Origin: an uncultured Gammaproteobacteria bacterium
GTDB lineage: Bacteria; Patescibacteriota; Microgenomatia; UBA1406; HO2-37-13b
Direction: 5' to 3'
NCBI GenBank assembly: GCA_964556475.1
Contig: CAZKVU010000005.1
Span: 1-59,719 of the forward strand
Length of the DNA stretch: 59,719 nt
Shown here: positions 1 to 59,719 of the stretch, in pieces
How the letters are laid out: every line of letters starts with the position of its first letter
Position numbering within the stretch: position 1 is the stretch's first letter
Made by a program: the position numbers and the translations under genes
Notes under the pieces: model-generated
The model's input: the letters and a program-made list of their open reading frames with translations, nothing else
Databases searched by the model: none
Told to the model about the DNA's origin: nothing

Positions 1-327
1 TTTAATGTATTTGCACCCAATCACAAGGGAATGCCTGAGCTGGGCGATGATGTTAAGTTTTCATTTTTAGAACATCAGATTATTACAGCCCGCAATATTC
101 CGCATAACGATTTTGTTGATTTTGTTTACTTGGGTCTGAATTTACAGATTGAACATCATCTTTTTCCTAATTCACCGCGGAATAATCTCTATAAGATTGC
201 AAAATATGTGAAGAAATTCTGTCGGGAACACAAATTAGACTACACGGAAACAGGTGTTATAGAGTCTAATCTCATTATCTTTAATGAAATGAGGAAAATA
301 TCAGAAGAATACGCACGAATGTATTAA
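1..327 (+). CDS. Fatty acid desaturase family protein, C-terminal fragment (5' end upstream of window)
   Basis: Frame 1 is open from base 1 (FNVFAPNHKGMPEL...). The third histidine box QIEHHLFP is typical of membrane desaturases. TAA stop at 325-327. Confidence 0.7.
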   Translation, partial: FNVFAPNHKGMPELGDDVKFSFLEHQIITARNIPHNDFVDFVYLGLNLQIEHHLFPNSPRNNLYKIAKYVKKFCREHKLDYTETGVIESNLIIFNEMRKISEEYARMY

Positions 328-345
328 TCTGAGATGATTCATGAT

Positions 346-717
346 TTACTGACGCATTTGCTGTTGTGGTGTTCCATGCCACCCTGTCTGAATCGTTGTA
401 CATACAAAGTTGATACATTTTTCCTCATAACAATTTGACGGTTCTGAATCGGTACACCATGACCCTCCACAATCTTTGTCAGTAGAACAACCCGCTGGCT
501 GTTGTGTGTACTGTGTGATTGGCGGGTATGTTGTGGTGATTGGCGATATTACTTGTGGGGTAGGAGTTTGTATGAGTGTTATTTCGACAGATGGAAAAGG
601 TTGGGTTGCTCGGGATTGCTCTAATTCTGATTTAACAGATCTAATCTCCCGAATAGCAACAATGAGCAGAATAATGATCAATGCGAGGATAATTTCAACC
701 AGTATTTCACGCTTCAT
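346..717 (-). CDS. Hypothetical membrane-anchored protein with Pro/Thr/Gln linker and C-terminal 6-Cys module
   Basis: 123-aa ORF with an N-terminal TM (ILVEIILALIIILLIVAI). C-terminal CSTDKDCGGSWCTDSEPSNCYEEKCINFVC. No family recognised. Confidence 0.5.
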   Translation of the reverse strand: MKREILVEIILALIIILLIVAIREIRSVKSELEQSRATQPFPSVEITLIQTPTPQVISPITTTYPPITQYTQQPAGCSTDKDCGGSWCTDSEPSNCYEEKCINFVCTTIQTGWHGTPQQQMRQ

Positions 718-732
718 TACTGCTATTATACT

Positions 733-1797
733 ATGGTGATGTTGAACAAAAAACGTACACCCTTAATATTCTTTGTCATCTGTATCATTGCAGTTTTTTT
801 TGCTGGTACTTATATTCTTCGTACTAAAAATCAATCAGTAACGATGCAGGTTTCTCAATTTTTAAATCGTACACCTGAAACACTATCACAGACACCGCAA
901 CCATTTGAAGACATAACTATCCCTTATTTACAATCGCGAACATATTCAAGCTCCCTCGGTGAAAGAACAATCCTTGCAACTCATTCTGCATATACTTCTT
1001 ATCTCACTCACTATCTCTCGGATGGCTACACAATAAATGCTTTGCTCACTATTCCTAAAGGTGAAACTCCGCAAGGAGGATGGCCTGCAATTGTGTTTAT
1101 TCATGGTTATATCCCTCCAACACTATATCAAACCCAAGAGAGATACGTGGACTATATTGATTATCTTTCGCGGAATGGGTTTGTTGTTTTGAAGATTGAT
1201 CTAAGAGGACACGGTGATTCAGAGGGTGAAGCAAGCGGTGCATATTATTCTGGTGATTACATAGTTGATACTTTGAACGCATACTCAGCATTACAATCTG
1301 CTGATTTCATCAATAAAAATAGAATAGGATTGTGGGGACATAGTATGGCAGGAAATGTTGTATTGAGAAGTTTAGCAGCTCAAAAAAATGTTCCCGCTGC
1401 CGCTATATGGGCTGGAGCAGTCTACACTTATTCTGACCTGCAGGAGTATAGAATTAATGATAATAGTTATCGTCCCCCGTCCTCAGATAGTAATAGACAA
1501 CGAAGAAGGCAGGAATTGTTCAATACATATGGTGAATTCAGTATATCAAGTGATTTCTGGGAGCGTGTACCTGCAACAAACTATCTTCAGGATTTTCAAA
1601 CTGTTGTACAAATTCATCATGCGGTCGATGATGATGTAGTTTCAATCAAGTATAGCCGAAACCTTGCTGATATATTAAGAAAAGCAGGGAAAAATTATGA
1701 ATTGTATGAATATACATCAGGAGGGCATAATATTTCTGGAACAAATTTTGCTGTTGCAATGCAACGAACTATCTCTTTCTTTCAGAAAAATTTGTGA
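733..1797 (+). CDS. Alpha/beta hydrolase (S9 peptidase / dienelactone hydrolase-like), N-terminal membrane anchor
   Basis: 354-aa ORF with nucleophile elbow GHSMAG, a late acidic/His region (HHAVDDDVV ... GGHN) and an N-terminal TM. Confidence 0.7.
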   Translation: MVMLNKKRTPLIFFVICIIAVFFAGTYILRTKNQSVTMQVSQFLNRTPETLSQTPQPFEDITIPYLQSRTYSSSLGERTILATHSAYTSYLTHYLSDGYTINALLTIPKGETPQGGWPAIVFIHGYIPPTLYQTQERYVDYIDYLSRNGFVVLKIDLRGHGDSEGEASGAYYSGDYIVDTLNAYSALQSADFINKNRIGLWGHSMAGNVVLRSLAAQKNVPAAAIWAGAVYTYSDLQEYRINDNSYRPPSSDSNRQRRRQELFNTYGEFSISSDFWERVPATNYLQDFQTVVQIHHAVDDDVVSIKYSRNLADILRKAGKNYELYEYTSGGHNISGTNFAVAMQRTISFFQKNL

Positions 1798-1808
1798 GAA
1801 AATATGGT

Positions 1809-2360
1809 ATGTTAAAAAATATCAAAAATCTGAAGAGCATTAATCCGCGCTTTCTTGCTGTGACGTTCCTCTGCATTGGAGCATTCTTGGGCTTGATTGG
1901 ATATGAAATGGTTTATAAAGGGAAAAATGTTGAGGAAAAAGAGGTGCACTACCATGCCGGTTTTAAAGTGTATGTAGATGGAACGGAAGTAAATTTTTCA
2001 GATTTTAAATATATGAGTGTAAAGCCATGTACAACAGAAGAACATGACGATAATGACGATGACAATAAAATACATTTGCATGATGGGAACGGTCGTGTTG
2101 TTCATGTGCATGCAAATGGGTTCAAATGGGGCGACCTATTCAAGAGTTTGAATTATTCATTTGACTCAACAAAACACATAACAGGATACCTTAATGGCAA
2201 AGAAACATCTGATATACTTAACACACCAATTGCTGCATACGACAGTATTGTTGTTCTTGTTGGCGATGCTCCTCAAGATGTCGATCTCAGCAAGATGAGT
2301 GTTACCAAAGATGACATTATTAAAGCTGAAAAGCTTAGTGAATCATGCGGGAAACCGTAA
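1809..2360 (+). CDS. Hypothetical membrane-anchored protein, His/Asp-rich (HLHDGNGRVVHVHA)
   Basis: The ORF track starts at GTG 1794; the first ATG is at 1809. One TM (FLAVTFLCIGAFLGLIGY). No family recognised. Confidence 0.45.
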   Translation: MLKNIKNLKSINPRFLAVTFLCIGAFLGLIGYEMVYKGKNVEEKEVHYHAGFKVYVDGTEVNFSDFKYMSVKPCTTEEHDDNDDDNKIHLHDGNGRVVHVHANGFKWGDLFKSLNYSFDSTKHITGYLNGKETSDILNTPIAAYDSIVVLVGDAPQDVDLSKMSVTKDDIIKAEKLSESCGKP

Positions 2361-2375
2361 AATCAAAATCATACT

Positions 2376-3185
2376 ATGAGAAGTATTATTAATGAAGTTT
2401 TGGTTTGCAGACCAACTTTTTTTCAGATCGAGTACGTCATTAACCCGTGGATGAAAGACCAGAAAATTGATCAGGGTCTAGCGATGAAGCAATGGGAGGC
2501 TTTTTGTGATGCTTACAGCCAGCTTGGTATAAAAGTCCAGATTATTGATCAGGTAGAGGGACTGCCTGATATGGTATTTACCGCAGACCAGGCTGTCGTA
2601 AAAGACAATATAGCCTTGATGTCGAATTTCGCTGAATCTGAGAGAAAGGGTGAAGAGAATGTCTATAGACAATGGTTTAAAGACAGGGGATATGAACTCA
2701 AGTTTTTACCGGAGAAGCTTTCATTTGAAGGTAATGGGGAGCTTCATTTCTGGAATGATCGCTATTTTGTCGGAACTGGATTCAGAACTTCAGAAGAGTC
2801 GCGTCAGTATATTGAAGAAATATTAGGTCAGCCGGTTATCTCATTAAAACTTATTGATCCTTATTTTTATCATCTTGATACATGTTTGCTGCCTTTAGAT
2901 TCTGAGACAGTTTTTTACTATCCACCTGCATTTGATACACACTCACAACAGGTGCTTAAAAAAACAGTTCCCAATTTAGTTGAATTCAGCAGGGAAGATT
3001 TGGATTATTTCACTGCGAATAGTGTTGTTCATGGTTCTACAATTCTTTGCCAAAAGGCTTTGCCTGAATTCAGAAAAAAAGTTGAAGACATGGGTTTTAG
3101 TATTATTGAGCTCGATGTCAGTGAATTCAACAAGTCGGGTGGTGGTATTCATTGTCTTACCAATATTCTTGCTACGCAATCATAA
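2376..3185 (+). CDS. Amidinotransferase / dimethylarginine dimethylaminohydrolase-superfamily enzyme
   Basis: 269 aa. The C-terminal SGGGIHCLT (catalytic Cys context) and the HLDT motif are typical of guanidino-group-modifying enzymes. Confidence 0.6.
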   Translation: MRSIINEVLVCRPTFFQIEYVINPWMKDQKIDQGLAMKQWEAFCDAYSQLGIKVQIIDQVEGLPDMVFTADQAVVKDNIALMSNFAESERKGEENVYRQWFKDRGYELKFLPEKLSFEGNGELHFWNDRYFVGTGFRTSEESRQYIEEILGQPVISLKLIDPYFYHLDTCLLPLDSETVFYYPPAFDTHSQQVLKKTVPNLVEFSREDLDYFTANSVVHGSTILCQKALPEFRKKVEDMGFSIIELDVSEFNKSGGGIHCLTNILATQS

Positions 3186-3203
3186 ATTGGCCTTCTCTTT
3201 ATT

Positions 3204-3557
3204 ATGAGAATCTGGGATATACAACCACGGAAGTTATGTCGTCAACATTTGTTAGGAGAACATAGAGAATTGCACGCTCTTTGGGCAATACTCACTGAAA
3301 AAAAATTAGGGTACTCAAAACATCCTGAGACTTTGAGATGGAAAGGAAAGCTGGCAGCACTCTATAATAGACATGATGATTTAGTTGATGAAATGCAACG
3401 GAGGGGATATTCACATAAAACACCTCTCGATAAAAGCAAAGCGGTCGGTAGTTCCATCCAGAAAGTTTTTCTCCATACATTAGTAGAACAGAAGCATATT
3501 CTTGCTGAAAAAGGGTGTTCATGCTTCTCTGTCCACCCACAAAAGAATAACTCATAA
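3204..3557 (+). CDS. Pyrimidine dimer DNA glycosylase (DenV / endonuclease V-like)
   Basis: 117 aa. The N-terminus MRIWDIQPRKLCRQHLLGEHRELHA matches the Pyr_excise family signature as I recall it. Confidence 0.65.
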   Translation: MRIWDIQPRKLCRQHLLGEHRELHALWAILTEKKLGYSKHPETLRWKGKLAALYNRHDDLVDEMQRRGYSHKTPLDKSKAVGSSIQKVFLHTLVEQKHILAEKGCSCFSVHPQKNNS

Positions 3558-3636
3558 AATAAGCAATTATCTTCTTTTAATTGAATTCATTTTTTGCTAT
3601 AGTGTTTGTGGTTATACATTTACGCACAAAAATACT

Positions 3637-3714
3637 ATGTGTCACGTGGTCAAACCTTGTTGGTGGCAATGGATGTGGAGCTGCTTCTGTGGCGGCTGGT
3701 CATGGTGGTATTAA
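3637..3714 (+). CDS. Candidate Trp/Cys-rich micropeptide MCHVVKPCWWQWMWSCFCGGWSWWY (may start at 3502 as a 70-aa precursor)
   Basis: I translated it by hand: 7 Trp and 4 Cys in 25 codons, TAA at 3712-3714. A 15-bp perfect hairpin lies 20 nt downstream. Confidence 0.3.
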   Translation: MCHVVKPCWWQWMWSCFCGGWSWWY

Positions 3715-3734
3715 ACCGCTAAATTGACTCTATG

Positions 3735-3775
3735 GCAGTTCGCTTACTTTCTGCTCTTTGAAGTAAGCGAACTGC
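3735..3775 (+). terminator. Strong stem-loop (15-bp perfect stem, 11-nt loop), possible terminator
   Basis: GCAGTTCGCTTACTT (3735-3749) pairs with AAGTAAGCGAACTGC (3761-3775). The T-rich tract (gttttcttc) comes only about 11 nt later, so this is not a textbook intrinsic terminator. Confidence 0.45.
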
Positions 3776-3820
3776 TATGCCTTAAGTTTTCTTCACTTTT
3801 CATATATACTTCATTCAATT

Positions 3821-5116
3821 ATGAGTGATGATCTTGATCAATTCTCCATATTCACAGCTGCACAGCCTGACGAACCCGTCTTTTCAGTCAGTGAATTTAA
3901 CGAACTCATTTATCGACACCTCCAGTTACTTGGAGATGTTGTTGTAGAAGGAGAAATCAGTGAAATAAAAGTTAGTCAAAATAAGTGGTTGTCGCTGACG
4001 ATTAAGGATGAATCCGCGAGTCTGCCAATATTTGGAATGATTTTCAAAATTTCAGGATGGAGAGCTCTTGAGGAAGGTATGCGCGTTCGAATTTATGGCT
4101 CACCACGTTTATATCAGAAAACAGGCAGATTTAGTTTGTGGGCTAATGATATTATTCCGGCTGGTGAAGGTGCTCTCAGTATTGCATTTCAAAAACTTAA
4201 AGCTCAACTTGAAAAAGAGGGGTTATTTGATATTGCAAGAAAGCGCACGATTACAGCATTTCCGGAGCGTATAGGTTTAATTACTGCAAAAAATTCTCAA
4301 GCCTACAATGATTTTGTAAAAATTTTAAAGCAACGCATGGGAGGAATAAAGATTTTCTTTTATCCTGTTCAGGTGCAAGGAATTGATTCAGCTCGATCAG
4401 TGTGTTCAGCTTTTGAATATTTTAATTCGCATGATCATAATCTTGATGCCATTGTTTTAACCCGTGGCGGAGGATCCCTTGAAGATCTGCAATCGTTTAA
4501 TGACGAAAATGTTGTTCGAGCTATTTTTTCAGCACGGACGCCGGTTGTCTGTGGGGTAGGTCATGAGGGCGATATAACTCTCTCTGACTTGGTCGCTGAT
4601 ATTCGTGCTTCGACTCCTTCGAATGCAGCAGAGTTGCTTGTTAGGGAGAAGCGTTTTGTCTTAAGTGATGTAAATTACATGACTCAATCTATCCTCAAGA
4701 CATTCAACGAAGAATTACTTGGAAAAAAATCGCGTATGTTTCATGTCCTGAATGTGTTGTCTGGTATTACTCATACCCATCGTGCTTTATTACATCGAGT
4801 TATGCAGGACTTTCTTCATAGTGTTTCATTTTTTTCACATAGAGTTCGGATGCGTGATGAATTTGTAGATGAATCGCTTCATAAGGCAGTGAATGGTGTG
4901 CATCGTATTTATGAAAAGGAACGTGAGCATTTTAATACAACAGTCCGTTTATTGAATTCACTTGATTATACCAATGTCCTGAAGCGAGGCTATTCTATTA
5001 CTAAAACAAAAAATGGATCAATATTAAGATCAACGTCTTCAATATCAGCTGGAGAAGTTATATCAACACAGTTGGCACATGGTACAATTGAATCCACAAT
5101 CACAAATTATGACTAA
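3821..5116 (+). CDS. xseA: Exodeoxyribonuclease VII large subunit
   Basis: 431 aa with an N-terminal OB-fold region and TRGGGSLEDLQSFNDE. The small-subunit gene overlaps its 3' end. Confidence 0.85.
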   Translation: MSDDLDQFSIFTAAQPDEPVFSVSEFNELIYRHLQLLGDVVVEGEISEIKVSQNKWLSLTIKDESASLPIFGMIFKISGWRALEEGMRVRIYGSPRLYQKTGRFSLWANDIIPAGEGALSIAFQKLKAQLEKEGLFDIARKRTITAFPERIGLITAKNSQAYNDFVKILKQRMGGIKIFFYPVQVQGIDSARSVCSAFEYFNSHDHNLDAIVLTRGGGSLEDLQSFNDENVVRAIFSARTPVVCGVGHEGDITLSDLVADIRASTPSNAAELLVREKRFVLSDVNYMTQSILKTFNEELLGKKSRMFHVLNVLSGITHTHRALLHRVMQDFLHSVSFFSHRVRMRDEFVDESLHKAVNGVHRIYEKEREHFNTTVRLLNSLDYTNVLKRGYSITKTKNGSILRSTSSISAGEVISTQLAHGTIESTITNYD

Positions 5117-5360
5117 GACAGATAACGATGTAACTCTGGGACAAGCCTTCGAAGAGCTCGAAAAAATTTCAAGCCAGCTTGAGCGTGGAGATATTGATTT
5201 GGAAAAAAGCATTCCTCAACTTCGTCGTTCATTTGAGTTAGCCAAATTTATTAAAAAACGTCTTGCTGAAATCGAAAATGAGATAGAAGAAGTGAAATCC
5301 GAGTTTAAAGACGTGATACAGAATGATTCTCCTAATGACAATAGCGAAGAAGATGAATAA
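5109..5360 (+). CDS. xseB: Exodeoxyribonuclease VII small subunit
   Basis: ATG at 5109 overlaps the xseA stop (ATGACTAA). FEELEKISSQLERGDIDLEKS is the typical XseB helix motif. Confidence 0.8.
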   Translation: MTKTDNDVTLGQAFEELEKISSQLERGDIDLEKSIPQLRRSFELAKFIKKRLAEIENEIEEVKSEFKDVIQNDSPNDNSEEDE

Positions 5361-5413
5361 AAATCACTGATCTTTCTTCATTCTTCGACTAATCTCATAG
5401 TAACTTTCTATAA

Positions 5414-5442
5414 TTTACTTTTTTTCTCAAAAGTGCTATAAT
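5414..5442 (+). promoter_or_regulatory. Putative sigma70-type promoter (TTTACT-17 nt-TGcTATAAT)
   Basis: Extended -10 TGcTATAAT at 5434-5442 and a -35-like TTTACT at 5414-5419, upstream of the fasciclin gene. Confidence 0.3.
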
Positions 5443-5490
5443 ACAAGCCTAAATCACTTTTAATTAAAATATAAGTGATTGCCTATAATT

Positions 5491-6135
5491 ATGTTTGAAG
5501 ACAGAGATAGACTTGCACCAATTTTACTTAGCATGTTTCTAGGCTTACTCGCCGTAGCTTTAATCGGTGGGTTTTTACTCAATTCAGCTAAAAATAAACT
5601 CAGTAAATCTAATCAGCCTACTGTTACTATCACTAAAAATGAGAAGCAGCCTTCTGACTCAAAAAATTTCTGGGATAGCATTAAGGAAAAATTATTCAAG
5701 AAGAAACCTGAGTCAACAAAAGCTGATTCTGCAAAATCATCTGTCACTCCACAAAATGATAATACAGCAGGCGCTTCATCTGTTCCTGAGAGCGAGACCC
5801 AAACATATATCAGCTATGTTAACAAGAGTAACCTAACTGAATTACATGAAGAAAAAGGTGAATCATTTACCTTATTGATTCCAACAAATAAAGCGTTTGA
5901 TAATGCTCGTGCAGCATTACAGCAGCTTGAAGATAAAAATGATCAAACTGCTCTGCAGTTACTTATGAAAAGACATTTAATTAGAGGAAAGGTTTTAGGA
6001 GGCACAGCACGAACATTAAGTAATGAAGATGTATTTATTGACTTCGATCAAAGAACAGTAAGCTTTGATGGCATTATAACACGCATTATTGAAGTAAGAG
6101 GAGATTCGATTATTATCGATAAGGTTTTATATTAA
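5491..6135 (+). CDS. Fasciclin (FAS1) domain protein, membrane-anchored
   Basis: The ORF track starts at TTG 5479; the first ATG is at 5491. It has a TM anchor, a low-complexity linker and FAS1-like TLLIPTNKAFDNA. Confidence 0.55.
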   Translation: MFEDRDRLAPILLSMFLGLLAVALIGGFLLNSAKNKLSKSNQPTVTITKNEKQPSDSKNFWDSIKEKLFKKKPESTKADSAKSSVTPQNDNTAGASSVPESETQTYISYVNKSNLTELHEEKGESFTLLIPTNKAFDNARAALQQLEDKNDQTALQLLMKRHLIRGKVLGGTARTLSNEDVFIDFDQRTVSFDGIITRIIEVRGDSIIIDKVLY

Positions 6136-6142
6136 TAGATCC

Positions 6143-6757
6143 TTACGACATTCCATTCTTGAAATTTTCAACGTCAATAACACCGCTTTGACGTACTTGA
6201 ACAAGAGCTTGTGAGTACTCCCTAAGAATTTTGAGAGAATACGTTATTCTGCTTCTATAGAATTGATCTTCTTTGCTATTCATATCAGGCTCATCCGAAT
6301 TGAGCACTTCCTCACATTTTCTAATAATTACATGCATCGGAATGTAATTGATGAATGAATTTTTGTATGTTGACAAACGAAGTTCCTGAACAGGAAATGC
6401 ACCGCCTCTACCAGAGGATACAGTGATGATCAAAGCCGGTTTATGCGCAAGGTCAGTGTGATTAGCGAGTAAAAAGATATTTTTCAGACCTGCTGGAACC
6501 ATGCCATTCCATTCTGGCGAGACAATCACAAATGCATCTGAAGACTCGAGCTGTTCATGATATGGCTGCCAGACATTAACCATCTCCTCATCGTGTTTCC
6601 ATTTTTCTTTATAAAATGGGATTGGATTGCCTGCTAAATCCAAAATATACGTTGAATCAAAGAGTTTCGTGTGTTCAATTTCTCTTTGGATATAGTGGGC
6701 TATTTTACTGGACTGTGATTGATGTCGGTGACTGCCGGAAATGATGGTGAGCTTCAT
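6143..6757 (-). CDS. NAD(P)H-dependent FMN reductase family oxidoreductase
   Basis: MKLTIISGSHR start at internal Met 33 (CAT at 6755-6757), with a flavodoxin-like fold motif SPEWNG. The longer 6853 start would overlap the divergent gene. Confidence 0.7.
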   Translation of the reverse strand: MKLTIISGSHRHQSQSSKIAHYIQREIEHTKLFDSTYILDLAGNPIPFYKEKWKHDEEMVNVWQPYHEQLESSDAFVIVSPEWNGMVPAGLKNIFLLANHTDLAHKPALIITVSSGRGGAFPVQELRLSTYKNSFINYIPMHVIIRKCEEVLNSDEPDMNSKEDQFYRSRITYSLKILREYSQALVQVRQSGVIDVENFKNGMS

Positions 6758-6774
6758 ATGATATAGTATAGACC

Positions 6775-7491
6775 ATGAACAGAGCTCATATGACTGCAGA
6801 CGATGTGAAAAAAGAACTCGTTGCGCGGGTTGAAGAAGGAAAGGGGCCAGCACTGCAGCGCTTTTTTAAAACCGGCAAAGGTCAATATGGTGAAGGAGAT
6901 GTATTTATTGGTGTTATGGTTCCCCAGCAGCGAGAGGTAGCACGAATGTTTCAGGATTTGGAAATCAATGAAGTAGAAAAATTACTTGAGAGCGAAGTCC
7001 ACGAACATCGATTAACTGCACTTTTTATTCTTGTGAAGCGCTATCAAAAGATAAAAAATCCCGGTGATAAGAAGGAGCTGTTTGATTTTTACATTTCGCA
7101 TAGGAATCGTATTAATAACTGGGATCTTGTTGATTCTTCGGCGCGACAGGTCGTCGGTGAATATCTTAATGATAAAGATAAAAAAATTCTTTATGCGTTT
7201 GCCCGCACAGGTAATTTATGGGAAAGGCGTATTGCAATCATTTCAACAAATTATTTTATTACGCGAAGAAATTTTGAAGACACCATGAAAATTGCGGAAA
7301 TATTAATGAACGACAAGGAAGACCTAATCCATAAGGCAGTTGGATGGATGCTGCGTGAAGTAGGAAATGTTGATCAAAAAGTTGAAGAGCAATTTTTAAA
7401 AAAACACTATAAAAATATGCCCAGAACCATGCTTCGATATGCTATCGAAAAGTTTTCTCCCGAACTGAAGGCGTTGTATATGAGCAAATAG
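6775..7491 (+). CDS. DNA alkylation repair protein (AlkD-like HEAT-repeat glycosylase family)
   Basis: 238 aa. LQRFFKTGKGQYGEGDVFIGV and WMLREVG are motifs characteristic of the DNA_alkylation family. Confidence 0.7.
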   Translation: MNRAHMTADDVKKELVARVEEGKGPALQRFFKTGKGQYGEGDVFIGVMVPQQREVARMFQDLEINEVEKLLESEVHEHRLTALFILVKRYQKIKNPGDKKELFDFYISHRNRINNWDLVDSSARQVVGEYLNDKDKKILYAFARTGNLWERRIAIISTNYFITRRNFEDTMKIAEILMNDKEDLIHKAVGWMLREVGNVDQKVEEQFLKKHYKNMPRTMLRYAIEKFSPELKALYMSK

Positions 7492-7500
7492 CATGTACTA

Positions 7501-8307
7501 TCAACGAACTTCTACAAGATGAGCTGCAACGACGAGTCTATTAGAGTAGTTTTTATTGAGTACATTCCAGACGCCGTCGCAGGTAAGTAATTTTAATTGT
7601 TGTCCATCAAGGTCTTCATACAGCAGATCATGAGGAAACGCTTCGAGCGGGTGGCTAAATACATCGTCAACATTAAAAATGTAATTTTTACCGTCGGCTG
7701 CTGTTATTATTATTTGATCACCGCCTGTAAGTTTTTTTAGATTATAAAATGCTGCAGGTCGACCGGAAGCGTCGTCGTAATGGCCATTAAGAATTGCAGA
7801 AACATCTTCTCCGGGTTTTCCGCTTGGATAGTACCAACCAACCGAAGCAAAATCATGAGGAATTTCCATGGCGTTTTCTTCTGTAAGTCCGACACGAACA
7901 ATTTGAGCAGATACTGCAATGCTGGGTATTTCTATGGAGACAGGATCTGCAATCGGAATCGGTGTTGCTGTGGGTGCTGGAGTTGATGTCGGTGAAGCGA
8001 TCGGGCGTGTATTTTCAACAGACTCTTCTGCAAATACGCCAGCTATATGAGGTTCTGATTCTGCAAACGGGTTTTTGAATGTTAATTTAGGTAACTGAGG
8101 CGTCTTAAAATTAATAGATGGTGCCTGAAAGTGCGGCACAGAAACAGTAGGTTCGTTTCGATCAACTGTTATCGTATGTATTGGTGCGTCGGGTAGTTTT
8201 GGCAGGTGTGCTGATGGGAAAATCAATGCCACAATAATCGCAAAGCCAACAATCGCCGTATTTATTGCAATTAATCGATCAAAGAACTTCATATACTCAG
8301 TATACAA
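7501..8307 (-). CDS. Sortase family transpeptidase (class E/F-like), N-terminal TM
   Basis: 268 aa with His motif ILNGHYDD, catalytic LLTCDG and a C-terminal Arg (NRLVV). Confidence 0.7.
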   Translation of the reverse strand: MYTEYMKFFDRLIAINTAIVGFAIIVALIFPSAHLPKLPDAPIHTITVDRNEPTVSVPHFQAPSINFKTPQLPKLTFKNPFAESEPHIAGVFAEESVENTRPIASPTSTPAPTATPIPIADPVSIEIPSIAVSAQIVRVGLTEENAMEIPHDFASVGWYYPSGKPGEDVSAILNGHYDDASGRPAAFYNLKKLTGGDQIIITAADGKNYIFNVDDVFSHPLEAFPHDLLYEDLDGQQLKLLTCDGVWNVLNKNYSNRLVVAAHLVEVR

Positions 8308-8322
8308 AGTTTCATTCGAAAA

Positions 8323-10041
8323 TTAGAAGAGCTTGAGCTGACTTTTCTTCTCCTGCCTTCGCCTCCGTTGTTGAATTATTTGTTGCATTGCGGGATCTTT
8401 AGTCAGATAAAATTTTGAAGCCTCCAACTGTTTCAAAAATCGGGATGGTTTCTGTATGTTTTTATGACGAAACTGCGTTGTAAGTATATGCAACTGCTGA
8501 CCTGCACGCGTCATGCCAACATATAACAGTCTTTTTTCTTCGTCGATATTAATTGCAGGATTGTTTGAAGAGTGTTTTTTTTTGAAAAAAGGAATGATAC
8601 CTTCATCACAGCCAATAATGAAAACATAAGGAAATTCGAGCCCTTTTGAAGCATGTAATGTGGAAAGAGTGACTCGATCTGCGCGATCATCGTAATAGTG
8701 AGTTTCTTCTATATGACGGATATAAGCAAAGAATGACTCGAGCGGTTTTTCAAAACGATCGAAGTTCATAAGTAAACTTCGCAACTCCTTAATATATTTT
8801 GATTCAATGCGGTCTTCATCTTCACCACTATTTTCATATTGTGCAAGAAATTCGGATAATTTGATTTTAGAATCGGGTTCCTCTGTATAAATATTTTCCA
8901 TCTCATTAATAATATTCTCAATATCCGGTCGTTCAAATAGCGAATTCCCTCCAACTCGTTGAAATGGAATTGATGATTTTTCTAGCGCTGCTTCTATTTG
9001 TCTACCGATATGATGAGTCCGATACAACACTGCAATATCTGAAAAACGCACAAATTTTTCGTGTGAATCGTGTTTCCTCTTTGAGGAAGTTTCTGATGCT
9101 TTTATCAAATCTGAACCGCCAATTAATTCATCAATCATTTGAGCAACATATTGAGCTTCTGAAAATTCATCGATCGTTTGAATGACATGCACAGTATTTT
9201 GATCTACATCAGATTTAGGCAAAGATTTTGGTAAAGCCATTTTGGGAAATAACGATGAGCTTGCACGGACAATCTCAGCAGTCGAGCGATAATTTGTTTC
9301 AAAAAAAACCTCGGAATGCTGTGGAAAATCTGTTCTAAATTCATTAAAAATATCCGGATGTGCGCCTTGGAAAGCATAAATAGATTGAAGAGGATCTCCA
9401 ATAACAAAAAAATTATTATCAACCGGTCGTAGTAGCTTTAAACATTCATATTGCAGGGCATTTGTATCTTGGAATTCATCAATAAGAACATGAGAGAATT
9501 GCATCTTTGTATCATCCAAATCCTGAAGTAACTTCGCATAAAATTTAATGAGGATATCATCGTAATCAATGAGTTCGAGCTGTTGCAATGCTTTATTATA
9601 TCGATCAATACGTGTGGCCCATTGATTAAGAATATCTTTTTTTAAAGCTTGAAGACGTTTATGCTGCGAAAGCAGAAGTAACGCGTCTCGTGCTGATGAC
9701 GTACTGATTTTAAGCTCTCTTACCAGAGAAGAGCGCTGGATATCTGTTGCAATTTGCACTCCTTCGAATTCATCAGATATATATGAATAGGCCAATCCGT
9801 GAAATGTGTTCACAGTAGACGCTTTATCGACAATATGATGTAATCTGTTTTTGATTTCTTCTGCAGCCTTCGTTGTGAAAGTTAAAGCACATATGGATTC
9901 CGGATTAACATTCTTTTCAGTTATCAGATGAAGAATGCGCGAAACCAGCGTTCGCGTTTTGCCCGTTCCCGGTCCTGCAATAATCAATATAGGGCCATTG
10001 GGTAATTCAACTGCATATTGTTGCTGAGAATTAAGATTCAT
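8323..10041 (-). CDS. UvrD/PcrA-like superfamily 1 DNA helicase (short, 572 aa)
   Basis: Walker A AGPGTGKT, motif II DEFQDTN, then TNYRS, TLHASKGLEF and LLYVGMTRA. Confidence 0.8.
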   Translation of the reverse strand: MNLNSQQQYAVELPNGPILIIAGPGTGKTRTLVSRILHLITEKNVNPESICALTFTTKAAEEIKNRLHHIVDKASTVNTFHGLAYSYISDEFEGVQIATDIQRSSLVRELKISTSSARDALLLLSQHKRLQALKKDILNQWATRIDRYNKALQQLELIDYDDILIKFYAKLLQDLDDTKMQFSHVLIDEFQDTNALQYECLKLLRPVDNNFFVIGDPLQSIYAFQGAHPDIFNEFRTDFPQHSEVFFETNYRSTAEIVRASSSLFPKMALPKSLPKSDVDQNTVHVIQTIDEFSEAQYVAQMIDELIGGSDLIKASETSSKRKHDSHEKFVRFSDIAVLYRTHHIGRQIEAALEKSSIPFQRVGGNSLFERPDIENIINEMENIYTEEPDSKIKLSEFLAQYENSGEDEDRIESKYIKELRSLLMNFDRFEKPLESFFAYIRHIEETHYYDDRADRVTLSTLHASKGLEFPYVFIIGCDEGIIPFFKKKHSSNNPAINIDEEKRLLYVGMTRAGQQLHILTTQFRHKNIQKPSRFLKQLEASKFYLTKDPAMQQIIQQRRRRQEKKSQLKLF

Positions 10042-10045
10042 TATG

Positions 10046-11368
10046 CTACAGTAAGCTTATTTGTCCACTTCTGACGACATCTTTGTCACTTTCATTGAAT
10101 ATTTTTACGGTGCCGAATACTCCATCATATCCCGGCTTAATAACTATATCTTTGCTTCGTAATTTATTAATCGCACGAGCAAGCATTTCAAAGCCATGTT
10201 TTTCCATCTCGCTTGTTGGGGTATGGCGAAGAATAGTGAATTCATCACCGAATGTGGCAATAACTTTTTCATATTCGGTAACTGCTGACTTTGCCGACGT
10301 GCTGCTAACTCCTTTAATTTCAGCAATGATTTCGATGAGTGGTACGATATATTCGACAGTCTTATGTTTTTTAGGAGTGTATGATTCATCTCTATCTGCA
10401 AGTTCACTTACTCGATTTTCAACACCCACAACGAGTGGTTTATGACAGACAGGGCAAATACCATTGTGTTTTTTTGTTTCAGACGGTTTCATTCTAATAT
10501 TGCAAACACGGTGCCCGTCATAATGATATTTTCCTTCCTGTGGAAAAAATTCTATTGTTCCTATAAAACGATTGTCATTTGTCTTAACTGCATCGATAAT
10601 ATCAAAATAATCAAGCTGTGATTTAATAATATTTGCTTCTCGGGCTAATTTTTGAGGTGAATGAGCATCTGAATTCGAAACCAATGTAATGTTGTCTAAT
10701 TGCGAAAGTCGCCAGTTCATAAATGGATCTGATGATAGCCCTGTTTCAACAGCATAAATATATTCAGCATGATCGCCAAATGCCTCATCAATTGAATCAA
10801 ATCCTGATTTTGATCCGAACATCGCAAACCACGGAGTCCAGATATGAGCTGGTATAAAAAGTGAGTCCGTAGTTATAGAGCGAGATATTTTAAGTAACTC
10901 TTCAGAGTCTAATCCAAGGATTGGCCGGCCGTCTGATTTTATATTACCAATACGAGTGAATGCGGTATTAAGTGCAGAAGCTGTTTCAAAATCAGGCATG
11001 ATAACAATATTATGTAGACGTCGTCCGATACCGCCACGGGTGTAAATGTTGCTAATTTCAACTGAAAGCAGGAAGCGGATCTCGTTTGATTTGCATATTG
11101 CCGGAATAAGCATATCCTGCTTTTCTGCGAACTCATCTTTGAGTTTATACAATCCCGGCTCTGCAGGCTCAAGTTTTTTATATAGCTCGTCAAACCATGC
11201 TGGATGGGTAAAGTCTCCAGTCCCCATGACATTGATGCCTTTAATTTTGCCCCATGTATACAGTTCTTCTATATTAAGATGCTTACTTGTCGCGCGGGAG
11301 TGATGTGAATGTATGTGAAGGTCAACAATTCGTTCTTTTATATCGTGTGATGATGTCGTCGTACTCAT
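10046..11368 (-). CDS. PHP-domain nuclease, endonuclease Q (EndoQ)-like
   Basis: 440 aa with N-terminal DLHIHSHHSRATS, further His/Asp PHP motifs and a Cys-rich segment (GICPVCHKPL, upstream C at RVCNI). Its stop lies 4 nt upstream of the helicase start. Confidence 0.55.
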   Translation of the reverse strand: MSTTTSSHDIKERIVDLHIHSHHSRATSKHLNIEELYTWGKIKGINVMGTGDFTHPAWFDELYKKLEPAEPGLYKLKDEFAEKQDMLIPAICKSNEIRFLLSVEISNIYTRGGIGRRLHNIVIMPDFETASALNTAFTRIGNIKSDGRPILGLDSEELLKISRSITTDSLFIPAHIWTPWFAMFGSKSGFDSIDEAFGDHAEYIYAVETGLSSDPFMNWRLSQLDNITLVSNSDAHSPQKLAREANIIKSQLDYFDIIDAVKTNDNRFIGTIEFFPQEGKYHYDGHRVCNIRMKPSETKKHNGICPVCHKPLVVGVENRVSELADRDESYTPKKHKTVEYIVPLIEIIAEIKGVSSTSAKSAVTEYEKVIATFGDEFTILRHTPTSEMEKHGFEMLARAINKLRSKDIVIKPGYDGVFGTVKIFNESDKDVVRSGQISLL

Positions 11369-11444
11369 GAGGTTATTCTACTATATTAAGTATGATTCCG
11401 AATCTGCTTGACTTTTTATCAATACCTACAGTATTGTTATATGT

Positions 11445-12284
11445 ATGAGTGATGAAAACGGTGTTTCGATTGGTGCCCCGTTACAAGGACGAATGGCTGA
11501 ACAAGCAAGAATTGATGCTGATAGAGCTGCATCTCGTTCGAGAGAAGCAGCTGGAGCATGGAGACAGGCTAATCTTGATATGAAGGCCCAAGCTTTACAA
11601 GACCAAGGGTGGGAATCAGATCCACAATATCAGCGATCTGAAGCGCCATCATTAGCCGACAGAAATAGAGCGCGAGCAAATCGATACGTAACCGCTGCCG
11701 ATCTCGAAGCTGATCCATATGCAGCGATGGATCGCGCAGCTGCATTGGCTGGAAAAAATCCTCTTGATCGATTGCCGAAATTTGATGAGGATGGTTTACC
11801 GTCGAAAAAGAGAACCGAAGCACCTCGTGTACCTATGCCAGAAGCACCAGTACTTATGGAGCTTGATGATAATCCGGAAACTGCTTTACAACAATTAGGT
11901 GGAATGTTTAGGAATGCTTTAGGTGCTCTTGATCGATGGAGAACACGACGAGCAGAGAGAAGAGGAGCAACAGCCCCAGCAACTGGAACAACAACATCAG
12001 GAGCTGAACCAGCACGAGGAATCTTAGCAGATGTGGCAGGTAGAAGTGAACAACCGGCCGCCTCAATCCCAGATACAGTGGCAAGTATTGCACCTGATGT
12101 TACAGGCTCAGACCCTGAACTTGCTGGAATTTTTGCACAGCTACACGAACATGCCGCTGGTTGGAATAACCCTGCGCGTGAACCTGTTTCAGGTGAAATG
12201 CCCGACGTTAATCAGCCGGATGCTACGCCAGCAATAGCCCCAATCGCTGAAGCACCTGCCGCTGAAGTAAGTCAAGCTGCTTAA
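11445..12284 (+). CDS. Hypothetical Ala/Arg/Pro/Asp-rich, probably disordered protein; compositionally atypical gene
   Basis: 279-aa ORF with no TM and no recognisable domain. Two 60-nt lines I counted (11941-12000, 12061-12120) are 53% and 50% G+C, against 20-40% in lines counted elsewhere. Confidence 0.5.
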   Translation: MSDENGVSIGAPLQGRMAEQARIDADRAASRSREAAGAWRQANLDMKAQALQDQGWESDPQYQRSEAPSLADRNRARANRYVTAADLEADPYAAMDRAAALAGKNPLDRLPKFDEDGLPSKKRTEAPRVPMPEAPVLMELDDNPETALQQLGGMFRNALGALDRWRTRRAERRGATAPATGTTTSGAEPARGILADVAGRSEQPAASIPDTVASIAPDVTGSDPELAGIFAQLHEHAAGWNNPAREPVSGEMPDVNQPDATPAIAPIAEAPAAEVSQAA

Positions 12285-12336
12285 CGAACTCACATAGTGT
12301 ATACTGTTGCTTACGTTATTTATTCTTAATTCTGTT

Positions 12337-12831
12337 ATGGATTCAAAAAAAATAGCAATTGGGATTGTCGCACTAGGCTTAGTAGGATTCGTCGCTTTCA
12401 AATTACTTGGAAATTCCCAATCACCAAAGAAGGAAGGATCGATGGAATCAACACAAACACAAGCACAAACCGAATCAACAAATAATCTGGAAAATGACGT
12501 AAAAGTTGAAAAAGCTGATACAACTTCTTCCTCCGAATACAAAGATGGAGAATATACCGCTGTTGGTTCGTATAAAGCCCCTCCCGGTACAGAAAAAATA
12601 GGCGTCACAGTAACACTTAAGGATGGAATTATTACAGAATCATCATTAGACAAACTTGGCAAAGCTGAATTAAGTAAAAAAATGCAGGCGGCTTTTGAAT
12701 CAGGATATAAGGAGCTTGTAATTGGAAAGAAAATTGACGATATTGATCTCGATGTCGTTGCAGGCTCAAGCCTTACACCAAACGGATTCGAAAATGCTCT
12801 CGACCAAATCAAACAACAGGCAAAATCTTAA
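12337..12831 (+). CDS. FMN-binding (FMN_bind) domain protein, membrane-anchored/secreted
   Basis: The ORF track starts at TTG 12307; the ATG at 12337 gives MDSKKIAIGIVALGLVGFVAF. YKDGEYTAVGSY and DVVAGSSLTPNG resemble the flavinylation motif D-x-x-S-G-A-T. The next gene is apbE. Confidence 0.55.
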   Translation: MDSKKIAIGIVALGLVGFVAFKLLGNSQSPKKEGSMESTQTQAQTESTNNLENDVKVEKADTTSSSEYKDGEYTAVGSYKAPPGTEKIGVTVTLKDGIITESSLDKLGKAELSKKMQAAFESGYKELVIGKKIDDIDLDVVAGSSLTPNGFENALDQIKQQAKS

Positions 12832-13714
12832 ATCGCAACCCCATAGCTTTTCTTACGAATCCATGGGCACATGGTGGAAAATATCGATATGGCAGTCCTC
12901 TTCTTCTCAAAAAATAGAGGAGCACAAAAATCATATTAAATCCATGTCTACTCACTTTGATGAGTTATATTCTCGATTCGTCAAACATTCATATATCCTT
13001 GAAACATTCTCAAAAGCAGGAGAATATACGGTGCCGCATGATTTATTTAAAATGCTTGAACTATATAAACGGTTTTTCTCTGCATCAGAAAAAAGAATGA
13101 CGCCGCTGATCGGGCAGGCACTTGCAGATGCCGGATATGATATGGATTATTCTTTTTCCCCGCATGAAATAAGTGATATACCTGACTTTGATGATACTAT
13201 TCAACTCGTGATACCTGATAAAGTAATCGTGGAAAGGCCGGTTATTGTAGATGTCGGTGCGCTCGGAAAAGGATATTTCGTTGAAAAAATTTCACACTAT
13301 CTACAGCTTCAAAATTGTGAACGATTTATGATCGATGGAAGTGGCGATATAGCTTTTTATTCATCAGAACCCGACGATTTCATCACCGTTGGGCTCGAGC
13401 ATCCTCGCGATGCAACACAAGTTATTGGTACTGTACAACTTCGGAGTGATTTTTCAATATGTAGTTCAGGCAGCAATCGTCGTACATGGGGAGGATATCA
13501 TCACATTATCGATCCCACAACAAAGAAATCGCCGGATATGATTATTGCATCATGGGTAATCTGCAAAAATGCAGCACTTGCAGATGGATTGGCAACAAGT
13601 CTTTTTTTAGTACCGCCACAAAAACTCCAGAACGCATTTGAATTTGAATTCGCTATGCTAACAAAAGACATGCTCCTCACACGATCAGATGGTTTTAATG
13701 CGCAGCTCTTCTGA
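12794..13714 (+). CDS. apbE: FAD:protein FMN transferase (ApbE family)
   Basis: Motifs SMGTWW, DVGALGKGY, GYHHIIDPTT and ALADGLATSLF. The start is ambiguous: ATG 12794 overlaps the upstream gene, and ATG 12863 is the alternative. Confidence 0.8.
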   Translation: MLSTKSNNRQNLKSQPHSFSYESMGTWWKISIWQSSSSQKIEEHKNHIKSMSTHFDELYSRFVKHSYILETFSKAGEYTVPHDLFKMLELYKRFFSASEKRMTPLIGQALADAGYDMDYSFSPHEISDIPDFDDTIQLVIPDKVIVERPVIVDVGALGKGYFVEKISHYLQLQNCERFMIDGSGDIAFYSSEPDDFITVGLEHPRDATQVIGTVQLRSDFSICSSGSNRRTWGGYHHIIDPTTKKSPDMIIASWVICKNAALADGLATSLFLVPPQKLQNAFEFEFAMLTKDMLLTRSDGFNAQLF

Positions 13715-13728
13715 TAGAATGAAAATAT

Positions 13729-14454
13729 ATGCCTAACAGCAGCGCTGGATTTTCTACGCTTGGTCTTGCATCCATACTTTTGGCTTTAACCGTATTAGTA
13801 GGGGGTGGATATTTTCTGTTTAGTTCATCACATAAAGCAACAATGCAGGAAACACATATCATTAAGAATACGATAACACCAGATAGCAAGAAAATATCAA
13901 CTAATCCTACTCAGGCCATGACGCAAGGATGTTCCGGAGTCGGAAAAAATCCTAATTTGATGAAGCGATACGAAAACACCGATGCAGTATCGTGTGGTCT
14001 TATCCCCCCGGGGAATTCAAATTCAGCCATTATAGAGAATGTACGTTCTTGTTTAGAAGCTGCACTCGCTAACTGTAAAGTCAGTAAAAGCTATATTTAC
14101 GTTCAGGGCTTTGAGGGTGCTCTTGAATATTTAGTAAACACAAATAACTGTGAAATTCTTATTGAGCGATGGGGCACTATGGAGCCTTATTGCGGATATG
14201 ATATTGGATCCTGTAAGAAACTTTCGACAAACTTCCCGTATGAAATTTGCCCGGGAACGATAGAGCAATCAGACATTGCCCAGCCAAAGGAATTAACAAA
14301 GCAGGAAACTCCGAGTGCTTCAAATACCATGGCATGTGTATCAGAAGCCGATTGTTTCTCAAAAACATCCTGCCCTGAAAGCAAAAAACAATTGTGCTCA
14401 TCGCACCCTGCATGCGTGAATAATAGATGTGTATGCTTAGAAGTATGTCGATAA
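13729..14454 (+). CDS. Hypothetical membrane-anchored Cys-rich protein with C-terminal 6-Cys module
   Basis: 241 aa with an N-terminal TM. The C-terminus CVSEADCFSKTSCPESKKQLCSSHPACVNNRCVC has the same Cys spacing as the 346-717 product. Confidence 0.5.
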   Translation: MPNSSAGFSTLGLASILLALTVLVGGGYFLFSSSHKATMQETHIIKNTITPDSKKISTNPTQAMTQGCSGVGKNPNLMKRYENTDAVSCGLIPPGNSNSAIIENVRSCLEAALANCKVSKSYIYVQGFEGALEYLVNTNNCEILIERWGTMEPYCGYDIGSCKKLSTNFPYEICPGTIEQSDIAQPKELTKQETPSASNTMACVSEADCFSKTSCPESKKQLCSSHPACVNNRCVCLEVCR

Positions 14455-14457
14455 TGT

Positions 14458-15330
14458 ATGAACATCAATAAAATTAAATACGTAAAGTTGATCGGGTCAC
14501 AGATACTCGGTTTTTTTGCGTCGTATTATCTCGTAACGCATGTATTTATTGGTCCAATGCCGATTATTCGTTCTGATTTTCAGGATGATGTTGTTCATTT
14601 GCCTCAAAAAACCGTCGAAGCTGTGAAGAAAGCTCCTGAGCAGATTAAGAAAATTGCTTCGGCAATAAGTTCTTATCAGAAATCACAAACTCAGCAAAAA
14701 CAATCCGACGCTCATGTGCCCCCTCCGTGGATATTTGGACAAGGTCCTTCACCATTACCAACTGCACGGGTTTTTCCGACAACACAAAACCAGCCGACAA
14801 GTATCCCAGAGCCAACATCAATTTTTAGACTTCCTACTAGATCTCAGCAGAATCCGACATCGGGCCCCACAGACATTCCACGAGCTACATCGGTACCACA
14901 AAACACAACGGTTCCAACAAGAGCGCCTCAGCCAACATCAAACCGCCCACCTGAATCAGGTAACGCCAGCCTTGAACAGCAGACAATTGACGAAATAAAC
15001 AAAAGGAGACGAGATGTCGGGCTGAAAGATGTTCGGTTGAATAATGAATTAACGCAGGCAGCACGAAGGCAAAGCGTTGATATGTCGCAAAATAATTTCT
15101 GTGGTCATAATGGTACTGACGGGTCCAACCCATTTCAACGCGCAAAAGATGCTGGGTACACCGGTCGGGCATATGGTGAAACGGTTGCTTGTGGAGCCAG
15201 AACGCCGCTTCAAGCTGTTGATATGTGGTGGAGCAGTCCTCCTCACCATGCTATTCTCACCAACAATGGAATAACGGAAATTGGCCTCGGATGGGTGAAT
15301 GTTTCTCAGACTGCTGTGGTCGGAATGTGA
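14458..15330 (+). CDS. CAP (SCP/PR-1, YkwD-like) domain protein with Pro/Thr/Gln-rich linker
   Basis: 290 aa with an N-terminal TM. The C-terminal domain contains NFCGHNGTDGSNPFQRAKDAGY ... MWWSSPPHHAIL. Confidence 0.7.
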   Translation: MNINKIKYVKLIGSQILGFFASYYLVTHVFIGPMPIIRSDFQDDVVHLPQKTVEAVKKAPEQIKKIASAISSYQKSQTQQKQSDAHVPPPWIFGQGPSPLPTARVFPTTQNQPTSIPEPTSIFRLPTRSQQNPTSGPTDIPRATSVPQNTTVPTRAPQPTSNRPPESGNASLEQQTIDEINKRRRDVGLKDVRLNNELTQAARRQSVDMSQNNFCGHNGTDGSNPFQRAKDAGYTGRAYGETVACGARTPLQAVDMWWSSPPHHAILTNNGITEIGLGWVNVSQTAVVGM

Positions 15331-15342
15331 TATAGTAAAAAC

Positions 15343-17181
15343 ATGACAGATGGGAACGACTATGAAAAACTTGCACGATTGATTCGATCTTACATACTCA
15401 CTTCAACAACAACAGCCGGATCTGGTCATCCAACATCATCACTTTCAGCTGTAGAATTGATGACAGCCCTTATGTTTTCACCATATTTCAAATATGATGT
15501 AGATAATCCTGACAATCCAAATAATGATCGACTTATTTTTTCTAAGGCTCATGCGTCGCCACTTTTATATGCCTTATGGGCGGCAGCCGGTGCTATTCAA
15601 GGTGAAGAATTGCAAACGCTCCGGAAATTTGGCAGCAGACTCGAGGGTCATCCATCAATGGAATTTCCATTAACAGAGCTGTCAGCCGGATCGTTGGGGC
15701 AAGGTTTGTCTGTTGGTGTTGGAATGGCGATGAATGCGATGTATCTTGATAAACTTCCATACAAAACCTATGTGCTATTAGGTGACAGTGAAATGGCTGA
15801 AGGATCAAACTGGGAAGCTCTACAGCTTGCATCGCACTATAAACTGAATAACTTAATCGGTATTCTGGATGTGAACAGGCTCGGGCAGCGTGGTGAAACA
15901 ATGCTCGGACATCATACTGAGACATATCAAAAACGTGTTGAAGCGTTTGGTTGGAAAACAATGGTCATAGATGGGCATAATTTTTCGGAAATTACCGCGG
16001 CTTATGAAGAGGCAAAAAAAAGCGCTAAACCGTCAATGATTATTGCAAAGACACTTAAAGGCAAGGGTGTTTCGTTTATTGAGGATAAAGATAATTGGCA
16101 TGGCAAAGCATTATCGAACGACGAATTGCAGAAAGCACTTCAGGAATTAGGTGATATTGATGATAATATTCGCGGAAAAATCATAAAACCTGAAAACAAA
16201 CCACCTTCACAGGGCGATGTAAAGCTGGCAACTCCGTTACAACCAGACGACCACACAAAGACACTCGCAACAAGAAAAGCATACGGTCATGCGCTTATAA
16301 AAATTGCACAGGAAAACCCTGATCTTGTTGTTGTTGATGCGGAGGTGAGCAATTCTACTTACTCAGAATTTATGAAGGAGTATTTTCCACAGCGTTTTTT
16401 TGAAATATTTATTGCTGAACAGAATATGGCAGGAGTCGCGCTTGGACTCGCACTCCGTAAAAAAATAGTCTTTGCTTCTACGTTTGCTTCATTTTGGACG
16501 CGTGCATACGATCAAATCAGAATCGCTCAATATAATAATGTTCCACTTCATTTTGTCGGATCACATGCAGGAGTTTCTATTGGCGAAGATGGTTCAAGTC
16601 AAATGGGGTTGGAAGACATAAGCATGTTTAGAACACTCTTAAGAAGTACAGTTATATATCCTGCAGATCATATTTCTACAGAAAAATTAGTTGCACAAAT
16701 CTCTCGGCATAAAGGGATATCTTATATGCGAACGACCCGCATGGATACAGAACCACTTTACAATGAAAACGACGAATTTGTTATAGGTGGAAGCAAAACA
16801 CTTCGATCGAGTGAAAAAGATGATGTGACGATTGTCGCAGCTGGAATCACTCTCTATGAGGCGCTAAAAGCCTACGATGAGCTTAAATCAAAAGGAATTT
16901 CTGCACGAGTTATCGATTTATACAGCATTAAACCAATCGATCATCAAGCTCTTGAGAAAGCTGCACATGAAACGAAAGTGATTATCACTGTTGAAGATCA
17001 TTTTGAAGAGGGAGGGCTTGGCGAAGCAGTTTCATCAGCGCTAAAATCATCTACAGCTTCAATTTATTCACTCGCGGTTCGCAAAACACCGAGAAGCGGT
17101 AAACCCGCAGAACTTCTCGACTTTGAAGAAATTTCTGCGCCTCACATTGTTCAGAAAGTCATGCAGGTTGTCAGGAAATAA
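15343..17181 (+). CDS. tkt: Transketolase (single-chain)
   Basis: 612 aa with GSGHPTSSLS, the TPP-binding GDSEMAEGSNWEA, and pyrimidine-binding plus C-terminal domains present. Confidence 0.9.
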   Translation: MTDGNDYEKLARLIRSYILTSTTTAGSGHPTSSLSAVELMTALMFSPYFKYDVDNPDNPNNDRLIFSKAHASPLLYALWAAAGAIQGEELQTLRKFGSRLEGHPSMEFPLTELSAGSLGQGLSVGVGMAMNAMYLDKLPYKTYVLLGDSEMAEGSNWEALQLASHYKLNNLIGILDVNRLGQRGETMLGHHTETYQKRVEAFGWKTMVIDGHNFSEITAAYEEAKKSAKPSMIIAKTLKGKGVSFIEDKDNWHGKALSNDELQKALQELGDIDDNIRGKIIKPENKPPSQGDVKLATPLQPDDHTKTLATRKAYGHALIKIAQENPDLVVVDAEVSNSTYSEFMKEYFPQRFFEIFIAEQNMAGVALGLALRKKIVFASTFASFWTRAYDQIRIAQYNNVPLHFVGSHAGVSIGEDGSSQMGLEDISMFRTLLRSTVIYPADHISTEKLVAQISRHKGISYMRTTRMDTEPLYNENDEFVIGGSKTLRSSEKDDVTIVAAGITLYEALKAYDELKSKGISARVIDLYSIKPIDHQALEKAAHETKVIITVEDHFEEGGLGEAVSSALKSSTASIYSLAVRKTPRSGKPAELLDFEEISAPHIVQKVMQVVRK

Positions 17182-17198
17182 GTTAGTCTATTAGTAGC

Positions 17199-19184
17199 AT
17201 GCCAAAGTCTTTCACGCTCAGTAACGGTAATTTACTTGTTGGTCTTGATCAATATGGTCAGCTATATGATCTTTATTTTCCCTATATTGGTCTGGAAAAT
17301 CATGTAGGTGGGCGTCTTTTTCATAAAGTTGGGGTTTATGTTAATGGTGCATTTTCCTGGCTTGATGATGGCAGTTGGAATATTCAAATCACCTCAGAAA
17401 AAGAAAGCATGACGGCTGTTGTTATTGCGCGGAACGAGGGATTAGGAATCCAATTACACCTTGAAGACACTATTTATAACGAAAAAGATATTTATATCAG
17501 GAAAATTGGGATTACAAATTTTTTCAATGAAGACCGCGAAATAAAACTGTATATAAATCAACAATTTGAAATATATGAGTCACATCGTGGTGATACTGCA
17601 TATTTTGATCCAATTAACAGCGTACTTATTCATTACAAAGGCAGAAGGGTATTCATCATAAATGCACTTAAGGAGAATACATTTGGGATTGATGATTATA
17701 GTATTGGGCTTTTCGGAATAGAAGGTCGCGAAGGGACGTATAAAGATGCAGAAGATGGAGTACTATCGAAGAATCCTATTGAACATGGTTTTGTAGATTC
17801 AACTGTTGGATTCACCTTTCATATAAAAAAGCAGGAAACGCATATTATGTATTATTGGATCGTGGCTGCAAGATCAATGAGCGAGGCAGTCGATAATAAT
17901 AACTATGTTATTGAAAAAGAGCCATATTACTTAGTTCGCTCAACGCAAAATTACTGGAAGGCATGGATACATACGCGAAAATATAATTTTCAGGGATTAT
18001 CGCCTGAGGTTGTCAGCCTTTTTAATAAATCACTCCTCATTATCCGTTCACATTTCGATAATAGAGGTGCCATCATTGCTTCATCAGATTCTGATATGCT
18101 GAAAAGCGGTCGAGATACATATAGTTATATGTGGCCGAGAGACGGTGCATTAACAGCCTATGCTCTTGATCGGGCTGGATATTATCATGTCACTGAACGG
18201 TTTTATACATTCTGCCGTAATATCATAACTGATGATGGATATTTTATGCATAAATATCGATCTGATGAATCGCTTGGAAGTTCATGGCACCCGTGGGTCC
18301 ATCATGGTAAGTTGGAATTGCCCATTCAGGAAGATGAAACTGCGCTTGTACTTCGATCATTATGGAATTATTATGAAACCTCAAAAAATCTTGAATTTGT
18401 TGAAGATTTGTACAATCCACTTATAAAGAAAGCAGCAGAATTCTTGAGCGCTTATATTCAAGAGAATGGTTTACCAAAGCCCAGTTATGATTTATGGGAA
18501 GAACATTTTTGTGTAAGTACGTTTACAGCATGTGCCGTGTATTCCGGGCTTGAAAGTTCAGCAAAATTTGCCCAGCTTCTTGGCAAACATAATCATTATG
18601 AAAAGTATTCCCGCCAAGCACAACATGTTCGAAGCGCTATTCTTGAAAATCTCTATGATGAATCTCGTGGATATTTTATTAAAATGACGGTTTCCCGTGA
18701 ACATCAGATTGAAAAAGATACGACACTTGATATCTCAGCCGTATTTGCAGCGTATTCATTCAACGTTCTTGATGTCAATGATGCCCGAATAAAAAGTTCA
18801 ATCGAAGCTGTTAAGAAAAAATTAGAGCGTTCAGACAGTCCGATTGGAGGAATAGCCCGATATGAGCGCGATATGTATTATCGAACATCAGACAATGGTG
18901 CTGGTAATCCATGGATAATTACTTCTTTATGGTTAGCTCAATATTATATTCGCACAGCACAACAGGAATCAGATTTTAAACAGGTCATTGAATGGCTGAA
19001 CTGGGTGCAAAAGTATGCCTTACCGTCTGGAGTATTGTCTGAACAGCTCGATCCATTAACTGGTAAACAATTGTCTGCTGCGCCCCTTACCTGGAGCCAT
19101 GCAGAATTTGTTCTCACTGTTTTAATGTATCTCGAGAGGCTCGAAGAGCTTGATATCTGCAAGATGTATTTGCCCTCTGCATAA
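17199..19184 (+). CDS. Glycoside hydrolase family 15 (glucoamylase/glucodextranase-like)
   Basis: 661 aa with YSYMWPRDGA, QEDETAL and SEQLDPLTGKQLSAAPLTWSHAEF. Confidence 0.8.
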   Translation: MPKSFTLSNGNLLVGLDQYGQLYDLYFPYIGLENHVGGRLFHKVGVYVNGAFSWLDDGSWNIQITSEKESMTAVVIARNEGLGIQLHLEDTIYNEKDIYIRKIGITNFFNEDREIKLYINQQFEIYESHRGDTAYFDPINSVLIHYKGRRVFIINALKENTFGIDDYSIGLFGIEGREGTYKDAEDGVLSKNPIEHGFVDSTVGFTFHIKKQETHIMYYWIVAARSMSEAVDNNNYVIEKEPYYLVRSTQNYWKAWIHTRKYNFQGLSPEVVSLFNKSLLIIRSHFDNRGAIIASSDSDMLKSGRDTYSYMWPRDGALTAYALDRAGYYHVTERFYTFCRNIITDDGYFMHKYRSDESLGSSWHPWVHHGKLELPIQEDETALVLRSLWNYYETSKNLEFVEDLYNPLIKKAAEFLSAYIQENGLPKPSYDLWEEHFCVSTFTACAVYSGLESSAKFAQLLGKHNHYEKYSRQAQHVRSAILENLYDESRGYFIKMTVSREHQIEKDTTLDISAVFAAYSFNVLDVNDARIKSSIEAVKKKLERSDSPIGGIARYERDMYYRTSDNGAGNPWIITSLWLAQYYIRTAQQESDFKQVIEWLNWVQKYALPSGVLSEQLDPLTGKQLSAAPLTWSHAEFVLTVLMYLERLEELDICKMYLPSA

Positions 19185-19235
19185 TTTTTGGAGTATATTA
19201 GTATGTATGTACTGTATCTCTGTAGTAAATGATGT

Positions 19236-20462
19236 ATGAATATTAAAGTTTTGATGTTCGGTTGGGAATTTCCTCCTCATAATAGTGGAGGTTTAGGAAC
19301 TGCCTGTCATGGGTTGTGTAAGTCGTTAGTGTCTGAAAATGTTGATCTCACCTTTGTTCTTCCTCGTCATATCGATATTGATGATGATTGGCTTCATGTG
19401 CTTTTTGCAGGAGTTCAAAATATTCGGGTGAAAGCGGTGAATAGTCTATTGACCCCATATGTTACTGCAAGCGAATATGCACAGCGTCGATTATTTTACC
19501 GTGGGGGCATATATGCAGAAGATCTATTTTCGGAGGTTATTCGCTATGCAGATTTGGTTGAAAATATTGTGAATGAAGCGAATTATGATGTTATTCATGC
19601 ACATGAGTGGCTGTCGTTCATGGCGGGCATGCGTGCGAAAGAGCTGACCGGTAAACCGCTTATTTTACATGTTCATTCGACTGAATTTGATCGAAGCGGT
19701 GGACACGTTAATCAAGAGGTATATGACATTGAGAAAGAAGCTTTTGGTAATGCAGATAAAATTATTGCGGTTTCGAACTATACAAAAAATATTATCGTTG
19801 ATCATTACGGTGTCGATCCAGGCATGGTTGATGTTGTGTATAACGGTGTTGAAGTACCTCGTTATATCGAAAAGCCAAATGATTACCCAGAGCCTCGAAT
19901 TCTCCATCTAAAAAAACATGGATACAAAATTGTGCTTTATGTTGGACGATTTAGTATGCACAAAGGGCCTGATTACTTTATCAAGGCAGCAAAAAAAGTA
20001 CTTAACTACAGAGACGATACTATTTTCGTTATGGCCGGTTCAGGCGAAATGGAACATGAACTGATTGAGTTGGTAGCCGATCTTGGCATTTCTGATCATG
20101 TACTTTTCGCAGGATATTTACGAGGGGATGATCTTGACGCGATGTATTCGTCTGCTGATCTTTATGTTTTGCCTTCGGTATCAGAACCATTTGGCATTGC
20201 CCCGTTAGAATCACTCATTCGCAATACACCAGTTCTAATCTCAAAACAATCCGGCGTCTCTGAAACGGTTTCTCATGCACTTAAGGTTGATTTTTGGGAC
20301 ATTGACGAAATGTCGAATAAAATCATCAGTGCTTTGGATCATCCGGAGATGTTGAGCGAACTCACCTCGCACGGCAAAGATCAGGCGTTACTTTTAAACT
20401 GGAAAGCTGCCGCAAAAAAAGTTATAAATGTATATAAGCAGTTGATCGGAAAAATAGTTTAG
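19236..20462 (+). CDS. GT-B glycosyltransferase, archaeal glycogen synthase-like (GT4/GT5)
   Basis: 408 aa with N-terminal FGWEFPPHNSGGLGTA and a C-terminal SVSEPFGIAPLES (E-x7-E) motif. It sits between the GH15 and GH57 genes. Confidence 0.7.
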   Translation: MNIKVLMFGWEFPPHNSGGLGTACHGLCKSLVSENVDLTFVLPRHIDIDDDWLHVLFAGVQNIRVKAVNSLLTPYVTASEYAQRRLFYRGGIYAEDLFSEVIRYADLVENIVNEANYDVIHAHEWLSFMAGMRAKELTGKPLILHVHSTEFDRSGGHVNQEVYDIEKEAFGNADKIIAVSNYTKNIIVDHYGVDPGMVDVVYNGVEVPRYIEKPNDYPEPRILHLKKHGYKIVLYVGRFSMHKGPDYFIKAAKKVLNYRDDTIFVMAGSGEMEHELIELVADLGISDHVLFAGYLRGDDLDAMYSSADLYVLPSVSEPFGIAPLESLIRNTPVLISKQSGVSETVSHALKVDFWDIDEMSNKIISALDHPEMLSELTSHGKDQALLLNWKAAAKKVINVYKQLIGKIV

Positions 20463-20478
20463 GATCACGCTTATTACA

Positions 20479-21780
20479 ATGCCGTCAGTCTGTTTATATT
20501 TAAAAGCTCATCAGCCATACAGAATCAAGAATTACCGCGTCTTTGATATTGGTAATGATAGTCATTATTTTAACGATACGTCTGAGCGGGATATAAATAA
20601 CGAGAAGGTTCTCAAAAAGGTTGCAGAAAAATCGTATCGTCCAACGAATGAATTACTCCTAAAACTCTTAAAACAACATCCAGAATTCCGCGTCAGCTTT
20701 TCAATTACTGGAGTTTTGCTTGACCAGCTTGAACGATATGCCCCGGACGTGATTGAGTCGTTCCAAAAGTTAGCTCAAACCGGCCGTGTTGAAATACTTG
20801 CTGAGACATATTTCCATACTTTGTCATTTTTTTATGCTCGGAATGAGTTTGAAGAACAGGTAAAAGCTCATGAACAGAAAATTAAAGATTTATTTGGATT
20901 GACGCCACGAGTATTTGCCAACACAGAGCTTGCTTACAACAATGAACTTGCAAAATGGGCCGATGATAAAGGATATAAAGGAATTATCACAGAAGGATGG
21001 GATCAAGTCCTTGACTGGAGAAGTCCTAACTTTGTATATAAGCCAGTGAATACCGAACACATTCGAGTTTTATTGAAAAATTATCGGTTATCAGATGATA
21101 TCGCATTCCGTTTTTCAGAGCAAAATTGGATTGGATGGCCTCTAACTGCTGAAAAGTTTGCCCAATGGGTTTCGGCACATAATGGAGATGGTCAAACAGT
21201 GAATCTTTTTATGGATTATGAGACATTTGGAGAACATCAATGGAAAGAAACAGGAGTTTTTAGTTTTTTGGAAAAACTTCCGGAAGAAATCATGAAAAAT
21301 CCTGATAATAACTTTATGACGCCATCAGAAATTATCGACACATATGAGCCTGTAGGAGAACTTAATGTTCCACATATCTTGACATGGGCAGATACTGATC
21401 GTGATCTTACTGCATGGGTTGGGAATAAAATGCAGCAATCAGCAATACAAGGAATATATGGGCTTGAGCAGGAAATTAAGCTACTTGAAGATGAAGAGAT
21501 TATGCAGGATTGGAGATTGTTGCAAACGTCTGATCATTTTTATTATATGTGTACGAAATGGTTTTCAGATGGAGATGTTCATGCCTATTTCAGTCCTTAT
21601 GAATCGCCTTATGAAGCCTTTATTGCATACATGAATGCGTTAAAAGATTTAACATTGAGGATAAAAAAGACCCATCTTAATCAAGCTAAGCTGCATCAGA
21701 TTCAGGAAATTCACGCGATGGTTGTCAATCAACCTGATTTAGAGCACGTTATGGATAGAATTTATAAATTTGTTAACTGA
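20479..21780 (+). CDS. Glycoside hydrolase family 57 protein (alpha-amylase/alpha-glucan-active)
   Basis: 433 aa with N-terminal LKAHQPYR (the HQP motif) and the GH57-like regions TYFH, ELAYN and DYETFGEH. Confidence 0.75.
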   Translation: MPSVCLYLKAHQPYRIKNYRVFDIGNDSHYFNDTSERDINNEKVLKKVAEKSYRPTNELLLKLLKQHPEFRVSFSITGVLLDQLERYAPDVIESFQKLAQTGRVEILAETYFHTLSFFYARNEFEEQVKAHEQKIKDLFGLTPRVFANTELAYNNELAKWADDKGYKGIITEGWDQVLDWRSPNFVYKPVNTEHIRVLLKNYRLSDDIAFRFSEQNWIGWPLTAEKFAQWVSAHNGDGQTVNLFMDYETFGEHQWKETGVFSFLEKLPEEIMKNPDNNFMTPSEIIDTYEPVGELNVPHILTWADTDRDLTAWVGNKMQQSAIQGIYGLEQEIKLLEDEEIMQDWRLLQTSDHFYYMCTKWFSDGDVHAYFSPYESPYEAFIAYMNALKDLTLRIKKTHLNQAKLHQIQEIHAMVVNQPDLEHVMDRIYKFVN

Positions 21781-21795
21781 CGCTTTCACTCATCT

Positions 21796-22410
21796 ATGAT
21801 TATTAAGTCTGTATCTATATTTGGATATTCGATGTCATCTGAAACGGATGATGAATATATTGGTGCCTATGAGTCATCTAAATTAATTGCACAAAGTGGT
21901 CGTTTAGTTATTAATGGTGGTGGTCCTGGTGTCATGTATGCATCAACATCTGGTGCAAAAGCTGGAGGTGGAAAAGTACGCGTTGTGTACTATACACCGA
22001 AGTCTGCAACATCATTTGAAGGCAAGTCTGGCTTGGAAATAGCTGATGAGGAATTTCATGAGGATAACTATATTGATCGAACACAAAAATTAATCGAAAT
22101 GGGTGATGCATTCGTAATATTTAATGGTGGAACAGGAACTGTTTCGGAATTTGCAATGGCATGGAGTATTGCAAAGCTCTATTTTGGACACCACAAACCG
22201 CTAATATTTTACGGAGCATTTTGGAGGAATATTATGGATGCGTTTTGGCGAAATATGAAAGTTCGGGAAGAGGAGTATCGAGTTTTCAGATATGCTGTTA
22301 CTCCTGATCAAGTAATGCAACACCTGGAAGAATATGAAAAAATTATGAAAAATCATAAGGAAGATCCACAGCATAAATGTGAAGGAGCTGAATGCAGTCT
22401 TTTTTTATGA
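21796..22410 (+). CDS. LOG family / TIGR00730-type Rossmann protein
   Basis: 204 aa with GGGPGVMYA and NGGTGTVSEF motifs. Confidence 0.65.
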   Translation: MIIKSVSIFGYSMSSETDDEYIGAYESSKLIAQSGRLVINGGGPGVMYASTSGAKAGGGKVRVVYYTPKSATSFEGKSGLEIADEEFHEDNYIDRTQKLIEMGDAFVIFNGGTGTVSEFAMAWSIAKLYFGHHKPLIFYGAFWRNIMDAFWRNMKVREEEYRVFRYAVTPDQVMQHLEEYEKIMKNHKEDPQHKCEGAECSLFL

Positions 22411-22526
22411 CACATACTTCTCTGAACTTCCCTGAACGGTGACCATTTTATTGCTAAAGACTTACTATAATGCTAGAATAAGCCTAGCTGAAAGGCTCTT
22501 CTGAAATTGAATTGGTGCAGATTATT

Positions 22527-22597
22527 TGCGGAATAGTGTAACGGCAGCACGAGTGTCTCTGAAACACTTAGTCTAGGTTCAAATCCTAGTTCCGCAG
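22527..22597 (+). tRNA. tRNA-Gln (anticodon CUG)
   Basis: I folded the cloverleaf by hand. Acceptor TGCGGAA/TTCCGCA (U1-A72), D stem GTGT/GCAC, anticodon stem AGTGT/ACACT with loop CTCTGAA (CTG at 22559-22561), T arm CTAGG-TTCAAAT-CCTAG, discriminator G. No encoded CCA. Confidence 0.8.
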
Positions 22598-22603
22598 CAG
22601 ATT

Positions 22604-23095
22604 ATGATAAAAAAAATCTATGCGATTTCCACGCTGATAATGTGTTCTATTTTTTTCGTTATTCTAGCCTCGCCAGTACTTGCGACTTTTGCCATACCAA
22701 CGTTTGGAGATTTTATCGTGTTTGTATTTTTTAGGCTTGCCGCATCAATCTATATTTTCTCTTTGTTTATTAAATATTTACTTAAGGATAAAAAAAAGTG
22801 GTGGCCAGCTGTTAATGTACTTCCTGCAATTTTGATTCCTTCATTTTTAGTTTTTGTCACCGGATTTATTGGAGAAGGAGCGGATATTAAGTCAATTTTT
22901 GGAATTATCGGTGTTCTACTATTAACAGTAACGCTACCTTTTTTGATTCTTGATTATATTTTACGGTTTGGAAGACTGGGTAAGGCTATAGTTGCAATAA
23001 TTATCATTGGGGCTTTAATTATTTCAAATACCGGCTTGGCATTTTCGATGAGATCGATGATTGATGCAAGGTTACAAAGAACCGGAATAAATTAA
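22604..23095 (+). CDS. Hypothetical polytopic membrane protein
   Basis: 163-aa ORF with about 5 hydrophobic segments. No family recognised. Confidence 0.45.
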   Translation: MIKKIYAISTLIMCSIFFVILASPVLATFAIPTFGDFIVFVFFRLAASIYIFSLFIKYLLKDKKKWWPAVNVLPAILIPSFLVFVTGFIGEGADIKSIFGIIGVLLLTVTLPFLILDYILRFGRLGKAIVAIIIIGALIISNTGLAFSMRSMIDARLQRTGIN

Positions 23096-23119
23096 CAAAA
23101 AAAATTTCATATTTATAGT

Positions 23120-23536
23120 ATGAACATGTTTAAGAAAGTACAGGCAAAAACTGTCGAAGAATATATAGACAGTGTTCCTGATGAAAGAAAAGAAGCCATT
23201 ATTTTTTTGCATGATTTTATCAGAAAAATAGATTCAGAATTAAAACCTCATTTTGCATACAACATGCTCGGATATGGGTCATTCAAGTATAAAAGCTACA
23301 AAAAAGAAATTATGGATTGGCCAATCGTATCATTGGCAAACCAGAAAAATTATATAAGCATTTATGTATGTTCGATTAAAGATGGAAAATATCTTGCAGA
23401 AAGCTATAAGGATGAGCTTGGAAAAGTAAGTGTGGGTAAAAGCTGTATACGTTTTAAGAAGTTGGAAAATCTGAATTTGCCCGCTCTAAAAAAACTCATC
23501 CATGAGGCAGCTCTTAAGCCTGGACTTGCACTGTGA
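23120..23536 (+). CDS. DUF1801 (YdhG-like) domain protein
   Basis: 138 aa. VEEYIDSVPDERKEAIIFLHDFIRK is typical of the family. The alternative ATG at 23126 lies 6 nt after a TATAGT hexamer. Confidence 0.55.
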   Translation: MNMFKKVQAKTVEEYIDSVPDERKEAIIFLHDFIRKIDSELKPHFAYNMLGYGSFKYKSYKKEIMDWPIVSLANQKNYISIYVCSIKDGKYLAESYKDELGKVSVGKSCIRFKKLENLNLPALKKLIHEAALKPGLAL

Positions 23537-23613
23537 GTTTAGAGTCTTTATATTGGTAGCAGAAAGCCCTACAAGGGTGTATAATCAGCTTAATTACATA
23601 TTATATTCCCAAA

Positions 23614-24024
23614 ATGAAAACAGAAAAAATCTATCAAATTATAAAAGCGCTCGCAGTTATTGGTGTTCTTCTTTCTGTTTATCTTTTATGGCAGCAAATG
23701 TTCCGACCTGCATTTCAACCATGTTATGTTAATAGTCTTGTCAATTGTGATGCTGTTATTTCCGGTCCAGTCGCAAAAACCCTGGGAATTCCAACACCTT
23801 TATATGGATTGATCGGATATATTGTTATACTTTTTGCCGCTTTCAAAAAAAATCACAAACTCGTCTTAGGTATGGCGACGTTTGGCCTTGCTTTCTGTTT
23901 ATATCTTGCATACGTTGAATTGTTCCAACTGCATGTTGTTTGCCCTGTTTGTATATCATGTCAGGTTGTTATGATAAGCATATTTGGATTAAGCGCATAT
24001 TTATACAAACGTAAGAAAAAATAA
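23614..24024 (+). CDS. Vitamin K epoxide reductase (VKOR) family protein
   Basis: 136 aa with 4 TM segments, a loop Cys pair (CYVNSLVNC) and the active-site CPVC in the last TM. Confidence 0.7.
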   Translation: MKTEKIYQIIKALAVIGVLLSVYLLWQQMFRPAFQPCYVNSLVNCDAVISGPVAKTLGIPTPLYGLIGYIVILFAAFKKNHKLVLGMATFGLAFCLYLAYVELFQLHVVCPVCISCQVVMISIFGLSAYLYKRKKK

Positions 24025-24797
24025 TGAATACAATTCTTAATAAAATTAATCTACAGGTTGTCTCAACATATACTGTACTTGTTATTATTACGATTGTCGG
24101 GCTATGTGTTGTTCAGCAGCTTGATATTTCATATCCAGTGAAGGTTACTTCTGCGTATCCAACAACAGAGTTTAGTGTAACCGGCGAAGGGAAAGTTGAG
24201 GTTGTACCGGATACAGCAACAATCAATGCCGGAATCACAGTAAGCGCTGCAAAAGATGTCGCCACTGTTCAAAAGGAGATAAATGAAGTGAATAATAAGA
24301 TTATTAGCGGGCTCAAAGATCTCTCTGTCAGTAAGAAAGATATTCAAACATCCGAATACAATATTTATCCAAATTACAATTATGAAAATGGCCAAAAAAT
24401 TGATGGATATATGGGAAATGCAACTGTATCGATTAAAACGCATCGACTTGATCAAGTTCAAAGTATTCTTAGCAAACTGACCGAGGCAGGTGCAAATCAG
24501 ATTCAGGGAGTATCTTTTAGCGTTGACGATATGACAAAAGTTAGGGTAAAGGCGCGAAATCGGGCAATTGAAGATGCAAAAAAACAAGCGCAGCAGCTTG
24601 CCAGTGATGCAGGAATCAAACTTGGCAAGATCACCAATATAATTGAATCACCTGGACCAGAAGAATATCCACCATATATGACTAAATCCTATGCTGGCGG
24701 TGGTGATGTTGCTGAAATTGCAGCTCCAGATGCAACAATCGAGCCTGGTTCACAAACAATCAGCACAACAGTTACACTCTTCTTCGAGAAAAAATAA
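24024..24797 (+). CDS. SIMPL / DUF541 domain protein
   Basis: 257 aa with an N-terminal TM. The start overlaps the VKOR stop (TAATG). The sequence pattern is typical of the 26-kDa periplasmic immunogenic protein family. Confidence 0.65.
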   Translation: MNTILNKINLQVVSTYTVLVIITIVGLCVVQQLDISYPVKVTSAYPTTEFSVTGEGKVEVVPDTATINAGITVSAAKDVATVQKEINEVNNKIISGLKDLSVSKKDIQTSEYNIYPNYNYENGQKIDGYMGNATVSIKTHRLDQVQSILSKLTEAGANQIQGVSFSVDDMTKVRVKARNRAIEDAKKQAQQLASDAGIKLGKITNIIESPGPEEYPPYMTKSYAGGGDVAEIAAPDATIEPGSQTISTTVTLFFEKK

Positions 24798-24891
24798 AAC
24801 AATAGGATTTCCAGGATAGTTCACCCTTTAATTTACTTGAGTAAGTATCATACTCCCCATGTCGACGCGTCAAATAGTATAGAATAAAAAT

Positions 24892-25779
24892 ATGAGTCAT
24901 TATGATGTCTTAAAAGGAAAGTGGATTCAGAAGCATAAAGACGTCCAGAGCGATGTCTGGGACAAACATAAAGAGTTTCTCCAGCCTCATGTTGATAAAC
25001 TACTCATGGCTCCGCGGCAGCTCATTGCAGGCTCAATGGCTGGATTGATGATACTTGCCCAACCAGCCCCAGCTTCATTGATTGCCCAAACTGCTCAGAC
25101 CGTTCAAGATTTACAGCAGGACATTCCGGACATACCGGCAAAACAACAACTGATGGCTGATTTAAAAGGCATGCTTCCACCGGATGTGCAGCCATTATCT
25201 GAGGAAGAAAATATCAAGATTTCTGAAGTTTTGTCGCAACATTTTAATATAGCGGTAAGTCATAACTTGGGAGGAAAACCACTTAACCGAACGTATGGCA
25301 TTATCGGCGCAGAGCAACATCTGATGAGATATCCAGGAGATACGATGGCAAGTCATTTTAGTAATTCGCAGGATGCTGAAAAATATTATTCTTCAGGAAT
25401 GGCTCCTGGAAGAGGTGGATGGGGATATTTTGCGCAATCTGTATCGTCAATGACAGAAGAAGACGTAATGAGAGAAAAGTATTATATTGCCGTACAAACA
25501 TTCCTTGCACCTGGATGGAGTCAGGATATTCGCGGACACTATGAATTCTATAAATTCAGAAAGATGCTTGTTGTCAATCCTGAAAATGGCAAAGCACTTG
25601 TTGCCGTAATCGGCGATGCCGGACCTGCACAATGGACAGGAAAGCATCTTGGAGGTTCTCCCGAAGTTATGATTTATTTACAAAGAGTTGATGGTTCTCG
25701 TCGCGGACCTGTTCTGTATTATTTCATCGATGATCCAGAAAACAAAGTCCCATTAGGGCCAATTGAAGTACAATCGTAA
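24892..25779 (+). CDS. Hypothetical secreted protein; C-terminus weakly RlpA/DPBB-like
   Basis: 295 aa. KMLVVNPENGKALVAVIGDAGPAQWTGKHLGGSPEVM resembles the double-psi beta-barrel motif (V-x-N-x-x-NG-x-x-V-x-V-x-D-x-GP). This call is speculative. Confidence 0.4.
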   Translation: MSHYDVLKGKWIQKHKDVQSDVWDKHKEFLQPHVDKLLMAPRQLIAGSMAGLMILAQPAPASLIAQTAQTVQDLQQDIPDIPAKQQLMADLKGMLPPDVQPLSEEENIKISEVLSQHFNIAVSHNLGGKPLNRTYGIIGAEQHLMRYPGDTMASHFSNSQDAEKYYSSGMAPGRGGWGYFAQSVSSMTEEDVMREKYYIAVQTFLAPGWSQDIRGHYEFYKFRKMLVVNPENGKALVAVIGDAGPAQWTGKHLGGSPEVMIYLQRVDGSRRGPVLYYFIDDPENKVPLGPIEVQS

Positions 25780-25780
25780 T

Positions 25781-26113
25781 ATGAAGCATTTTTATACGCA
25801 TATCATTGATTTAGGAGATATAGACAGAGAATTTAAGATTCTTGATTTAACTGATGATGAGAAAAATCACCTTGTTCTTGTTATTGAATCAACAATTCAT
25901 CATATTATTATAGATACCGTATTAACCGAGTTACCAGATGAGCACAAACATACCTTTCTTAAGCATGTTTCAGATGAAAATCACAAAAGCATATGGGAAT
26001 TGCTCCGGTCTGTTATCAAGGATCCTGAAGAGCGCATACGATATGCAGTTGATAAATATAAAAAGGAAATTATGAAAGATATAAGAGATCTCCATGATAA
26101 GATAAGTGATTAG
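25781..26113 (+). CDS. Hypothetical His/Asp/Lys-rich cytoplasmic protein
   Basis: The ATG at 25781 follows the upstream stop by 1 nt (the track ORF starts at TTG 25763). No family recognised. Confidence 0.4.
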   Translation: MKHFYTHIIDLGDIDREFKILDLTDDEKNHLVLVIESTIHHIIIDTVLTELPDEHKHTFLKHVSDENHKSIWELLRSVIKDPEERIRYAVDKYKKEIMKDIRDLHDKISD

Positions 26114-26130
26114 CGGAGTATAATACGTTT

Positions 26131-26238
26131 ATGGAAGACTTTCTCAATTTTCTGAAAAAGTATGGGGCTTGGATTCTTGCACTGCCATTCCTTGTTATTG
26201 CACTCGGATATATTATCCTACTTACTATCTTCAGTTAG
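26131..26238 (+). CDS. Possible 35-aa single-TM micropeptide (MEDFLNFLKKYGAWILALPFLVIALGYIILLTIFS)
   Basis: Hand-translated and below the ORF-track length cutoff. It ends 2 nt before the msrB ATG. Confidence 0.25.
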   Translation: MEDFLNFLKKYGAWILALPFLVIALGYIILLTIFS

Positions 26239-26240
26239 AT

Positions 26241-26651
26241 ATGAACGATCAAAATACAAATCAGGTTAAATTAACAGAGGAAGAATGGAAACAAAAACTT
26301 TCCCCTGAAGCTTATCATGTTTTAAGAGAAAAAGGGACAGAGGCTCCTTTCTCAGGGAAATTATATCAGGAGGAACGGAGCGGTAAGTATCATTGTGGCG
26401 CGTGTAATGCTCTATTGTTTTCATCTAAAACAAAATATGACGCCCATTGTGGATGGCCGAGTTTTTATGACATCGATGACAAATCGAAAGTTAAATTTCA
26501 CGAAGATAACTCATTTGGTATGAATAGAACAGAAGTGACGTGCAATAATTGCGGTTCACATTTGGGGCATATTTTCCCCGATGGACCACAGCCTACAGGA
26601 CAACGTTATTGCATAAATTCCTTATCTCTATCTTTTTCTCCCGAGGCGTAA
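26241..26651 (+). CDS. msrB: Peptide-methionine (R)-S-oxide reductase
   Basis: Start at internal ATG 26241 (MNDQNTNQ...). Motifs CGACNALLFSS, CGWPSF, RTEVTCNNCGSHLGHIF and RYCINS. Confidence 0.85.
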   Translation: MNDQNTNQVKLTEEEWKQKLSPEAYHVLREKGTEAPFSGKLYQEERSGKYHCGACNALLFSSKTKYDAHCGWPSFYDIDDKSKVKFHEDNSFGMNRTEVTCNNCGSHLGHIFPDGPQPTGQRYCINSLSLSFSPEA

Positions 26652-26787
26652 TTTCTTCTTGATACATCAACTTTACCCATTAACAGTATTATTGAGATAA
26701 TGATCGCACACTAGTGTTAATGAGGTGACAAAAATAACTGCGAATTTCGTCAATGCGCAATTACACGATTCAATCGCCTCGAGTTTT

Positions 26788-27006
26788 TTATTTCATGTCT
26801 CCGCTGCAATATTTACAGATTGTCTTGTGGTAGACCACTTCTACGAGTGCTGAGACACCTACGAGAATATAGACAACCTTTTCAAGCATTGGCCATGCAC
26901 CAAGAAGCATGTTAACAAGGTTCATGTCTAACAATCCCATCAAACCCCAGTTAAGAGCTCCGACGACCATCAGTGTATACGTTACCATGTGTAGCTGTTT
27001 ACTCAT
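26788..27006 (-). CDS. DUF378 family small membrane protein
   Basis: VVGALNWGLMGL motif. ATG at 27006-27004, preceded at an 8-nt spacing by a perfect AGGAGG (the track ORF starts at GTG 27015, which overlaps the SD). Confidence 0.7.
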   Translation of the reverse strand: MSKQLHMVTYTLMVVGALNWGLMGLLDMNLVNMLLGAWPMLEKVVYILVGVSALVEVVYHKTICKYCSGDMK

Positions 27007-27010
27007 ATAT

Positions 27011-27020
27011 ATCACCTCCT
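27011..27020 (-). promoter_or_regulatory. Canonical Shine-Dalgarno AGGAGGTGAT
   Basis: The plus strand reads ATCACCTCCT. This is the only full-length SD I found in the window. Confidence 0.6.
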
Positions 27021-27078
27021 TTCGTACCTTCTATTAAGATTGTAATATATTGGTTTGTTTCGTACAATAAAGTCCATT

Positions 27079-27663
27079 ATGCTCTCTCACAAAGATCAGC
27101 ATTTGATTCAACGACTCCTTCAGAAAGATGAGCAAGCACTTCGGGAGTTCTACCTTCTGTATAAAGATTCACTTTTACAATATTTACAGCGATCTCTGAG
27201 TAGCGATGATGCAGAAGAAGTCTTGCAGGATTCATTTATGCATACACTTGATGCCTTACGAAATTTTCGAGGCCAATCATCACTGAAAACATTTTTGTAT
27301 TCCATAGCAAAGCGCAAAGCTGTTGATAAATTGAGGAGAAAATCAATTAAAAGAGTTCTGTTTTCCTGTTTTCCTGAAAAATTCGTTGATTCTCTGGCAA
27401 CTGTTTTTATGAAAGATACGCTTGACCAGAAACATCTTGAGAAAAAGATTGAAAAAATTTTCCAGGAACTTCCAAATGATTATAGCCTTGTTATTAGACT
27501 AAAGTATAAAGAAGGCTATAAAATTTCAGAAATTGCACAAAAAGTTCATCTGTCACCAAAAGCTACCGAGAGTTTACTTTTTAGAGCGAGAAAGGCCTTC
27601 ATGTTAACTTATGACACGTACGAACGACAAGGTCTATTCTCAATTAAAGAAACATTTCGATGA
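27079..27663 (+). CDS. RNA polymerase sigma-70 family, ECF-type sigma factor
   Basis: Region 2-like EEVLQDSFMHTL and region 4 HTH YSLVIRLKYKEGYKISEIAQKVHLSPKATESLLFRARKAF. First ATG at 27079 (track TTG 27055). Confidence 0.7.
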   Translation: MLSHKDQHLIQRLLQKDEQALREFYLLYKDSLLQYLQRSLSSDDAEEVLQDSFMHTLDALRNFRGQSSLKTFLYSIAKRKAVDKLRRKSIKRVLFSCFPEKFVDSLATVFMKDTLDQKHLEKKIEKIFQELPNDYSLVIRLKYKEGYKISEIAQKVHLSPKATESLLFRARKAFMLTYDTYERQGLFSIKETFR

Positions 27664-27856
27664 GGTTTACTCAATAAAGCCTTCTGATCTGCGCTTTCCA
27701 TGGCTTACTAAAATCTATAAGTATTTTAGTGGGTATGTTAAGTTTCTACCATTTCGCGTATTTGTGCCGCTATCTGCAGTCATTGCCTTTATTGCATATA
27801 TAATTTTCGGACTACTTATTATTCGTTTGGTGTCAATTCTTCAATATGGCTTTTAA
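27611..27856 (+). CDS. Putative anti-sigma factor-like single-TM protein
   Basis: 81 aa. It overlaps the 3' end of the sigma gene and has a C-terminal TM. The call rests on position only. Confidence 0.35.
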   Translation: MTRTNDKVYSQLKKHFDEVYSIKPSDLRFPWLTKIYKYFSGYVKFLPFRVFVPLSAVIAFIAYIIFGLLIIRLVSILQYGF

Positions 27857-28493
27857 AGGCTTTGGGCATTATGCTGCTCACGCATTGTCATCGTTTGTAT
27901 TTTTTGTGAAAAATACGATATATCTTACTGCTTCGCCATATAAAACAATGAGACGGATCTCGATGGAACGGGATAACGGACAGATTATTATTATTCTCGC
28001 AATCGCCATTGGATATTTTTTTTACGCTCAGATTGTCCGACAGCGAACATTCCATCCATTGATAATCTCACCTTCTGCTTTTATTTCAAGTGTGACGTTT
28101 TGTCTTACTTTTGGCATAGCAACGTACTTTTTCTATTACATGTATAAGGGCGTAAAGCATAATTCAGGGGTTGAATATTCATCATTTTTATTTACCTTTG
28201 CGTATTCCCTTATTCCGACATTTATATGGTTCTATACAACTTCAACGCTTTTTTATTTACTCCCTCCGCCCCGAACCGCGTCATTTCTTGGGAAAGGGTT
28301 TAGTCTTGTGTTTGTATCATTCTCGCTGACATTACTTCTATGGAGATTTATTTTGCTGTATTTATCAGTACGATTTTCAGCAAAAGCATCGTTTTATCGC
28401 ACTATAACAAGCATTGGTTTGTTTTTGGTATGGTTTGTCCCTTATTCATACGCTCTCTATTCATTAGAAATTTTTAGAATTCCTTTTATATGA
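27846..28493 (+). CDS. Hypothetical polytopic membrane protein
   Basis: 215 aa with about 5 TM segments. It overlaps both neighbours (11 nt and 4 nt). Confidence 0.5.
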   Translation: MAFKGFGHYAAHALSSFVFFVKNTIYLTASPYKTMRRISMERDNGQIIIILAIAIGYFFYAQIVRQRTFHPLIISPSAFISSVTFCLTFGIATYFFYYMYKGVKHNSGVEYSSFLFTFAYSLIPTFIWFYTTSTLFYLLPPPRTASFLGKGFSLVFVSFSLTLLLWRFILLYLSVRFSAKASFYRTITSIGLFLVWFVPYSYALYSLEIFRIPFI

Positions 28494-29614
28494 AAAAATT
28501 AAGAGACTTTAGTTCAGCTCCAGAGCGTCGTACGTACATCGAGTCGCTTATTAATACTCCGCTTGAGCATATTGGTCAAGCATATAACGATGATGAAACA
28601 ATAACCTATTGTGAAAACCTCATTGGCGCAACTACGGTTCCGCTTGGGATAGCAGGGCCTTTAAAATTAAAAAGCGATACGCTTGATGCTGAATACTTTA
28701 TTCCTCTTGCAACAACAGAAGGCGCACTGGTTGGATCAGTAAGTAGAGGTTCTAAAGCAATTACACAATCTGGTGGAGCAAATGCTTTTTCACTGCGTAT
28801 TGGAACAACACGCGGTCCGGTATTTTATGTAGGTAATTTGGAGAACAATAAAAAATTGCGTGCATGGCTTCAGGATAATGAAGAAAAGATTTCAAAAATC
28901 CCTGAACCAACATCACCGTTTATTAAATATACAAAAATGGTTGTATCGGGTACGAGTGATTACGTATATATTAATTTTTACTTTGATACGCAGGATGCAA
29001 TGGGGATGAATATGGCAACAATCGCAACGCAGCTTATTGCTGACTATATTCAGCAGGAAACTGGTTATAAAAACATTGCTGTAGCAGGCAATTTTGATAG
29101 CGATAAAAAGCCATCGTGGGCAAATTTTGTCAATGGACGAGGTTTTCAAATTCGAGCTGAAGCAACGATTAAGACAGATGTAATTCAATCAGTACTGAAA
29201 TCATCAGCAGAGAAAATATACGAAACGTGGTTGGCCAAATGCATGGTTGGATCAGCACTTGTCGGATCTCTCGGCTTTAATTCTCATTTTGCAAATATTG
29301 TAGCTGCATTTTATATAGCAACAGGACAGGACCCAGCGCACGTTGTCGAAGGAAGTATGGGAATTACTTCGACAAAAATGTTACCAAACGGCGATTTATA
29401 TATTGCTGTATATCTCCCGGCTGTCATGATCGCAACAATCGGTGGAGGAACAAAATTGAATACACAGCAAGAAGCTCAAAAAATTGTTGGCGTTAAACAG
29501 TCGTATCAGCTTGCCGAAGTTTTAGGAGGAGCTGTCCTAGCAGGCGAATTATCATTATTATCTGCAATTGCAGAATGCTCATTAGCTCGAGCTCATGAAA
29601 GATTAGGTCGATAA
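28490..29614 (+). CDS. hmgA: Hydroxymethylglutaryl-CoA reductase, class I (archaeal-type, soluble)
   Basis: 374 aa with TTEGALVGSVSRG, DAMGMNM and GGGT motifs, and an ATGA overlap with the upstream gene. Confidence 0.85.
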   Translation: MKKLRDFSSAPERRTYIESLINTPLEHIGQAYNDDETITYCENLIGATTVPLGIAGPLKLKSDTLDAEYFIPLATTEGALVGSVSRGSKAITQSGGANAFSLRIGTTRGPVFYVGNLENNKKLRAWLQDNEEKISKIPEPTSPFIKYTKMVVSGTSDYVYINFYFDTQDAMGMNMATIATQLIADYIQQETGYKNIAVAGNFDSDKKPSWANFVNGRGFQIRAEATIKTDVIQSVLKSSAEKIYETWLAKCMVGSALVGSLGFNSHFANIVAAFYIATGQDPAHVVEGSMGITSTKMLPNGDLYIAVYLPAVMIATIGGGTKLNTQQEAQKIVGVKQSYQLAEVLGGAVLAGELSLLSAIAECSLARAHERLGR

Positions 29615-29615
29615 T

Positions 29616-30641
29616 ATGGTCGGAATTGTTTCATACGGATTTTATATCCCTCAATACAGAATCACAACAGATGAAATAGCCTCGCGATGGGGGAAGAATT
29701 CTGCTGCTATGAAAAAATCACTTATGATTCATGAGAAGGCAGTGGGTGGTTATGATGAGGATGCTTTGACTATGGCATATGAAGCATCGTTAATGGCTTT
29801 CCAAAAGTCTCCATGTAAACCAACTGATATGCAGGGTGTGTTTGTTGGATCAGAAAATCATCCTTATGCTGTCAATCCAACATCAACTTCACTTGCTGAA
29901 TATTTAGGCGTAGGTAATAATTACACGGGATATGACACACAATTTGCATGTAAAGCCGCTACTGGTGCGCTATTTTCAACATTCGGGTTTGTTAAAAGTG
30001 GATTGATAAAAAATGGACTCGTGGTGGGAACTGATAAGGCAACAGGAAAACCCGGTGATGCGCTTGAATACTCTGCAGGATCAGCTGCAGCTGCATTTAT
30101 TGTTGGTGATGACAATGTGATATTGGAATTCAATGGAGGTGTGTCATTTTCCTCTGATACGCCGGATTTTTGGCGCCGCGAATCAGCACAATATCCTTCG
30201 CATGCTGGTCGCTTTACTGCTGAGCCAGGTTACTTTAAACATATTGTTGGGGCAACTAAATCACTTCTCAAAACACATAAAGCACAGGCCTCTGACTTTG
30301 ATCATGTCATTTTTCATACACCCAATGGTTCATTTCCTGCAAAAGCAGCTCATATCTTAGGATTCAAACCTGAACAATCACAGTATGCACGGGTTGTGAC
30401 CGAGCTCGGAAATTCCTACACGGCATCTGCATTTATCGCTCTTTGTTCAGTTTTGGATTATGCGAAAGCTCGCGAGCGAATTCTTTTTGTTTCATATGGT
30501 TCGGGAGCTGGATCAGACGCATTTATGTTCACTGTTACAAAGGAGATTGAAAAAAGGCGAAAAGATTTTCATAAGACCCTGCAAAGCAAAACATATATTA
30601 ACTATGACACATATAGACATTTTATGAATTCAGGTCATTAA
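29616..30641 (+). CDS. Hydroxymethylglutaryl-CoA synthase (archaeal-type, about 340 aa)
   Basis: Thiolase-fold condensing enzyme with a catalytic Cys context (QFACKAATGA) and HTPNG. It sits between HMGR and the thiolase. Confidence 0.8.
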   Translation: MVGIVSYGFYIPQYRITTDEIASRWGKNSAAMKKSLMIHEKAVGGYDEDALTMAYEASLMAFQKSPCKPTDMQGVFVGSENHPYAVNPTSTSLAEYLGVGNNYTGYDTQFACKAATGALFSTFGFVKSGLIKNGLVVGTDKATGKPGDALEYSAGSAAAAFIVGDDNVILEFNGGVSFSSDTPDFWRRESAQYPSHAGRFTAEPGYFKHIVGATKSLLKTHKAQASDFDHVIFHTPNGSFPAKAAHILGFKPEQSQYARVVTELGNSYTASAFIALCSVLDYAKARERILFVSYGSGAGSDAFMFTVTKEIEKRRKDFHKTLQSKTYINYDTYRHFMNSGH

Positions 30642-30643
30642 AC

Positions 30644-31795
30644 ATGGTATCAATTATTAGCCACTATACAACGCGGTTCGGTGAACTTTGGGAGTCATCA
30701 TTATATGATCTTGTTGAGGAGGCAGTATTCGGGGCACTCAAAGATGCCCAGCTTGAAAAAGAGCATATAGACGCTGTTTTTTATGGAAATATGCTTGCTG
30801 GAATTTTGGAAAATAATGTACATGGAGGAGCGAGAATCGCTGAAATGTTTGGGAATCATATACCAATGTTCAGAATGGAAGCAGCCTGTGCATCAGGAGG
30901 AATAGCTTTTCACAATGCATATAATTATATTCAAGCTGGAGCCGCTGATACTGTGCTAGTTGTTGGAGCTGAAAAAATGACTGATTATCCGGCAGATGTT
31001 GTTGTATCAGCTCTGAGCGCTGCAGCAGCAGGTGAAGAACAGGAAGCAGGATTAACATTTCCCGGTTTATATGGACTTATTGCGAAAGTTTACCTGTCTC
31101 AATATAACTATACTGAGGAAGATTTAGCGTACGTTTCTGTGAAGAATCATTATCATGGAACACTTAATGCGAAAGCGCAGTTTCGCAAGGAAATTACTGT
31201 TGAGGATGTCTTAGCGAGCCCGTATGTAGCTGAGCCTTTGAAAGTTTTAGATTCATCGCCAATTTCAGATGGTGCTTCTGCAATTATTTTGACAAAGGAC
31301 AAAAAGCGTATTAATAAAGCTCGAAATAGCGTGCGTGTTCTAGCATCTGAAGTAGCTACTGATTCTATATCATTATCACATCGAAAAAATCTTGATGAGC
31401 TTGCCGCAACAGTGCATGCTGCCCGTCGAGCATATACAAAAGCGGGAATTACGGCGAAGGACGTTTCTGTTGCAGAAGTACATGATTGTTTTACTATCGC
31501 CGAGTTGCTTGCAATGGAAGACTTAGGATTTTTTAAGAAAGGAACAGCAGGAAAGGCTGTACGGGATTATGTTACACGTCACGATAATGATAGCGCTGTG
31601 ACGATCAACACTTCAGGAGGACTTAAGGCTGCAGGACACCCTGTTGGGGCAACGGGTATTAAGCAAATTGGAGAGATTTTTCTTCAGCTTACTGGCAATG
31701 CAGATAAACGGCAAATCAATAAACCTAAATATGGATTAGCACACAATGTTGGAGGGTCTGGAGGTACAGCAGTTGTTTCATTATTTGGCATTTGA
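30644..31795 (+). CDS. Acetyl-CoA acetyltransferase (archaeal-type thiolase)
   Basis: 383 aa with MEAACASGG (active Cys), VHDCFT and NVGGSGG. Confidence 0.8.
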   Translation: MVSIISHYTTRFGELWESSLYDLVEEAVFGALKDAQLEKEHIDAVFYGNMLAGILENNVHGGARIAEMFGNHIPMFRMEAACASGGIAFHNAYNYIQAGAADTVLVVGAEKMTDYPADVVVSALSAAAAGEEQEAGLTFPGLYGLIAKVYLSQYNYTEEDLAYVSVKNHYHGTLNAKAQFRKEITVEDVLASPYVAEPLKVLDSSPISDGASAIILTKDKKRINKARNSVRVLASEVATDSISLSHRKNLDELAATVHAARRAYTKAGITAKDVSVAEVHDCFTIAELLAMEDLGFFKKGTAGKAVRDYVTRHDNDSAVTINTSGGLKAAGHPVGATGIKQIGEIFLQLTGNADKRQINKPKYGLAHNVGGSGGTAVVSLFGI

Positions 31796-31805
31796 CAATA
31801 AAAAC

Positions 31806-32108
31806 ATGGAAAGTCCAATTAAATTATGGAGGCGTCAAAAAACGGTAAAAAAACTCCTTAACCAAAAGGGGAAGATTATTTCATGGACAGTTATTCATGT
31901 TGCCGGACATGCATATGCAGAGCATACGCCTTATCCGGTTATTTTAGTTGAATTAACAAATGGTAAACGGGTGTATGGTCAACTTGTTGATTTTAATGAT
32001 GAAGATTTGCTAATCGGCCAATCTGTAGCATCAGTGTTACGAATTTTGCGTACGTCAAAAACAGACCTTATTGCCTATGGTTTGAAATTTAGGCCAGTAA
32101 AGAGTTAA
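31806..32108 (+). CDS. DUF35 OB-fold protein (thiolase/HMGCS complex scaffold-like), lacking Zn-ribbon
   Basis: ATG at 31806. About 100 aa. GKIISWTVIHV ... YPVILVELTNGKRVYGQLVD ... IGQSV resembles the DUF35 OB-fold. No CxxC pairs are present. Confidence 0.6.
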   Translation: MESPIKLWRRQKTVKKLLNQKGKIISWTVIHVAGHAYAEHTPYPVILVELTNGKRVYGQLVDFNDEDLLIGQSVASVLRILRTSKTDLIAYGLKFRPVKS

Positions 32109-32125
32109 CGACCAGAAGAAAAATT

Positions 32126-33067
32126 ATGTCAAAAAAGTTTATAACATATTCAGCACCGGGGAAGATAATTTTATCTGGCGAACATACCGTTTTATATGGA
32201 AAGTGTGCATTAATTTCTGCAATTGATAGAAGGCTGACGTTTTCTATTTCAGAGGGATACCAAAAGAAAGATAACAACGTAGATTTTATTGGCGATATTG
32301 TCAAAAAATACTTGGAGGAAAATTCGATACTTATACAAAAGAAACATTATCATATCAATGTAAAATCACTCATACCGCGCAACAGAGGCATGGGTTCGTC
32401 TGGAGCCTTCGCAGTAGCGGGAGTTGCAGCGTTTTTAGAGTTTTTTTCCGGTAGGAAAGATTTTGATCTTGAGGTTGTAAATAATCTGGCCTTCCAAGTA
32501 GAAAAGCGTTTTCATGGAAAACCATCTGGCGTTGATCAAACAACATCGTGCTTTGGTGGCCTTGTTTTTTTTAGAAAAGAGTTTGAGTTTCTGAAAGGCA
32601 TTTATAAACTTAACTTCAAAATTCCGAAGAATATAGGCGATGGTTTATTCTTAGTTGATTCTGGCCGCCCAAAAGAAAATACAGCAGCTATGGTGAAGCA
32701 CGTGGGCGATCTCTACAACTCAAAAACAAAACAAGCACAAGACATTATGAATGAATTAGAAAAAGTAACAAAACGGGTTGTTGTGTCTATTATGAAAGAA
32801 GATAAGAAATTTTTTGATGAAAACATTGATAAAGCTGGAGATTTACTCGATGAATTAGGTATTGTATCAGCCCAAACACGAAAAATTATCAGAGGGATCA
32901 GGCAATTTGGATCATGTAAAGTGACAGGTGCTGGTGGTGTGCAAACTCATTCCGGATTTTTGCTGTGCTCCATTCGTGATACATCTATCTTTAAGAAATA
33001 TTGTGAGGGTCAAGGTTTGAAAGTATTGAAATTTATGCCATCTCAGGATGGGCTGAAAAGGCTATGA
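32126..33067 (+). CDS. mvk: Mevalonate kinase (GHMP kinase)
   Basis: APGKIILSGEHTVLYG, GMGSSGA and KVTGAGG motifs. Confidence 0.7.
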   Translation: MSKKFITYSAPGKIILSGEHTVLYGKCALISAIDRRLTFSISEGYQKKDNNVDFIGDIVKKYLEENSILIQKKHYHINVKSLIPRNRGMGSSGAFAVAGVAAFLEFFSGRKDFDLEVVNNLAFQVEKRFHGKPSGVDQTTSCFGGLVFFRKEFEFLKGIYKLNFKIPKNIGDGLFLVDSGRPKENTAAMVKHVGDLYNSKTKQAQDIMNELEKVTKRVVVSIMKEDKKFFDENIDKAGDLLDELGIVSAQTRKIIRGIRQFGSCKVTGAGGVQTHSGFLLCSIRDTSIFKKYCEGQGLKVLKFMPSQDGLKRL

Positions 33068-33978
33068 CAATTAGATCAACCGCACCAGGTAAGCTCATTC
33101 TCCTTGGGGAACATGCTGTTGTATACGGACATCCGTGTATTATTACCGCAGTCGGTCAGGCTATACATGCTGAAGTAGCTGTCAATAACACATCTGAAGA
33201 TTTAGTTATCGCGCCACAAGTTGCCAAAACAGACTTTATTGATGAACTTGTCAAATATATGAAGAAGAAATATAACATTCAGCAGGGAATACGTATAGAA
33301 ACGCATGCGGATTTTTCAGATCAAACAGGGCTTGGATCATCATCTGCGGCAACGGTTGTCGCGTGCAAAGGTATAAATGCACTTTTCAATCTTGGTTTAT
33401 CGCAACAGGAAATATTTAATATATGTTTTGAAACGGTAGTTATGGTTCAAGGATCCGGATCGGGCGCTGATATTGCGTCTGCTGTGTATGAAGGTACTGT
33501 CTATTTCCAAAATAAAGGTGAGATCGTTGAATCTGTAAATTGTTCTGATCTACAAATTGTGATTGGAAATACATTGCATAAAGCATCAACGCGTGATTAT
33601 ATTCAGAAGGTAGCAAAGCTTCGCGAAGAGAAGCCACATTTCGTCGATTCAATTTTTCAAGGAATTGCTGAATTAGTTCATCAAGGGAGAAAACAACTTG
33701 AGGAGAAAAATTATCAGAAATTTGGAAACATCGTAAATGAGAATCAATCATTACTGCACGAGCTCGAGGTTAGCTCGGACAAACTTGATAGCATGATACA
33801 TGCGGCACGGGAAGCAGGCGCATTTGGTGCGAAATTGTCTGGCGCCGGTGGAGGCGATAATATGTTTGCTGTTGTGTCAGCTGATACAAAAAAATCCGTC
33901 GAGAAGGCAATAGAAAAAGCTGGAGGAAAAATAATTCACGTGGATATTAATTATTCATCACAAAACCCACTATCATGA
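33064..33978 (+). CDS. GHMP kinase, probable phosphomevalonate kinase (MVK-like N-terminus)
   Basis: APGKLILLGEHAVVYG, GLGSSSAA and KLSGAGGGDNMFAV (a GAGGGD motif as in bacterial PMK). 4-nt overlaps on both sides. Confidence 0.5.
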   Translation: MTIRSTAPGKLILLGEHAVVYGHPCIITAVGQAIHAEVAVNNTSEDLVIAPQVAKTDFIDELVKYMKKKYNIQQGIRIETHADFSDQTGLGSSSAATVVACKGINALFNLGLSQQEIFNICFETVVMVQGSGSGADIASAVYEGTVYFQNKGEIVESVNCSDLQIVIGNTLHKASTRDYIQKVAKLREEKPHFVDSIFQGIAELVHQGRKQLEEKNYQKFGNIVNENQSLLHELEVSSDKLDSMIHAAREAGAFGAKLSGAGGGDNMFAVVSADTKKSVEKAIEKAGGKIIHVDINYSSQNPLS

Positions 33979-34964
33979 TGAAGGCAACTGCTGTATCACA
34001 TCCTGATGTTGCTTTAATAAAATATTGGGGAAAGAAACCTGGCTTTGAGGAATTGCGTCTTCCGGCAAATGGCAGTATTTCGATGGTACTCAGCGACTTG
34101 CAAACAATAACAACTGTTGAGTTTTCTGAAAAATATTCAAATGATACCGTTATGATAGGACAAAAAGACATTCAAGGTGTGCAAAAGGAGCGTGTTTCTG
34201 AGCAACTTGATAGAATCCGGCTACAAGCGAGAATAACATTAAAAGCGCGAGTACAGTCAGAAAATAATTTTCCGATGAGCGCAGGAATTTCATCATCTGC
34301 ATCCGGACTTTCAGCGCTTACTGTTGCCGCAGCCGAAGCAGCAGGTTTACGCATGTCTAAAAAAGAACTCTCGATTTTAGCTCGCAAGGCCTCTGGATCA
34401 GCTTGTAGACCAATCATGGATGGATTTGTTGAATGGTTCGATGGAGATACTGATGAAACGTCATATGCAGAAAGTTTTTTGCCGCCAGAGCATTGGAATA
34501 TACGCGATGTTGTCGCGGTTATCAGTCATAAAGAGAAGTCTGTGCCAACCTCAGATGGTATGGCAGCTGCGGAAACAAGCCCTTTCTTCATAGAACGACT
34601 TAAAAAAATGCCGGATAAAATTAAGATCGCTAAAAAACTGATTCAGGAGAGAAATTTTCAGGAATTCGGCGAGCTTATTGAATCAGAAGCACTTGAAATG
34701 CATGCAATCGCGCTCACGTCACAACCACCATTGATATATTGGTTACCAGAGACCGTGCTTCTTATGCATGAAGTTCAACAATGGCGCAAAAATGGCCTCG
34801 AAGCTTATTTCACCATAAATACAGGCCAGAATGTGCACATCATATGTGAAGAAAAAAATGTACAGGAAGTTCAAAATCGCCTTGGTTCACTTGCCATAGT
34901 GAAAAAAATGATCGTAAATCAACCTTCAGAAGGAACGCACGTGATTGATGAACACCTTTTTTGA
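33975..34964 (+). CDS. mvaD: Diphosphomevalonate decarboxylase family enzyme
   Basis: VALIKYWGKK, GISSSASG and ASGSACRP motifs. Substrate (MVAPP versus MVAP) cannot be judged by eye. Confidence 0.75.
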   Translation: MMKATAVSHPDVALIKYWGKKPGFEELRLPANGSISMVLSDLQTITTVEFSEKYSNDTVMIGQKDIQGVQKERVSEQLDRIRLQARITLKARVQSENNFPMSAGISSSASGLSALTVAAAEAAGLRMSKKELSILARKASGSACRPIMDGFVEWFDGDTDETSYAESFLPPEHWNIRDVVAVISHKEKSVPTSDGMAAAETSPFFIERLKKMPDKIKIAKKLIQERNFQEFGELIESEALEMHAIALTSQPPLIYWLPETVLLMHEVQQWRKNGLEAYFTINTGQNVHIICEEKNVQEVQNRLGSLAIVKKMIVNQPSEGTHVIDEHLF

Positions 34965-34971
34965 GCATCAC

Positions 34972-35454
34972 CTAACAAGGCGTCTGTCTGCCGCCGCCAG
35001 CAGGAGGATTACATGGAGGAATTCCAGAGCCAGTCCCTGTTCCCGAACTGGATCCGCTTGAACTCGATTCGCCAAGTCTTGGTAGGCTAAACTTGAATCC
35101 TCCATCCGGGGTTCGTTGAATAATACCAAATACATTGGTGATAAAGAGCCACAAAGCAAGAGCGACGATCAAAACAACAATGCCAATAACTGCGTTGATA
35201 ATTTTTTGACGTGCTTTAGCTGCATTATCTGGATCACCACCTGAAGTAATATAGTCTAACGCTCCCCAGAGCATATAAATAAGCACTGCTATGCCAGCTA
35301 TAACAAATACGAATCGGATGCCAAATACGAAAACCGTTGCAAGGCTTTCTTCTACCTTTCCGTTATATAAAATTGATGGCCCAGTCTTGACTTCTACTTT
35401 ACCAAAAATATCCGCAGCATCTCTTAAGGTATTTTGAGCTTGTGCAAGCAACAT
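34972..35454 (-). CDS. T4SS-pilin-like (TrbC/VirB2-like, CPR-type) membrane protein with Gly/Ser-rich tail
   Basis: 160 aa with two TM helices flanking ITSGGDPDNAAKARQKIINAVIG, and a C-terminal SSSSGSSSGTGTGSG tail. Confidence 0.5.
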   Translation of the reverse strand: MLLAQAQNTLRDAADIFGKVEVKTGPSILYNGKVEESLATVFVFGIRFVFVIAGIAVLIYMLWGALDYITSGGDPDNAAKARQKIINAVIGIVVLIVALALWLFITNVFGIIQRTPDGGFKFSLPRLGESSSSGSSSGTGTGSGIPPCNPPAGGGRQTPC

Positions 35455-35456
35455 AA

Positions 35457-35762
35457 TTAAACAAAAACGTCAACTCCTAAAATGAAACCTAATACTTTAA
35501 CTATAACAAAACTGAGAACAATAATAATAAACCCGAAAAATGCATAAAGGAACATTGTACGGGCAGCTGCAACACGTTCTGGATCTCCACCAGCTGTAAT
35601 AATCATGAATGATGCCCTGAAGAGAATGAAAAGTAGTACAATCGCTGATCCAACAAGCAAAATCGGAATGAGAACGTTGGTGAATGTACTGATATTAACG
35701 AATCTCGCAGGAGGGAAATATGTTGGCAGTGTTTTCTCATCAACTTGCGCGAGCAGGTGCAT
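35457..35762 (-). CDS. T4SS-pilin-like (TrbC/VirB2-like, CPR-type) membrane protein
   Basis: 101 aa with two TM helices flanking ITAGGDPERVAAARTMF. Its N-terminus MHLLAQV is paralogous to MLLAQAQ of the downstream gene. Confidence 0.5.
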   Translation of the reverse strand: MHLLAQVDEKTLPTYFPPARFVNISTFTNVLIPILLVGSAIVLLFILFRASFMIITAGGDPERVAAARTMFLYAFFGFIIIVLSFVIVKVLGFILGVDVFV

Positions 35763-35799
35763 ATCTTTGAGTATACTCTATTCAAAAAAGACTATCTAG

Positions 35800-35871
35800 T
35801 ATAAAGGAGTACCTTTGAAGTTTCGCTTTTGCAAAACATACCTATCGAAACTATAATGGAGTACCATTGAA
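35800..35871 (+). repeat. Two 20-nt direct repeats TATAAWGGAGTACCWTTGAA (18/20 identical) 52 nt apart
   Basis: Copies at 35800-35819 and 35852-35871, in the divergent pilin/uppS intergenic region. Confidence 0.6.
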
Positions 35872-35897
35872 ACCCCTTCGGGATTATAATAATCTTC

Positions 35898-36593
35898 ATG
35901 AATAGTGAGCTCCCGAATCACGTCGCCCTGATTCTTGATGGTAATAGACGATGGGCAAAACAGCACCATCTTCCATCAATTGAGGGCCATAGGAAAGGAG
36001 CTGGAACAATTCGTAAAATAATTAGATATCTAGCGGCGAAAGGTGTTCATACGATAACTATTTGGATTTTTTCGACTGAGAACTGGAACAGGGATGAAGA
36101 TCAGGTACATGGATTAATGAAGCTTTTTGAGGAATTTGCAGGTGCATATTTAAAGGATGCTGAAGAAGAAGGAATGAGAATCTGTCACCTTGGTCGTAAA
36201 GATAGGTTAAGCGAATCATTGCGTAACAAAATCGCAGAATTCGAAGCAAAAACATCGCATTTTGAAAAAAATACATTAAATATTGCATTGGATTATGGAG
36301 GGAGAGATGAGCTCATTCGGGCATTTACAAAACTCTCAGAATCATCTGGTAGTGATAAGTCAATTACAGAAAAAAATATTGATGCCGCTCTTGATACAGC
36401 CGGACAAAAATATCCGAATCCTGATATGATTATTCGGACAGGTGGTGAGCAGCGTATATCCGGATTTATGCTGTGGCAGGGTGCTTATGCAGAATATTTT
36501 TTTACCGATACGCTTTTGCCGGATTTATCTGAGAATGAGATAGAGAATATGTTGTCAGAGTATGCACAACGACAGCGCAGATATGGAGCATAA
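35898..36593 (+). CDS. uppS: Isoprenyl transferase (undecaprenyl diphosphate synthase family)
   Basis: HVALILDGNRRWA and IRTGGEQRISGFMLWQ motifs. Confidence 0.85.
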   Translation: MNSELPNHVALILDGNRRWAKQHHLPSIEGHRKGAGTIRKIIRYLAAKGVHTITIWIFSTENWNRDEDQVHGLMKLFEEFAGAYLKDAEEEGMRICHLGRKDRLSESLRNKIAEFEAKTSHFEKNTLNIALDYGGRDELIRAFTKLSESSGSDKSITEKNIDAALDTAGQKYPNPDMIIRTGGEQRISGFMLWQGAYAEYFFTDTLLPDLSENEIENMLSEYAQRQRRYGA

Positions 36594-36604
36594 AATCAAT
36601 AAAA

Positions 36605-37648
36605 ATGTTTAATCCAACTTTTTCCATAACAAATAAAATACTCAAAAATATTGGAGTCATCGAGGCGTCCAGGGAAGTTATTAATGACTCTCCATTACTT
36701 CCTTTATGGGAAAAAAGATTCAAGGAAGATGCTGTTATCAGAACAGCTCATCATGGTACACATATTGAGGGAAATAGACTGAATTTAAGCGAAGCAAAAG
36801 AGGTTTTGATGGGAGGAGATGTGGTTGGGAGGGCGCGAGATGTTCAGGAAGTTATAAACTATCGCCGAACTCTGCAGGTTATTGAGGATGAAGCAGAAAG
36901 AGATATTAAAAGAATTACAGATGGGACTATCAAAAAGCTCCATAGAACAGTTGTTGCAGGGATTTTAAATCCTGAGCAGATTGGCGAATTCAGAACAAAG
37001 CAGGTTGTGATTAGAAATAGCGAGAATGGTGAGATTACTTTTCGTCCGCCTGCAGCAGTTGAAGTACCATTCCTTATTCGAGAATTTTTATACTGGCTTA
37101 ATAAGACAACTTCTGACGATTTGCACCCAGTGCTCAAAGCAGGGATAGCTCATCATGAATTAGTGCGCATTCATCCGTTTATTGACGGAAACGGACGTGT
37201 CGCTCGGGCGCTTGTCACCTTGATTTTGTATCTGGATGGGTATGATATTCGACAGTTCTTCTCACTTGAGGAATATTACGACAAAGATGCGCTCTCATAT
37301 TATGAAAATCTACAAAAGGCCTCAGGAGGGGATATCAGCGCGTGGCTTGAATATTTTGTTCTTGGTGTAGCTATAGAGTTTGAACGAATAAAGAAAAAAA
37401 TTCTGAAATTATCAAAAGATACCTATCTTAAAGAAAAACTTGGGGGGAAGCAGGTGTTTATCACCGAAAGGCAAACCCGGATTATTGAGTATATTCAGAG
37501 CGTTGGGTACGTCCAGAACAAAATGTTTGGCGATATGGTTGAAGATGTATCTGAAGATACAATTCTGCGGGATCTAACAGACCTTATTGATAAAGGAATC
37601 GTTAAGAAGGTCGGCAGCACGAAAGCCGCTCGATACGAGATGGTGTAA
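36605..37648 (+). CDS. Fic family protein (AMPylase-type) with C-terminal wHTH-like region
   Basis: Fic motif HPFIDGNGRVARA and an N-terminal GTHIEGN inhibitory-helix-like motif. Confidence 0.8.
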   Translation: MFNPTFSITNKILKNIGVIEASREVINDSPLLPLWEKRFKEDAVIRTAHHGTHIEGNRLNLSEAKEVLMGGDVVGRARDVQEVINYRRTLQVIEDEAERDIKRITDGTIKKLHRTVVAGILNPEQIGEFRTKQVVIRNSENGEITFRPPAAVEVPFLIREFLYWLNKTTSDDLHPVLKAGIAHHELVRIHPFIDGNGRVARALVTLILYLDGYDIRQFFSLEEYYDKDALSYYENLQKASGGDISAWLEYFVLGVAIEFERIKKKILKLSKDTYLKEKLGGKQVFITERQTRIIEYIQSVGYVQNKMFGDMVEDVSEDTILRDLTDLIDKGIVKKVGSTKAARYEMV

Positions 37649-37657
37649 CAATGTATT

Positions 37658-39445
37658 ATGCAATTTCAAAAACTTGCTCATTATTTTGAAAGGATTGAGG
37701 GTACGCCTTCTCGTCTGGAAATGACGAAGATCCTTGCGGATTTATTCAAGGAAATCGAATTGGACGAAATGGATAAGGTCCTGTACCTCCTTCAGGGCCG
37801 ATTGGCTCCACAATATGTTAAGATCGACTTCGGACTTGGTGAGAAAATGGTCCTTCGGTCTGTTGAGAAAGCCCTTAATGTTGATCATAAGGTTTTCATG
37901 AATGAATACAAAAAAGTTGGCGACATCGGAAAGACAGTTGAAGAATTTAAAAAATCGATACGGAGCATTATGGAGGTCGATTTAACGGTGACTCAGGTAT
38001 TTGAAAAACTTTTTCTATTAGCAAAGGCGGCTGGGGAGGGATCTCAGGATGCGAAAATATCACACTTGGTTGATTTGGTGCAATCGGTTGATGGATTGTC
38101 AGCTCGATATATCGTGCGTATTCCAACAAATACCTTAAGATTAGGTTTTTCAGACATGACCATACTTGATGCTTTTTCATGGATGCTTACCGGGGATAAA
38201 TCTTTACGAGAATCAATTCAGAAGGCTTATCATGTACGGCCAGATCTTGGTGAAATTGGAAAGATTGTAAAAAGGGACGGACTTAAAGGATTAAAGAATA
38301 TTAAGCCACATGTATTTACACCTATTCTTATGATGAAGGCACAGCGCCTTCCGACAACAAAAGATATTGTTGAAAAAATTGGGCAGGGCGTCATAGAACC
38401 AAAATATGATGGTTTCCGGTTGCAAGCTCATTATAAAAAAAACGCGAAGGGCTCTGATGTTAAACTTTTTTCTCGAGGGCTTGAGGACGTTACGTACATG
38501 TACCCAGATATTGTTGAAGGTGTAAAAAAAGAGGTGAAGGCAGATGAAATGATCCTTGAAGGTGAGGCAATTGGGTTTGACGACCATACCGGTACCTTTT
38601 TACCTTTTCAGGAAACCGTCCAGCGAAAAAGAAAATACGATATTTCGGAAAAAGCAAAAGAAATTCCACTCAAAATGTTTGTATTTGAGGTGCTCATGGT
38701 TAATGGATTGTCGCTGCTTGAAACGCCATTGAAGGATCGCGTTAAGGAGCTTCGCAAACATATCACATTACACGACGATATTTTTAAAGATACTATTTTG
38801 ATCTCTCCAGAAATTACAGCTGATAGTGAACAGCAAATCGATGTCATTTTTAATGATTCAATTTCAAAGGGATTAGAAGGTGTTATGGTAAAGAAGCTTG
38901 ATGGGACGTATCAACCAGGCGCACGAGGATGGAATTGGATTAAGTATAAACGGAGTTATTCGCACAAAATTAATGATACGATTGACTGCATTGTCATGGG
39001 GTATGATATTGGAAAAGGTAAACGGGCGGGTTTTGGCATCGGGGCATTTCTTGTAGGTGTATATGATCAGGAGTCTGATCAATTTAAAACGGTGGCAAAA
39101 ATTGGTACAGGTCTTTCTGACGATGAATGGCGAGAGCTTAAGAAGCGGTCGGATGCACTTTCTTCACAAAAAAAACCTGCATTATACGACGTTGATAAAA
39201 TTATGGACGTTGACGTGTGGGTAAAACCATATATTATTGTCGAGATTCGTGCAGATGAAATCACGCGATCAAATATGCATACTGCAGGTCGAACGCTTAA
39301 ACCTTCTAAAACAGGAAAAGCACAGGATGTCGATAATTTAGGCTATGCGTTAAGATTCCCTCGTCTGGAAAAATTCCGCACTGATAAAACACCTTCAGAT
39401 GCAACCTCTGTTGCCGAAGTACAGGCGATGTTTGAAGCAAAATAA
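37658..39445 (+). CDS. lig: ATP-dependent DNA ligase, archaeal/eukaryotic Lig1-type with N-terminal DNA-binding domain
   Basis: 595 aa with motif I EPKYDGFR, EGEAIG, EGVMVK, NWIKYK and a C-terminal OB domain. Confidence 0.85.
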   Translation: MQFQKLAHYFERIEGTPSRLEMTKILADLFKEIELDEMDKVLYLLQGRLAPQYVKIDFGLGEKMVLRSVEKALNVDHKVFMNEYKKVGDIGKTVEEFKKSIRSIMEVDLTVTQVFEKLFLLAKAAGEGSQDAKISHLVDLVQSVDGLSARYIVRIPTNTLRLGFSDMTILDAFSWMLTGDKSLRESIQKAYHVRPDLGEIGKIVKRDGLKGLKNIKPHVFTPILMMKAQRLPTTKDIVEKIGQGVIEPKYDGFRLQAHYKKNAKGSDVKLFSRGLEDVTYMYPDIVEGVKKEVKADEMILEGEAIGFDDHTGTFLPFQETVQRKRKYDISEKAKEIPLKMFVFEVLMVNGLSLLETPLKDRVKELRKHITLHDDIFKDTILISPEITADSEQQIDVIFNDSISKGLEGVMVKKLDGTYQPGARGWNWIKYKRSYSHKINDTIDCIVMGYDIGKGKRAGFGIGAFLVGVYDQESDQFKTVAKIGTGLSDDEWRELKKRSDALSSQKKPALYDVDKIMDVDVWVKPYIIVEIRADEITRSNMHTAGRTLKPSKTGKAQDVDNLGYALRFPRLEKFRTDKTPSDATSVAEVQAMFEAK

Positions 39446-39449
39446 CAGA

Positions 39450-39746
39450 TTACTGCTTTGACTCTTTTGTTTTTTTATTCTCTCGTTGTGAACTACGCTC
39501 TCGTTGAGCAATAAGCAGCATTATCATAAAGATTGCTGTTATGAAGGCCCAGGAGCAAATAAAATTCTCTACCCCATGAGCAAGCGACGGCCGGAAAAAA
39601 TCAAAATCCAGAATATTATATATATTGAGCAAATCTAAATCGCCGGCTCGTAATGCCTGAAATGCAATAATTGCCAGATGGACTGATGCACCAGCAAGTA
39701 TAGTCTTTTTAAGAGCTAAAATAATGAGCTGTGTGTCTATTTTCAT
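39450..39746 (-). CDS. Hypothetical small membrane protein
   Basis: 98 aa with 2-3 hydrophobic segments. It overlaps the 3' end of the upstream GT gene by 4 nt. Confidence 0.4.
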   Translation of the reverse strand: MKIDTQLIILALKKTILAGASVHLAIIAFQALRAGDLDLLNIYNILDFDFFRPSLAHGVENFICSWAFITAIFMIMLLIAQRERSSQRENKKTKESKQ

Positions 39747-40915
39747 ATAAATTTTTGATAATATTCTTCAAACTGATGAGTGATTTCCCCTAATTCATAT
39801 TTTTCATTAAATACTTTTAGAGAATTTGCGCTTAATGTATTTTTAAGCTTTTCATCGGTAATAATTTTAAGCATATTGTGGGCAAAACCTTCAATATCAT
39901 CTGGTCTTGAAAGCAAGCCAACATTCTTTATCATCTCACCTGTCCCCCTTTTAGCTGATCCGACCGCCGGAAGTCCAAAAGCAAATGCTTCAATAAGTGA
40001 AACAGGTTGTAATTCAGAAATACTTGCAGTCGCGAACATATCAACCATCTGATAATAGCCTTCGGTTAACAATGGTTTTTGCTCTACTTCGCCATGGAAA
40101 ATTACATCTTTTTTCAAACCAAGTTTATTGACGAGATCTTTTAGCAAAGGCAATGCTGGGCCTTTTCCAATAATAAGCAAATGTGTATCAGGTTGCTTCT
40201 TCAATACAATCTTAAAGCTTTTTATAAGTTGATCAATGTTTTTTTCATGTGAAACTCGGCCCACATATAAAATGACATGCTCACGTAATTTAAGTTTCTT
40301 TTTGAGCTCTGCAACCTTCTCCGGTGACACTTTCTTTATTGTTTGTGTATCAAGCGAATTATGAATGACGCTAATATTCTTAACAATACCTCGAGTAATC
40401 AACTCTTTTTTGGAAATTTCCGATGGAGTAACCACACCGTCAGTTAAATTAAAGTAGAACGTCGTATACTTCCATAAAACATTTGTTGTTATTTTTTGGA
40501 AGGTATCAACAAAGCCAATAACCTTCAAATATTCTGGCTCCATAAAATACCCGTGAAACGTACCAATTACTGGTATCCCAAGCTGTTTTGCAATAATGAT
40601 CCCTGCAATACCTGCTGAAGATGGTGATTGGAAGTGGATTATATCCGGTCTGAATTTTTTCGTCACTCTATATGCCTGATTAAATATTGGATATGAAAAA
40701 CGAACTTCTGGATAAAAAAACACGGGGAATGATGGCAGATATTCTACATGAACGTTTTCAACCTTGTATTGGATCGGTTTGTCTGTCTTAGCTTTTGGAG
40801 CAAAAATATAGATACGGTGCCCTTGTCTACTCAATCCAAGTACTTGATTAAGAAGTGCTGTTGTCACACCATTGAGGTGTGGCAGAAACATGTCTGTAAA
40901 AAATGCAATTTTCAT
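39743..40915 (-). CDS. Glycosyltransferase family 4 (GT-B)
   Basis: Start at internal Met (MKIAFFTDMFLPHLNGV, CAT at 40913-40915). E-x7-E region ELQPVSLIEAFAFGLPAV. The longer 41011 start would overlap the upstream gene. Confidence 0.75.
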   Translation of the reverse strand: MKIAFFTDMFLPHLNGVTTALLNQVLGLSRQGHRIYIFAPKAKTDKPIQYKVENVHVEYLPSFPVFFYPEVRFSYPIFNQAYRVTKKFRPDIIHFQSPSSAGIAGIIIAKQLGIPVIGTFHGYFMEPEYLKVIGFVDTFQKITTNVLWKYTTFYFNLTDGVVTPSEISKKELITRGIVKNISVIHNSLDTQTIKKVSPEKVAELKKKLKLREHVILYVGRVSHEKNIDQLIKSFKIVLKKQPDTHLLIIGKGPALPLLKDLVNKLGLKKDVIFHGEVEQKPLLTEGYYQMVDMFATASISELQPVSLIEAFAFGLPAVGSAKRGTGEMIKNVGLLSRPDDIEGFAHNMLKIITDEKLKNTLSANSLKVFNEKYELGEITHQFEEYYQKFI

Positions 40916-40958
40916 ACCTTTCAGCAGTATATTATAGCAATTTGATATTTTTTTTGGT

Positions 40959-41666
40959 TCATATTGAGAAAATAGACAATATCGGCTTGTGATCAGAATA
41001 TTTTCCTTCAACGCGCTCGGTACTTACATGATGGATTTTTCTGAAGAGCACGTAGTCAAGCTTAAATGTGATTGGTACAAAGGGAATATTGCTCTTGAAT
41101 GTGGCAAAAATATTGGTTGTTGACTCAGTAAATCCGTATTGTTTAAATATTTCTTCAAAATTGCTGCGATTATATGGGTAATTAAAATCACCAAGCATAA
41201 CAGTTGCTTCGTTGGCTCCGTTAACATTTTGAAATGTTTCATGCATTTGCTTGTCCCTCAGTCGATTCATAGCATATGGAGATAGATGTATATTAATGAT
41301 GTTCAGTTTTTTACCTTCAATTTCAAAAACTGTTTTAAGGACGGTTCTTTGCCTTCGCCCACCATTAAGTACAAACTCGACCACTTCGACAAAGCCTGAA
41401 GGAAGATTAATCGAGTCAGTTCTAATAAGTTTAAAGTCCTTTCGTGAGGTGAAAGTAGCTACACCGAAAATGTCATTCCACTTCACACGAGAATTCGCAT
41501 AGTCACACAAATCGAACCCGAGAGATTGAACATGAGCTAAATTTTCAAGAGATGTGTTTATCTCCTGCAGGCATAAAATATCTGGCTTATGTTTACTGAT
41601 TAATGCTGGGAGTCTTTTTAGACCCTTATTAAAGTCCATATTAAATGTCATGACGGAAAAATCCAT
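40959..41666 (-). CDS. Endonuclease/exonuclease/phosphatase (EEP) family protein
   Basis: 235 aa with ILCLQE, LGDFNY and SDHKPI motifs. Confidence 0.7.
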   Translation of the reverse strand: MDFSVMTFNMDFNKGLKRLPALISKHKPDILCLQEINTSLENLAHVQSLGFDLCDYANSRVKWNDIFGVATFTSRKDFKLIRTDSINLPSGFVEVVEFVLNGGRRQRTVLKTVFEIEGKKLNIINIHLSPYAMNRLRDKQMHETFQNVNGANEATVMLGDFNYPYNRSNFEEIFKQYGFTESTTNIFATFKSNIPFVPITFKLDYVLFRKIHHVSTERVEGKYSDHKPILSIFSI

Positions 41667-41709
41667 AGTCTAATTATATCGTATAGGTACAAAAAAACTT
41701 ATCATCAAG

Positions 41710-41718
41710 TTATCCACA
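41710..41718. promoter_or_regulatory. Perfect consensus DnaA box TTATCCACA
   Basis: Exact 9-mer in the longest intergenic region. Only one further 2-mismatch site was seen (TCATTCACG, 41871-41879). Confidence 0.3.
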
Positions 41719-41815
41719 AAGTTTGTGTTATTTTATTTAGACCGTCGGAATAGTTTAAATAGGGACAATATTATTATCGGACGTCCTATATAAGAGATGT
41801 ATTTTTCTATGGGAC

Positions 41816-41844
41816 TTGACAGCAAAATTGATGAGGTGTAGACT
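41816..41844 (+). promoter_or_regulatory. Putative promoter TTGACA-17 nt-TAGACT, 6 nt upstream of an ATG
   Basis: TTGACA at 41816-41821, a 17-nt spacer, TAGACT at 41839-41844, and an ATG at 41851. Confidence 0.4.
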
Positions 41845-41850
41845 CGAGAT

Positions 41851-41994
41851 ATGAAAATAAATGTCAAAGCTCATTCACGAAAACTGCTCTCAATAGCTGC
41901 AGCAAATAAAGCTTTGCTTTTGTTTACAAAGGGTCAGTTCGAGGAAATAAAGAACAGAAAAATGGCTGTTCCAGTAACGTTGTATCGTTTATAA
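41851..41994 (+). CDS. Possible 47-aa basic protein (MKINVKAHSRKLLSIAAANKALLLFTKGQFEEIKNRKMAVPVTLYRL)
   Basis: Hand-translated and below the track cutoff. A consensus -35 promoter lies just upstream. No family recognised. Confidence 0.3.
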   Translation: MKINVKAHSRKLLSIAAANKALLLFTKGQFEEIKNRKMAVPVTLYRL

Positions 41995-42153
41995 GGCATA
42001 TGTCCTTTTATGGGTACGAGGAACTGAATTTAAGGGTAAACGAGGATATAAAAAATAAAGAGCATCACTACCGTTCGCAATAGCTACGACGAATAGTAAT
42101 GCCCTTTTATGGGTCTCCGAGGATCGGAGTTAATATACTTTTTATCAAAATAC

Positions 42154-44343
42154 TTATATGCTGTCAAGGGGTATTTTGTAGAGTTGTACTTTTCTATTTG
42201 ATGATTCAAAAATAAGCTGTCCTAGAGCCTCAAACTTATCTTCATATAATGTGGTGTATCGAGACCTTTCATTTGGGCCAATAATTACATAGCTGATATT
42301 GAATTTCTTTAAGAGCCCTTTGGTTTCAGCAATATCGTGACTGGTATAAATCGCCTGTATACTGGGTATGAGTTTCCCTACCACGTCTGGATTGCCTCTC
42401 CAAAGCCACTGGTGTACATACCAGCCCGCAATGGTGGGTATGCCCGTATATGCAGATACTAAATTAAAGTCAGTGTAGGAATCTCCTTGTGCCTCCAGAA
42501 GTACTGTATTACTGTAAACCTGTGTCCCATTAAGGAAATCAATCACCTCTTTATATTCCGGGTAATCATTTTTCATCCATGCTGATCCATCAAGTGTTGG
42601 TTGCCTCATCTGATTGGCATAGAATGAATTGATTGCAAAATTTGGGTAAATTGCAACCAGTATAAAAAGAGGAATCCACATAACAAGGTAAATTTTATGA
42701 ACAAAAGGTTCATTATCGACATTATGTTTGATCGTGGTGAAGACATATGCGCTTGCAATTCCCATCATAATAAAAGCCTGATAACCCAACTTAAACATGG
42801 TATTCGCCCTGAAGTGTGATGGATATATATCTTTTGCGTAAATAAATTCAGGCAGAATAATCAGAATTGTTCCGACAAAGAACAGGATGAAAATAAACAG
42901 TTCAGTTTGATTGACTTCCTTTTTACTTTTTAATTTATATATAGCAAAAGAAATAAAGTTGAACCAGAAGAAGCCCCAGAGTGTTAAAAGCATCCACCAT
43001 TGAGAAATTTGACATTTACCCTGTTCAAACGTGAATGGCCCGAGTTTTTGCATTTTAACGAACATAGCAGGAGCGCAGTTAACCCCAATGCTTGATGAAA
43101 ATGGTTCGAAATTGATTGTAAAAGGTAAACTGGAAATAATAAATGTGACGATAACAATCGCCAGATTAATAAGTAAATCACGCGAAAATCCAAAAACAAT
43201 CAAAAAGACGACGCCTGTTAAAAGTAAATAAATAATTGCGTCAAAAGCATTAGTCATATAATGAACCCCGATAAGAAATCCAATCATAATAGGCCACATA
43301 TAATTAATCGGCTGTTTGAGCTTTATGAAGATATTGCGAATGTCAAAGGATTGAGCAATTTTATGTTCGATGAAAAATACATATATAACCGCAATAGTTA
43401 GCAGCACAAAAGGAATGTCAAACACATGGCCGTGTAAATCCGCAACAACATATGAATACAAGGGAAATTCGTGTATTGTAAATGGAATAAATCGTGTTGC
43501 ATTAGGATACCAATAGGATTCACTCAAACGATTCAATAAGATTTTAGGATTAAGGAATTCAGATAGTGTGTATTTTGAAGCGAGCTGCCAGAAAGGAACA
43601 GCTTTGTCAGTGTCGTAGCCTTTAGTAAATGCGTAGATCGTATGAAGATTACCCCCAAGATTAACAAGGAACGAGCCAATAAAACCTGTTAAAAGCGATT
43701 TTTTTATATTATGTTTGAATGCGCGATATGCAATATTGAATCCCAGTGAAAATGTTTGCGTAATACCAAGCGCAAAGATTGTTGCAAGGATGAGATTGTA
43801 TGTTACGTTTGAAGGAATCTGTGATAGCTTTGATAAAAATGCACCACTGATGTGCCCAAAGTAATAATAATTAATTGATTTTCCGGCGAGCCACATATCC
43901 TGCGCTGGTAGATATGGTCCACGGAGTACTGAATTCATAAATCCAAAATCCATAAATTTCTCAAGACCACGAATATCAGATTGATGACTCCGTATATATA
44001 CCCAGGAAAGAAATGCAAAAAGGAAAAGAATCTCCTCACCAATGATAAAAATAAGCGGCTGTTGTTTTTTATCAAGAGGGAATTTTTTATGAACCCTGTA
44101 ATTAACGTATAAAGCAATAATAGTAACTATACCGATACCCAGCATGTCAAAAGGAATAATATGGAGGCTTGAAATTAGGAACAGTCCATATGTTAACAAA
44201 AGTATTGCAATTGCTTTGCTAAACGGATAACCAAAATCAAAAAAAGATTTAAATAATGTTCGAGTAATTGGAACAAAAATGAGTCCCAGAATAAAAAGCA
44301 TTATGTACCACAAGAGTACTGGAAAAAACCATTCCATGATCAC
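42154..44343 (-). CDS. DUF2298 / 'YYY' family large polytopic membrane protein (GT-C-like)
   Basis: 729 aa with more than 15 TM segments and the signature INYYYFGH. The track start is GTG 44343; an ATG lies two codons in (44337). Confidence 0.65.
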   Translation of the reverse strand: MIMEWFFPVLLWYIMLFILGLIFVPITRTLFKSFFDFGYPFSKAIAILLLTYGLFLISSLHIIPFDMLGIGIVTIIALYVNYRVHKKFPLDKKQQPLIFIIGEEILFLFAFLSWVYIRSHQSDIRGLEKFMDFGFMNSVLRGPYLPAQDMWLAGKSINYYYFGHISGAFLSKLSQIPSNVTYNLILATIFALGITQTFSLGFNIAYRAFKHNIKKSLLTGFIGSFLVNLGGNLHTIYAFTKGYDTDKAVPFWQLASKYTLSEFLNPKILLNRLSESYWYPNATRFIPFTIHEFPLYSYVVADLHGHVFDIPFVLLTIAVIYVFFIEHKIAQSFDIRNIFIKLKQPINYMWPIMIGFLIGVHYMTNAFDAIIYLLLTGVVFLIVFGFSRDLLINLAIVIVTFIISSLPFTINFEPFSSSIGVNCAPAMFVKMQKLGPFTFEQGKCQISQWWMLLTLWGFFWFNFISFAIYKLKSKKEVNQTELFIFILFFVGTILIILPEFIYAKDIYPSHFRANTMFKLGYQAFIMMGIASAYVFTTIKHNVDNEPFVHKIYLVMWIPLFILVAIYPNFAINSFYANQMRQPTLDGSAWMKNDYPEYKEVIDFLNGTQVYSNTVLLEAQGDSYTDFNLVSAYTGIPTIAGWYVHQWLWRGNPDVVGKLIPSIQAIYTSHDIAETKGLLKKFNISYVIIGPNERSRYTTLYEDKFEALGQLIFESSNRKVQLYKIPLDSI

Positions 44344-44396
44344 ACGATATCGGTTTTAGATTGAAATTACAACCCTTTTTTGATATATTTGCGCTT

Positions 44397-46514
44397 ATGA
44401 ATGGCGCATTTATTCCCCACGAATGGGAAACCTCATTATACACTTTTTGGGAAAAAAAAGGCTACTTCAAAGCTCACGTAAATTCAGAAAAAGAACCATT
44501 CTGTATTATTTTACCGCCACCAAATGCTAATGCAGATCTCCATGTTGGACATGCTATGTATGTGTATGAAGATATTATGATCCGTTATAACAAGCTCAAA
44601 GGTAAAGAGGTGCTCTGGTTACCCGGTGCTGATCATGCAGGTTTTGAAACTCAGTTTGTGTATGAAAAACATTTAGCAAAACAAGGAAAAAGCAGATTTG
44701 ATTTCGATCGTGAAACATTATTTAAAGATATTTGGGATTTTGTCATGGCAAACCGCGAAACCATGGAGAATCAATTACGAAAATTAGGATTTGCACTTGA
44801 CTGGTCAAAGAAAAAATTCACCATGGATGACGATATTGTGAAGATTGTTTACCAAACATTTAAGCGCATGCATGATGATGAGTTGATTTATCGAGGTTTA
44901 AAGCTCGTTAATTACTGCACGTTTGACGGTACTTCTTTTTCTGATTTGGAGGTTGTGTATGCTGATAAAAAAACAAGTCTGTGGTATTTACGATATCCGC
45001 TTACTGATAATCCTGAACAGCATATTATTGTTGCAACGACCCGTCCTGAAACAATGCTCGGGGATACAGCCGTTGCTGTTAATCCTAAAGACGCACGATT
45101 TAAGGATTATATCGGTAAAACGGTGAAATTGCCGATCACTGGCCGCGAGATTCCGATTATTGCAGATGACATGGTTGATATGGAGTTTGGAACTGGAGCA
45201 GTGAAGGTTACACCGGCGCATGATCCAAATGATTGGGAAGCAGGTCAAAGACATCATCTAGAAGTAATACAGGTAATTGGTTTTGATGGAAAAATGACTG
45301 CTGAAGCAGGCAAAGAGTATGAAGGCATGTATGGAAAACAGGCTCGGGTAAAAATTGTCGAAGAACTTGAAAAGCAGGGTTTCTTAGATAAAGTTGCAGA
45401 ATACGAACACCGCGTTGGAACATGTTATAAATGTGGTAACCCGATTCAGCCTCTACCTCGCGAGCAGTGGTTTATTAAAGTCCGCCCTCTTGCTGAAAAT
45501 GCAAAGAAAGCCGTCGCTGATGGGCGCATAAGTCTTTATCCGAACCGTTTTGTTAAAGTGTTTGATGATTGGCTTGATAAGTTCCATGACTGGAATATCT
45601 CCCGGCAGATTGTATGGGGTATTCAGATTCCTGCATGGCAATGTTCTGCCTGTTCCGAATGGGTTGTGACAGATGGTGAAGTGCCATCAGAATGTCCTCA
45701 CTGTCATGGAAAAAAACTTGTCCAGGATAGCGACACCTTTGATACATGGTTTTCGTCGTCACAGTGGCCTTTTGCAACTTTACAATCACTCGGGGATGAA
45801 TTGTATCAATATTTTTATCCGACAACTGTCATGGAAACAGGGTATGACATTTTACCTGCTTGGGTAGTTCGAATGGCAATGGTCGGCATATATGCAACTG
45901 GAGATGTTCCATTTCATCATGTTTTCTTACACGGAATGGTTCGTGATAAAAAAGGTCAAAAAATGAGCAAGAGCAAAGGAAATGTTGTCAATCCGATGGA
46001 TATGATTGAAAAATATGGAGCAGACGCATTACGTGCAACGCTTCTTTTTCAATCGTCAGAAGGTGGTGATGTGAATTTTTCAGAAGACAAGATTACGGGA
46101 ATGCGTAATTTTACGAATAAAGTATGGAATATCGGCAGATTTATTAAATTAATGAAAGATGAAGGAAAAACCAATTCTCATGAAAATGGTAATAATGCTG
46201 CTGAAATCCTCCATCAACTCCAAAAAGAATTTGCTGATGTTAAATCAAAAGCACTTTCAGATATGGATAATATGAAATTTTCAATCGCATTTAATGATTT
46301 GTATGAATTTTTATGGCATCGATACGCTGATTTTTATATTGAGGAGTTGAAAGATGCGGCGCGATCTGGTAATATTGAAGTTCTTGAGGGCCTTGAGGAA
46401 ATATATACTCAGACGCTCAAAATTCTTCATCCATATATACCGTTTGTAACAGAAGCAGTATGGAAATCATTTTATGGAGAAGAAGCATCGATTTTAGATA
46501 ACATTATTAATTAA
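44397..46514 (+). CDS. valS: Valine--tRNA ligase (short form without C-terminal coiled coil)
   Basis: [15 protein letters not shown] (HIGH), the editing-domain motif [17 protein letters not shown] and KMSKSKGN. First ATG at 44397 (track TTG 44361). Confidence 0.85.
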
Positions 46515-46522
46515 TAGCCAAC

Positions 46523-46663
46523 ATGTCGAAGCGAACATATCAACCAAAAAAACTGAAAAGAGTACGCAAACATGGATTTCTTGCGAAAAACAGCACAAAA
46601 TCCGGAAGATTGGTCATGAAAAAAAGACAACAAAAGGGTAGGGCTCGAATAGCTTTGTCATAA
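46523..46663 (+). CDS. rpmH: 50S ribosomal protein L34
   Basis: Hand-translated 46 aa, [46 protein letters not shown]. Not in the ORF track because it is under 60 aa. Confidence 0.85.
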
Positions 46664-46670
46664 CCTTTAC

Positions 46671-47501
46671 ATGGGAGACATATTTCATATCATCCTTGTT
46701 AACCCAACAGCAAATATCCTTCTTTTGTTTTTGTATATATTCACATCACTAAGTATTCCTGGAGCATTCGGATGGGCAATTCTTGCTCTTACCAGCACTG
46801 TTCGTTTGATTTTCAATCCATTTTATGAGAAACAAACAAAAATGGCTCAGGAAATGGCTGCATTAAAGCCGCACATGGAGCAGTTGGAAAAAAAGTATAA
46901 GAATGACAAACAGCAACTCCAGAAAGAGCAGCTTAAACTCTATCAGGAAAGAGGACTTAATCCGGCAGCAGGCTGTATTGTTGCAATAGTTCAAATACCA
47001 TTCTTTATAGCTTTATATAGAGTTATTTTGATGTTCCTCAATGGTAATACTCAAAAAGCTATTGATGGTATTAATAAGTCTGTTTATTTTGACGCGCTCA
47101 AAATTTCAAAAATTGATCCATGGTTTTTTGGTTTCAGCTTAACAACTGCACCATCACACTTTAAAGAAGCAGGATGGTACTATTTACTCGTCCCAGTTGT
47201 GACTGCTTTCTTGCAGTATTATCAGGTAAAGATGCAACAGTCCCCTTCTACTCCAGCAGCTCCACTAAAAGAATCTAAAAAAGTCGAAAAGAAAGATCAG
47301 AAGAAAGATAAAAAAGGTGGTCCGGATGACTTCCAAAGCATTATGCAAAAGCAAATGTTATTTATGTTTCCACTGATGATCGGATATTTTTCATATATTC
47401 TTCCTGTTGGCTTGGCGATATACTGGAATATATTTTCACTCTTTAGCATTTATCAGTACAAACAAAGTTCATGGAAAACCAAGAAAGAATCAAAGAACTA
47501 A
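46671..47501 (+). CDS. yidC: Membrane protein insertase YidC (short, Gram-positive-like form)
   Basis: 276 aa with LKPHMEQLEKKYKNDKQQLQKEQLKLYQERGLNPAAGC...QIPFFIALY. Confidence 0.8.
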   Translation: MGDIFHIILVNPTANILLLFLYIFTSLSIPGAFGWAILALTSTVRLIFNPFYEKQTKMAQEMAALKPHMEQLEKKYKNDKQQLQKEQLKLYQERGLNPAAGCIVAIVQIPFFIALYRVILMFLNGNTQKAIDGINKSVYFDALKISKIDPWFFGFSLTTAPSHFKEAGWYYLLVPVVTAFLQYYQVKMQQSPSTPAAPLKESKKVEKKDQKKDKKGGPDDFQSIMQKQMLFMFPLMIGYFSYILPVGLAIYWNIFSLFSIYQYKQSSWKTKKESKN

Positions 47502-47923
47502 CCGGTGAATTATTTAATAAGCTGGGCTTCACTGTTACCGTTGAAGTGAGCGAGGAAGGTGAAGGTTATTATGTGCACGTTAAAACTGATGAGGATGCTT
47601 CAATGTTGATTGGACGTCATGCACGAATGTTGGCGTCGCTGCAGAGGGTTTTGTCCGCAATGCTGTATAAACAGCTCGAGAATAAAGTGGATGTTTTGCT
47701 TGATATTAATGATTACCGGGCCGGACAAAAAGAACGTTTGAGAAATATTGCACAGAATGTTGCGCAAAGAGTTCTTGATGAAGACCGATCGGCGCGTCTT
47801 GCATCATTCTCTCCATACGAACGCCGCATTATTCACGAATTTGTTTCTGAGAACTATTCGACTCTTGAATCTCATTCAGAGGGCGAAGGAAACCAACGCG
47901 TGCTTGTTATTCAGAAGAGATAA
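47471..47923 (+). CDS. jag: Jag/KhpB-type RNA-binding protein (KH + R3H domains)
   Basis: 150 aa with the R3H motif ERRIIHEFVS, in the canonical position after yidC. Confidence 0.75.
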   Translation: MENQERIKELTGELFNKLGFTVTVEVSEEGEGYYVHVKTDEDASMLIGRHARMLASLQRVLSAMLYKQLENKVDVLLDINDYRAGQKERLRNIAQNVAQRVLDEDRSARLASFSPYERRIIHEFVSENYSTLESHSEGEGNQRVLVIQKR

Positions 47924-48009
47924 TAGTCGGGTTACACAGGCCGCTTCTTCTTCTCGCTTATTCTTTTGCAATCATCTATACTGATATTATATGCGGTGTA
48001 CCGTACTTC

Positions 48010-48038
48010 TTGACGTGGAAATAATAATAAGGTATAAT
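48010..48038 (+). promoter_or_regulatory. Near-consensus sigma70 promoter TTGACG-17 nt-TATAAT
   Basis: TTGACG at 48010-48015, a 17-nt spacer and TATAAT at 48033-48038, ending 22 nt upstream of ATG 48061. Confidence 0.5.
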
Positions 48039-48060
48039 ACTATAAGTTTAGAAAACTTAA

Positions 48061-48300
48061 ATGAAAGTCTTTAATAGAAATATTAGACTTGTTAGTTTTC
48101 TACCATTCCTGGTTTTACTTCTTGCGGCCCCTCTCTTACTTCTCTTTGACACAGTCTACTACATGCTTGTTCGACCAGCTTGCTTAAATTGTGGATCACT
48201 TGGTGAGTTCGTAAAGAATGCTTCGTTAACAGTACATTTGTTTAGTACTATCGGATTTGCTGGTTTGCGTGATGTTACCAGTTTGCATAAACGATCATGA
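48061..48300 (+). CDS. Hypothetical 79-aa protein with N-terminal TM/signal-like segment
   Basis: LVSFLPFLVLLLAAPLLLLF. Its stop overlaps the start of the 1355-aa ORF (ATGA at 48297-48300). Confidence 0.4.
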   Translation: MKVFNRNIRLVSFLPFLVLLLAAPLLLLFDTVYYMLVRPACLNCGSLGEFVKNASLTVHLFSTIGFAGLRDVTSLHKRS

Positions 48301-51300
48301 CAGGAGGACCTGATGTAGCGGTGGCAACAGCAGAGGCGGTCGGAGTAATCCCGGTTGAAACAAGCACCGGAATAGCCGAACAAAGACCGCGTGATCTAAA
48401 GGCTGAATTCATTGCGCAATATGTCAGGTATGACGATGAAGGCAAACTTATTCTACCTGATGCCACACGAAATAGACTTGAAGAAATGAGGGTTCTCAAT
48501 GTTGCAGAAGCTGATACCGTACTCATTGGTAAAGGAGATGATTTTTCAAAGAATTATGTTCATGCAACAACTATCGGACTTATTGAAGCTGCAAAAGCAG
48601 GGTTGCTTCCCGATATTACTCCAGAGGCTCGGGTAATATTCACAGAATTAAGTACGCGTGCTGTTATACCTCGTTCTGGAGCACCATATTTAGCAGATAT
48701 TGTTGACGTGCTGCTTGAAGGAAACCCGTTGTTTTCTTCAGGCGATCATCCACTGACAAAATTTGAAGAAACATACATGAAGCTCGTCCCGCAGAATCCG
48801 ATTGCAGCAAAGATCATCTGGAGAGCACTTACTCAAGCTCATCGGACAAACCAAATCGTTGTTGATAAGTTTGAGGAGAAGTTTCCAAACCCGACCACGG
48901 CGATTGAACGACTAAAAGAAGCGCGTCAAAGACAACAAGCCGAGGCGGCTGGCCAAACCGGTACAACACCTAGCGATAGAACTAAGCAAGATGAGGCGCC
49001 TACTCAGAGACCAAAAACAGCACCTCGCGTAAAAACAGAGCAAGAGGTAGCGCTCGAAAAGGAGTATATGGATTTATACAGGACTGTGGCGACGCAAATA
49101 AGCGATTACGAAAAACGGGTATACAGTAAGTGGGAGCCTACTCTTGACAGTCAGAAAAGAATTATGCGGGACAAGGATGGAAATCCACTGAATCCGGCGA
49201 TATCACCTGATCGTAGAAGATTGTTAGATTCAATCCTATCACAAGGAAAATCTCCTGAAGGGTTAAGTGACGATGATAAAGAATTTTTACGATCGATTGG
49301 AATAGAGACAACGAGTCTTACACGACTAGCTTCATTATATGGAAGTGTTGGTAGTGATAGCTCATTTAGAATTGGAGAGTATACACCTATTAGAGCAATG
49401 ACGCCAGATGAAATGAAAGAGTATATAAAAGGTTTGACAAATGATGCTGAAAGAAGTGTTGGAACCGATCTTGCTGCCCCATTTGTTGAAATAACACTTA
49501 GATTTCAGAGAGATTTTGTTGAGGGGACGCCGATGTGGAAAAAATATTTAGAACAGGTACAAAATCCGCGTTTCCCAGGTGATCCAAGCAAAAAGATTTG
49601 GGTATTTAAGGAAGATCGAAACCTGCGGAAAGAATTTCAGCGTGAATTTGTTGATCGGCCGCTCTATAGCTTCTTTGAACGCATTGATAAAGACGTAACT
49701 CGAACATACAGGGATATATATAATCCCATTATTCACGGACGTTACCTGGAACATGTTATGGGTTTGTTACGAGGACTGCAAAGGAATCTTGAAGGTAAGG
49801 TGGATATAGCAAGCGGTATTGACGAACGATTTCAGAGAATCCATTTAGGAACTGACCCGACTAATAAACTGAATGTGCAAATTGGCCACTCTCTTGATTT
49901 TATGGATACCATGATTAATTATGGAAATTCATTGCAGAATTATGGACAAATCTTCCATGATCTTCCTATCTATGCTAATGATCCAAGTTCGATTGAAAAA
50001 TGGGGAGGCATGCTTGCATCACTACCTGCTTCACAACAGGCAATGTTTCTTGATGATCCATTGATTGAAATTGCTCAGTCGGTATATGGACGACATTTAC
50101 GATCGAGAATTGCACTTAATGGTGATAAAATTCCTGCCGATATTTTAGGGGGAAAGTATGATCCTGAATTGGTTAGGTCGAGCATACCAGATTTAGTAGC
50201 TGTAAGAAATGATCTTACGCGTATTGTTGAAATACGCAGACCTGAGGGTGGGAGAACAATTGAAGACTGGGAATTTGCCCGCGCAGCAACATTTGCCCGA
50301 GGTATTCAGCTACTCAATTTGAGAGCAATAGAAATTATTGGATCAGCTCGTATTGCAGATCACTATCGTGGTATTCCGGACCTCGTAGCAAAAACTTCAC
50401 AGCGTCATAAATGGAATCAGGGACGTGGAGGACAGCATAACCAGTTAACGCCGGAAGTTATTGGATCAATGTATACGAACATTAACCCAGTACGAGGAAA
50501 TTGGCTTGATAAGCTTGTTTCTCGAATGACCGCTACAAAACACGATCCAGTTGCTATCAAAAAGCTCGCAGAGGAATCATTACATGCATTTGGTCTACAA
50601 GGAATGGATTTTGATCTTACCGATCAATATTCAACATATCTTGAATTGATGAATATTTTCAATCTGGGAAGTCTATTTACCCGACAAGGATGGAGAATTC
50701 AACATATCCTCGGATATGAGGATAGGCCTGGTCACAAAGGAATTGCTGATGAAATGAAGAGCGCAGGTTTGAATAAAGGCGAAATGATGACATGGGACAG
50801 AGCTCAGTGGGGTCAATTTTACGACATTATTACGTCTCAAATTGGGTCAGGTGCGACATGGTTCTGGGGCGGGCAGGAAAATAGTCATAGTGGTTTGGCT
50901 GCCTCAATGACCGAACAACTTTTCCATCATTATGGAAAATCACAGGGTTGGAGCGATGACGAAATTCATCACAAGCAGCATTCATATTGGACTGAAGGAA
51001 AAGATACATTCAAAGTAATTGGAGTTAAAGTTCAAGGTCATCAAGAATCTGCGGCATATGCTCGACGAGAAATGGATTTAACAAGTATATACCAGCAGCA
51101 TTTACATCAGTCACGAGGTCTTCTGTTAGAACGTATGATGCGAAGGAGTCCTGGAGATTTCCTACTTACTGCAATTCAAATGGCACCTCAACTTGTCGAG
51201 TATTATAAAGATGAGGCAACGAGCGTGTGGGGTACTCCAACAGATGAAAAAATAATCAATCAGCAACGAAAGCTTATTAATCTTTTTGGTGAGCATGGAT

Positions 51301-52364
51301 TTAAACAATTGCAGGGTCTAAGGGATTGGGTTATTAAGCTTGATACAGCTTACAGTGGAGATGATCGGTTTAAAGAAGAAATAAATCCAAATTATGCTGA
51401 TCCTCAACTAAAAAGAAAGGCAATTGTTGAATTTGCCATTAAGGAATTAGGAGTGGCCCTTGAAAATACTCGTCAAATTCATGAATTGAGATCCCGTGAT
51501 GGTACTCGATCTAACGATTTAACAATGCAGCCGGATGCAATTCCTGATCATGATGGCAAAGGAACACTGCGTAAACTTGTTTTTGGGGAAGATGCAGCTG
51601 ATAAAACGGCATTACTATCAATGTGGACATCTGACGATCTTGATCATGGAGATGTTGATAAAATTAATCAAAAAAGTTTCTTTTTCGGCTTGGCCAAAGC
51701 ATGGACGACACTTAATGGTGATACTCATATAGACACAGCGGATATTGATAATTATCAAATCTATGAGGATATAGCAGGGGTAGGTGAACTCGTTATTAAA
51801 CGACTCGTGGGCGATCAGGTCGCATGGAATGAGGTTACAGAACAGTTAATGGGCATTGATGAACTTATCGAGGAGGTAGGGCGTACAGGTGAGCTGGAAC
51901 CAGTCTATGAATTGGCAAAGCATATTTTTGAGTTGCGCAAGATTATAGGGGAGGAACCTGCAAAAAAGGCAGTATATATAATGGCAAGTATGGTCGCAAC
52001 ATATATGTGGGAGCACGATTTAGCACGATTCCCGTTCATTACCAATACTCCATGGGGATTCTTCCTACAACAATCTCTAGGTGATAATATCTCTCTATCA
52101 CGACTTCGATTTGGTCGCCATGCTCATTCGATGGATACAGATCAGATCCGCTCATTTTTCCATACGTTGGGATTTGAATTAGGGGTAATTGGTACAGAGG
52201 GAAGATGGTCGTATCAACACGGAAAAGAGTCATTTGATGCAACTAATACTGAATGGTTTTTGTCAGAATTAATGGTCGGTGGAGGTCTTACTATAGCTAC
52301 GATCATCATTTATCTCATGATAAAGAAAGCTATGGAAGAGCAATCCGGAGGAGGTCATCATTAA
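48297..52364 (+). CDS. Giant (1355 aa) orphan protein, no signal peptide, single C-terminal TM (tail-anchored topology)
   Basis: Uninterrupted 4.07-kb ORF with a Q/A/T/P-rich linker near residues 210-250 and His-rich patches. The C-terminus is GGGLTIATIIIYLMIKKAMEEQSGGGHH. No motif recognised. Confidence 0.7.
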   Translation: MTGGPDVAVATAEAVGVIPVETSTGIAEQRPRDLKAEFIAQYVRYDDEGKLILPDATRNRLEEMRVLNVAEADTVLIGKGDDFSKNYVHATTIGLIEAAKAGLLPDITPEARVIFTELSTRAVIPRSGAPYLADIVDVLLEGNPLFSSGDHPLTKFEETYMKLVPQNPIAAKIIWRALTQAHRTNQIVVDKFEEKFPNPTTAIERLKEARQRQQAEAAGQTGTTPSDRTKQDEAPTQRPKTAPRVKTEQEVALEKEYMDLYRTVATQISDYEKRVYSKWEPTLDSQKRIMRDKDGNPLNPAISPDRRRLLDSILSQGKSPEGLSDDDKEFLRSIGIETTSLTRLASLYGSVGSDSSFRIGEYTPIRAMTPDEMKEYIKGLTNDAERSVGTDLAAPFVEITLRFQRDFVEGTPMWKKYLEQVQNPRFPGDPSKKIWVFKEDRNLRKEFQREFVDRPLYSFFERIDKDVTRTYRDIYNPIIHGRYLEHVMGLLRGLQRNLEGKVDIASGIDERFQRIHLGTDPTNKLNVQIGHSLDFMDTMINYGNSLQNYGQIFHDLPIYANDPSSIEKWGGMLASLPASQQAMFLDDPLIEIAQSVYGRHLRSRIALNGDKIPADILGGKYDPELVRSSIPDLVAVRNDLTRIVEIRRPEGGRTIEDWEFARAATFARGIQLLNLRAIEIIGSARIADHYRGIPDLVAKTSQRHKWNQGRGGQHNQLTPEVIGSMYTNINPVRGNWLDKLVSRMTATKHDPVAIKKLAEESLHAFGLQGMDFDLTDQYSTYLELMNIFNLGSLFTRQGWRIQHILGYEDRPGHKGIADEMKSAGLNKGEMMTWDRAQWGQFYDIITSQIGSGATWFWGGQENSHSGLAASMTEQLFHHYGKSQGWSDDEIHHKQHSYWTEGKDTFKVIGVKVQGHQESAAYARREMDLTSIYQQHLHQSRGLLLERMMRRSPGDFLLTAIQMAPQLVEYYKDEATSVWGTPTDEKIINQQRKLINLFGEHGFKQLQGLRDWVIKLDTAYSGDDRFKEEINPNYADPQLKRKAIVEFAIKELGVALENTRQIHELRSRDGTRSNDLTMQPDAIPDHDGKGTLRKLVFGEDAADKTALLSMWTSDDLDHGDVDKINQKSFFFGLAKAWTTLNGDTHIDTADIDNYQIYEDIAGVGELVIKRLVGDQVAWNEVTEQLMGIDELIEEVGRTGELEPVYELAKHIFELRKIIGEEPAKKAVYIMASMVATYMWEHDLARFPFITNTPWGFFLQQSLGDNISLSRLRFGRHAHSMDTDQIRSFFHTLGFELGVIGTEGRWSYQHGKESFDATNTEWFLSELMVGGGLTIATIIIYLMIKKAMEEQSGGGHH

Positions 52365-52399
52365 CATAACACTTGCAGTACATCTTCACCATAGTTACA

Positions 52400-53272
52400 A
52401 TGAAATGTATGCTTCAGAACTTTGTTAAAAAGTGTTTTATTGTATTTATACTTATATTTTATTCTTTTGCGCTTGTAAGTCCTATTGCCTTTGCACAAGA
52501 CGGTGATAACCCACCCGATCCACCACAAGATGAGCCATCGAATCCAGGAAGAGGGCCTGATCGTACAAAGCCGATGGCAACTGAGGGAGATAGAATTATC
52601 GGAAAAATCGGGACTGGGAAACCAAATGAAGGATGTTTGGCTCCTGTTGAGATAAAGAAGGCTGATATTGTGGACAATGTGGATTTCGATATTCCATACG
52701 TACCAGGATGGTTGGAAGGTGCTTTTCTGTCAAGCCTCACAGGATCATTAGGCGATTCGGGAGCCATTTTTAAAGACATTGAAGATAATGTTAATGCTGG
52801 ACATGACCCGAGTGTTTTGTGTTTAGAGTCTGCAACACCTAGTACAACAGACCCCGAAGAGGTTAAAGCAGGAAAATGTACATGTAACCCTAAACAAGGT
52901 TTCACGATTAAAGAAGATTTCTGTTCAAAAGTTGCCACATCTGAACAATCAAGTTGTCAAACATGCGCTCAAAGTAACGAAGGCGTTTGGACAGCCCTCG
53001 GGTGCATAAAGTTTAATTTGGGCATGTTTATTACTGGAACTCTCTTTAGGCTAAGTATAGGTATCGGTGGGATGATTGCCCTCGGATGTATTTTATATGC
53101 AACAGTTTTACTCCAAATATCGCGAGGTGAACCAGACAAAATTCAACATGCACGTGAACTTATTACATCATGTATTATTGGATTACTTTTAATTATCTTT
53201 TCAATATTTATTCTGCGCTTTGTTGGAGTCGATATATTAAAACTGCAAGATTTAGGAGCCCCGCTGAAATAG
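52400..53272 (+). CDS. Secreted Cys-rich protein fused to a C-terminal T4SS-pilin-like two-TM domain
   Basis: ATG at 52400 gives the signal peptide MKCMLQNFVKKCFIVFILIFYSFALVSPIAFAQD. The C-terminus GVWTALGCI...ISRGEPDKIQHARELITSCIIG parallels the pilins at 34972-35762. Confidence 0.55.
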   Translation: MKCMLQNFVKKCFIVFILIFYSFALVSPIAFAQDGDNPPDPPQDEPSNPGRGPDRTKPMATEGDRIIGKIGTGKPNEGCLAPVEIKKADIVDNVDFDIPYVPGWLEGAFLSSLTGSLGDSGAIFKDIEDNVNAGHDPSVLCLESATPSTTDPEEVKAGKCTCNPKQGFTIKEDFCSKVATSEQSSCQTCAQSNEGVWTALGCIKFNLGMFITGTLFRLSIGIGGMIALGCILYATVLLQISRGEPDKIQHARELITSCIIGLLLIIFSIFILRFVGVDILKLQDLGAPLK

Positions 53273-53285
53273 TCAAACGCAACAA

Positions 53286-55019
53286 TTATGGATGTGTTCC
53301 TTGGGTACCCCCAGTACCTGCAGGTGGATCAAGTGGCTTAAAATATTTTTGGAATAGTTGAGCCTGGGTTGGAGGAATCAGCCTTTCAAAGAACTTACCT
53401 TTAGGCTGGATACCCGCCAAATGTGCAATTTGACCAATTGATCCAAAAGATCCTAGACCTTGTTGTACGCCACCAGTAACCGCCGTTACGCCGCTAAAGA
53501 ACATCCCAACTCCGATATCGAGTCCGAGCTCCGGAATACCTAAGAGTCCCTTTAATAATCGAACGAGCTCAGGTATTAATAGAATGAGGCCCAATCCGAT
53601 TATTGCACCAAAATCTGCCGCAGTAAAACCTTGTCTAATAAAAGGCAAATCCAATGGAGGGATCGTTTGAGAATTATTAATTTCAATAATAAGTCTACCT
53701 GTAGCTAATACCACTGCGACTACTGGAAACGTTAATAATTCTCCAAATAATGTTTTTATCCAATAACTAAACGGGTTTTTACCTGGAATAATTTGAAAGA
53801 GTATGATTAAGGGTGCAAAAATAATGAGCAGAACCACTTTAATGTATGCACCAAGTAATAAAAAGAATAGTCTAAAGAGAAAATATAAGAGCGTAATGAG
53901 AATAAGAAATCCCATTATGTAACCTGCGGCCGTAGTTTGCGCTGATAGGATAGCAAAAACTACCGTAACGGCGAGAAAATCTAGAACCTTTGCAACTCCC
54001 CCAAAATTTATTCCGAAATTTCCTCCGAAACCTAGTGCTGATACACCTCCGCTAGCACCAAGGTCCTTAAAAATATCAGTAAATAATGAAAACTTGAAAA
54101 TATTAAATCTTATAAGCAATGCATTAACAGCACCTCCTAATATGCTATTAATACTACCTTGAATAATGGATGGCATAACGTTATAAATCGCCTTACCTGT
54201 AGAAATAGCCGACGAACCACCCTCCATTAAATTAATTGAAGCAAATCCTGAGCCAATATATCTGTTTACCATATCCAGTCTAAAAACCTCAGAAGCCTGT
54301 CCCTCAGGAAAACCAGATGCAACAATATAGACAAAAGCGCCCATGGAAGCATACATTAAATCAATCATTGCCCCAGCAATAGGGAATGATAATGTGATAA
54401 GAATTAGTGTGATAACAATTCTTGGCAATGCATTTTCTATGGTGACAAGTGTTTGCCCACCTATTTGCCATCTGAACATAATCATAAATCCAACAAATAC
54501 CAAGAGCAGAACAATGAGTAAATAGCTAAAGTTTCTAAAAACTTCCCAAATTTTAAGATACCCTCTAATTGAGGCAAGTCCTACACCTTCATAAGCATAG
54601 GTTTGGGGAATAAAGTCATTATTTTGTAATTTATACATTGCGTAAGAAACTCCTGATGCCGGGACTTTTTCAACAGGTGCTGTTAATAATGGCGTTAGAT
54701 ATCCGAGGACACTCATTTGATGATTTTCCTCAGCTGTGCCTTTAGAACATTGTTCGCCGACAAATCCGCATAGCAGAGCTTTATAACGTGCTATTTTTAT
54801 TACTTTCTCCTGTTTGGTAAAGGATGGGTCATTTTGGAATTCCTTAATGAAGTTATCAGAGCTTGTTTTGAGGGAGTAAATTTCAGGTTTGTATTGAGCA
54901 GTGTTTTTAGGCTTAGTAAGATAAAAGTATGCGTTAATGATTGTCACAAGAACGCCGGTTAATACAAAACCAAATAAGAGTACTTTTTGTACCCTCTTAA
55001 GAAGCTTTAGAATCCTCAT
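53286..55019 (-). CDS. Large polytopic membrane protein (possibly VirB6/TrbL-like)
   Basis: 577 aa with about 10 or more hydrophobic segments and Gly-rich stretches (GASGGVSALGFGGNFGINFGG). The assignment is based on context only. Confidence 0.5.
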   Translation of the reverse strand: MRILKLLKRVQKVLLFGFVLTGVLVTIINAYFYLTKPKNTAQYKPEIYSLKTSSDNFIKEFQNDPSFTKQEKVIKIARYKALLCGFVGEQCSKGTAEENHQMSVLGYLTPLLTAPVEKVPASGVSYAMYKLQNNDFIPQTYAYEGVGLASIRGYLKIWEVFRNFSYLLIVLLLVFVGFMIMFRWQIGGQTLVTIENALPRIVITLILITLSFPIAGAMIDLMYASMGAFVYIVASGFPEGQASEVFRLDMVNRYIGSGFASINLMEGGSSAISTGKAIYNVMPSIIQGSINSILGGAVNALLIRFNIFKFSLFTDIFKDLGASGGVSALGFGGNFGINFGGVAKVLDFLAVTVVFAILSAQTTAAGYIMGFLILITLLYFLFRLFFLLLGAYIKVVLLIIFAPLIILFQIIPGKNPFSYWIKTLFGELLTFPVVAVVLATGRLIIEINNSQTIPPLDLPFIRQGFTAADFGAIIGLGLILLIPELVRLLKGLLGIPELGLDIGVGMFFSGVTAVTGGVQQGLGSFGSIGQIAHLAGIQPKGKFFERLIPPTQAQLFQKYFKPLDPPAGTGGTQGTHP

Positions 55020-55070
55020 TGTAAATTCATTGTAGAAGAATTACGCAGTATATGTCAATCGAGGATTGTT

Positions 55071-55562
55071 TTATGGGTACGTTATGTTTAAAGTAGCTAT
55101 TTGAGCATCAGAAAGACCGATTGACTTCATCCAACTTAATGCATTTTTTTGGGCCGTTGTTGAATTATTTTTACTTGAAACAATAAACGTTATTGTTTCA
55201 TTATTCCCTTCACCTAATACTGCCTTCATTGAGAATGACGCTTCTTCATGAGGAAGTTTATTAAAAAGATATGCATCAGGGCTATTTTCGAGTTGTGATT
55301 TATCAATTTGTTCATCATCGTCAATCCTTTTGCTGTAATCAAGGTCAATCGGTGATTCTGTTGGCGAGGGGTTTTGACTATTATTTTGCTGCAGGATATT
55401 ATCGCTATTTTGAATGAGCGTTTTTGTCGGCGTGCGATTAACATCACTAAGTGACGAATTTATTTTTTTTTCAGTGCGCTTATTAAGGATAAAGAATAAA
55501 GTAAGTATAAATATAAAGAAAATAATAAGAGCAATTCCCGATAAAATGAGTTTGTTTCTCAT
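55071..55562 (-). CDS. Hypothetical membrane-anchored protein
   Basis: 163 aa with an N-terminal TM and an Asn/Ser/Gln-rich linker. No family recognised. Confidence 0.45.
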   Translation of the reverse strand: MRNKLILSGIALIIFFIFILTLFFILNKRTEKKINSSLSDVNRTPTKTLIQNSDNILQQNNSQNPSPTESPIDLDYSKRIDDDEQIDKSQLENSPDAYLFNKLPHEEASFSMKAVLGEGNNETITFIVSSKNNSTTAQKNALSWMKSIGLSDAQIATLNITYP

Positions 55563-55569
55563 AGTTATA

Positions 55570-56811
55570 TTATAGTCTTAGAAAACCACCAAAACTTGAA
55601 TCATTTGTTGTATACATTCTAGCGTTAAGACGAGCACATCCACTGCATCCCCTATTTGCTTCTGCGACAAAGAATTTATTGCCATCGACTACTCGAGTAA
55701 CGTATGCAATATGCCCACAATCTTGATAAGGCTTTCCATCAGGTGCACAATTAACACCGGTATGTGTCCAGACTGCTAAATCATTAACTTGAGGTTTCCC
55801 GCCTGAGGCTGCGCTGAAATAGGTGTATGGCGACCTGTTCGCTGCATACGAAGCTGCATTACCCGTGTGATTTGAATTTAAACCTTGCTGAGCTGCGATT
55901 GCTCCTTTGACAAAACCAACGCATTGTAATCCACCAATAGAATGAAATGCGTTAGCTGAATTCATGATTTTTGTTTGGGCGAGTTCGTCATTTTTAGATC
56001 CAATGGTAAATCCTTTCATACACAATGAGTTTTTTCCATCAACCCTTCCACCCGAACATTGCTGCATAATAAATTCTGCGAGTTTGTTTGCAAAGTTGGC
56101 ATCAGCACTAGATGGCGCTTTTGGTTGGGGGGGTGTAGGGTTTTCTGGTGAAGGACCTCCAGGTGTTACAGTCGGTGGATTGGATGCCTTTTTTGATCTT
56201 TCAGCCGCTCCGTCTTCTCCTTCACATTTGTAGAAATTGCAATAGACGTCGTTAATAATATCAACAGAACCATTCTCTGACGTTGATAAATTAAACAGAT
56301 TAGCCCCTCCTAAAGGGTCGCTATTAGTGCATCGCGTACCTGTATCGATTACAGAACGAGAAAGCAACTCAGGTCCTTCATATAGCTCTAATTCAACAGT
56401 TCCGCAATTAACACTTTGATGTTTAACCGAATGAATGGATTCAGCAGCACTTATTGTTAAGTTACCATGATCAAGTTCGTGATTGAAATTAACTCTTTTA
56501 TTTTGTTCACACTTTGAGTCGTAGCTTTGATTGTAGACTTCATCTGATAAATCGCACCAGTTAATTTTATACTCAAGATTGGTAGTATTTGAGAAATGTT
56601 TAGCAAAAACAGCCACGCTCCATTCCCATTCTTTAGTAGTAGACTTTGGTGCTGAAACTATGCGAAATTGAACATCATAATTTTCACTTGCACTGGCGCT
56701 TCCTGTTATATCTTGAATGTACTGAAATCCAGCATATCCAATGGTCACAACAAAAATCGCCAAAAAAGGTATGAGATTTTTGAAAATATTTTTATTGCTT
56801 AGATTGTCCAT
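55570..56811 (-). CDS. CHAP-domain peptidoglycan hydrolase with N-terminal TM and unknown Cys-containing domain
   Basis: 413 aa with a Pro-rich linker (PPTVTPGGPSPENPTPPQPK). The C-terminal CHAP-like domain has the nucleophile GGLQCVGFVKG and His in CGHIAYV. Confidence 0.65.
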   Translation of the reverse strand: MDNLSNKNIFKNLIPFLAIFVVTIGYAGFQYIQDITGSASASENYDVQFRIVSAPKSTTKEWEWSVAVFAKHFSNTTNLEYKINWCDLSDEVYNQSYDSKCEQNKRVNFNHELDHGNLTISAAESIHSVKHQSVNCGTVELELYEGPELLSRSVIDTGTRCTNSDPLGGANLFNLSTSENGSVDIINDVYCNFYKCEGEDGAAERSKKASNPPTVTPGGPSPENPTPPQPKAPSSADANFANKLAEFIMQQCSGGRVDGKNSLCMKGFTIGSKNDELAQTKIMNSANAFHSIGGLQCVGFVKGAIAAQQGLNSNHTGNAASYAANRSPYTYFSAASGGKPQVNDLAVWTHTGVNCAPDGKPYQDCGHIAYVTRVVDGNKFFVAEANRGCSGCARLNARMYTTNDSSFGGFLRL

Positions 56812-56854
56812 ATAACTGTGCTAGTATCACAATACTTTTATTATGTTACGATAT

Positions 56855-57592
56855 TTATGATTTATTTTTCCCAAGTTCTTCTGCGACCATGACGTTCGCG
56901 CGAAGCAGTTCATCGAACGATGTTCCAGCATCAACCCACCAGCCATCCATTACATCACAATACATTGTACCTTCTGCGACGTACTGATTGTTTAAATCAG
57001 TTACTTCAAGTTCACCGCGTGCACTTGGATTAAGATGTCGTATAAAATCAAACGCCCTTGAATCGTACATGTATATACCGGTTTGTGCAAGATCTGACTT
57101 TGGATGTTCTGGCTTTTCTTCTATTGAGAGCACTTTTCCATCCTGTCCCATTTCAATGACACCATACTGTTTTGATTCTGTTGGCATACTTTTTGCAAAG
57201 CAGAAAGCGCCTTTTTCCATTTGCTTAAAACGTTCAACAGCTTCTTTTAATGAGTGACTAAAAATATTGTCTCCTAAAATAACGGTAAATTTATCTCCAC
57301 CGACAAAATCTTCGCCAAGAAGTATCGCCTCTGAGATTCCACCAGGTTTATCTTGAATAGCATATGAAAGTTTGAGCCCAAATTCACCACCTGACTTTAA
57401 CAAACTTATGAAGTGCCCACAGTGGTCTGGTGAACTCGTGATGAGAACATCGGTAATTCCAGCCGTACTCATAGCCTGCAGGGCGTAATAAATCATCGGC
57501 TTATCATATACCGGTAACAAATGTTTATTCGTAACGTAAGTGAGCGGTCTCAGTCTGGTTGCCATGCCTCCTGCTAGAATGATTCCCTTCAT
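56855..57592 (-). CDS. Sugar-1-phosphate nucleotidyltransferase (glucose-1-phosphate thymidylyl/uridylyltransferase-like)
   Basis: MKGIILAGGMATRLRPLT signature; 245 aa. Confidence 0.8.
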   Translation of the reverse strand: MKGIILAGGMATRLRPLTYVTNKHLLPVYDKPMIYYALQAMSTAGITDVLITSSPDHCGHFISLLKSGGEFGLKLSYAIQDKPGGISEAILLGEDFVGGDKFTVILGDNIFSHSLKEAVERFKQMEKGAFCFAKSMPTESKQYGVIEMGQDGKVLSIEEKPEHPKSDLAQTGIYMYDSRAFDFIRHLNPSARGELEVTDLNNQYVAEGTMYCDVMDGWWVDAGTSFDELLRANVMVAEELGKNKS

Positions 57593-57604
57593 AATTTAAT
57601 GTAC

Positions 57605-57895
57605 TTAATTGAATAATAATGTTCGGAACACAAAAAATGCCAGTGCTCCAATTATTAAGTATTCTAACACAATTTTGAGGTGCAAAGATTGGTCTCGAGC
57701 GTGGTGAATGAGCGCCCACGAGATATAGTACAGGATAAACAGGCTCGCGATAATAAATTGTTTAGAATGCTGACCTCTGAAAATTGCTAAAAATACAACA
57801 AAGAAAATACCTGACGTAATCAGTAAGAGATATTCAAAGATATGGTGTTTAATATCGTTTTCGGCTTTTGTCATCATGTTTTTTTCACGCATCAT
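57605..57895 (-). CDS. Hypothetical small membrane protein
   Basis: 96 aa with 3 hydrophobic segments. Confidence 0.4.
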   Translation of the reverse strand: MMREKNMMTKAENDIKHHIFEYLLLITSGIFFVVFLAIFRGQHSKQFIIASLFILYYISWALIHHARDQSLHLKIVLEYLIIGALAFFVFRTLLFN

Positions 57896-57904
57896 AGTAC
57901 AAGT

Positions 57905-58870
57905 TTATAGTATCGAACCAATTTTAATAATATAGACGCCGATAAAAATAGCTACAAGGAAAACAATATGCGCAAGATTTTTACCTGTGACGCGCACAAG
58001 TTTCAATCTTATTGCAATCACAAGATCCATAATAAGCACTGCAAGGAGTAACCCGATGAGAACTGTTGTTGAGTTAAATGTTGCTTTGTTGATGTTGAAT
58101 GACTTGTCAGCTGCTTCAACTGGAGGTACTAATGAACCTTGAACAAATTGAGCAAACGTTGTGGCTGTTGGCTCGGTTGTAGGCTCTGTTGTAGGAATTG
58201 AAGAAGGAACAATTTTTTGTGCAATTTTTTGCACGACTGTTGGTTGGGCATTTTCCTGCTGAACTACTTGAGTGGGTTGAGCTATTTCTTCCGCCTGAGC
58301 AACTGGCACAATCGGGTTGCTCTGCTGTGGTGTTCCGAACATTTGAACAACAAGAGTTGTGTCTTCCCCGAGTAAATTACCGTTTTGAACTGCAAAGCCG
58401 ATTTCAGTATATTCTGAACGAAGTATGTTTGCGCGATGACTCGGAGAGTTCATCCACGCATTCACAACATCATCAGAGAACATGTAGTTATATGCAAGAT
58501 TTTCACCCGCAAACTTATATTTATAGCCCGAATTATTGATAAAATCCCATGGAGATGTTCCATCTGGCGCAAAATGATCCCAATAATTGTTGGTAAACAT
58601 GTGTTGGGCTTTTCCTTGAGCTGCAGAAGTAAGCTGGCCATTGAGTGAAAGTGCACCGAGCCCGGCATTTCTCCGTTCCTCATTTGTTCTATCTAAAAGT
58701 CGCTGAATGGTGATGTCTGTTGCGATTCCAAGTACTGCTGGTCGAGAAAAAGTAAAACTAAATATCGTGAAGAAAACAAGAATACCGGTTAGGACATCAA
58801 GATGTAGCGCACGCGCTCTAAAGTTATTCTTATGTGAGGGAATAAGTAAGTGGTGAAGGGCGTTATACAT
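57905..58870 (-). CDS. CAP (SCP/PR-1-like) domain protein with N- and C-terminal TM segments
   Basis: NEERRNAGLGALSLNGQLTSAAQGKAQHM ... AGENLA ... WMNSPSHRANIL. A second CAP paralogue lies at 14458-15330. Confidence 0.7.
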   Translation of the reverse strand: MYNALHHLLIPSHKNNFRARALHLDVLTGILVFFTIFSFTFSRPAVLGIATDITIQRLLDRTNEERRNAGLGALSLNGQLTSAAQGKAQHMFTNNYWDHFAPDGTSPWDFINNSGYKYKFAGENLAYNYMFSDDVVNAWMNSPSHRANILRSEYTEIGFAVQNGNLLGEDTTLVVQMFGTPQQSNPIVPVAQAEEIAQPTQVVQQENAQPTVVQKIAQKIVPSSIPTTEPTTEPTATTFAQFVQGSLVPPVEAADKSFNINKATFNSTTVLIGLLLAVLIMDLVIAIRLKLVRVTGKNLAHIVFLVAIFIGVYIIKIGSIL

Positions 58871-59240
58871 TTTTTTTTAGCTTAAACTTTTGTAGTATAA
58901 AAAATGATACGCCTAAAATGCCAACGCTGTCAATTAAAACATCCCTCAAAGTACCGGTTCGTGATGGTATGTACGTCTGATGAAATTCGTCGGTGAATGC
59001 ATAAAAAAGTGAGATACAAATAGCATAGACTAGACTTTGTTTAAGAGATAATTTTTCGGAATAAAATGCCCTGAATAAAAGTGTGTTCAAAATTGCATAT
59101 TCAGTTATATGAAGCGTTTTGAAGAATGCAAAGTCAGTCCAATAGCTTTCTGTTAATGTAACGCGTGTCCGGGATGACATGAGAAAAATAATAATCATCC
59201 AGGCAAATGCTGGGAGCCAATAGTAAACAAACTTACGCAT
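58863..59240 (-). CDS. VanZ family membrane protein
   Basis: 125 aa with TDEFHQTYIPSRTGTLRDVLIDSVG. Confidence 0.65.
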   Translation of the reverse strand: MRKFVYYWLPAFAWMIIIFLMSSRTRVTLTESYWTDFAFFKTLHITEYAILNTLLFRAFYSEKLSLKQSLVYAICISLFYAFTDEFHQTYIPSRTGTLRDVLIDSVGILGVSFFILQKFKLKKNV

Positions 59241-59719
59241 ATATTTTTGTACTTATATATACTATACACGAAATGAATGGCGCATGTAAGAAGGGTACAG
59301 AATAGCCCTATTCGTGCATAATGTATGCTTGGATGTTCCTGAATTTTCTCAAGACTATATGTTTTACCTACTACTGTGGGTGTTGGTTTTACATAAGGAG
59401 TTGGTATGGTTATTCCGGAATAAATTGAGGATTGCTTTTCTTGTATAAGGGTTGGTGTTCGTGGTGTGATGGGTGGAATTAGAGGAGAAATATTTACCTC
59501 ATCACTTGTTGATTTAATAGGCAAAGTGGTGTTTTCATTTGTAAGATTAAAACAAGGCAAGTTTGTTAAACGGCGTGTAATTTCAGTGATGCAGCTGTTA
59601 TGCGATGAGAAAGATGTTCGGCTCAGTGATAATCCTTGCTCCGATGATGTGTATGTCATTTCATCAACAATTATTCCAGATGGAGACAATAATCGAATTT
59701 CATCACCGCCGTTATTAAA
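59195..59719 (-). CDS. Hypothetical protein, 3' part; N-terminal portion (outside window) ends in a lamin-tail-domain-like motif
   Basis: The reading frame stays open to the window edge (FNNGGDEIRLLSPSGIIVDEMTY, an LTD-like end motif). The track 'start' at 59689 is an internal TTG. Confidence 0.5.
   Translation of the reverse strand, partial: FNNGGDEIRLLSPSGIIVDEMTYTSSEQGLSLSRTSFSSHNSCITEITRRLTNLPCFNLTNENTTLPIKSTSDEVNISPLIPPITPRTPTLIQEKQSSIYSGITIPTPYVKPTPTVVGKTYSLEKIQEHPSIHYARIGLFCTLLTCAIHFVYSIYKYKNICVSLFTIGSQHLPG

What the first reader, a model, noticed from the sequence alone, without database searches (positions are those of the whole stretch)
48010..56811. Candidate undescribed envelope/secretion module with pilin, channel-like and cell-wall hydrolase parts but no ATPase
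The region is built as two convergent arms.

Plus arm:
- A near-consensus promoter (TTGACG-17-TATAAT).
- A 79-aa TM ORF coupled by ATGA to a 1355-aa protein with no recognisable domain and a single C-terminal TM.
- 8 nt after that protein's stop lies the track TTG (35 nt to the ATG I call) of a signal-peptide, Cys-rich protein whose C-terminus is a TrbC/VirB2-like (CPR T4SS-pilin-type) two-helix domain.

Minus arm:
- A 577-aa polytopic, Gly-rich membrane protein.
- A membrane-anchored 163-aa protein.
- A CHAP peptidoglycan hydrolase.

A pilin-like subunit, a multi-TM protein and a wall hydrolase are the envelope-spanning parts of Gram-positive conjugative T4SSs. However, I see no VirB4/VirD4-type Walker A (GxxxxGK[ST]) anywhere in these ORFs, and no relaxase. 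The largest component is an orphan. This fits an uncharacterised surface appendage or cell-cell contact apparatus of an episymbiotic CPR-type cell better than a classical T4SS.
Basis: partly seen in the sequence, partly recalled or inferred. Interest (0 to 1): 0.8.

Follow-up and report, generated by a model that had tools for sequence, protein, structure and literature searches.

The report
Split-off pilus/channel half of CPR T4SS
This stretch of a Roizmanbacteria-like (CPR) chromosome most likely encodes the ATPase-less membrane-and-pilus half of the type IV secretion system known from these tiny bacteria, and it includes a conserved 1355-residue protein of unknown function whose predicted fold matches nothing solved.

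Summary
All six ORFs, the promoter, the ATGA overlap and the absence of Walker A motifs are confirmed. The window comes from a Candidatus Roizmanbacteria / Microgenomatia-type CPR bacterium. The module is not an accident of one genome. In 86 sources, the 577-aa polytopic protein faces a convergent T4SS_pilin fusion in 80 of 83 and the giant protein in 72. The site is fixed after valS-rpmH-yidC-jag.

The "orphan" giant belongs to a narrow family (73 representatives among 1.84 billion proteins). Its AlphaFold model is confident (pLDDT 85), almost entirely alpha-helical, and has no structural relative. The polytopic protein has no Pfam match. Its moderate-confidence model is closest, weakly, to VirB6/TrwI.

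Three results argue against an ATPase-free new machine:
- A distant member of the polytopic family lies in one cluster with PrgI/VirB3, a TraC-like protein and a VirB4 ATPase.
- Roizmanbacteria genomes carrying the module are listed with TrsD-VirB4 and coupling proteins elsewhere.
- Patescibacteria T4SSs with VirB2-like pilins and no relaxase are already described.

My verdict is a new variant of a known kind: a split T4SS locus with unrecognised, clade-specific parts (giant, p79, p163 family, divergent VirB6-like protein). The function of the giant protein remains open.

The parts
48010..48038 (+). Sigma-70-like promoter TTGACG-17-TATAAT upstream of the plus arm
   Evidence: It matches 11 of 12 positions and is the best site in 47800-57000. 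It sits in the 137-nt gap after jag/khpB. This is a consensus match only.
48061..48300 (+). p79: small membrane protein with a CxxC motif, translationally coupled (ATGA) to the giant
   Evidence: One TM helix at 10-28. It is conserved in 33 related loci with the motif LP....FD...CLxCG..EF..SSL. It has no Pfam family, including no PrgI/VirB3 match.
48297..52364 (+). Giant 1355-aa protein, almost entirely alpha-helical, with a C-terminal hydrophobic helix (1324-1342) and a Lys-rich tail. It belongs to a clade-specific family of unknown function.
   Evidence: No Pfam, NCBIfam, PHROG or PDB sequence match. There are 73 representatives among 1.84e9 proteins. A homologue sits at the same position in 72 related sources. 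The AF2 model has pLDDT 85 and pTM 0.79, with no fold match. The family is Cys-depleted.
52373..53272 (+). Pilin fusion: signal peptide, Cys-rich extracellular head of about 170 aa, then a C-terminal VirB2-like two-helix T4SS_pilin domain. The likely start is the ATG at 52400 or 52409.
   Evidence: PF18895 scores 26.5 bits against a cut-off of 26.6, at residues 223-283. The family-specific profile scores 122 bits. The protein has 12 Cys and hydrophobic helices at 223-241 and 263-281. A convergent pilin gene lies next to the polytopic gene in 80 of 83 sources.
53286..55019 (-). 577-aa polytopic, Gly-rich membrane protein, a candidate divergent VirB6-type channel or platform subunit
   Evidence: 27 homologues by word search and 340 genomic relatives, with conserved motifs in alignment A1. 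No Pfam match in any of 17 members. The AF2 model has pLDDT 62, and its top Foldseek hits are TrwI/VirB6 and DotA at E 0.16-0.6. hhalign against TrwI is negative. A family member lies next to PrgI/VirB4 in L091.
55029..55058 (-). Second promoter-like site (TTGACA-18-TACAAT) directly upstream of the 577-aa gene
   Evidence: It matches 11 of 12 positions. This is a consensus match only.
55071..55562 (-). p163: bitopic protein made of an N-terminal TM helix, a linker and a C-terminal domain of about 70 aa. It belongs to the 'p145' family found directly upstream of the polytopic gene.
   Evidence: It matches the profile of the upstream small proteins at E 1.4e-24. The same module forms the N-terminal part of many of the neighbouring hydrolases. 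A gene with this domain sits directly upstream of the polytopic gene in 64 of 81 sources. It has no Pfam family.
55570..56811 (-). Membrane-anchored, Cys-rich CHAP peptidoglycan hydrolase (VirB1-type role)
   Evidence: CHAP PF05257 scores 37.4 bits against a cut-off of 26, at residues 294-386. The protein has 13 Cys and an N-terminal TM helix. In relatives the same position holds a hydrolase that is CHAP or, more often, Peptidase_C39_2-like.
34972..35777 (-). Two further short T4SS_pilin genes (160 aa and 106 aa) elsewhere in the window, possibly subunits for the same apparatus
   Evidence: PF18895 scores 34.1 and 28.1 bits, both above the cut-off. The family profile scores 87 and 76 bits. Their link to the module is an inference.

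Best explanation
The region is the membrane-and-pilus half of a Patescibacteria-type type IV secretion system. In the Roizmanbacteria lineage this half is fixed in the chromosome after valS-rpmH-yidC-jag and is encoded apart from the ATPase genes.

Proposed working, with each step marked:
- The anchored CHAP hydrolase opens the cell wall locally. The domain is shown; the role is inferred from VirB1-type hydrolases of Gram-positive T4SSs.
- The 577-aa polytopic protein forms the membrane platform or channel, as VirB6 does. This rests on weak fold similarity and on a relative that sits beside VirB3/VirB4.
- The bitopic p163 is an accessory of that platform. This is inferred from fixed adjacency and from the domain it shares with the hydrolase N-termini.
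- VirB2-like two-helix pilins are fed into the platform to build a surface filament or contact structure. These are the short pilins at 34972-35777 and the 299-aa pilin, whose Cys-rich extracellular head could serve as an adhesive or tip subunit. The pilin domains are shown; assembly is inferred.
- p79 and the giant alpha-helical protein are clade-specific partners co-transcribed with the pilin. Most likely they form a membrane-tethered cytoplasmic scaffold. This is inference, and the topology is unresolved.
- Energy would come from TrsD-VirB4 and coupling-protein ATPases encoded elsewhere in the genome. This is inferred from related genomes.
- Because there is no relaxase, the system probably serves host contact or protein exchange of an episymbiont rather than conjugation.
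For: Pilin domain:
- The Pfam hit on the 299-aa protein is borderline, but the family profile scores 122 bits.
- Two more pilin genes in the window pass the Pfam cut-off.

Hydrolase: the CHAP match is 37 bits.

Conserved architecture across 86 sources that differ by about 65-70% in the polytopic protein and 75-85% in the giant:
- A convergent pilin lies next to the polytopic gene in 80 of 83 sources, and the giant in 72.
- A p145-type gene sits directly upstream in 64 of 81 sources.
- The catalytic domain of the hydrolase at the fixed position has been swapped between CHAP and C39_2-like on a shared N-terminal module. This argues that a hydrolase is needed there.

Polytopic protein:
- All seven best Foldseek hits for its model are VirB6/TrwI or DotA.
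- Locus L091 holds T4SS_pilin (52 bits), a polytopic-family member (E 1.4e-72), PrgI (27.6 bits), a TraC-like protein and VirB4 (P-loop_TraG 102 bits, Walker A GKSGSGKS) within 14 kb.

Related genomes:
- Six of seven Roizmanbacteria genomes with the module are VirB4-positive in Table S1 of PMC12102498.
- In GWA2_35_19, TrsD/VirB4 are KKP70651-2, while the module is KKP72873-72884, a run of consecutive accession numbers on contig UR68_C0011.
- The same paper reports VirB6 as 'scarce' in Microgenomatia, 'suggesting extreme sequence divergence'. That leaves a gap which this family would fill.

Composition: the region's GC content equals that of the rest of the window.
Against: - No VirB4, VirD4, VirB3 or TrsD is in the 59.7-kb window or within 10 kb downstream in close relatives. 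The rest of this genome is unseen.
- The VirB6 assignment is weak. Foldseek gives E 0.16 and TM 0.27-0.44, on a model with pLDDT 62. hhalign against TrwI and Pfam TrbL/VirB6 are both negative.
- The physical link between the polytopic family and VirB4 rests on one lineage (L091).
- One draft genome with the module (GWC1_37_12) is listed as VirB4-negative.
- Housekeeping genes (valS, yidC, jag) are as syntenic as the module parts. Conserved order alone therefore does not prove function.
- The giant, p79 and p163 have no counterpart in any described T4SS.
Confidence: 0.55

Rival explanations
1. The module is an autonomous surface appendage or cell-contact apparatus that is independent of VirB4 and VirD4. 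It uses T4SS-type pilins, and the giant protein with p79 takes the place of the usual cytoplasmic platform.
For: - No ATPase lies in the window or within 10 kb downstream in close relatives.
- None of the 85 related Roizmanbacteria-type loci shows a VirB4-like P-loop protein within +/-10 kb.
- The p79-giant pair precedes a pilin, much as VirB3-VirB4 accompany VirB2.
- The giant has a confident model whose fold matches nothing in PDB or BFVD.
- One module-bearing draft genome is listed without VirB4.
Against: - The giant model contains no nucleotide-binding fold and no conserved NTPase motif, so the energy source would be unexplained.
- Most module-bearing genomes do have VirB4 and coupling proteins.
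- A member of the polytopic family is clustered with VirB3/VirB4.
Confidence: 0.15
2. The genes are not one machine. They are separate envelope functions (a wall hydrolase, a membrane protein, pilin-like small proteins and a large cytoplasmic protein) that stay together only because gene order around yidC-jag is frozen in this clade.
For: valS, rpmH, yidC, jag, DUF2298, recF and a ClpC-like gene are conserved in position just as strongly. No interaction has been tested.
Against: - The genes are tightly packed with coupled starts: the ATGA overlap, an 8-nt gap and a 7-nt gap.
- The hydrolase domain has been replaced at the same slot.
- An inversion in L025, L026, L032 and L039 keeps all the parts adjacent.
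- Distant relatives outside the yidC context (L091, L092) again combine pilins, a polytopic protein and large proteins.
Confidence: 0.12
3. The apparatus is driven by a ClpC/ClpB-type AAA+ unfoldase rather than by VirB4, by analogy with ClpV in type VI secretion. Most relatives encode a long ClpC-like protein next to the hydrolase, in one operon with a single-TM protein, an M50B-like intramembrane protease and a short pilin.
For: - A ClpC-like gene lies within six genes in 45 sources.
- It has overlapping or tightly packed starts with p105, p220 and pilin2.
- It carries an unusual N-terminal extension of about 240 aa and a C-terminal zinc ribbon.
- p220 has an invariant HExxH, and members match Peptidase_M50/M50B.
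Against: - The whole block is absent from the window and its lineage.
- In four loci (L057, L012, L041, L020) the ClpC-like gene is missing while p105, p220 and pilin2 remain. This suggests it is a housekeeping neighbour.
- It has the full domain set of an ordinary Clp/Hsp100 chaperone.
Confidence: 0.05
4. The region is a remnant of an integrated conjugative element.
For: It has T4SS-type parts, including a CHAP hydrolase like those of Gram-positive conjugation systems.
Against: - No integrase, relaxase or coupling protein is present, and the only tRNA gene in the window (tRNA-Gln, 22527-22598) lies far from the region.
- GC content is the same as in the flanks.
- The insertion site between jag and rmlA/clpC is identical in about 80 species-level genomes.
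Confidence: 0.03

Closest known systems
Patescibacteria (CPR) chromosomal T4SS, e.g. Southlakia epibionticum SEML1_0006-0019 (Wang et al. 2023, PMC10633639; survey by Quinonero-Coronel et al. 2025, PMC12102498)
   Same: - VirB2-like PF18895 pilins in a monoderm.
- A cell-wall hydrolase and a polytopic VirB6-type protein.
- A chromosomal site near rpmH. Both papers place their T4SS genes near the replication origin (rpmH and dnaA in the survey, genes 0006-0019 in Southlakia); origin proximity was not tested for this locus.
- No relaxase, and hypothetical proteins interspersed among the recognisable parts.
   Different: - The locus has no VirB3/PrgI, TrsD or VirB4.
- The polytopic protein is not detected by VirB6, TrbL or PrgH profiles.
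- One pilin carries a Cys-rich extracellular head.
- The giant alpha-helical protein, p79 and the p163 family are not among the described components.
- For the one module-bearing genome checked in that survey's Table S3 (GWA2_35_19), none of its proteins is listed as a T4SS part.
Gram-positive conjugative T4SS (MPF-FATA type: pCF10 Prg/Pcf, pIP501 Tra, pCW3 Tcp)
   Same: A monoderm envelope, a VirB1-type hydrolase with a CHAP domain, a polytopic VirB6-type subunit and small bitopic accessory proteins.
   Different: Those systems sit on mobile elements with VirB4, VirD4 and a relaxase, and they lack VirB2 pilins. Here there are pilins, no ATPase or relaxase in the locus, and housekeeping flanks.
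VirB6/TrwI of plasmid R388 (PDB 7o3v, 8rt9) and DotA of Legionella (9ngy)
   Same: These are the best structural matches of the 577-aa model. All are multi-helix inner-membrane proteins at the base of the pilus or stalk.
   Different: The match is weak (E 0.16-0.6, TM 0.27-0.44). The 577-aa protein is about 230 residues longer than TrwI and shows no sequence or profile similarity to it.
Pam pilus of CPR bacteria (Troman et al. 2026, bioRxiv 10.64898/2026.03.03.709456)
   Same: It is a CPR-specific surface filament system also reported in Microgenomatia, and it has no dedicated ATPase.
   Different: Pam pilins are Ig-like beta-sandwich proteins joined by donor-strand exchange with anchored chaperones. 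The pilins here are two-helix membrane hairpins of the VirB2 type. No component is shared.

Membership tests
Type IV secretion system (Patescibacteria / MPF-FATA-like) | VirB4-family ATPase (signature protein) encoded with the system | tested here: not met
   No product of the region has a Walker A motif, and none of the window proteins scanned has a VirB4-type domain. Close relatives have none within 10 kb downstream. The rest of the genome cannot be seen. Related genomes carry VirB4 elsewhere, and relative L091 has it in the same cluster.
Type IV secretion system (Patescibacteria / MPF-FATA-like) | VirB2-like pilin (PF18895/PF04956): signal peptide plus two hydrophobic helices | tested here: met
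   The 299-aa protein scores 26.5 bits against a cut-off of 26.6, and 122 bits with the family profile. The genes at 34972-35454 and 35460-35777 score 34.1 and 28.1 bits.
Type IV secretion system (Patescibacteria / MPF-FATA-like) | VirB6-type polytopic membrane subunit | tested here: inconclusive
   The top Foldseek hits are TrwI/VirB6 and DotA, but only at E 0.16 and probability 0.63-0.66, on a model with pLDDT 62. No Pfam TrbL/VirB6 match is found in 17 members. hhalign against TrwI is negative. Gene context in L091 is supportive.
Type IV secretion system (Patescibacteria / MPF-FATA-like) | VirB1-type peptidoglycan hydrolase | tested here: met
   The CHAP domain scores 37.4 bits. A hydrolase is conserved at this position in relatives.
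Type IV secretion system (Patescibacteria / MPF-FATA-like) | VirB3/PrgI and VirB8/PrgL-type small membrane subunits | tested here: not met
   p79, the p163/p145 family and p105 show no PrgI, VirB3 or VirB8 match in 36 members scanned. Their folds were not predicted, so a structural equivalence is not excluded.
Conjugative element (plasmid or ICE) | Relaxase, coupling protein (VirD4/TcpA), integrase, mobile context | tested here: not met
   None is present in the window. The flanks are housekeeping genes and the site is identical in about 80 genomes. GC content is uniform.
Pam pilus (CPR chaperone-assisted pilus) | Ig-like pilins with donor-strand exchange; PapD/FimC-like anchored chaperones | tested here: not met
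   The pilin domains here are alpha-helical two-TM hairpins. None of the locus products matches a chaperone or Ig-type family. The system's description was read.
Type IV pilus / type II secretion | PilB/GspE ATPase, PilC platform, prepilin peptidase, class III signal peptide pilins | tested here: not met
   No such Pfam or NCBIfam matches are found among the six products, and no P-loop is present.
CHAP amidase/peptidase family (PF05257) | CHAP domain above the curated threshold | tested here: met
   37.4 bits against 26, at residues 294-386 of the 413-aa protein.

The most novel reading that the evidence does not exclude
The giant protein is not a passive scaffold. It is almost entirely alpha-helical, almost Cys-free, lacks a signal peptide, and ends in a hydrophobic helix followed by a Lys/Arg-rich tail. 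In this reading it is either the cytoplasmic engine or platform of a VirB4-independent pilus machine, with p79 in a VirB3-like role, or a very large substrate. As a substrate it would be exported by the apparatus and inserted by its C-terminal helix into the host cell's membrane, giving Roizmanbacteria a contact or feeding device not described so far.
Probability: 0.15. Interest if true: 0.85.

Novelty: new variant of a known kind. Interest (0 to 1): 0.55.

Why it matters
In the one cultivated Patescibacterium tested, the T4SS is essential for epibiotic growth. In the large class Microgenomatia, a published survey found VirB6 'scarce' and VirB3 and VirB1 mostly unlinked to virB4.

If my reading holds, this locus supplies candidates for those missing membrane parts. 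It also shows that the system is split across the chromosome in Roizmanbacteria. It adds four conserved, unannotated families:
- the giant protein, whose confident model has no fold match;
- p79;
- the p145/p163 module, which is shared with the hydrolases;
- in relatives, an M50B-like protease next to a short pilin, which could be a pilin-processing enzyme.

Together these give concrete targets for structural and localisation work on how uncultivated CPR cells touch their hosts.

Tried and rejected
- **Giant as a degenerate VirB4 or other NTPase.** Rejected. It has no conserved P-loop. The confident model has only a few short hairpins and no RecA-like or Rossmann-like sheet.
- **Giant homologues by word-index search, alone or with a 34-sequence profile.** Only the self-hit and one 84% relative were found. 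The exhaustive HMMER search was needed.
- **Profile searches of the giant, the polytopic protein and p220 against PDB sequences.** Nothing meaningful.
- **Pfam scans of whole families.** These covered 17 polytopic proteins, 34 giants and 36 small proteins. No recurrent family appeared except M50/M50B for p220.
- **hhalign of the polytopic profile against R388 TrwI.** Negative.
- **Homology between the giant and the large convergent proteins of L091 and L092.** Not detectable.
- **The '444-aa/347-aa' genes beside the relatives' module as dnaA/dnaN.** Wrong. They are an amino-acid-kinase/methyltransferase fusion and recF.
- **The Pam pilus as an explanation.** It is a different system.
- **Structure prediction with locus-derived sequences.** I solved this by using hits from the representative search.

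Full report
**1. Observation**

- The promoter TTGACG-17-TATAAT at 48010-48038 matches 11 of 12 positions and is the best site in the region. Promoter-like sites as a class are not enriched there (32 found, 26.7 +/- 4.9 in shuffles).
- A second 11/12 site on the minus strand (55058-55029) precedes the 577-aa gene.
- The 79-aa ORF overlaps the 1355-aa ORF by ATGA.
- The giant's stop ends at 52364. A TTG follows at 52373, and ATGs follow at 52400 and 52409.
- The two arms converge with only 13 nt between their stop codons.

Family scans gave three kinds of result.

- Two hits above or near threshold: CHAP at 37.4 bits, and T4SS_pilin at 26.5 bits, just under the 26.6 cut-off.
- Nothing for the giant or the 577-aa protein.
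- Only weak, sub-threshold matches for the 79-aa and 163-aa proteins.

No product of the region has a Walker A motif. Across the window, three products match the loose pattern used: a UvrD-type helicase and two small ORFs that I did not examine.

| Product | Cys | Hydrophobic segments |
|---|---|---|
| Giant | 0 | one C-terminal helix |
| Pilin fusion | 12 | signal-like N-terminus plus two C-terminal helices |
| 577-aa protein | 2 | about 8-10 (10.7% Gly) |
| p163 | 0 | one N-terminal helix |
| CHAP protein | 13 | one N-terminal helix |

**2. Source organism and conservation**

The 577-aa protein has 27 homologues by word search. It has 340 relatives among 185,579 species genomes. The best 80 are almost all Candidatus Roizmanbacteria, Microgenomates or the Patescibacteria group.

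I called ORFs in all fetched loci and classified them with phmmer and BLAST clustering. The canonical map is:

DUF2298 | valS-rpmH-yidC-jag-(p79)-giant-pilin fusion, convergent with polytopic-p145-hydrolase.

In most relatives a divergent block follows: ClpC-like, p105, p220 and a short pilin. After it come an amino-acid-kinase/methyltransferase fusion and recF.

Counts over 86 sources:

| Feature | Count |
|---|---|
| Convergent pilin next to the polytopic gene | 80 of 83 |
| Convergent giant | 72 |
| p145-type gene directly upstream | 64 of 81 |
| Hydrolase upstream | 49 |
| ClpC-like gene nearby | 45 |
| p220 in the locus | 34 |
| p79 in the locus | 33 |

The polytopic proteins are only 30-36% identical across these loci. 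The giants are 12-25% identical.

The window, its close relatives (L001, L088-L090) and L030, L044 and L085 lack the ClpC-p105-p220-pilin block. In these, rmlA abuts the hydrolase. GC content is uniform across the window. Conserved order alone is not proof of function, because valS, yidC and jag are just as fixed.

**3. The parts**

*Pilin.* A profile built from 129 C-terminal pilin domains scores the 299-aa protein at 122 bits. The same profile finds two more pilin genes in the window, at 34972-35454 and 35460-35777. Both pass Pfam's threshold.

*p79.* This is a real, conserved small membrane protein with a CxxC motif.

*p163.* It belongs to the family of roughly 145-aa proteins that sit directly upstream of the polytopic gene (E 1.4e-24). 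The same TM-linker-domain module forms the N-terminus of many of the neighbouring hydrolases. The catalytic domain of those hydrolases is C39_2-like in most lineages and CHAP in the window's lineage. That swap at a fixed slot argues that a wall hydrolase is functionally required there.

*p220.* This protein is absent from the window. It has an invariant PGTxxHExxH and an FSSxQDLxD motif. Twelve of 20 members match Peptidase_M50 and ten match M50B, with a best E of 1.9e-6. An intramembrane metalloprotease next to a short pilin could be a pilin-processing enzyme, but that is inference.

*ClpC-like protein.* It has the full Clp/Hsp100 domain set plus terminal extensions. In four loci it is missing while p105, p220 and the pilin remain. 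I therefore regard it as a probable housekeeping neighbour.

**4. The polytopic protein**

No Pfam family matches any of 17 members, and there is no PDB sequence match. The AlphaFold model is of moderate quality (pLDDT 62). Its seven best Foldseek hits are all TrwI/VirB6 of R388 or DotA, but they are weak (E 0.16-1.3, TM 0.27-0.44). hhalign of the family profile against TrwI finds nothing. On its own this evidence is inconclusive.

Gene context helps. P0025 is a clear family member (E 1.4e-72 against the family profile). It lies in locus L091, whose gene order runs as follows:

- A first run: T4SS_pilin (52 bits), a Cys-rich 1076-aa protein, then the polytopic-family member.
- A convergent pair: two proteins of 379 and 1251 aa.
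- A second run: PrgI/VirB3 (27.6 bits), a TraC-like protein, VirB4 (P-loop_TraG 102 bits, AAA_10 49 bits) and an M23 hydrolase.

A second distant member (L092) follows a pilin array and faces a convergent 1121-aa protein. So the family does occur inside a recognisable Patescibacteria T4SS cluster.

**5. The giant**

Word-index searches found only one relative. The positional counterparts in other loci are homologous nonetheless, for example 25% identity over 870 residues at E 3e-69. An exhaustive HMMER search of 1.84 billion representatives found 73 proteins, nearly all 1100-1400 aa long.

With 60 of these as the alignment, AlphaFold gives a confident model of residues 156-1355 (pLDDT 85, pTM 0.79). 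The model is almost entirely helical, with no nucleotide-binding-type sheet. Foldseek finds no relative in PDB (best E 0.039, probability 0.14, TM at most 0.11) or in BFVD (best E 0.0096, probability 0.21).

Conserved positions are scattered Trp, Arg, Gly and Pro residues, including a GWR motif. There is no NTPase signature. The family is strongly depleted in Cys, with a median of 1 per roughly 1230 residues against 8 in ValRS. The C-terminal helix is followed by a Lys/Arg-rich tail of 6-20 residues.

The positive-inside rule would put that tail in the cytoplasm, yet there is no signal peptide for the large N-terminal part. The topology is therefore unresolved. My working assumption is a membrane-tethered cytoplasmic protein. 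An exported substrate is not excluded.

**6. What is already known**

- Patescibacteria T4SSs are described as relatives of monoderm MPF-FATA systems. They carry VirB2-like PF18895 pilins, lack a relaxase, and often lie near dnaA, rpmH and rnpA.
- In Microgenomatia, VirB6 is 'scarce ... suggesting extreme sequence divergence', and VirB3 is mostly not near virB4 (PMC12102498).
- In Southlakia the T4SS and its pilin array are essential (PMC10633639; PMC12857230).
- Table S1 of the survey lists six of seven module-bearing Roizmanbacteria genomes as VirB4-positive.
- For GWA2_35_19, Table S3 lists TrsD KKP70651, VirB4 KKP70652, one VirB2 and two T4CPs, and no VirB6, B3, B8 or B1.
- The module's proteins in that genome are KKP72873-72884, a run of consecutive accession numbers on contig UR68_C0011. 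All the parts specific to the module are annotated as hypothetical. The ATPase genes therefore probably lie on another contig. For this genome, the survey's Table S3 lists none of the module's proteins as a T4SS part.
- The recently reported Pam pilus of CPR bacteria is a different, Ig-fold system.

**7. Verdict**

The locus is a conserved, chromosomal, T4SS-derived envelope module of a CPR bacterium, with uncharacterised components and no local ATPase.

The evidence favours (about 0.55) the reading that it is the membrane/pilus half of the known Patescibacteria-type T4SS, separated from TrsD-VirB4. It favours this over an ATPase-free new apparatus (about 0.15) and over unrelated neighbours (about 0.12).

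I rate it a new variant of a known kind. The open and interesting question is what the giant protein and p79 do.

Noticed in passing
window 34972-35454 (-) and 35460-35777 (-): Two further T4SS_pilin genes (160 and 106 aa; Pfam 34.1 and 28.1 bits) lie between a mevalonate-pathway operon and uppS, about 13 kb from the module. Pilin genes are therefore scattered among housekeeping genes.
   Followed up: partly
window 28490-34964 (+): An apparently near-complete mevalonate pathway operon: HMG-CoA reductase, an HMG-CoA synthase-like protein, a thiolase, two GHMP kinases and diphosphomevalonate decarboxylase. It is followed by uppS (35898-36593), a Fic protein (36605-37648) and an ATP-dependent DNA ligase (37658-39445).
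   Followed up: no
L007:3186-8363 and equivalent stretches in about 45 related loci; absent from the window: A block made of a ClpC-like AAA+ protein, a single-TM protein with an N-terminal NYTPL motif (p105), an M50/M50B-like intramembrane metalloprotease (p220, invariant HExxH) and a short T4SS_pilin. The protease next to the pilin could be a pilin-processing enzyme. The ClpC-like protein has an N-terminal extension of about 240 aa and a C-terminal zinc ribbon.
   Followed up: partly
window 55071-56811 and related loci: The small bitopic protein upstream of the polytopic gene (p163/p145) is a paralogue of the N-terminal module of many of the neighbouring hydrolases. The catalytic domain of those hydrolases has been exchanged between C39_2-like and CHAP in different lineages.
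   Followed up: partly
window 48297-52364 and its family (alignments A2, A4): The giants are almost Cys-free (median 1 Cys in about 1230 aa), whereas the secreted neighbours are Cys-rich. The C-terminal helix is followed by a Lys/Arg-rich tail. This conflicts with a simple tail-anchored topology under the positive-inside rule.
   Followed up: partly
L091:625-3855 and L092:4149-7676: In distant relatives, a Cys-rich protein of 1076-1175 aa (25-30 Cys) follows the pilin genes and precedes the polytopic gene. The two share a similar C-terminal sequence. They may be free-standing counterparts of the extracellular head that is fused to the pilin in the window.
   Followed up: no
loci L008, L009, L012, L013 and others; L083; L069: Many public MAG records that carry this Roizmanbacteria-type locus are titled 'uncultured Gammaproteobacteria bacterium'. 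One is titled Limisphaerales and one Saccharibacteria. These titles look like mislabelling or mis-binning.
   Followed up: no
window about 53000-54000: The GC skew of the window changes sign at the convergent junction of the two arms. The stop codons at 53272 and 53286 are only 13 nt apart with no terminator hairpin between them, so convergent transcripts would overlap.
   Followed up: no
window 10046-11368 (-): A 440-aa ORF next to the UvrD-type helicase has no Pfam match.
   Followed up: no

What the first reader, a model, noticed from the sequence alone, without database searches (positions are those of the whole stretch)
48297..52364. 1355-aa tail-anchored orphan protein, translationally coupled to a small TM protein
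This is the longest ORF in the window.
- It has no signal peptide and no nucleotide-binding, protease, glycosidase or repeat motif that I can recognise.
- It has an Ala/Val/Gly-rich N-terminus, a Q/A/T/P-rich linker (RQRQQAEAAGQTGTTPSDRTKQDEAPTQRPKTAPR) and His-rich patches (HHYGKSQGWSDDEIHHKQHSYW).
- It ends in one TM helix followed by EEQSGGGHH.
- In-frame stop TAA at 48288 fixes the start at 48297, so it is not a frameshifted fusion with the upstream TM ORF.
- The ATGA overlap implies a fixed stoichiometric pairing with that ORF.

A giant cytoplasm-facing protein tethered by its last 25 residues is an unusual architecture for bacteria.
Basis: seen in the sequence. Interest (0 to 1): 0.7.

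Follow-up and report, generated by a model that had tools for sequence, protein, structure and literature searches.

The report
Giant tail-anchored protein, pilin-linked module
The 1355-residue gene is real but not an orphan: it belongs to an undescribed protein family, found so far only in Microgenomates-type ultra-small (CPR) bacteria, with a confidently predicted fold that matches nothing known, and it always sits beside a pilin-like gene and a multi-pass membrane protein gene, so it is probably part of an uncharacterised cell-envelope machine.

Summary
The ORF (48297-52364, +) and its features are confirmed: the ATGA overlap with a 79-aa membrane-protein ORF, no signal peptide, one C-terminal TM helix and zero cysteines. 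"Orphan" is wrong. An exhaustive HMMER scan found 73 clusters of homologues, nearly all 1050-1450 aa, with the same architecture. All named source genomes are Roizmanbacteria, Microgenomates or Patescibacteria. Pfam, NCBIfam, PHROGs, PADLOC and PDB sequences gave no hit. AlphaFold2 gives a confident, mostly helical body for residues 420-1355 (pLDDT 87.8, pTM 0.89). Foldseek finds no relative in PDB or BFVD. In 21 of 21 informative loci the gene lies within 55 nt of a VirB2-like (PF18895) pilin-domain gene and next to a convergent polytopic membrane protein gene. A small bitopic protein and a CHAP or C39-like peptidase follow. No VirB4 lies within 10 kb, and VirB6/VirB8 homology is not supported. 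The small upstream protein is a real, conserved CxxC family. It occurs in only 9 of 14 loci and abuts the giant gene in 3 of those, so the pairing is frequent but not obligatory. My best reading (about 0.4) is a cytoplasmic, membrane-tethered platform of a pilin-associated envelope complex. Topology and function remain untested.

The parts
47945..48060 (+). Highly conserved non-coding leader and promoter region upstream of the small ORF. It contains the sigma-70-like promoter TTGACG-17-TATAAT at 48010-48038.
   Evidence: The promoter scan gives 11 of 12 matches. The region is 95.7% identical to L001, against 77.7% for the giant CDS and 84.5% for the jag CDS. No stable RNA fold is predicted (z = +1.28).
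48061..48300 (+). Gene for a 79-aa membrane protein: one TM helix (aa 10-28), then the conserved R-[PS]-[SA]-C-L-x-C loop. Its stop overlaps the giant gene's start (ATGA).
   Evidence: - It is 100% identical in amino acids to L001, with 20 synonymous and 0 non-synonymous differences.
- The family alignment has invariant P24, F29, D30, Y34, R38, C41, L42, C44, F50, S55 and L56.
- There are 23 clusters, all 62-108 aa; every source name is 'hypothetical protein', from Roizmanbacteria or Patescibacteria.
48297..52364 (+). Giant protein gene, 1355 aa, 153.6 kDa, pI 5.7, 0 Cys.
   Evidence: describe the gene. dN/dS is 0.064 against L001. The family has 73 clusters.
48297..49898 (+). Variable N-terminal half (aa 1-534). 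It has a disordered acidic N-terminus (aa 1-32), helical bundles at aa 31-217 and 248-450, and a lineage-specific disordered Q/A/T/P linker at aa 210-247.
   Evidence: AlphaFold2 of aa 1-450 gives pLDDT 79.9 and pTM 0.49. Family conservation and occupancy are low here. Foldseek against PDB gives a best E of 0.36.
49899..52244 (+). Conserved core (aa 535-1316). It is a single, mostly alpha-helical body carrying the family motifs FHDLPIYA (553-560), HKW-x-QGRGG (704-712), R-x-GWR (796-800) and RRSPGDFL (949-956).
   Evidence: - AlphaFold2 of aa 420-1355 gives pLDDT 87.8 and pTM 0.89.
- Foldseek finds no match: PDB best E 0.039 with TM at most 0.11; BFVD best E 0.015.
52269..52361 (+). C-terminal TM helix (aa 1325-1342) plus charged tail KKAMEEQSGGGHH (aa 1343-1355).
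   Evidence: Hydropathy averages 1.9 over 19 residues. A helix plus a tail of about 12 aa, consensus KKAxEExEGKKK, is present in 60 of 61 full-length relatives.
52373..53272 (+). Pilin-like protein (299 aa by the ORF list; the likely start is M10 at 52400). It has a signal peptide, a Cys-rich extracytoplasmic domain (12 Cys) and a C-terminal VirB2-type two-helix hairpin.
   Evidence: - PF18895 T4SS_pilin hits at E = 6.8e-6 with 26.5 bits, against a cut-off of 26.6.
- phmmer links it to small PF18895 pilins (E 1.5e-7).
- It lies within 55 nt of the giant gene in 21 of 21 informative loci.
53286..55019 (-). Convergent 577-aa polytopic membrane protein: 8 hydropathy-grade segments and an extracytoplasmic loop with invariant C84 and C91.
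   Evidence: - It is present next to the giant-pilin pair in every informative locus.
- The alignment is A6.
- There is no Pfam hit at E<=1 in 18 members and no PDB sequence hit.
- hhalign against pCF10 PrgH gives probability 1.4%.
55071..55562 (-). 163-aa bitopic protein (N-terminal TM helix).
   Evidence: Homologues of 144-175 aa sit in the same position in 11 loci. No PDB hit. hhalign against PrgL gives probability 4.6%.
55570..56811 (-). 413-aa membrane-anchored, Cys-rich CHAP-domain peptidase, a candidate wall hydrolase. Other lineages carry a Peptidase_C39_2 protein in this position.
   Evidence: PF05257 CHAP hits at E = 3.7e-9. C39_2 proteins occupy the same position in L002, L006 and others.
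46523..47923 (+). Context genes rpmH (46523-46663), yidC (46671-47501) and jag/khpB (47471-47923), immediately upstream.
   Evidence: Searches identify them. They are adjacent to the module in 14 loci, including L006 where the block is rearranged.

Best explanation
The 1355-aa protein is the window's member of a conserved, lineage-restricted family. All named source genomes are Roizmanbacteria, Microgenomates or Patescibacteria.

It is the large subunit of a five-gene envelope module:
- the giant protein;
- a VirB2-like pilin-domain protein with a Cys-rich ectodomain;
- a polytopic membrane protein;
- a small bitopic protein;
- a CHAP or C39-type peptidase.

Proposed mechanism:
1. In this lineage a dedicated sigma-70-type promoter drives the small, giant and pilin genes.
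2. The giant protein is translated by re-initiation at the ATGA overlap.
3. It folds in the cytoplasm into a helical body of about 150 kDa.
4. It is then inserted post-translationally by its last ~30 residues, as a tail-anchored protein. A YidC-type insertase, encoded two genes upstream, could do this.
5. In the membrane it acts as the cytoplasmic platform of the complex formed with the pilin hairpin and the polytopic protein. The peptidase opens the wall.

**Shown:** the gene is real and under purifying selection; the family, architecture, predicted fold and gene linkage.

**Inferred:** N-in topology, physical association with the neighbours, the platform role, and any link to secretion or pilus assembly.
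For: **Real, constrained gene**
- dN/dS is 0.064. There are 73 homologue clusters, aligned to their very C-termini.

**Architecture conserved**
- None of 61 full-length members has an N-terminal hydrophobic segment. 60 of 61 have the C-terminal TM plus a tail of about 12 aa.

**Folded globular body rather than a fibrous adhesin**
- pLDDT 87.8 and pTM 0.89.

**Cysteine pattern**
- The giant protein has 0 Cys (family 0-5, often odd numbers). The exported neighbours are Cys-rich: pilin 4.0%, CHAP 3.2%, and an invariant Cys pair in the polytopic protein's loop.

**Linkage survives rearrangement**
- Giant and pilin are within 55 nt of each other in 21 of 21 informative loci, in either order (L013 and L024 have pilin then giant) or orientation (L003, L012).
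- The five genes stay contiguous in the rearranged L006. Insertions occur between the small and giant genes but never inside the giant-pilin-polytopic unit.

**Module genes evolve at similar, elevated rates**
- 77-84% aa identity against 88-96% for housekeeping neighbours.

**Insertion route is plausible**
- Oxa1/YidC-type insertases insert tail-anchored helices and translocate flanks shorter than about 50 aa (PMC12981334).

**Wider context**
- Patescibacterial VirB2-like pilin arrays are abundant in Microgenomatia. T4SS parts there are dispersed, and VirB6 is reported as scarce (PMC12102498).
Against: - Topology is untested, and the positive-inside rule does not favour N-in. The tail carries about 4 K/R (net +1.3) and the N-flank is net -1.1.
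- The TM helix is only moderately hydrophobic (1.9, against 2.7-3.0 for the neighbours' anchors).
- No ATPase motif occurs in the giant protein, and no VirB4 or VirD4 lies within 10 kb in any locus. What the platform would serve is therefore unknown.
- The polytopic and bitopic partners have no detectable VirB6 or VirB8 homology.
- The pilin-domain hit of the adjacent gene is just below Pfam's cut-off.
- Housekeeping synteny is also strongly conserved in this clade (ligase-DUF2298-ValRS-rpmH-yidC-jag in L027-L029). Part of the linkage may therefore be inherited gene order.
Confidence: 0.4

Rival explanations
1. The giant protein is exported or injected cargo, or a distal component of the module. 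It would be made without a signal peptide and moved out by the polytopic protein and pilin apparatus. In many lineages an adjacent ClpB-type AAA+ unfoldase could help. The C-terminal hydrophobic helix plus basic tail would act as the translocation signal and/or as an anchor in the cell's own or the host's membrane.
For: - The charge distribution fits tail-in, bulk-out.
- The conserved basic C-terminal tail KKAxEExEGKKK recalls C-terminal secretion signals (own knowledge). Tail-anchored T4SS effectors are known (PMC12981334).
- The protein is extremely Cys-poor.
- Its TM helix is only moderately hydrophobic.
- It lies next to a pilin-like gene and a wall peptidase.
- A ClpB/ClpC-like AAA+ with an N-terminal extension and a Zn-ribbon lies beside the module in L002, L004, L006, L013, L020, L023 and L027.
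- The N-terminal half is variable and the C-terminal half conserved.
Against: - No recognisable secretion ATPase (VirB4 or VirD4) lies in or near the module.
- The ClpB-like gene is absent from the window's lineage (window, L001, L005) and may simply be the housekeeping chaperone.
- The giant gene is single-copy, syntenic and uniform in length, and it is the best-conserved large protein of the module (84% against 77-81%). That pattern is more typical of machinery than of effectors.
- A compact 150-kDa fold with pTM 0.89 would have to be fully unfolded for export.
Confidence: 0.2
2. The giant protein has a function unrelated to the pilin-like neighbours, for example envelope, lipid or division housekeeping specific to Microgenomatia. 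The adjacency would reflect inherited gene order in small, highly syntenic genomes.
For: - Long-range synteny of unrelated housekeeping genes is conserved across the same loci.
- No homology links the giant protein to any secretion component.
- The module lacks hallmark T4SS ATPases.
Against: - Adjacency persists through at least four kinds of rearrangement: a swap in pilin order, pilin inversion, the L006 block rearrangement, and insertions upstream only.
- Intergenic gaps of 55 nt or less suggest co-transcription.
- The module genes share an elevated evolutionary rate.
Confidence: 0.2
3. The ORF is an artefact, an isolated orphan, a frameshifted fusion with the upstream TM ORF, or a divergent member of a known class (polymorphic toxin, helicase, phage tape-measure).
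For: Only the initial word-index searches, which returned just one close homologue. Foldseek's insignificant hits included tape-measure proteins at E>0.2.
Against: - There are 73 homologue clusters and dN/dS is 0.064.
- The two ORFs are separate in several lineages, and the giant protein's N-terminus is conserved.
- Pfam, NCBIfam, PHROGs and PADLOC give no significant hit.
- The family has no conserved Walker A motif.
- tblastn finds no match in 50,697 phage or 72,556 plasmid records.
Confidence: 0.02

Closest known systems
Bacterial tail-anchored membrane proteins (own knowledge: E. coli ElaB/YqjD, DjlC, Flk; T6SS TssL)
   Same: No signal peptide, a single TM helix within the last ~35 residues, a very short C-terminal tail, and post-translational insertion thought to involve YidC-type insertases.
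   Different: This protein is roughly 5-10 times larger than the known examples (own knowledge of their sizes). It has no sequence or fold relationship to any of them. Its tail is unusually charged, and its orientation is untested.
Patescibacterial T4SS / VirB2-like pilin loci (Quinonero-Coronel et al. 2025, PMC12102498; Wang et al. 2023 as summarised in PMC12857230)
   Same: - It is adjacent to a PF18895-type pilin-domain gene and a CHAP or C39 wall peptidase.
- It is chromosomal and lies next to rpmH-yidC-jag.
- Further tandem PF18895 pilins occur in the same genome (34972-35762).
- That paper describes Microgenomatia as having dispersed T4SS genes and scarce VirB6.
   Different: - No VirB4 or VirD4 lies within 10 kb.
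- The polytopic and bitopic partners are not detectably VirB6 or VirB8.
- The adjacent pilin carries a 190-500-aa Cys-rich ectodomain.
- The T4SS repertoire section of that paper (section 13, read in full) names no giant tail-anchored protein among the components.
Large helical T4SS substrates with C-terminal signals (own knowledge: H. pylori CagA) and tail-anchored T4SS effectors (PMC12981334)
   Same: Large, mostly helical, no signal peptide, unique fold, basic C-terminus, and encoded beside secretion-related genes.
   Different: This is a core, syntenic, single-copy gene conserved across a whole class. There is no secretion ATPase nearby and no evidence of translocation.

Membership tests
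Tail-anchored membrane protein (topological class) | No N-terminal signal peptide or TM segment | tested here: met
   Hydropathy scans of the window protein and of 61 full-length relatives find none. The N-termini are acidic and hydrophilic.
Tail-anchored membrane protein (topological class) | Single TM helix within the C-terminal ~50 residues, followed by a short tail | tested here: met
   The TM helix is at aa 1325-1342 and the tail is 13 aa. The family mean tail is 11.9 aa. 60 of 61 members have it.
Tail-anchored membrane protein (topological class) | N-terminal bulk in the cytoplasm (N-in, C-out) | tested here: inconclusive
   The lack of a signal peptide favours N-in. The flank charges (N-flank net -1.1, tail net +1.3) do not. 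An experiment is needed.
Type IV secretion system (component of) | VirB4-family ATPase encoded in the locus | tested here: not met
   Pfam scans of the window ORFs and of the loci within 10 kb find none (gene tables). The rest of the genome is not visible.
Type IV secretion system (component of) | Homology of the protein itself to a known T4SS subunit family | tested here: not met
   No Pfam or NCBIfam hit at E<=1. No PDB profile hit. No Foldseek hit. No conserved P-loop.
Type IV secretion system (component of) | VirB2-like pilin adjacent | tested here: met
   PF18895 hits at E = 6.8e-6, 26.5 bits against a cut-off of 26.6, which is borderline. The protein is homologous to small pilins that pass the cut-off (34.1 and 33.0 bits).
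Type IV secretion system (component of) | VirB6- and VirB8-like membrane subunits adjacent | tested here: not met
   18 polytopic homologues give no Pfam hit at E<=1. PDB profiles give nothing. hhalign against pCF10 PrgH and PrgL gives probabilities of 1.4% and 4.6%. Extreme divergence cannot be excluded.
   Pfam, NCBIfam, PHROGs and PADLOC give no significant hit: the only match is phrog_26022 at E = 0.081. No conserved Walker A. No phage or plasmid tblastn hit.
ORFan (no homologues) | Absence of homologues in large databases | tested here: not met
   73 clusters at 50% identity in 1.84 billion representatives. 24 encoding loci were recovered.

The most novel reading that the evidence does not exclude
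The giant protein, pilin-domain protein, polytopic protein, bitopic protein and wall peptidase would together form a previously undescribed, VirB4-independent envelope machine specific to Microgenomatia. In many lineages a specialised ClpB-type AAA+, two more small membrane proteins and a second pilin would belong to it as well. The giant tail-anchored protein, with its unmatched fold, would be either the cytoplasmic engine or scaffold of the machine, or a cargo that plants its C-terminal helix in a host membrane during episymbiosis.
Probability: 0.2. Interest if true: 0.85.

Novelty: categorically new. Interest (0 to 1): 0.6.

Why it matters
Patescibacteria are thought to depend on host cells. 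In the one genetically tractable lineage, the T4SS and its VirB2-like pilin array are essential for growth on the host (Wang et al. 2023, as summarised in PMC12857230).

For Microgenomatia the machinery is poorly defined: T4SS genes are dispersed and VirB6 is reported as scarce (PMC12102498).

This family is class-wide and strongly constrained. It encodes a 120-160-kDa protein with a confident but unmatched predicted fold, and its gene is locked to a pilin-domain gene and a conserved polytopic protein. That makes it a concrete candidate for a missing core part of the host-interaction or envelope apparatus.

It would also be a very large example of a bacterial tail-anchored protein and a candidate new fold.

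If the linkage proves to be only inherited gene order, it remains an abundant uncharacterised family worth a DUF entry, but not more.

Tried and rejected
- **Word-index homology searches.** Searches with the full protein and with a 9-sequence profile returned only the query and one 84% relative. The 60-sequence profile timed out. These under-reported the family. The exhaustive HMMER scan was needed.
- **Locus search with the 60-sequence alignment.** The 9-sequence alignment worked.
- **Domain and sequence libraries.** Pfam, NCBIfam, PHROGs, PADLOC and PDB sequence or profile searches on the giant protein gave nothing significant. The only hits were low-complexity helical matches such as apolipoprotein A-IV at E = 0.01.
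- **Structure searches.** Foldseek of both AlphaFold2 models against PDB, and of the C-terminal model against BFVD, gave nothing with E<0.01 or TM>0.17.
- **VirB6 and VirB8 identity of the neighbours.** This was not supported.
- **RNA element in the conserved leader.** There is no Rfam hit, no stable fold and no inverted repeat.
- **Mobile-element origin.** There is no tblastn hit in the phage or plasmid collections.
- **Extending the window's own contig.** Exact-protein look-up either failed or found another sample's short contig.
- **Alternative start or fusion with the small ORF.** This was rejected because of the in-frame TAA, the conserved N-terminus (M-x-x-x-P-D/E) and the absence of fused forms among 61 relatives.

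Full report
**1. Observation**

- The ORF 48297..52364 (+) encodes 1355 aa and is the longest ORF in the window.
- The sequence shows TAA at 48288-48290 in frame upstream of the ATG at 48297. The upstream 79-aa ORF (48061..48300) ends in TGA at 48298-48300, which gives the ATGA overlap.
- The protein has no cysteine and no Walker A, HExxH or LPXTG motif. It has a single hydropathy-grade TM segment at aa 1324-1342 and nothing hydrophobic at the N-terminus. Self-BLAST shows no internal repeat.
- The quoted linker is at aa 210-244 and the His-rich patch at aa 877-898.

**2. The gene is real, but it is not an orphan**

- A sister contig (L001, from Logan run SRR22452315) carries an 84%-identical 1351-aa orthologue in identical synteny. 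dN/dS is 0.064 (dN 0.10; dS saturated at about 1.6).
- The word-indexed searches found nothing further.
- An exhaustive HMMER scan of 1.84 billion cluster representatives, with aa 156-1355 as query, found 73 clusters: 69 at E<=1e-10 and 48 at E<=1e-30. Nearly all are 1050-1450 aa and align right up to their C-termini.
- Among 61 full-length members, none has an N-terminal hydrophobic segment and Cys counts are 0-5. Sixty end in one TM helix followed by a charged tail of about 12 aa, consensus KKAxEExEGKKK.
- Family-wide motifs are FH(D/N)LP.YA (window aa 553-560), (H/F)(K/N)W..GRG (704-712), R.GWR (796-800) and R.PGDF (949-956), plus many invariant Trp, Arg, Gly and Pro residues.
- Conservation is concentrated in aa 535-1355. 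The N-terminal half, the linker and the His patch are variable or lineage-specific.
- Loci recovered from species-representative genomes come from Candidatus Roizmanbacteria, Candidatus Microgenomates and an unclassified Patescibacteria MAG. Nineteen more loci came from metagenomes.
- tblastn finds no match in the phage or plasmid collections.

**3. No known relatives by sequence or structure**

- Pfam-A, NCBIfam, PHROGs and PADLOC give nothing significant at E<=1; the only match is phrog_26022 at E = 0.081. PDB sequences searched with the single protein and with the family profile give nothing significant.
- AlphaFold2 of aa 420-1355, with a 62-sequence alignment, gives mean pLDDT 87.8 and pTM 0.89. 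The model is one large, mostly alpha-helical body whose last helix is the TM segment plus tail.
- The model of aa 1-450 has pLDDT 79.9 and pTM 0.49. It shows two helical bundles joined by disordered segments at aa 1-32 and 226-239.
- Foldseek finds no match with E<0.01:
  - C-terminal model against PDB: best E 0.039, TM at most 0.11;
  - C-terminal model against BFVD: best E 0.015;
  - N-terminal model against PDB: best E 0.36.
- AFDB and ESM Atlas could not be searched, so the fold is "unmatched" only with respect to PDB and BFVD.

**4. Genomic context**

- The window is a low-G+C (about 38-41%) chromosome segment typical of these genomes. It carries DUF2298, ValRS, rpmH (46523-46663), yidC and jag/khpB upstream of the finding.
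- Downstream of the giant gene lie:
  - a 299-aa protein with a signal peptide, a Cys-rich domain and a C-terminal T4SS_pilin (PF18895) hairpin (E 6.8e-6, 26.5 bits against a cut-off of 26.6);
  - a convergent 577-aa polytopic protein;
  - a 163-aa bitopic protein;
  - a 413-aa CHAP-domain protein.
- I called ORFs in all fetched loci and matched them with phmmer. In 21 of 21 distinct loci whose contig reaches the neighbours, the giant gene is within 55 nt of the pilin-like gene.
  - The order is usually giant then pilin.
  - It is pilin then giant in L013 and L024.
  - The pilin gene is inverted in L003 and L012.
- The polytopic gene is next to the pair in all 21. A 144-175-aa bitopic protein and a CHAP or Peptidase_C39_2 protein follow.
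- In L006 the block is rearranged relative to yidC-jag, but the five genes stay contiguous.
- In L002, L004, L020 and L023 (inverted in L006), the module is followed by a ClpB/ClpC-like AAA+ with an N-terminal extension and a zinc ribbon, then one or two small membrane proteins and a second, small PF18895 pilin; L013 and L027 show at least the ClpB-like gene.
- No VirB4 or VirD4 is seen within 10 kb anywhere.
- The polytopic and bitopic proteins have no Pfam hit (18 members, E<=1) and no PDB sequence hit. hhalign gives no support against pCF10 PrgH (VirB6-like) or PrgL (VirB8-like), at 1.4% and 4.6% probability.
- The only demonstrable T4SS link is therefore the pilin domain. This fits the published picture for Microgenomatia: abundant VirB2-like arrays, dispersed T4SS genes and scarce recognisable VirB6 (PMC12102498).
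- The module proteins are 77-84% identical between the window and L001, against 88-96% for housekeeping neighbours.

**5. The small upstream protein**

- It is a genuine gene. The window and L001 differ at 20 synonymous and 0 non-synonymous sites.
- Relatives at 30-38% identity keep a TM helix followed by R-[PS]-[SA]-C-L-x-C and other invariant residues.
- The profile search found 23 clusters, all 62-108 aa. The source names that exist all read "hypothetical protein", from Roizmanbacteria or Patescibacteria.
- In every context examined it follows jag and lies upstream of a giant-family gene.
- Among 14 loci found through the giant gene in which the jag-to-giant interval is visible:
  - it is present in 9;
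  - it is absent in 5 (L002, L006, L007, L008, L020; HMM search at E<=1);
  - it directly abuts the giant gene only in the window, L001 and L005.
- In the other six loci an XRE-type HTH gene, other genes or the pilin gene lie between them.
- The ATGA coupling is therefore a feature of this sub-lineage, not a family rule.

**6. Mechanism**

What is shown:
- a strongly constrained protein of 120-160 kDa;
- no signal peptide and a C-terminal TM helix;
- a compact helical fold;
- a gene locked to a pilin-domain protein, a polytopic protein, a bitopic protein and a wall peptidase.

My preferred reading (confidence about 0.4) is a tail-anchored, cytoplasm-facing platform of a membrane complex built with these neighbours. 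It would be inserted post-translationally. YidC-type insertases handle tail anchors with flanks shorter than about 50 aa (PMC12981334).

Arguments for N-in:
- No member of the family has a signal peptide.
- The protein is Cys-poor with sporadic odd Cys counts, whereas the exported neighbours are Cys-rich (pilin 4.0%, CHAP 3.2%, an invariant Cys pair in the polytopic protein's loop).
- The predicted body is globular.

Arguments against N-in:
- The flank charges do not follow the positive-inside rule for N-in.
- The helix is only moderately hydrophobic.
- No energising ATPase is identified.

Rivals:
- An exported or injected cargo or distal component that uses the basic C-terminal helix as a signal or anchor (0.2).
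- An unrelated lineage-specific housekeeping function whose adjacency is inherited gene order (0.2).
- An artefact, fusion or known class (at most 0.02, refuted).

These four estimates sum to about 0.8; the remainder is left for explanations not considered here.

**7. Novelty and verdict**

- The family is absent from Pfam and NCBIfam. It has no sequence or structural relatives that I could detect, and it combines an unusual architecture with tight linkage to a pilin-domain gene.
- I rate the protein family and fold as categorically new, with unknown function. The surrounding system resembles patescibacterial VirB2-pilin loci but fails the T4SS membership tests that could be run.
- Interest is 0.6. 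It would be higher if the module proves to be a distinct envelope machine. It would be lower if the linkage is only synteny.

Noticed in passing
window 47945-48300: This is an island of nucleotide-level conservation. The 116-nt region upstream of the small ORF is 95.7% identical to L001. The small ORF has dS 0.46. Flanking genes have dS of about 0.8-1.6 and 78-85% DNA identity. The region contains the TTGACG-17-TATAAT promoter. No Rfam hit, stable fold or inverted repeat was found, so it is probably a protein-bound regulatory region.
   Followed up: partly
window 34972-35454 (-) and 35457-35762 (-): Two tandem small T4SS_pilin (PF18895) genes (34.1 and 28.3 bits, both above the cut-off) lie between the mevalonate-pathway genes and the undecaprenyl-diphosphate synthase gene. 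They are a second, separate pilin locus in the same genome.
   Followed up: partly
L002 16733-21910; L004 18878-23227; L020 10717-15134; L023 17692-22805; L006 3944-7402; L027 19577-: Next to the module, many lineages encode a ClpB/ClpC-like double-AAA+ protein of 1017-1283 aa. It has a low-complexity N-terminal extension of about 240 aa and a C-terminal zinc ribbon. It is followed by a 105-aa and a 230-aa membrane protein and a small PF18895 pilin. This block is absent from the window's lineage (window, L001, L005).
   Followed up: partly
L002 8550-8768; L004 8927-9145; L023 7642-7860; L025 3926-4150: A 72-aa XRE-type HTH gene is inserted just upstream of the giant gene in several lineages. 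In L004 it comes with a 134-aa four-helix-bundle-like ORF. It may be a module-specific regulator.
   Followed up: no
L013 7387-8703; L024 7793-9148; L019 3943-5733; L020 7512-8924; L022 6118-7476: The pilin-like partner varies from about 240 to about 600 aa through its N-terminal ectodomain, while the C-terminal hairpin is kept. In L013 and L024 it precedes the giant gene with a 2-4-nt gap.
   Followed up: partly
window 28490-34964 and 35898-36593: There is a mevalonate-pathway gene cluster: HMG-CoA reductase, thiolase-like protein, two GHMP kinases and diphosphomevalonate decarboxylase. A UPP synthase gene follows. Nearby are an ATP-dependent DNA ligase (37658-39445) and a Fic protein (36605-37648).
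   Followed up: no
window 13729-14454 (+): A 241-aa ORF has 16 cysteines (6.6%) and no Pfam hit. It may be another secreted Cys-rich protein.
   Followed up: no
window 53272-53286: The convergent pilin-like and polytopic genes end only 13 nt apart. The scan found no convincing bidirectional terminator between them.
   Followed up: no
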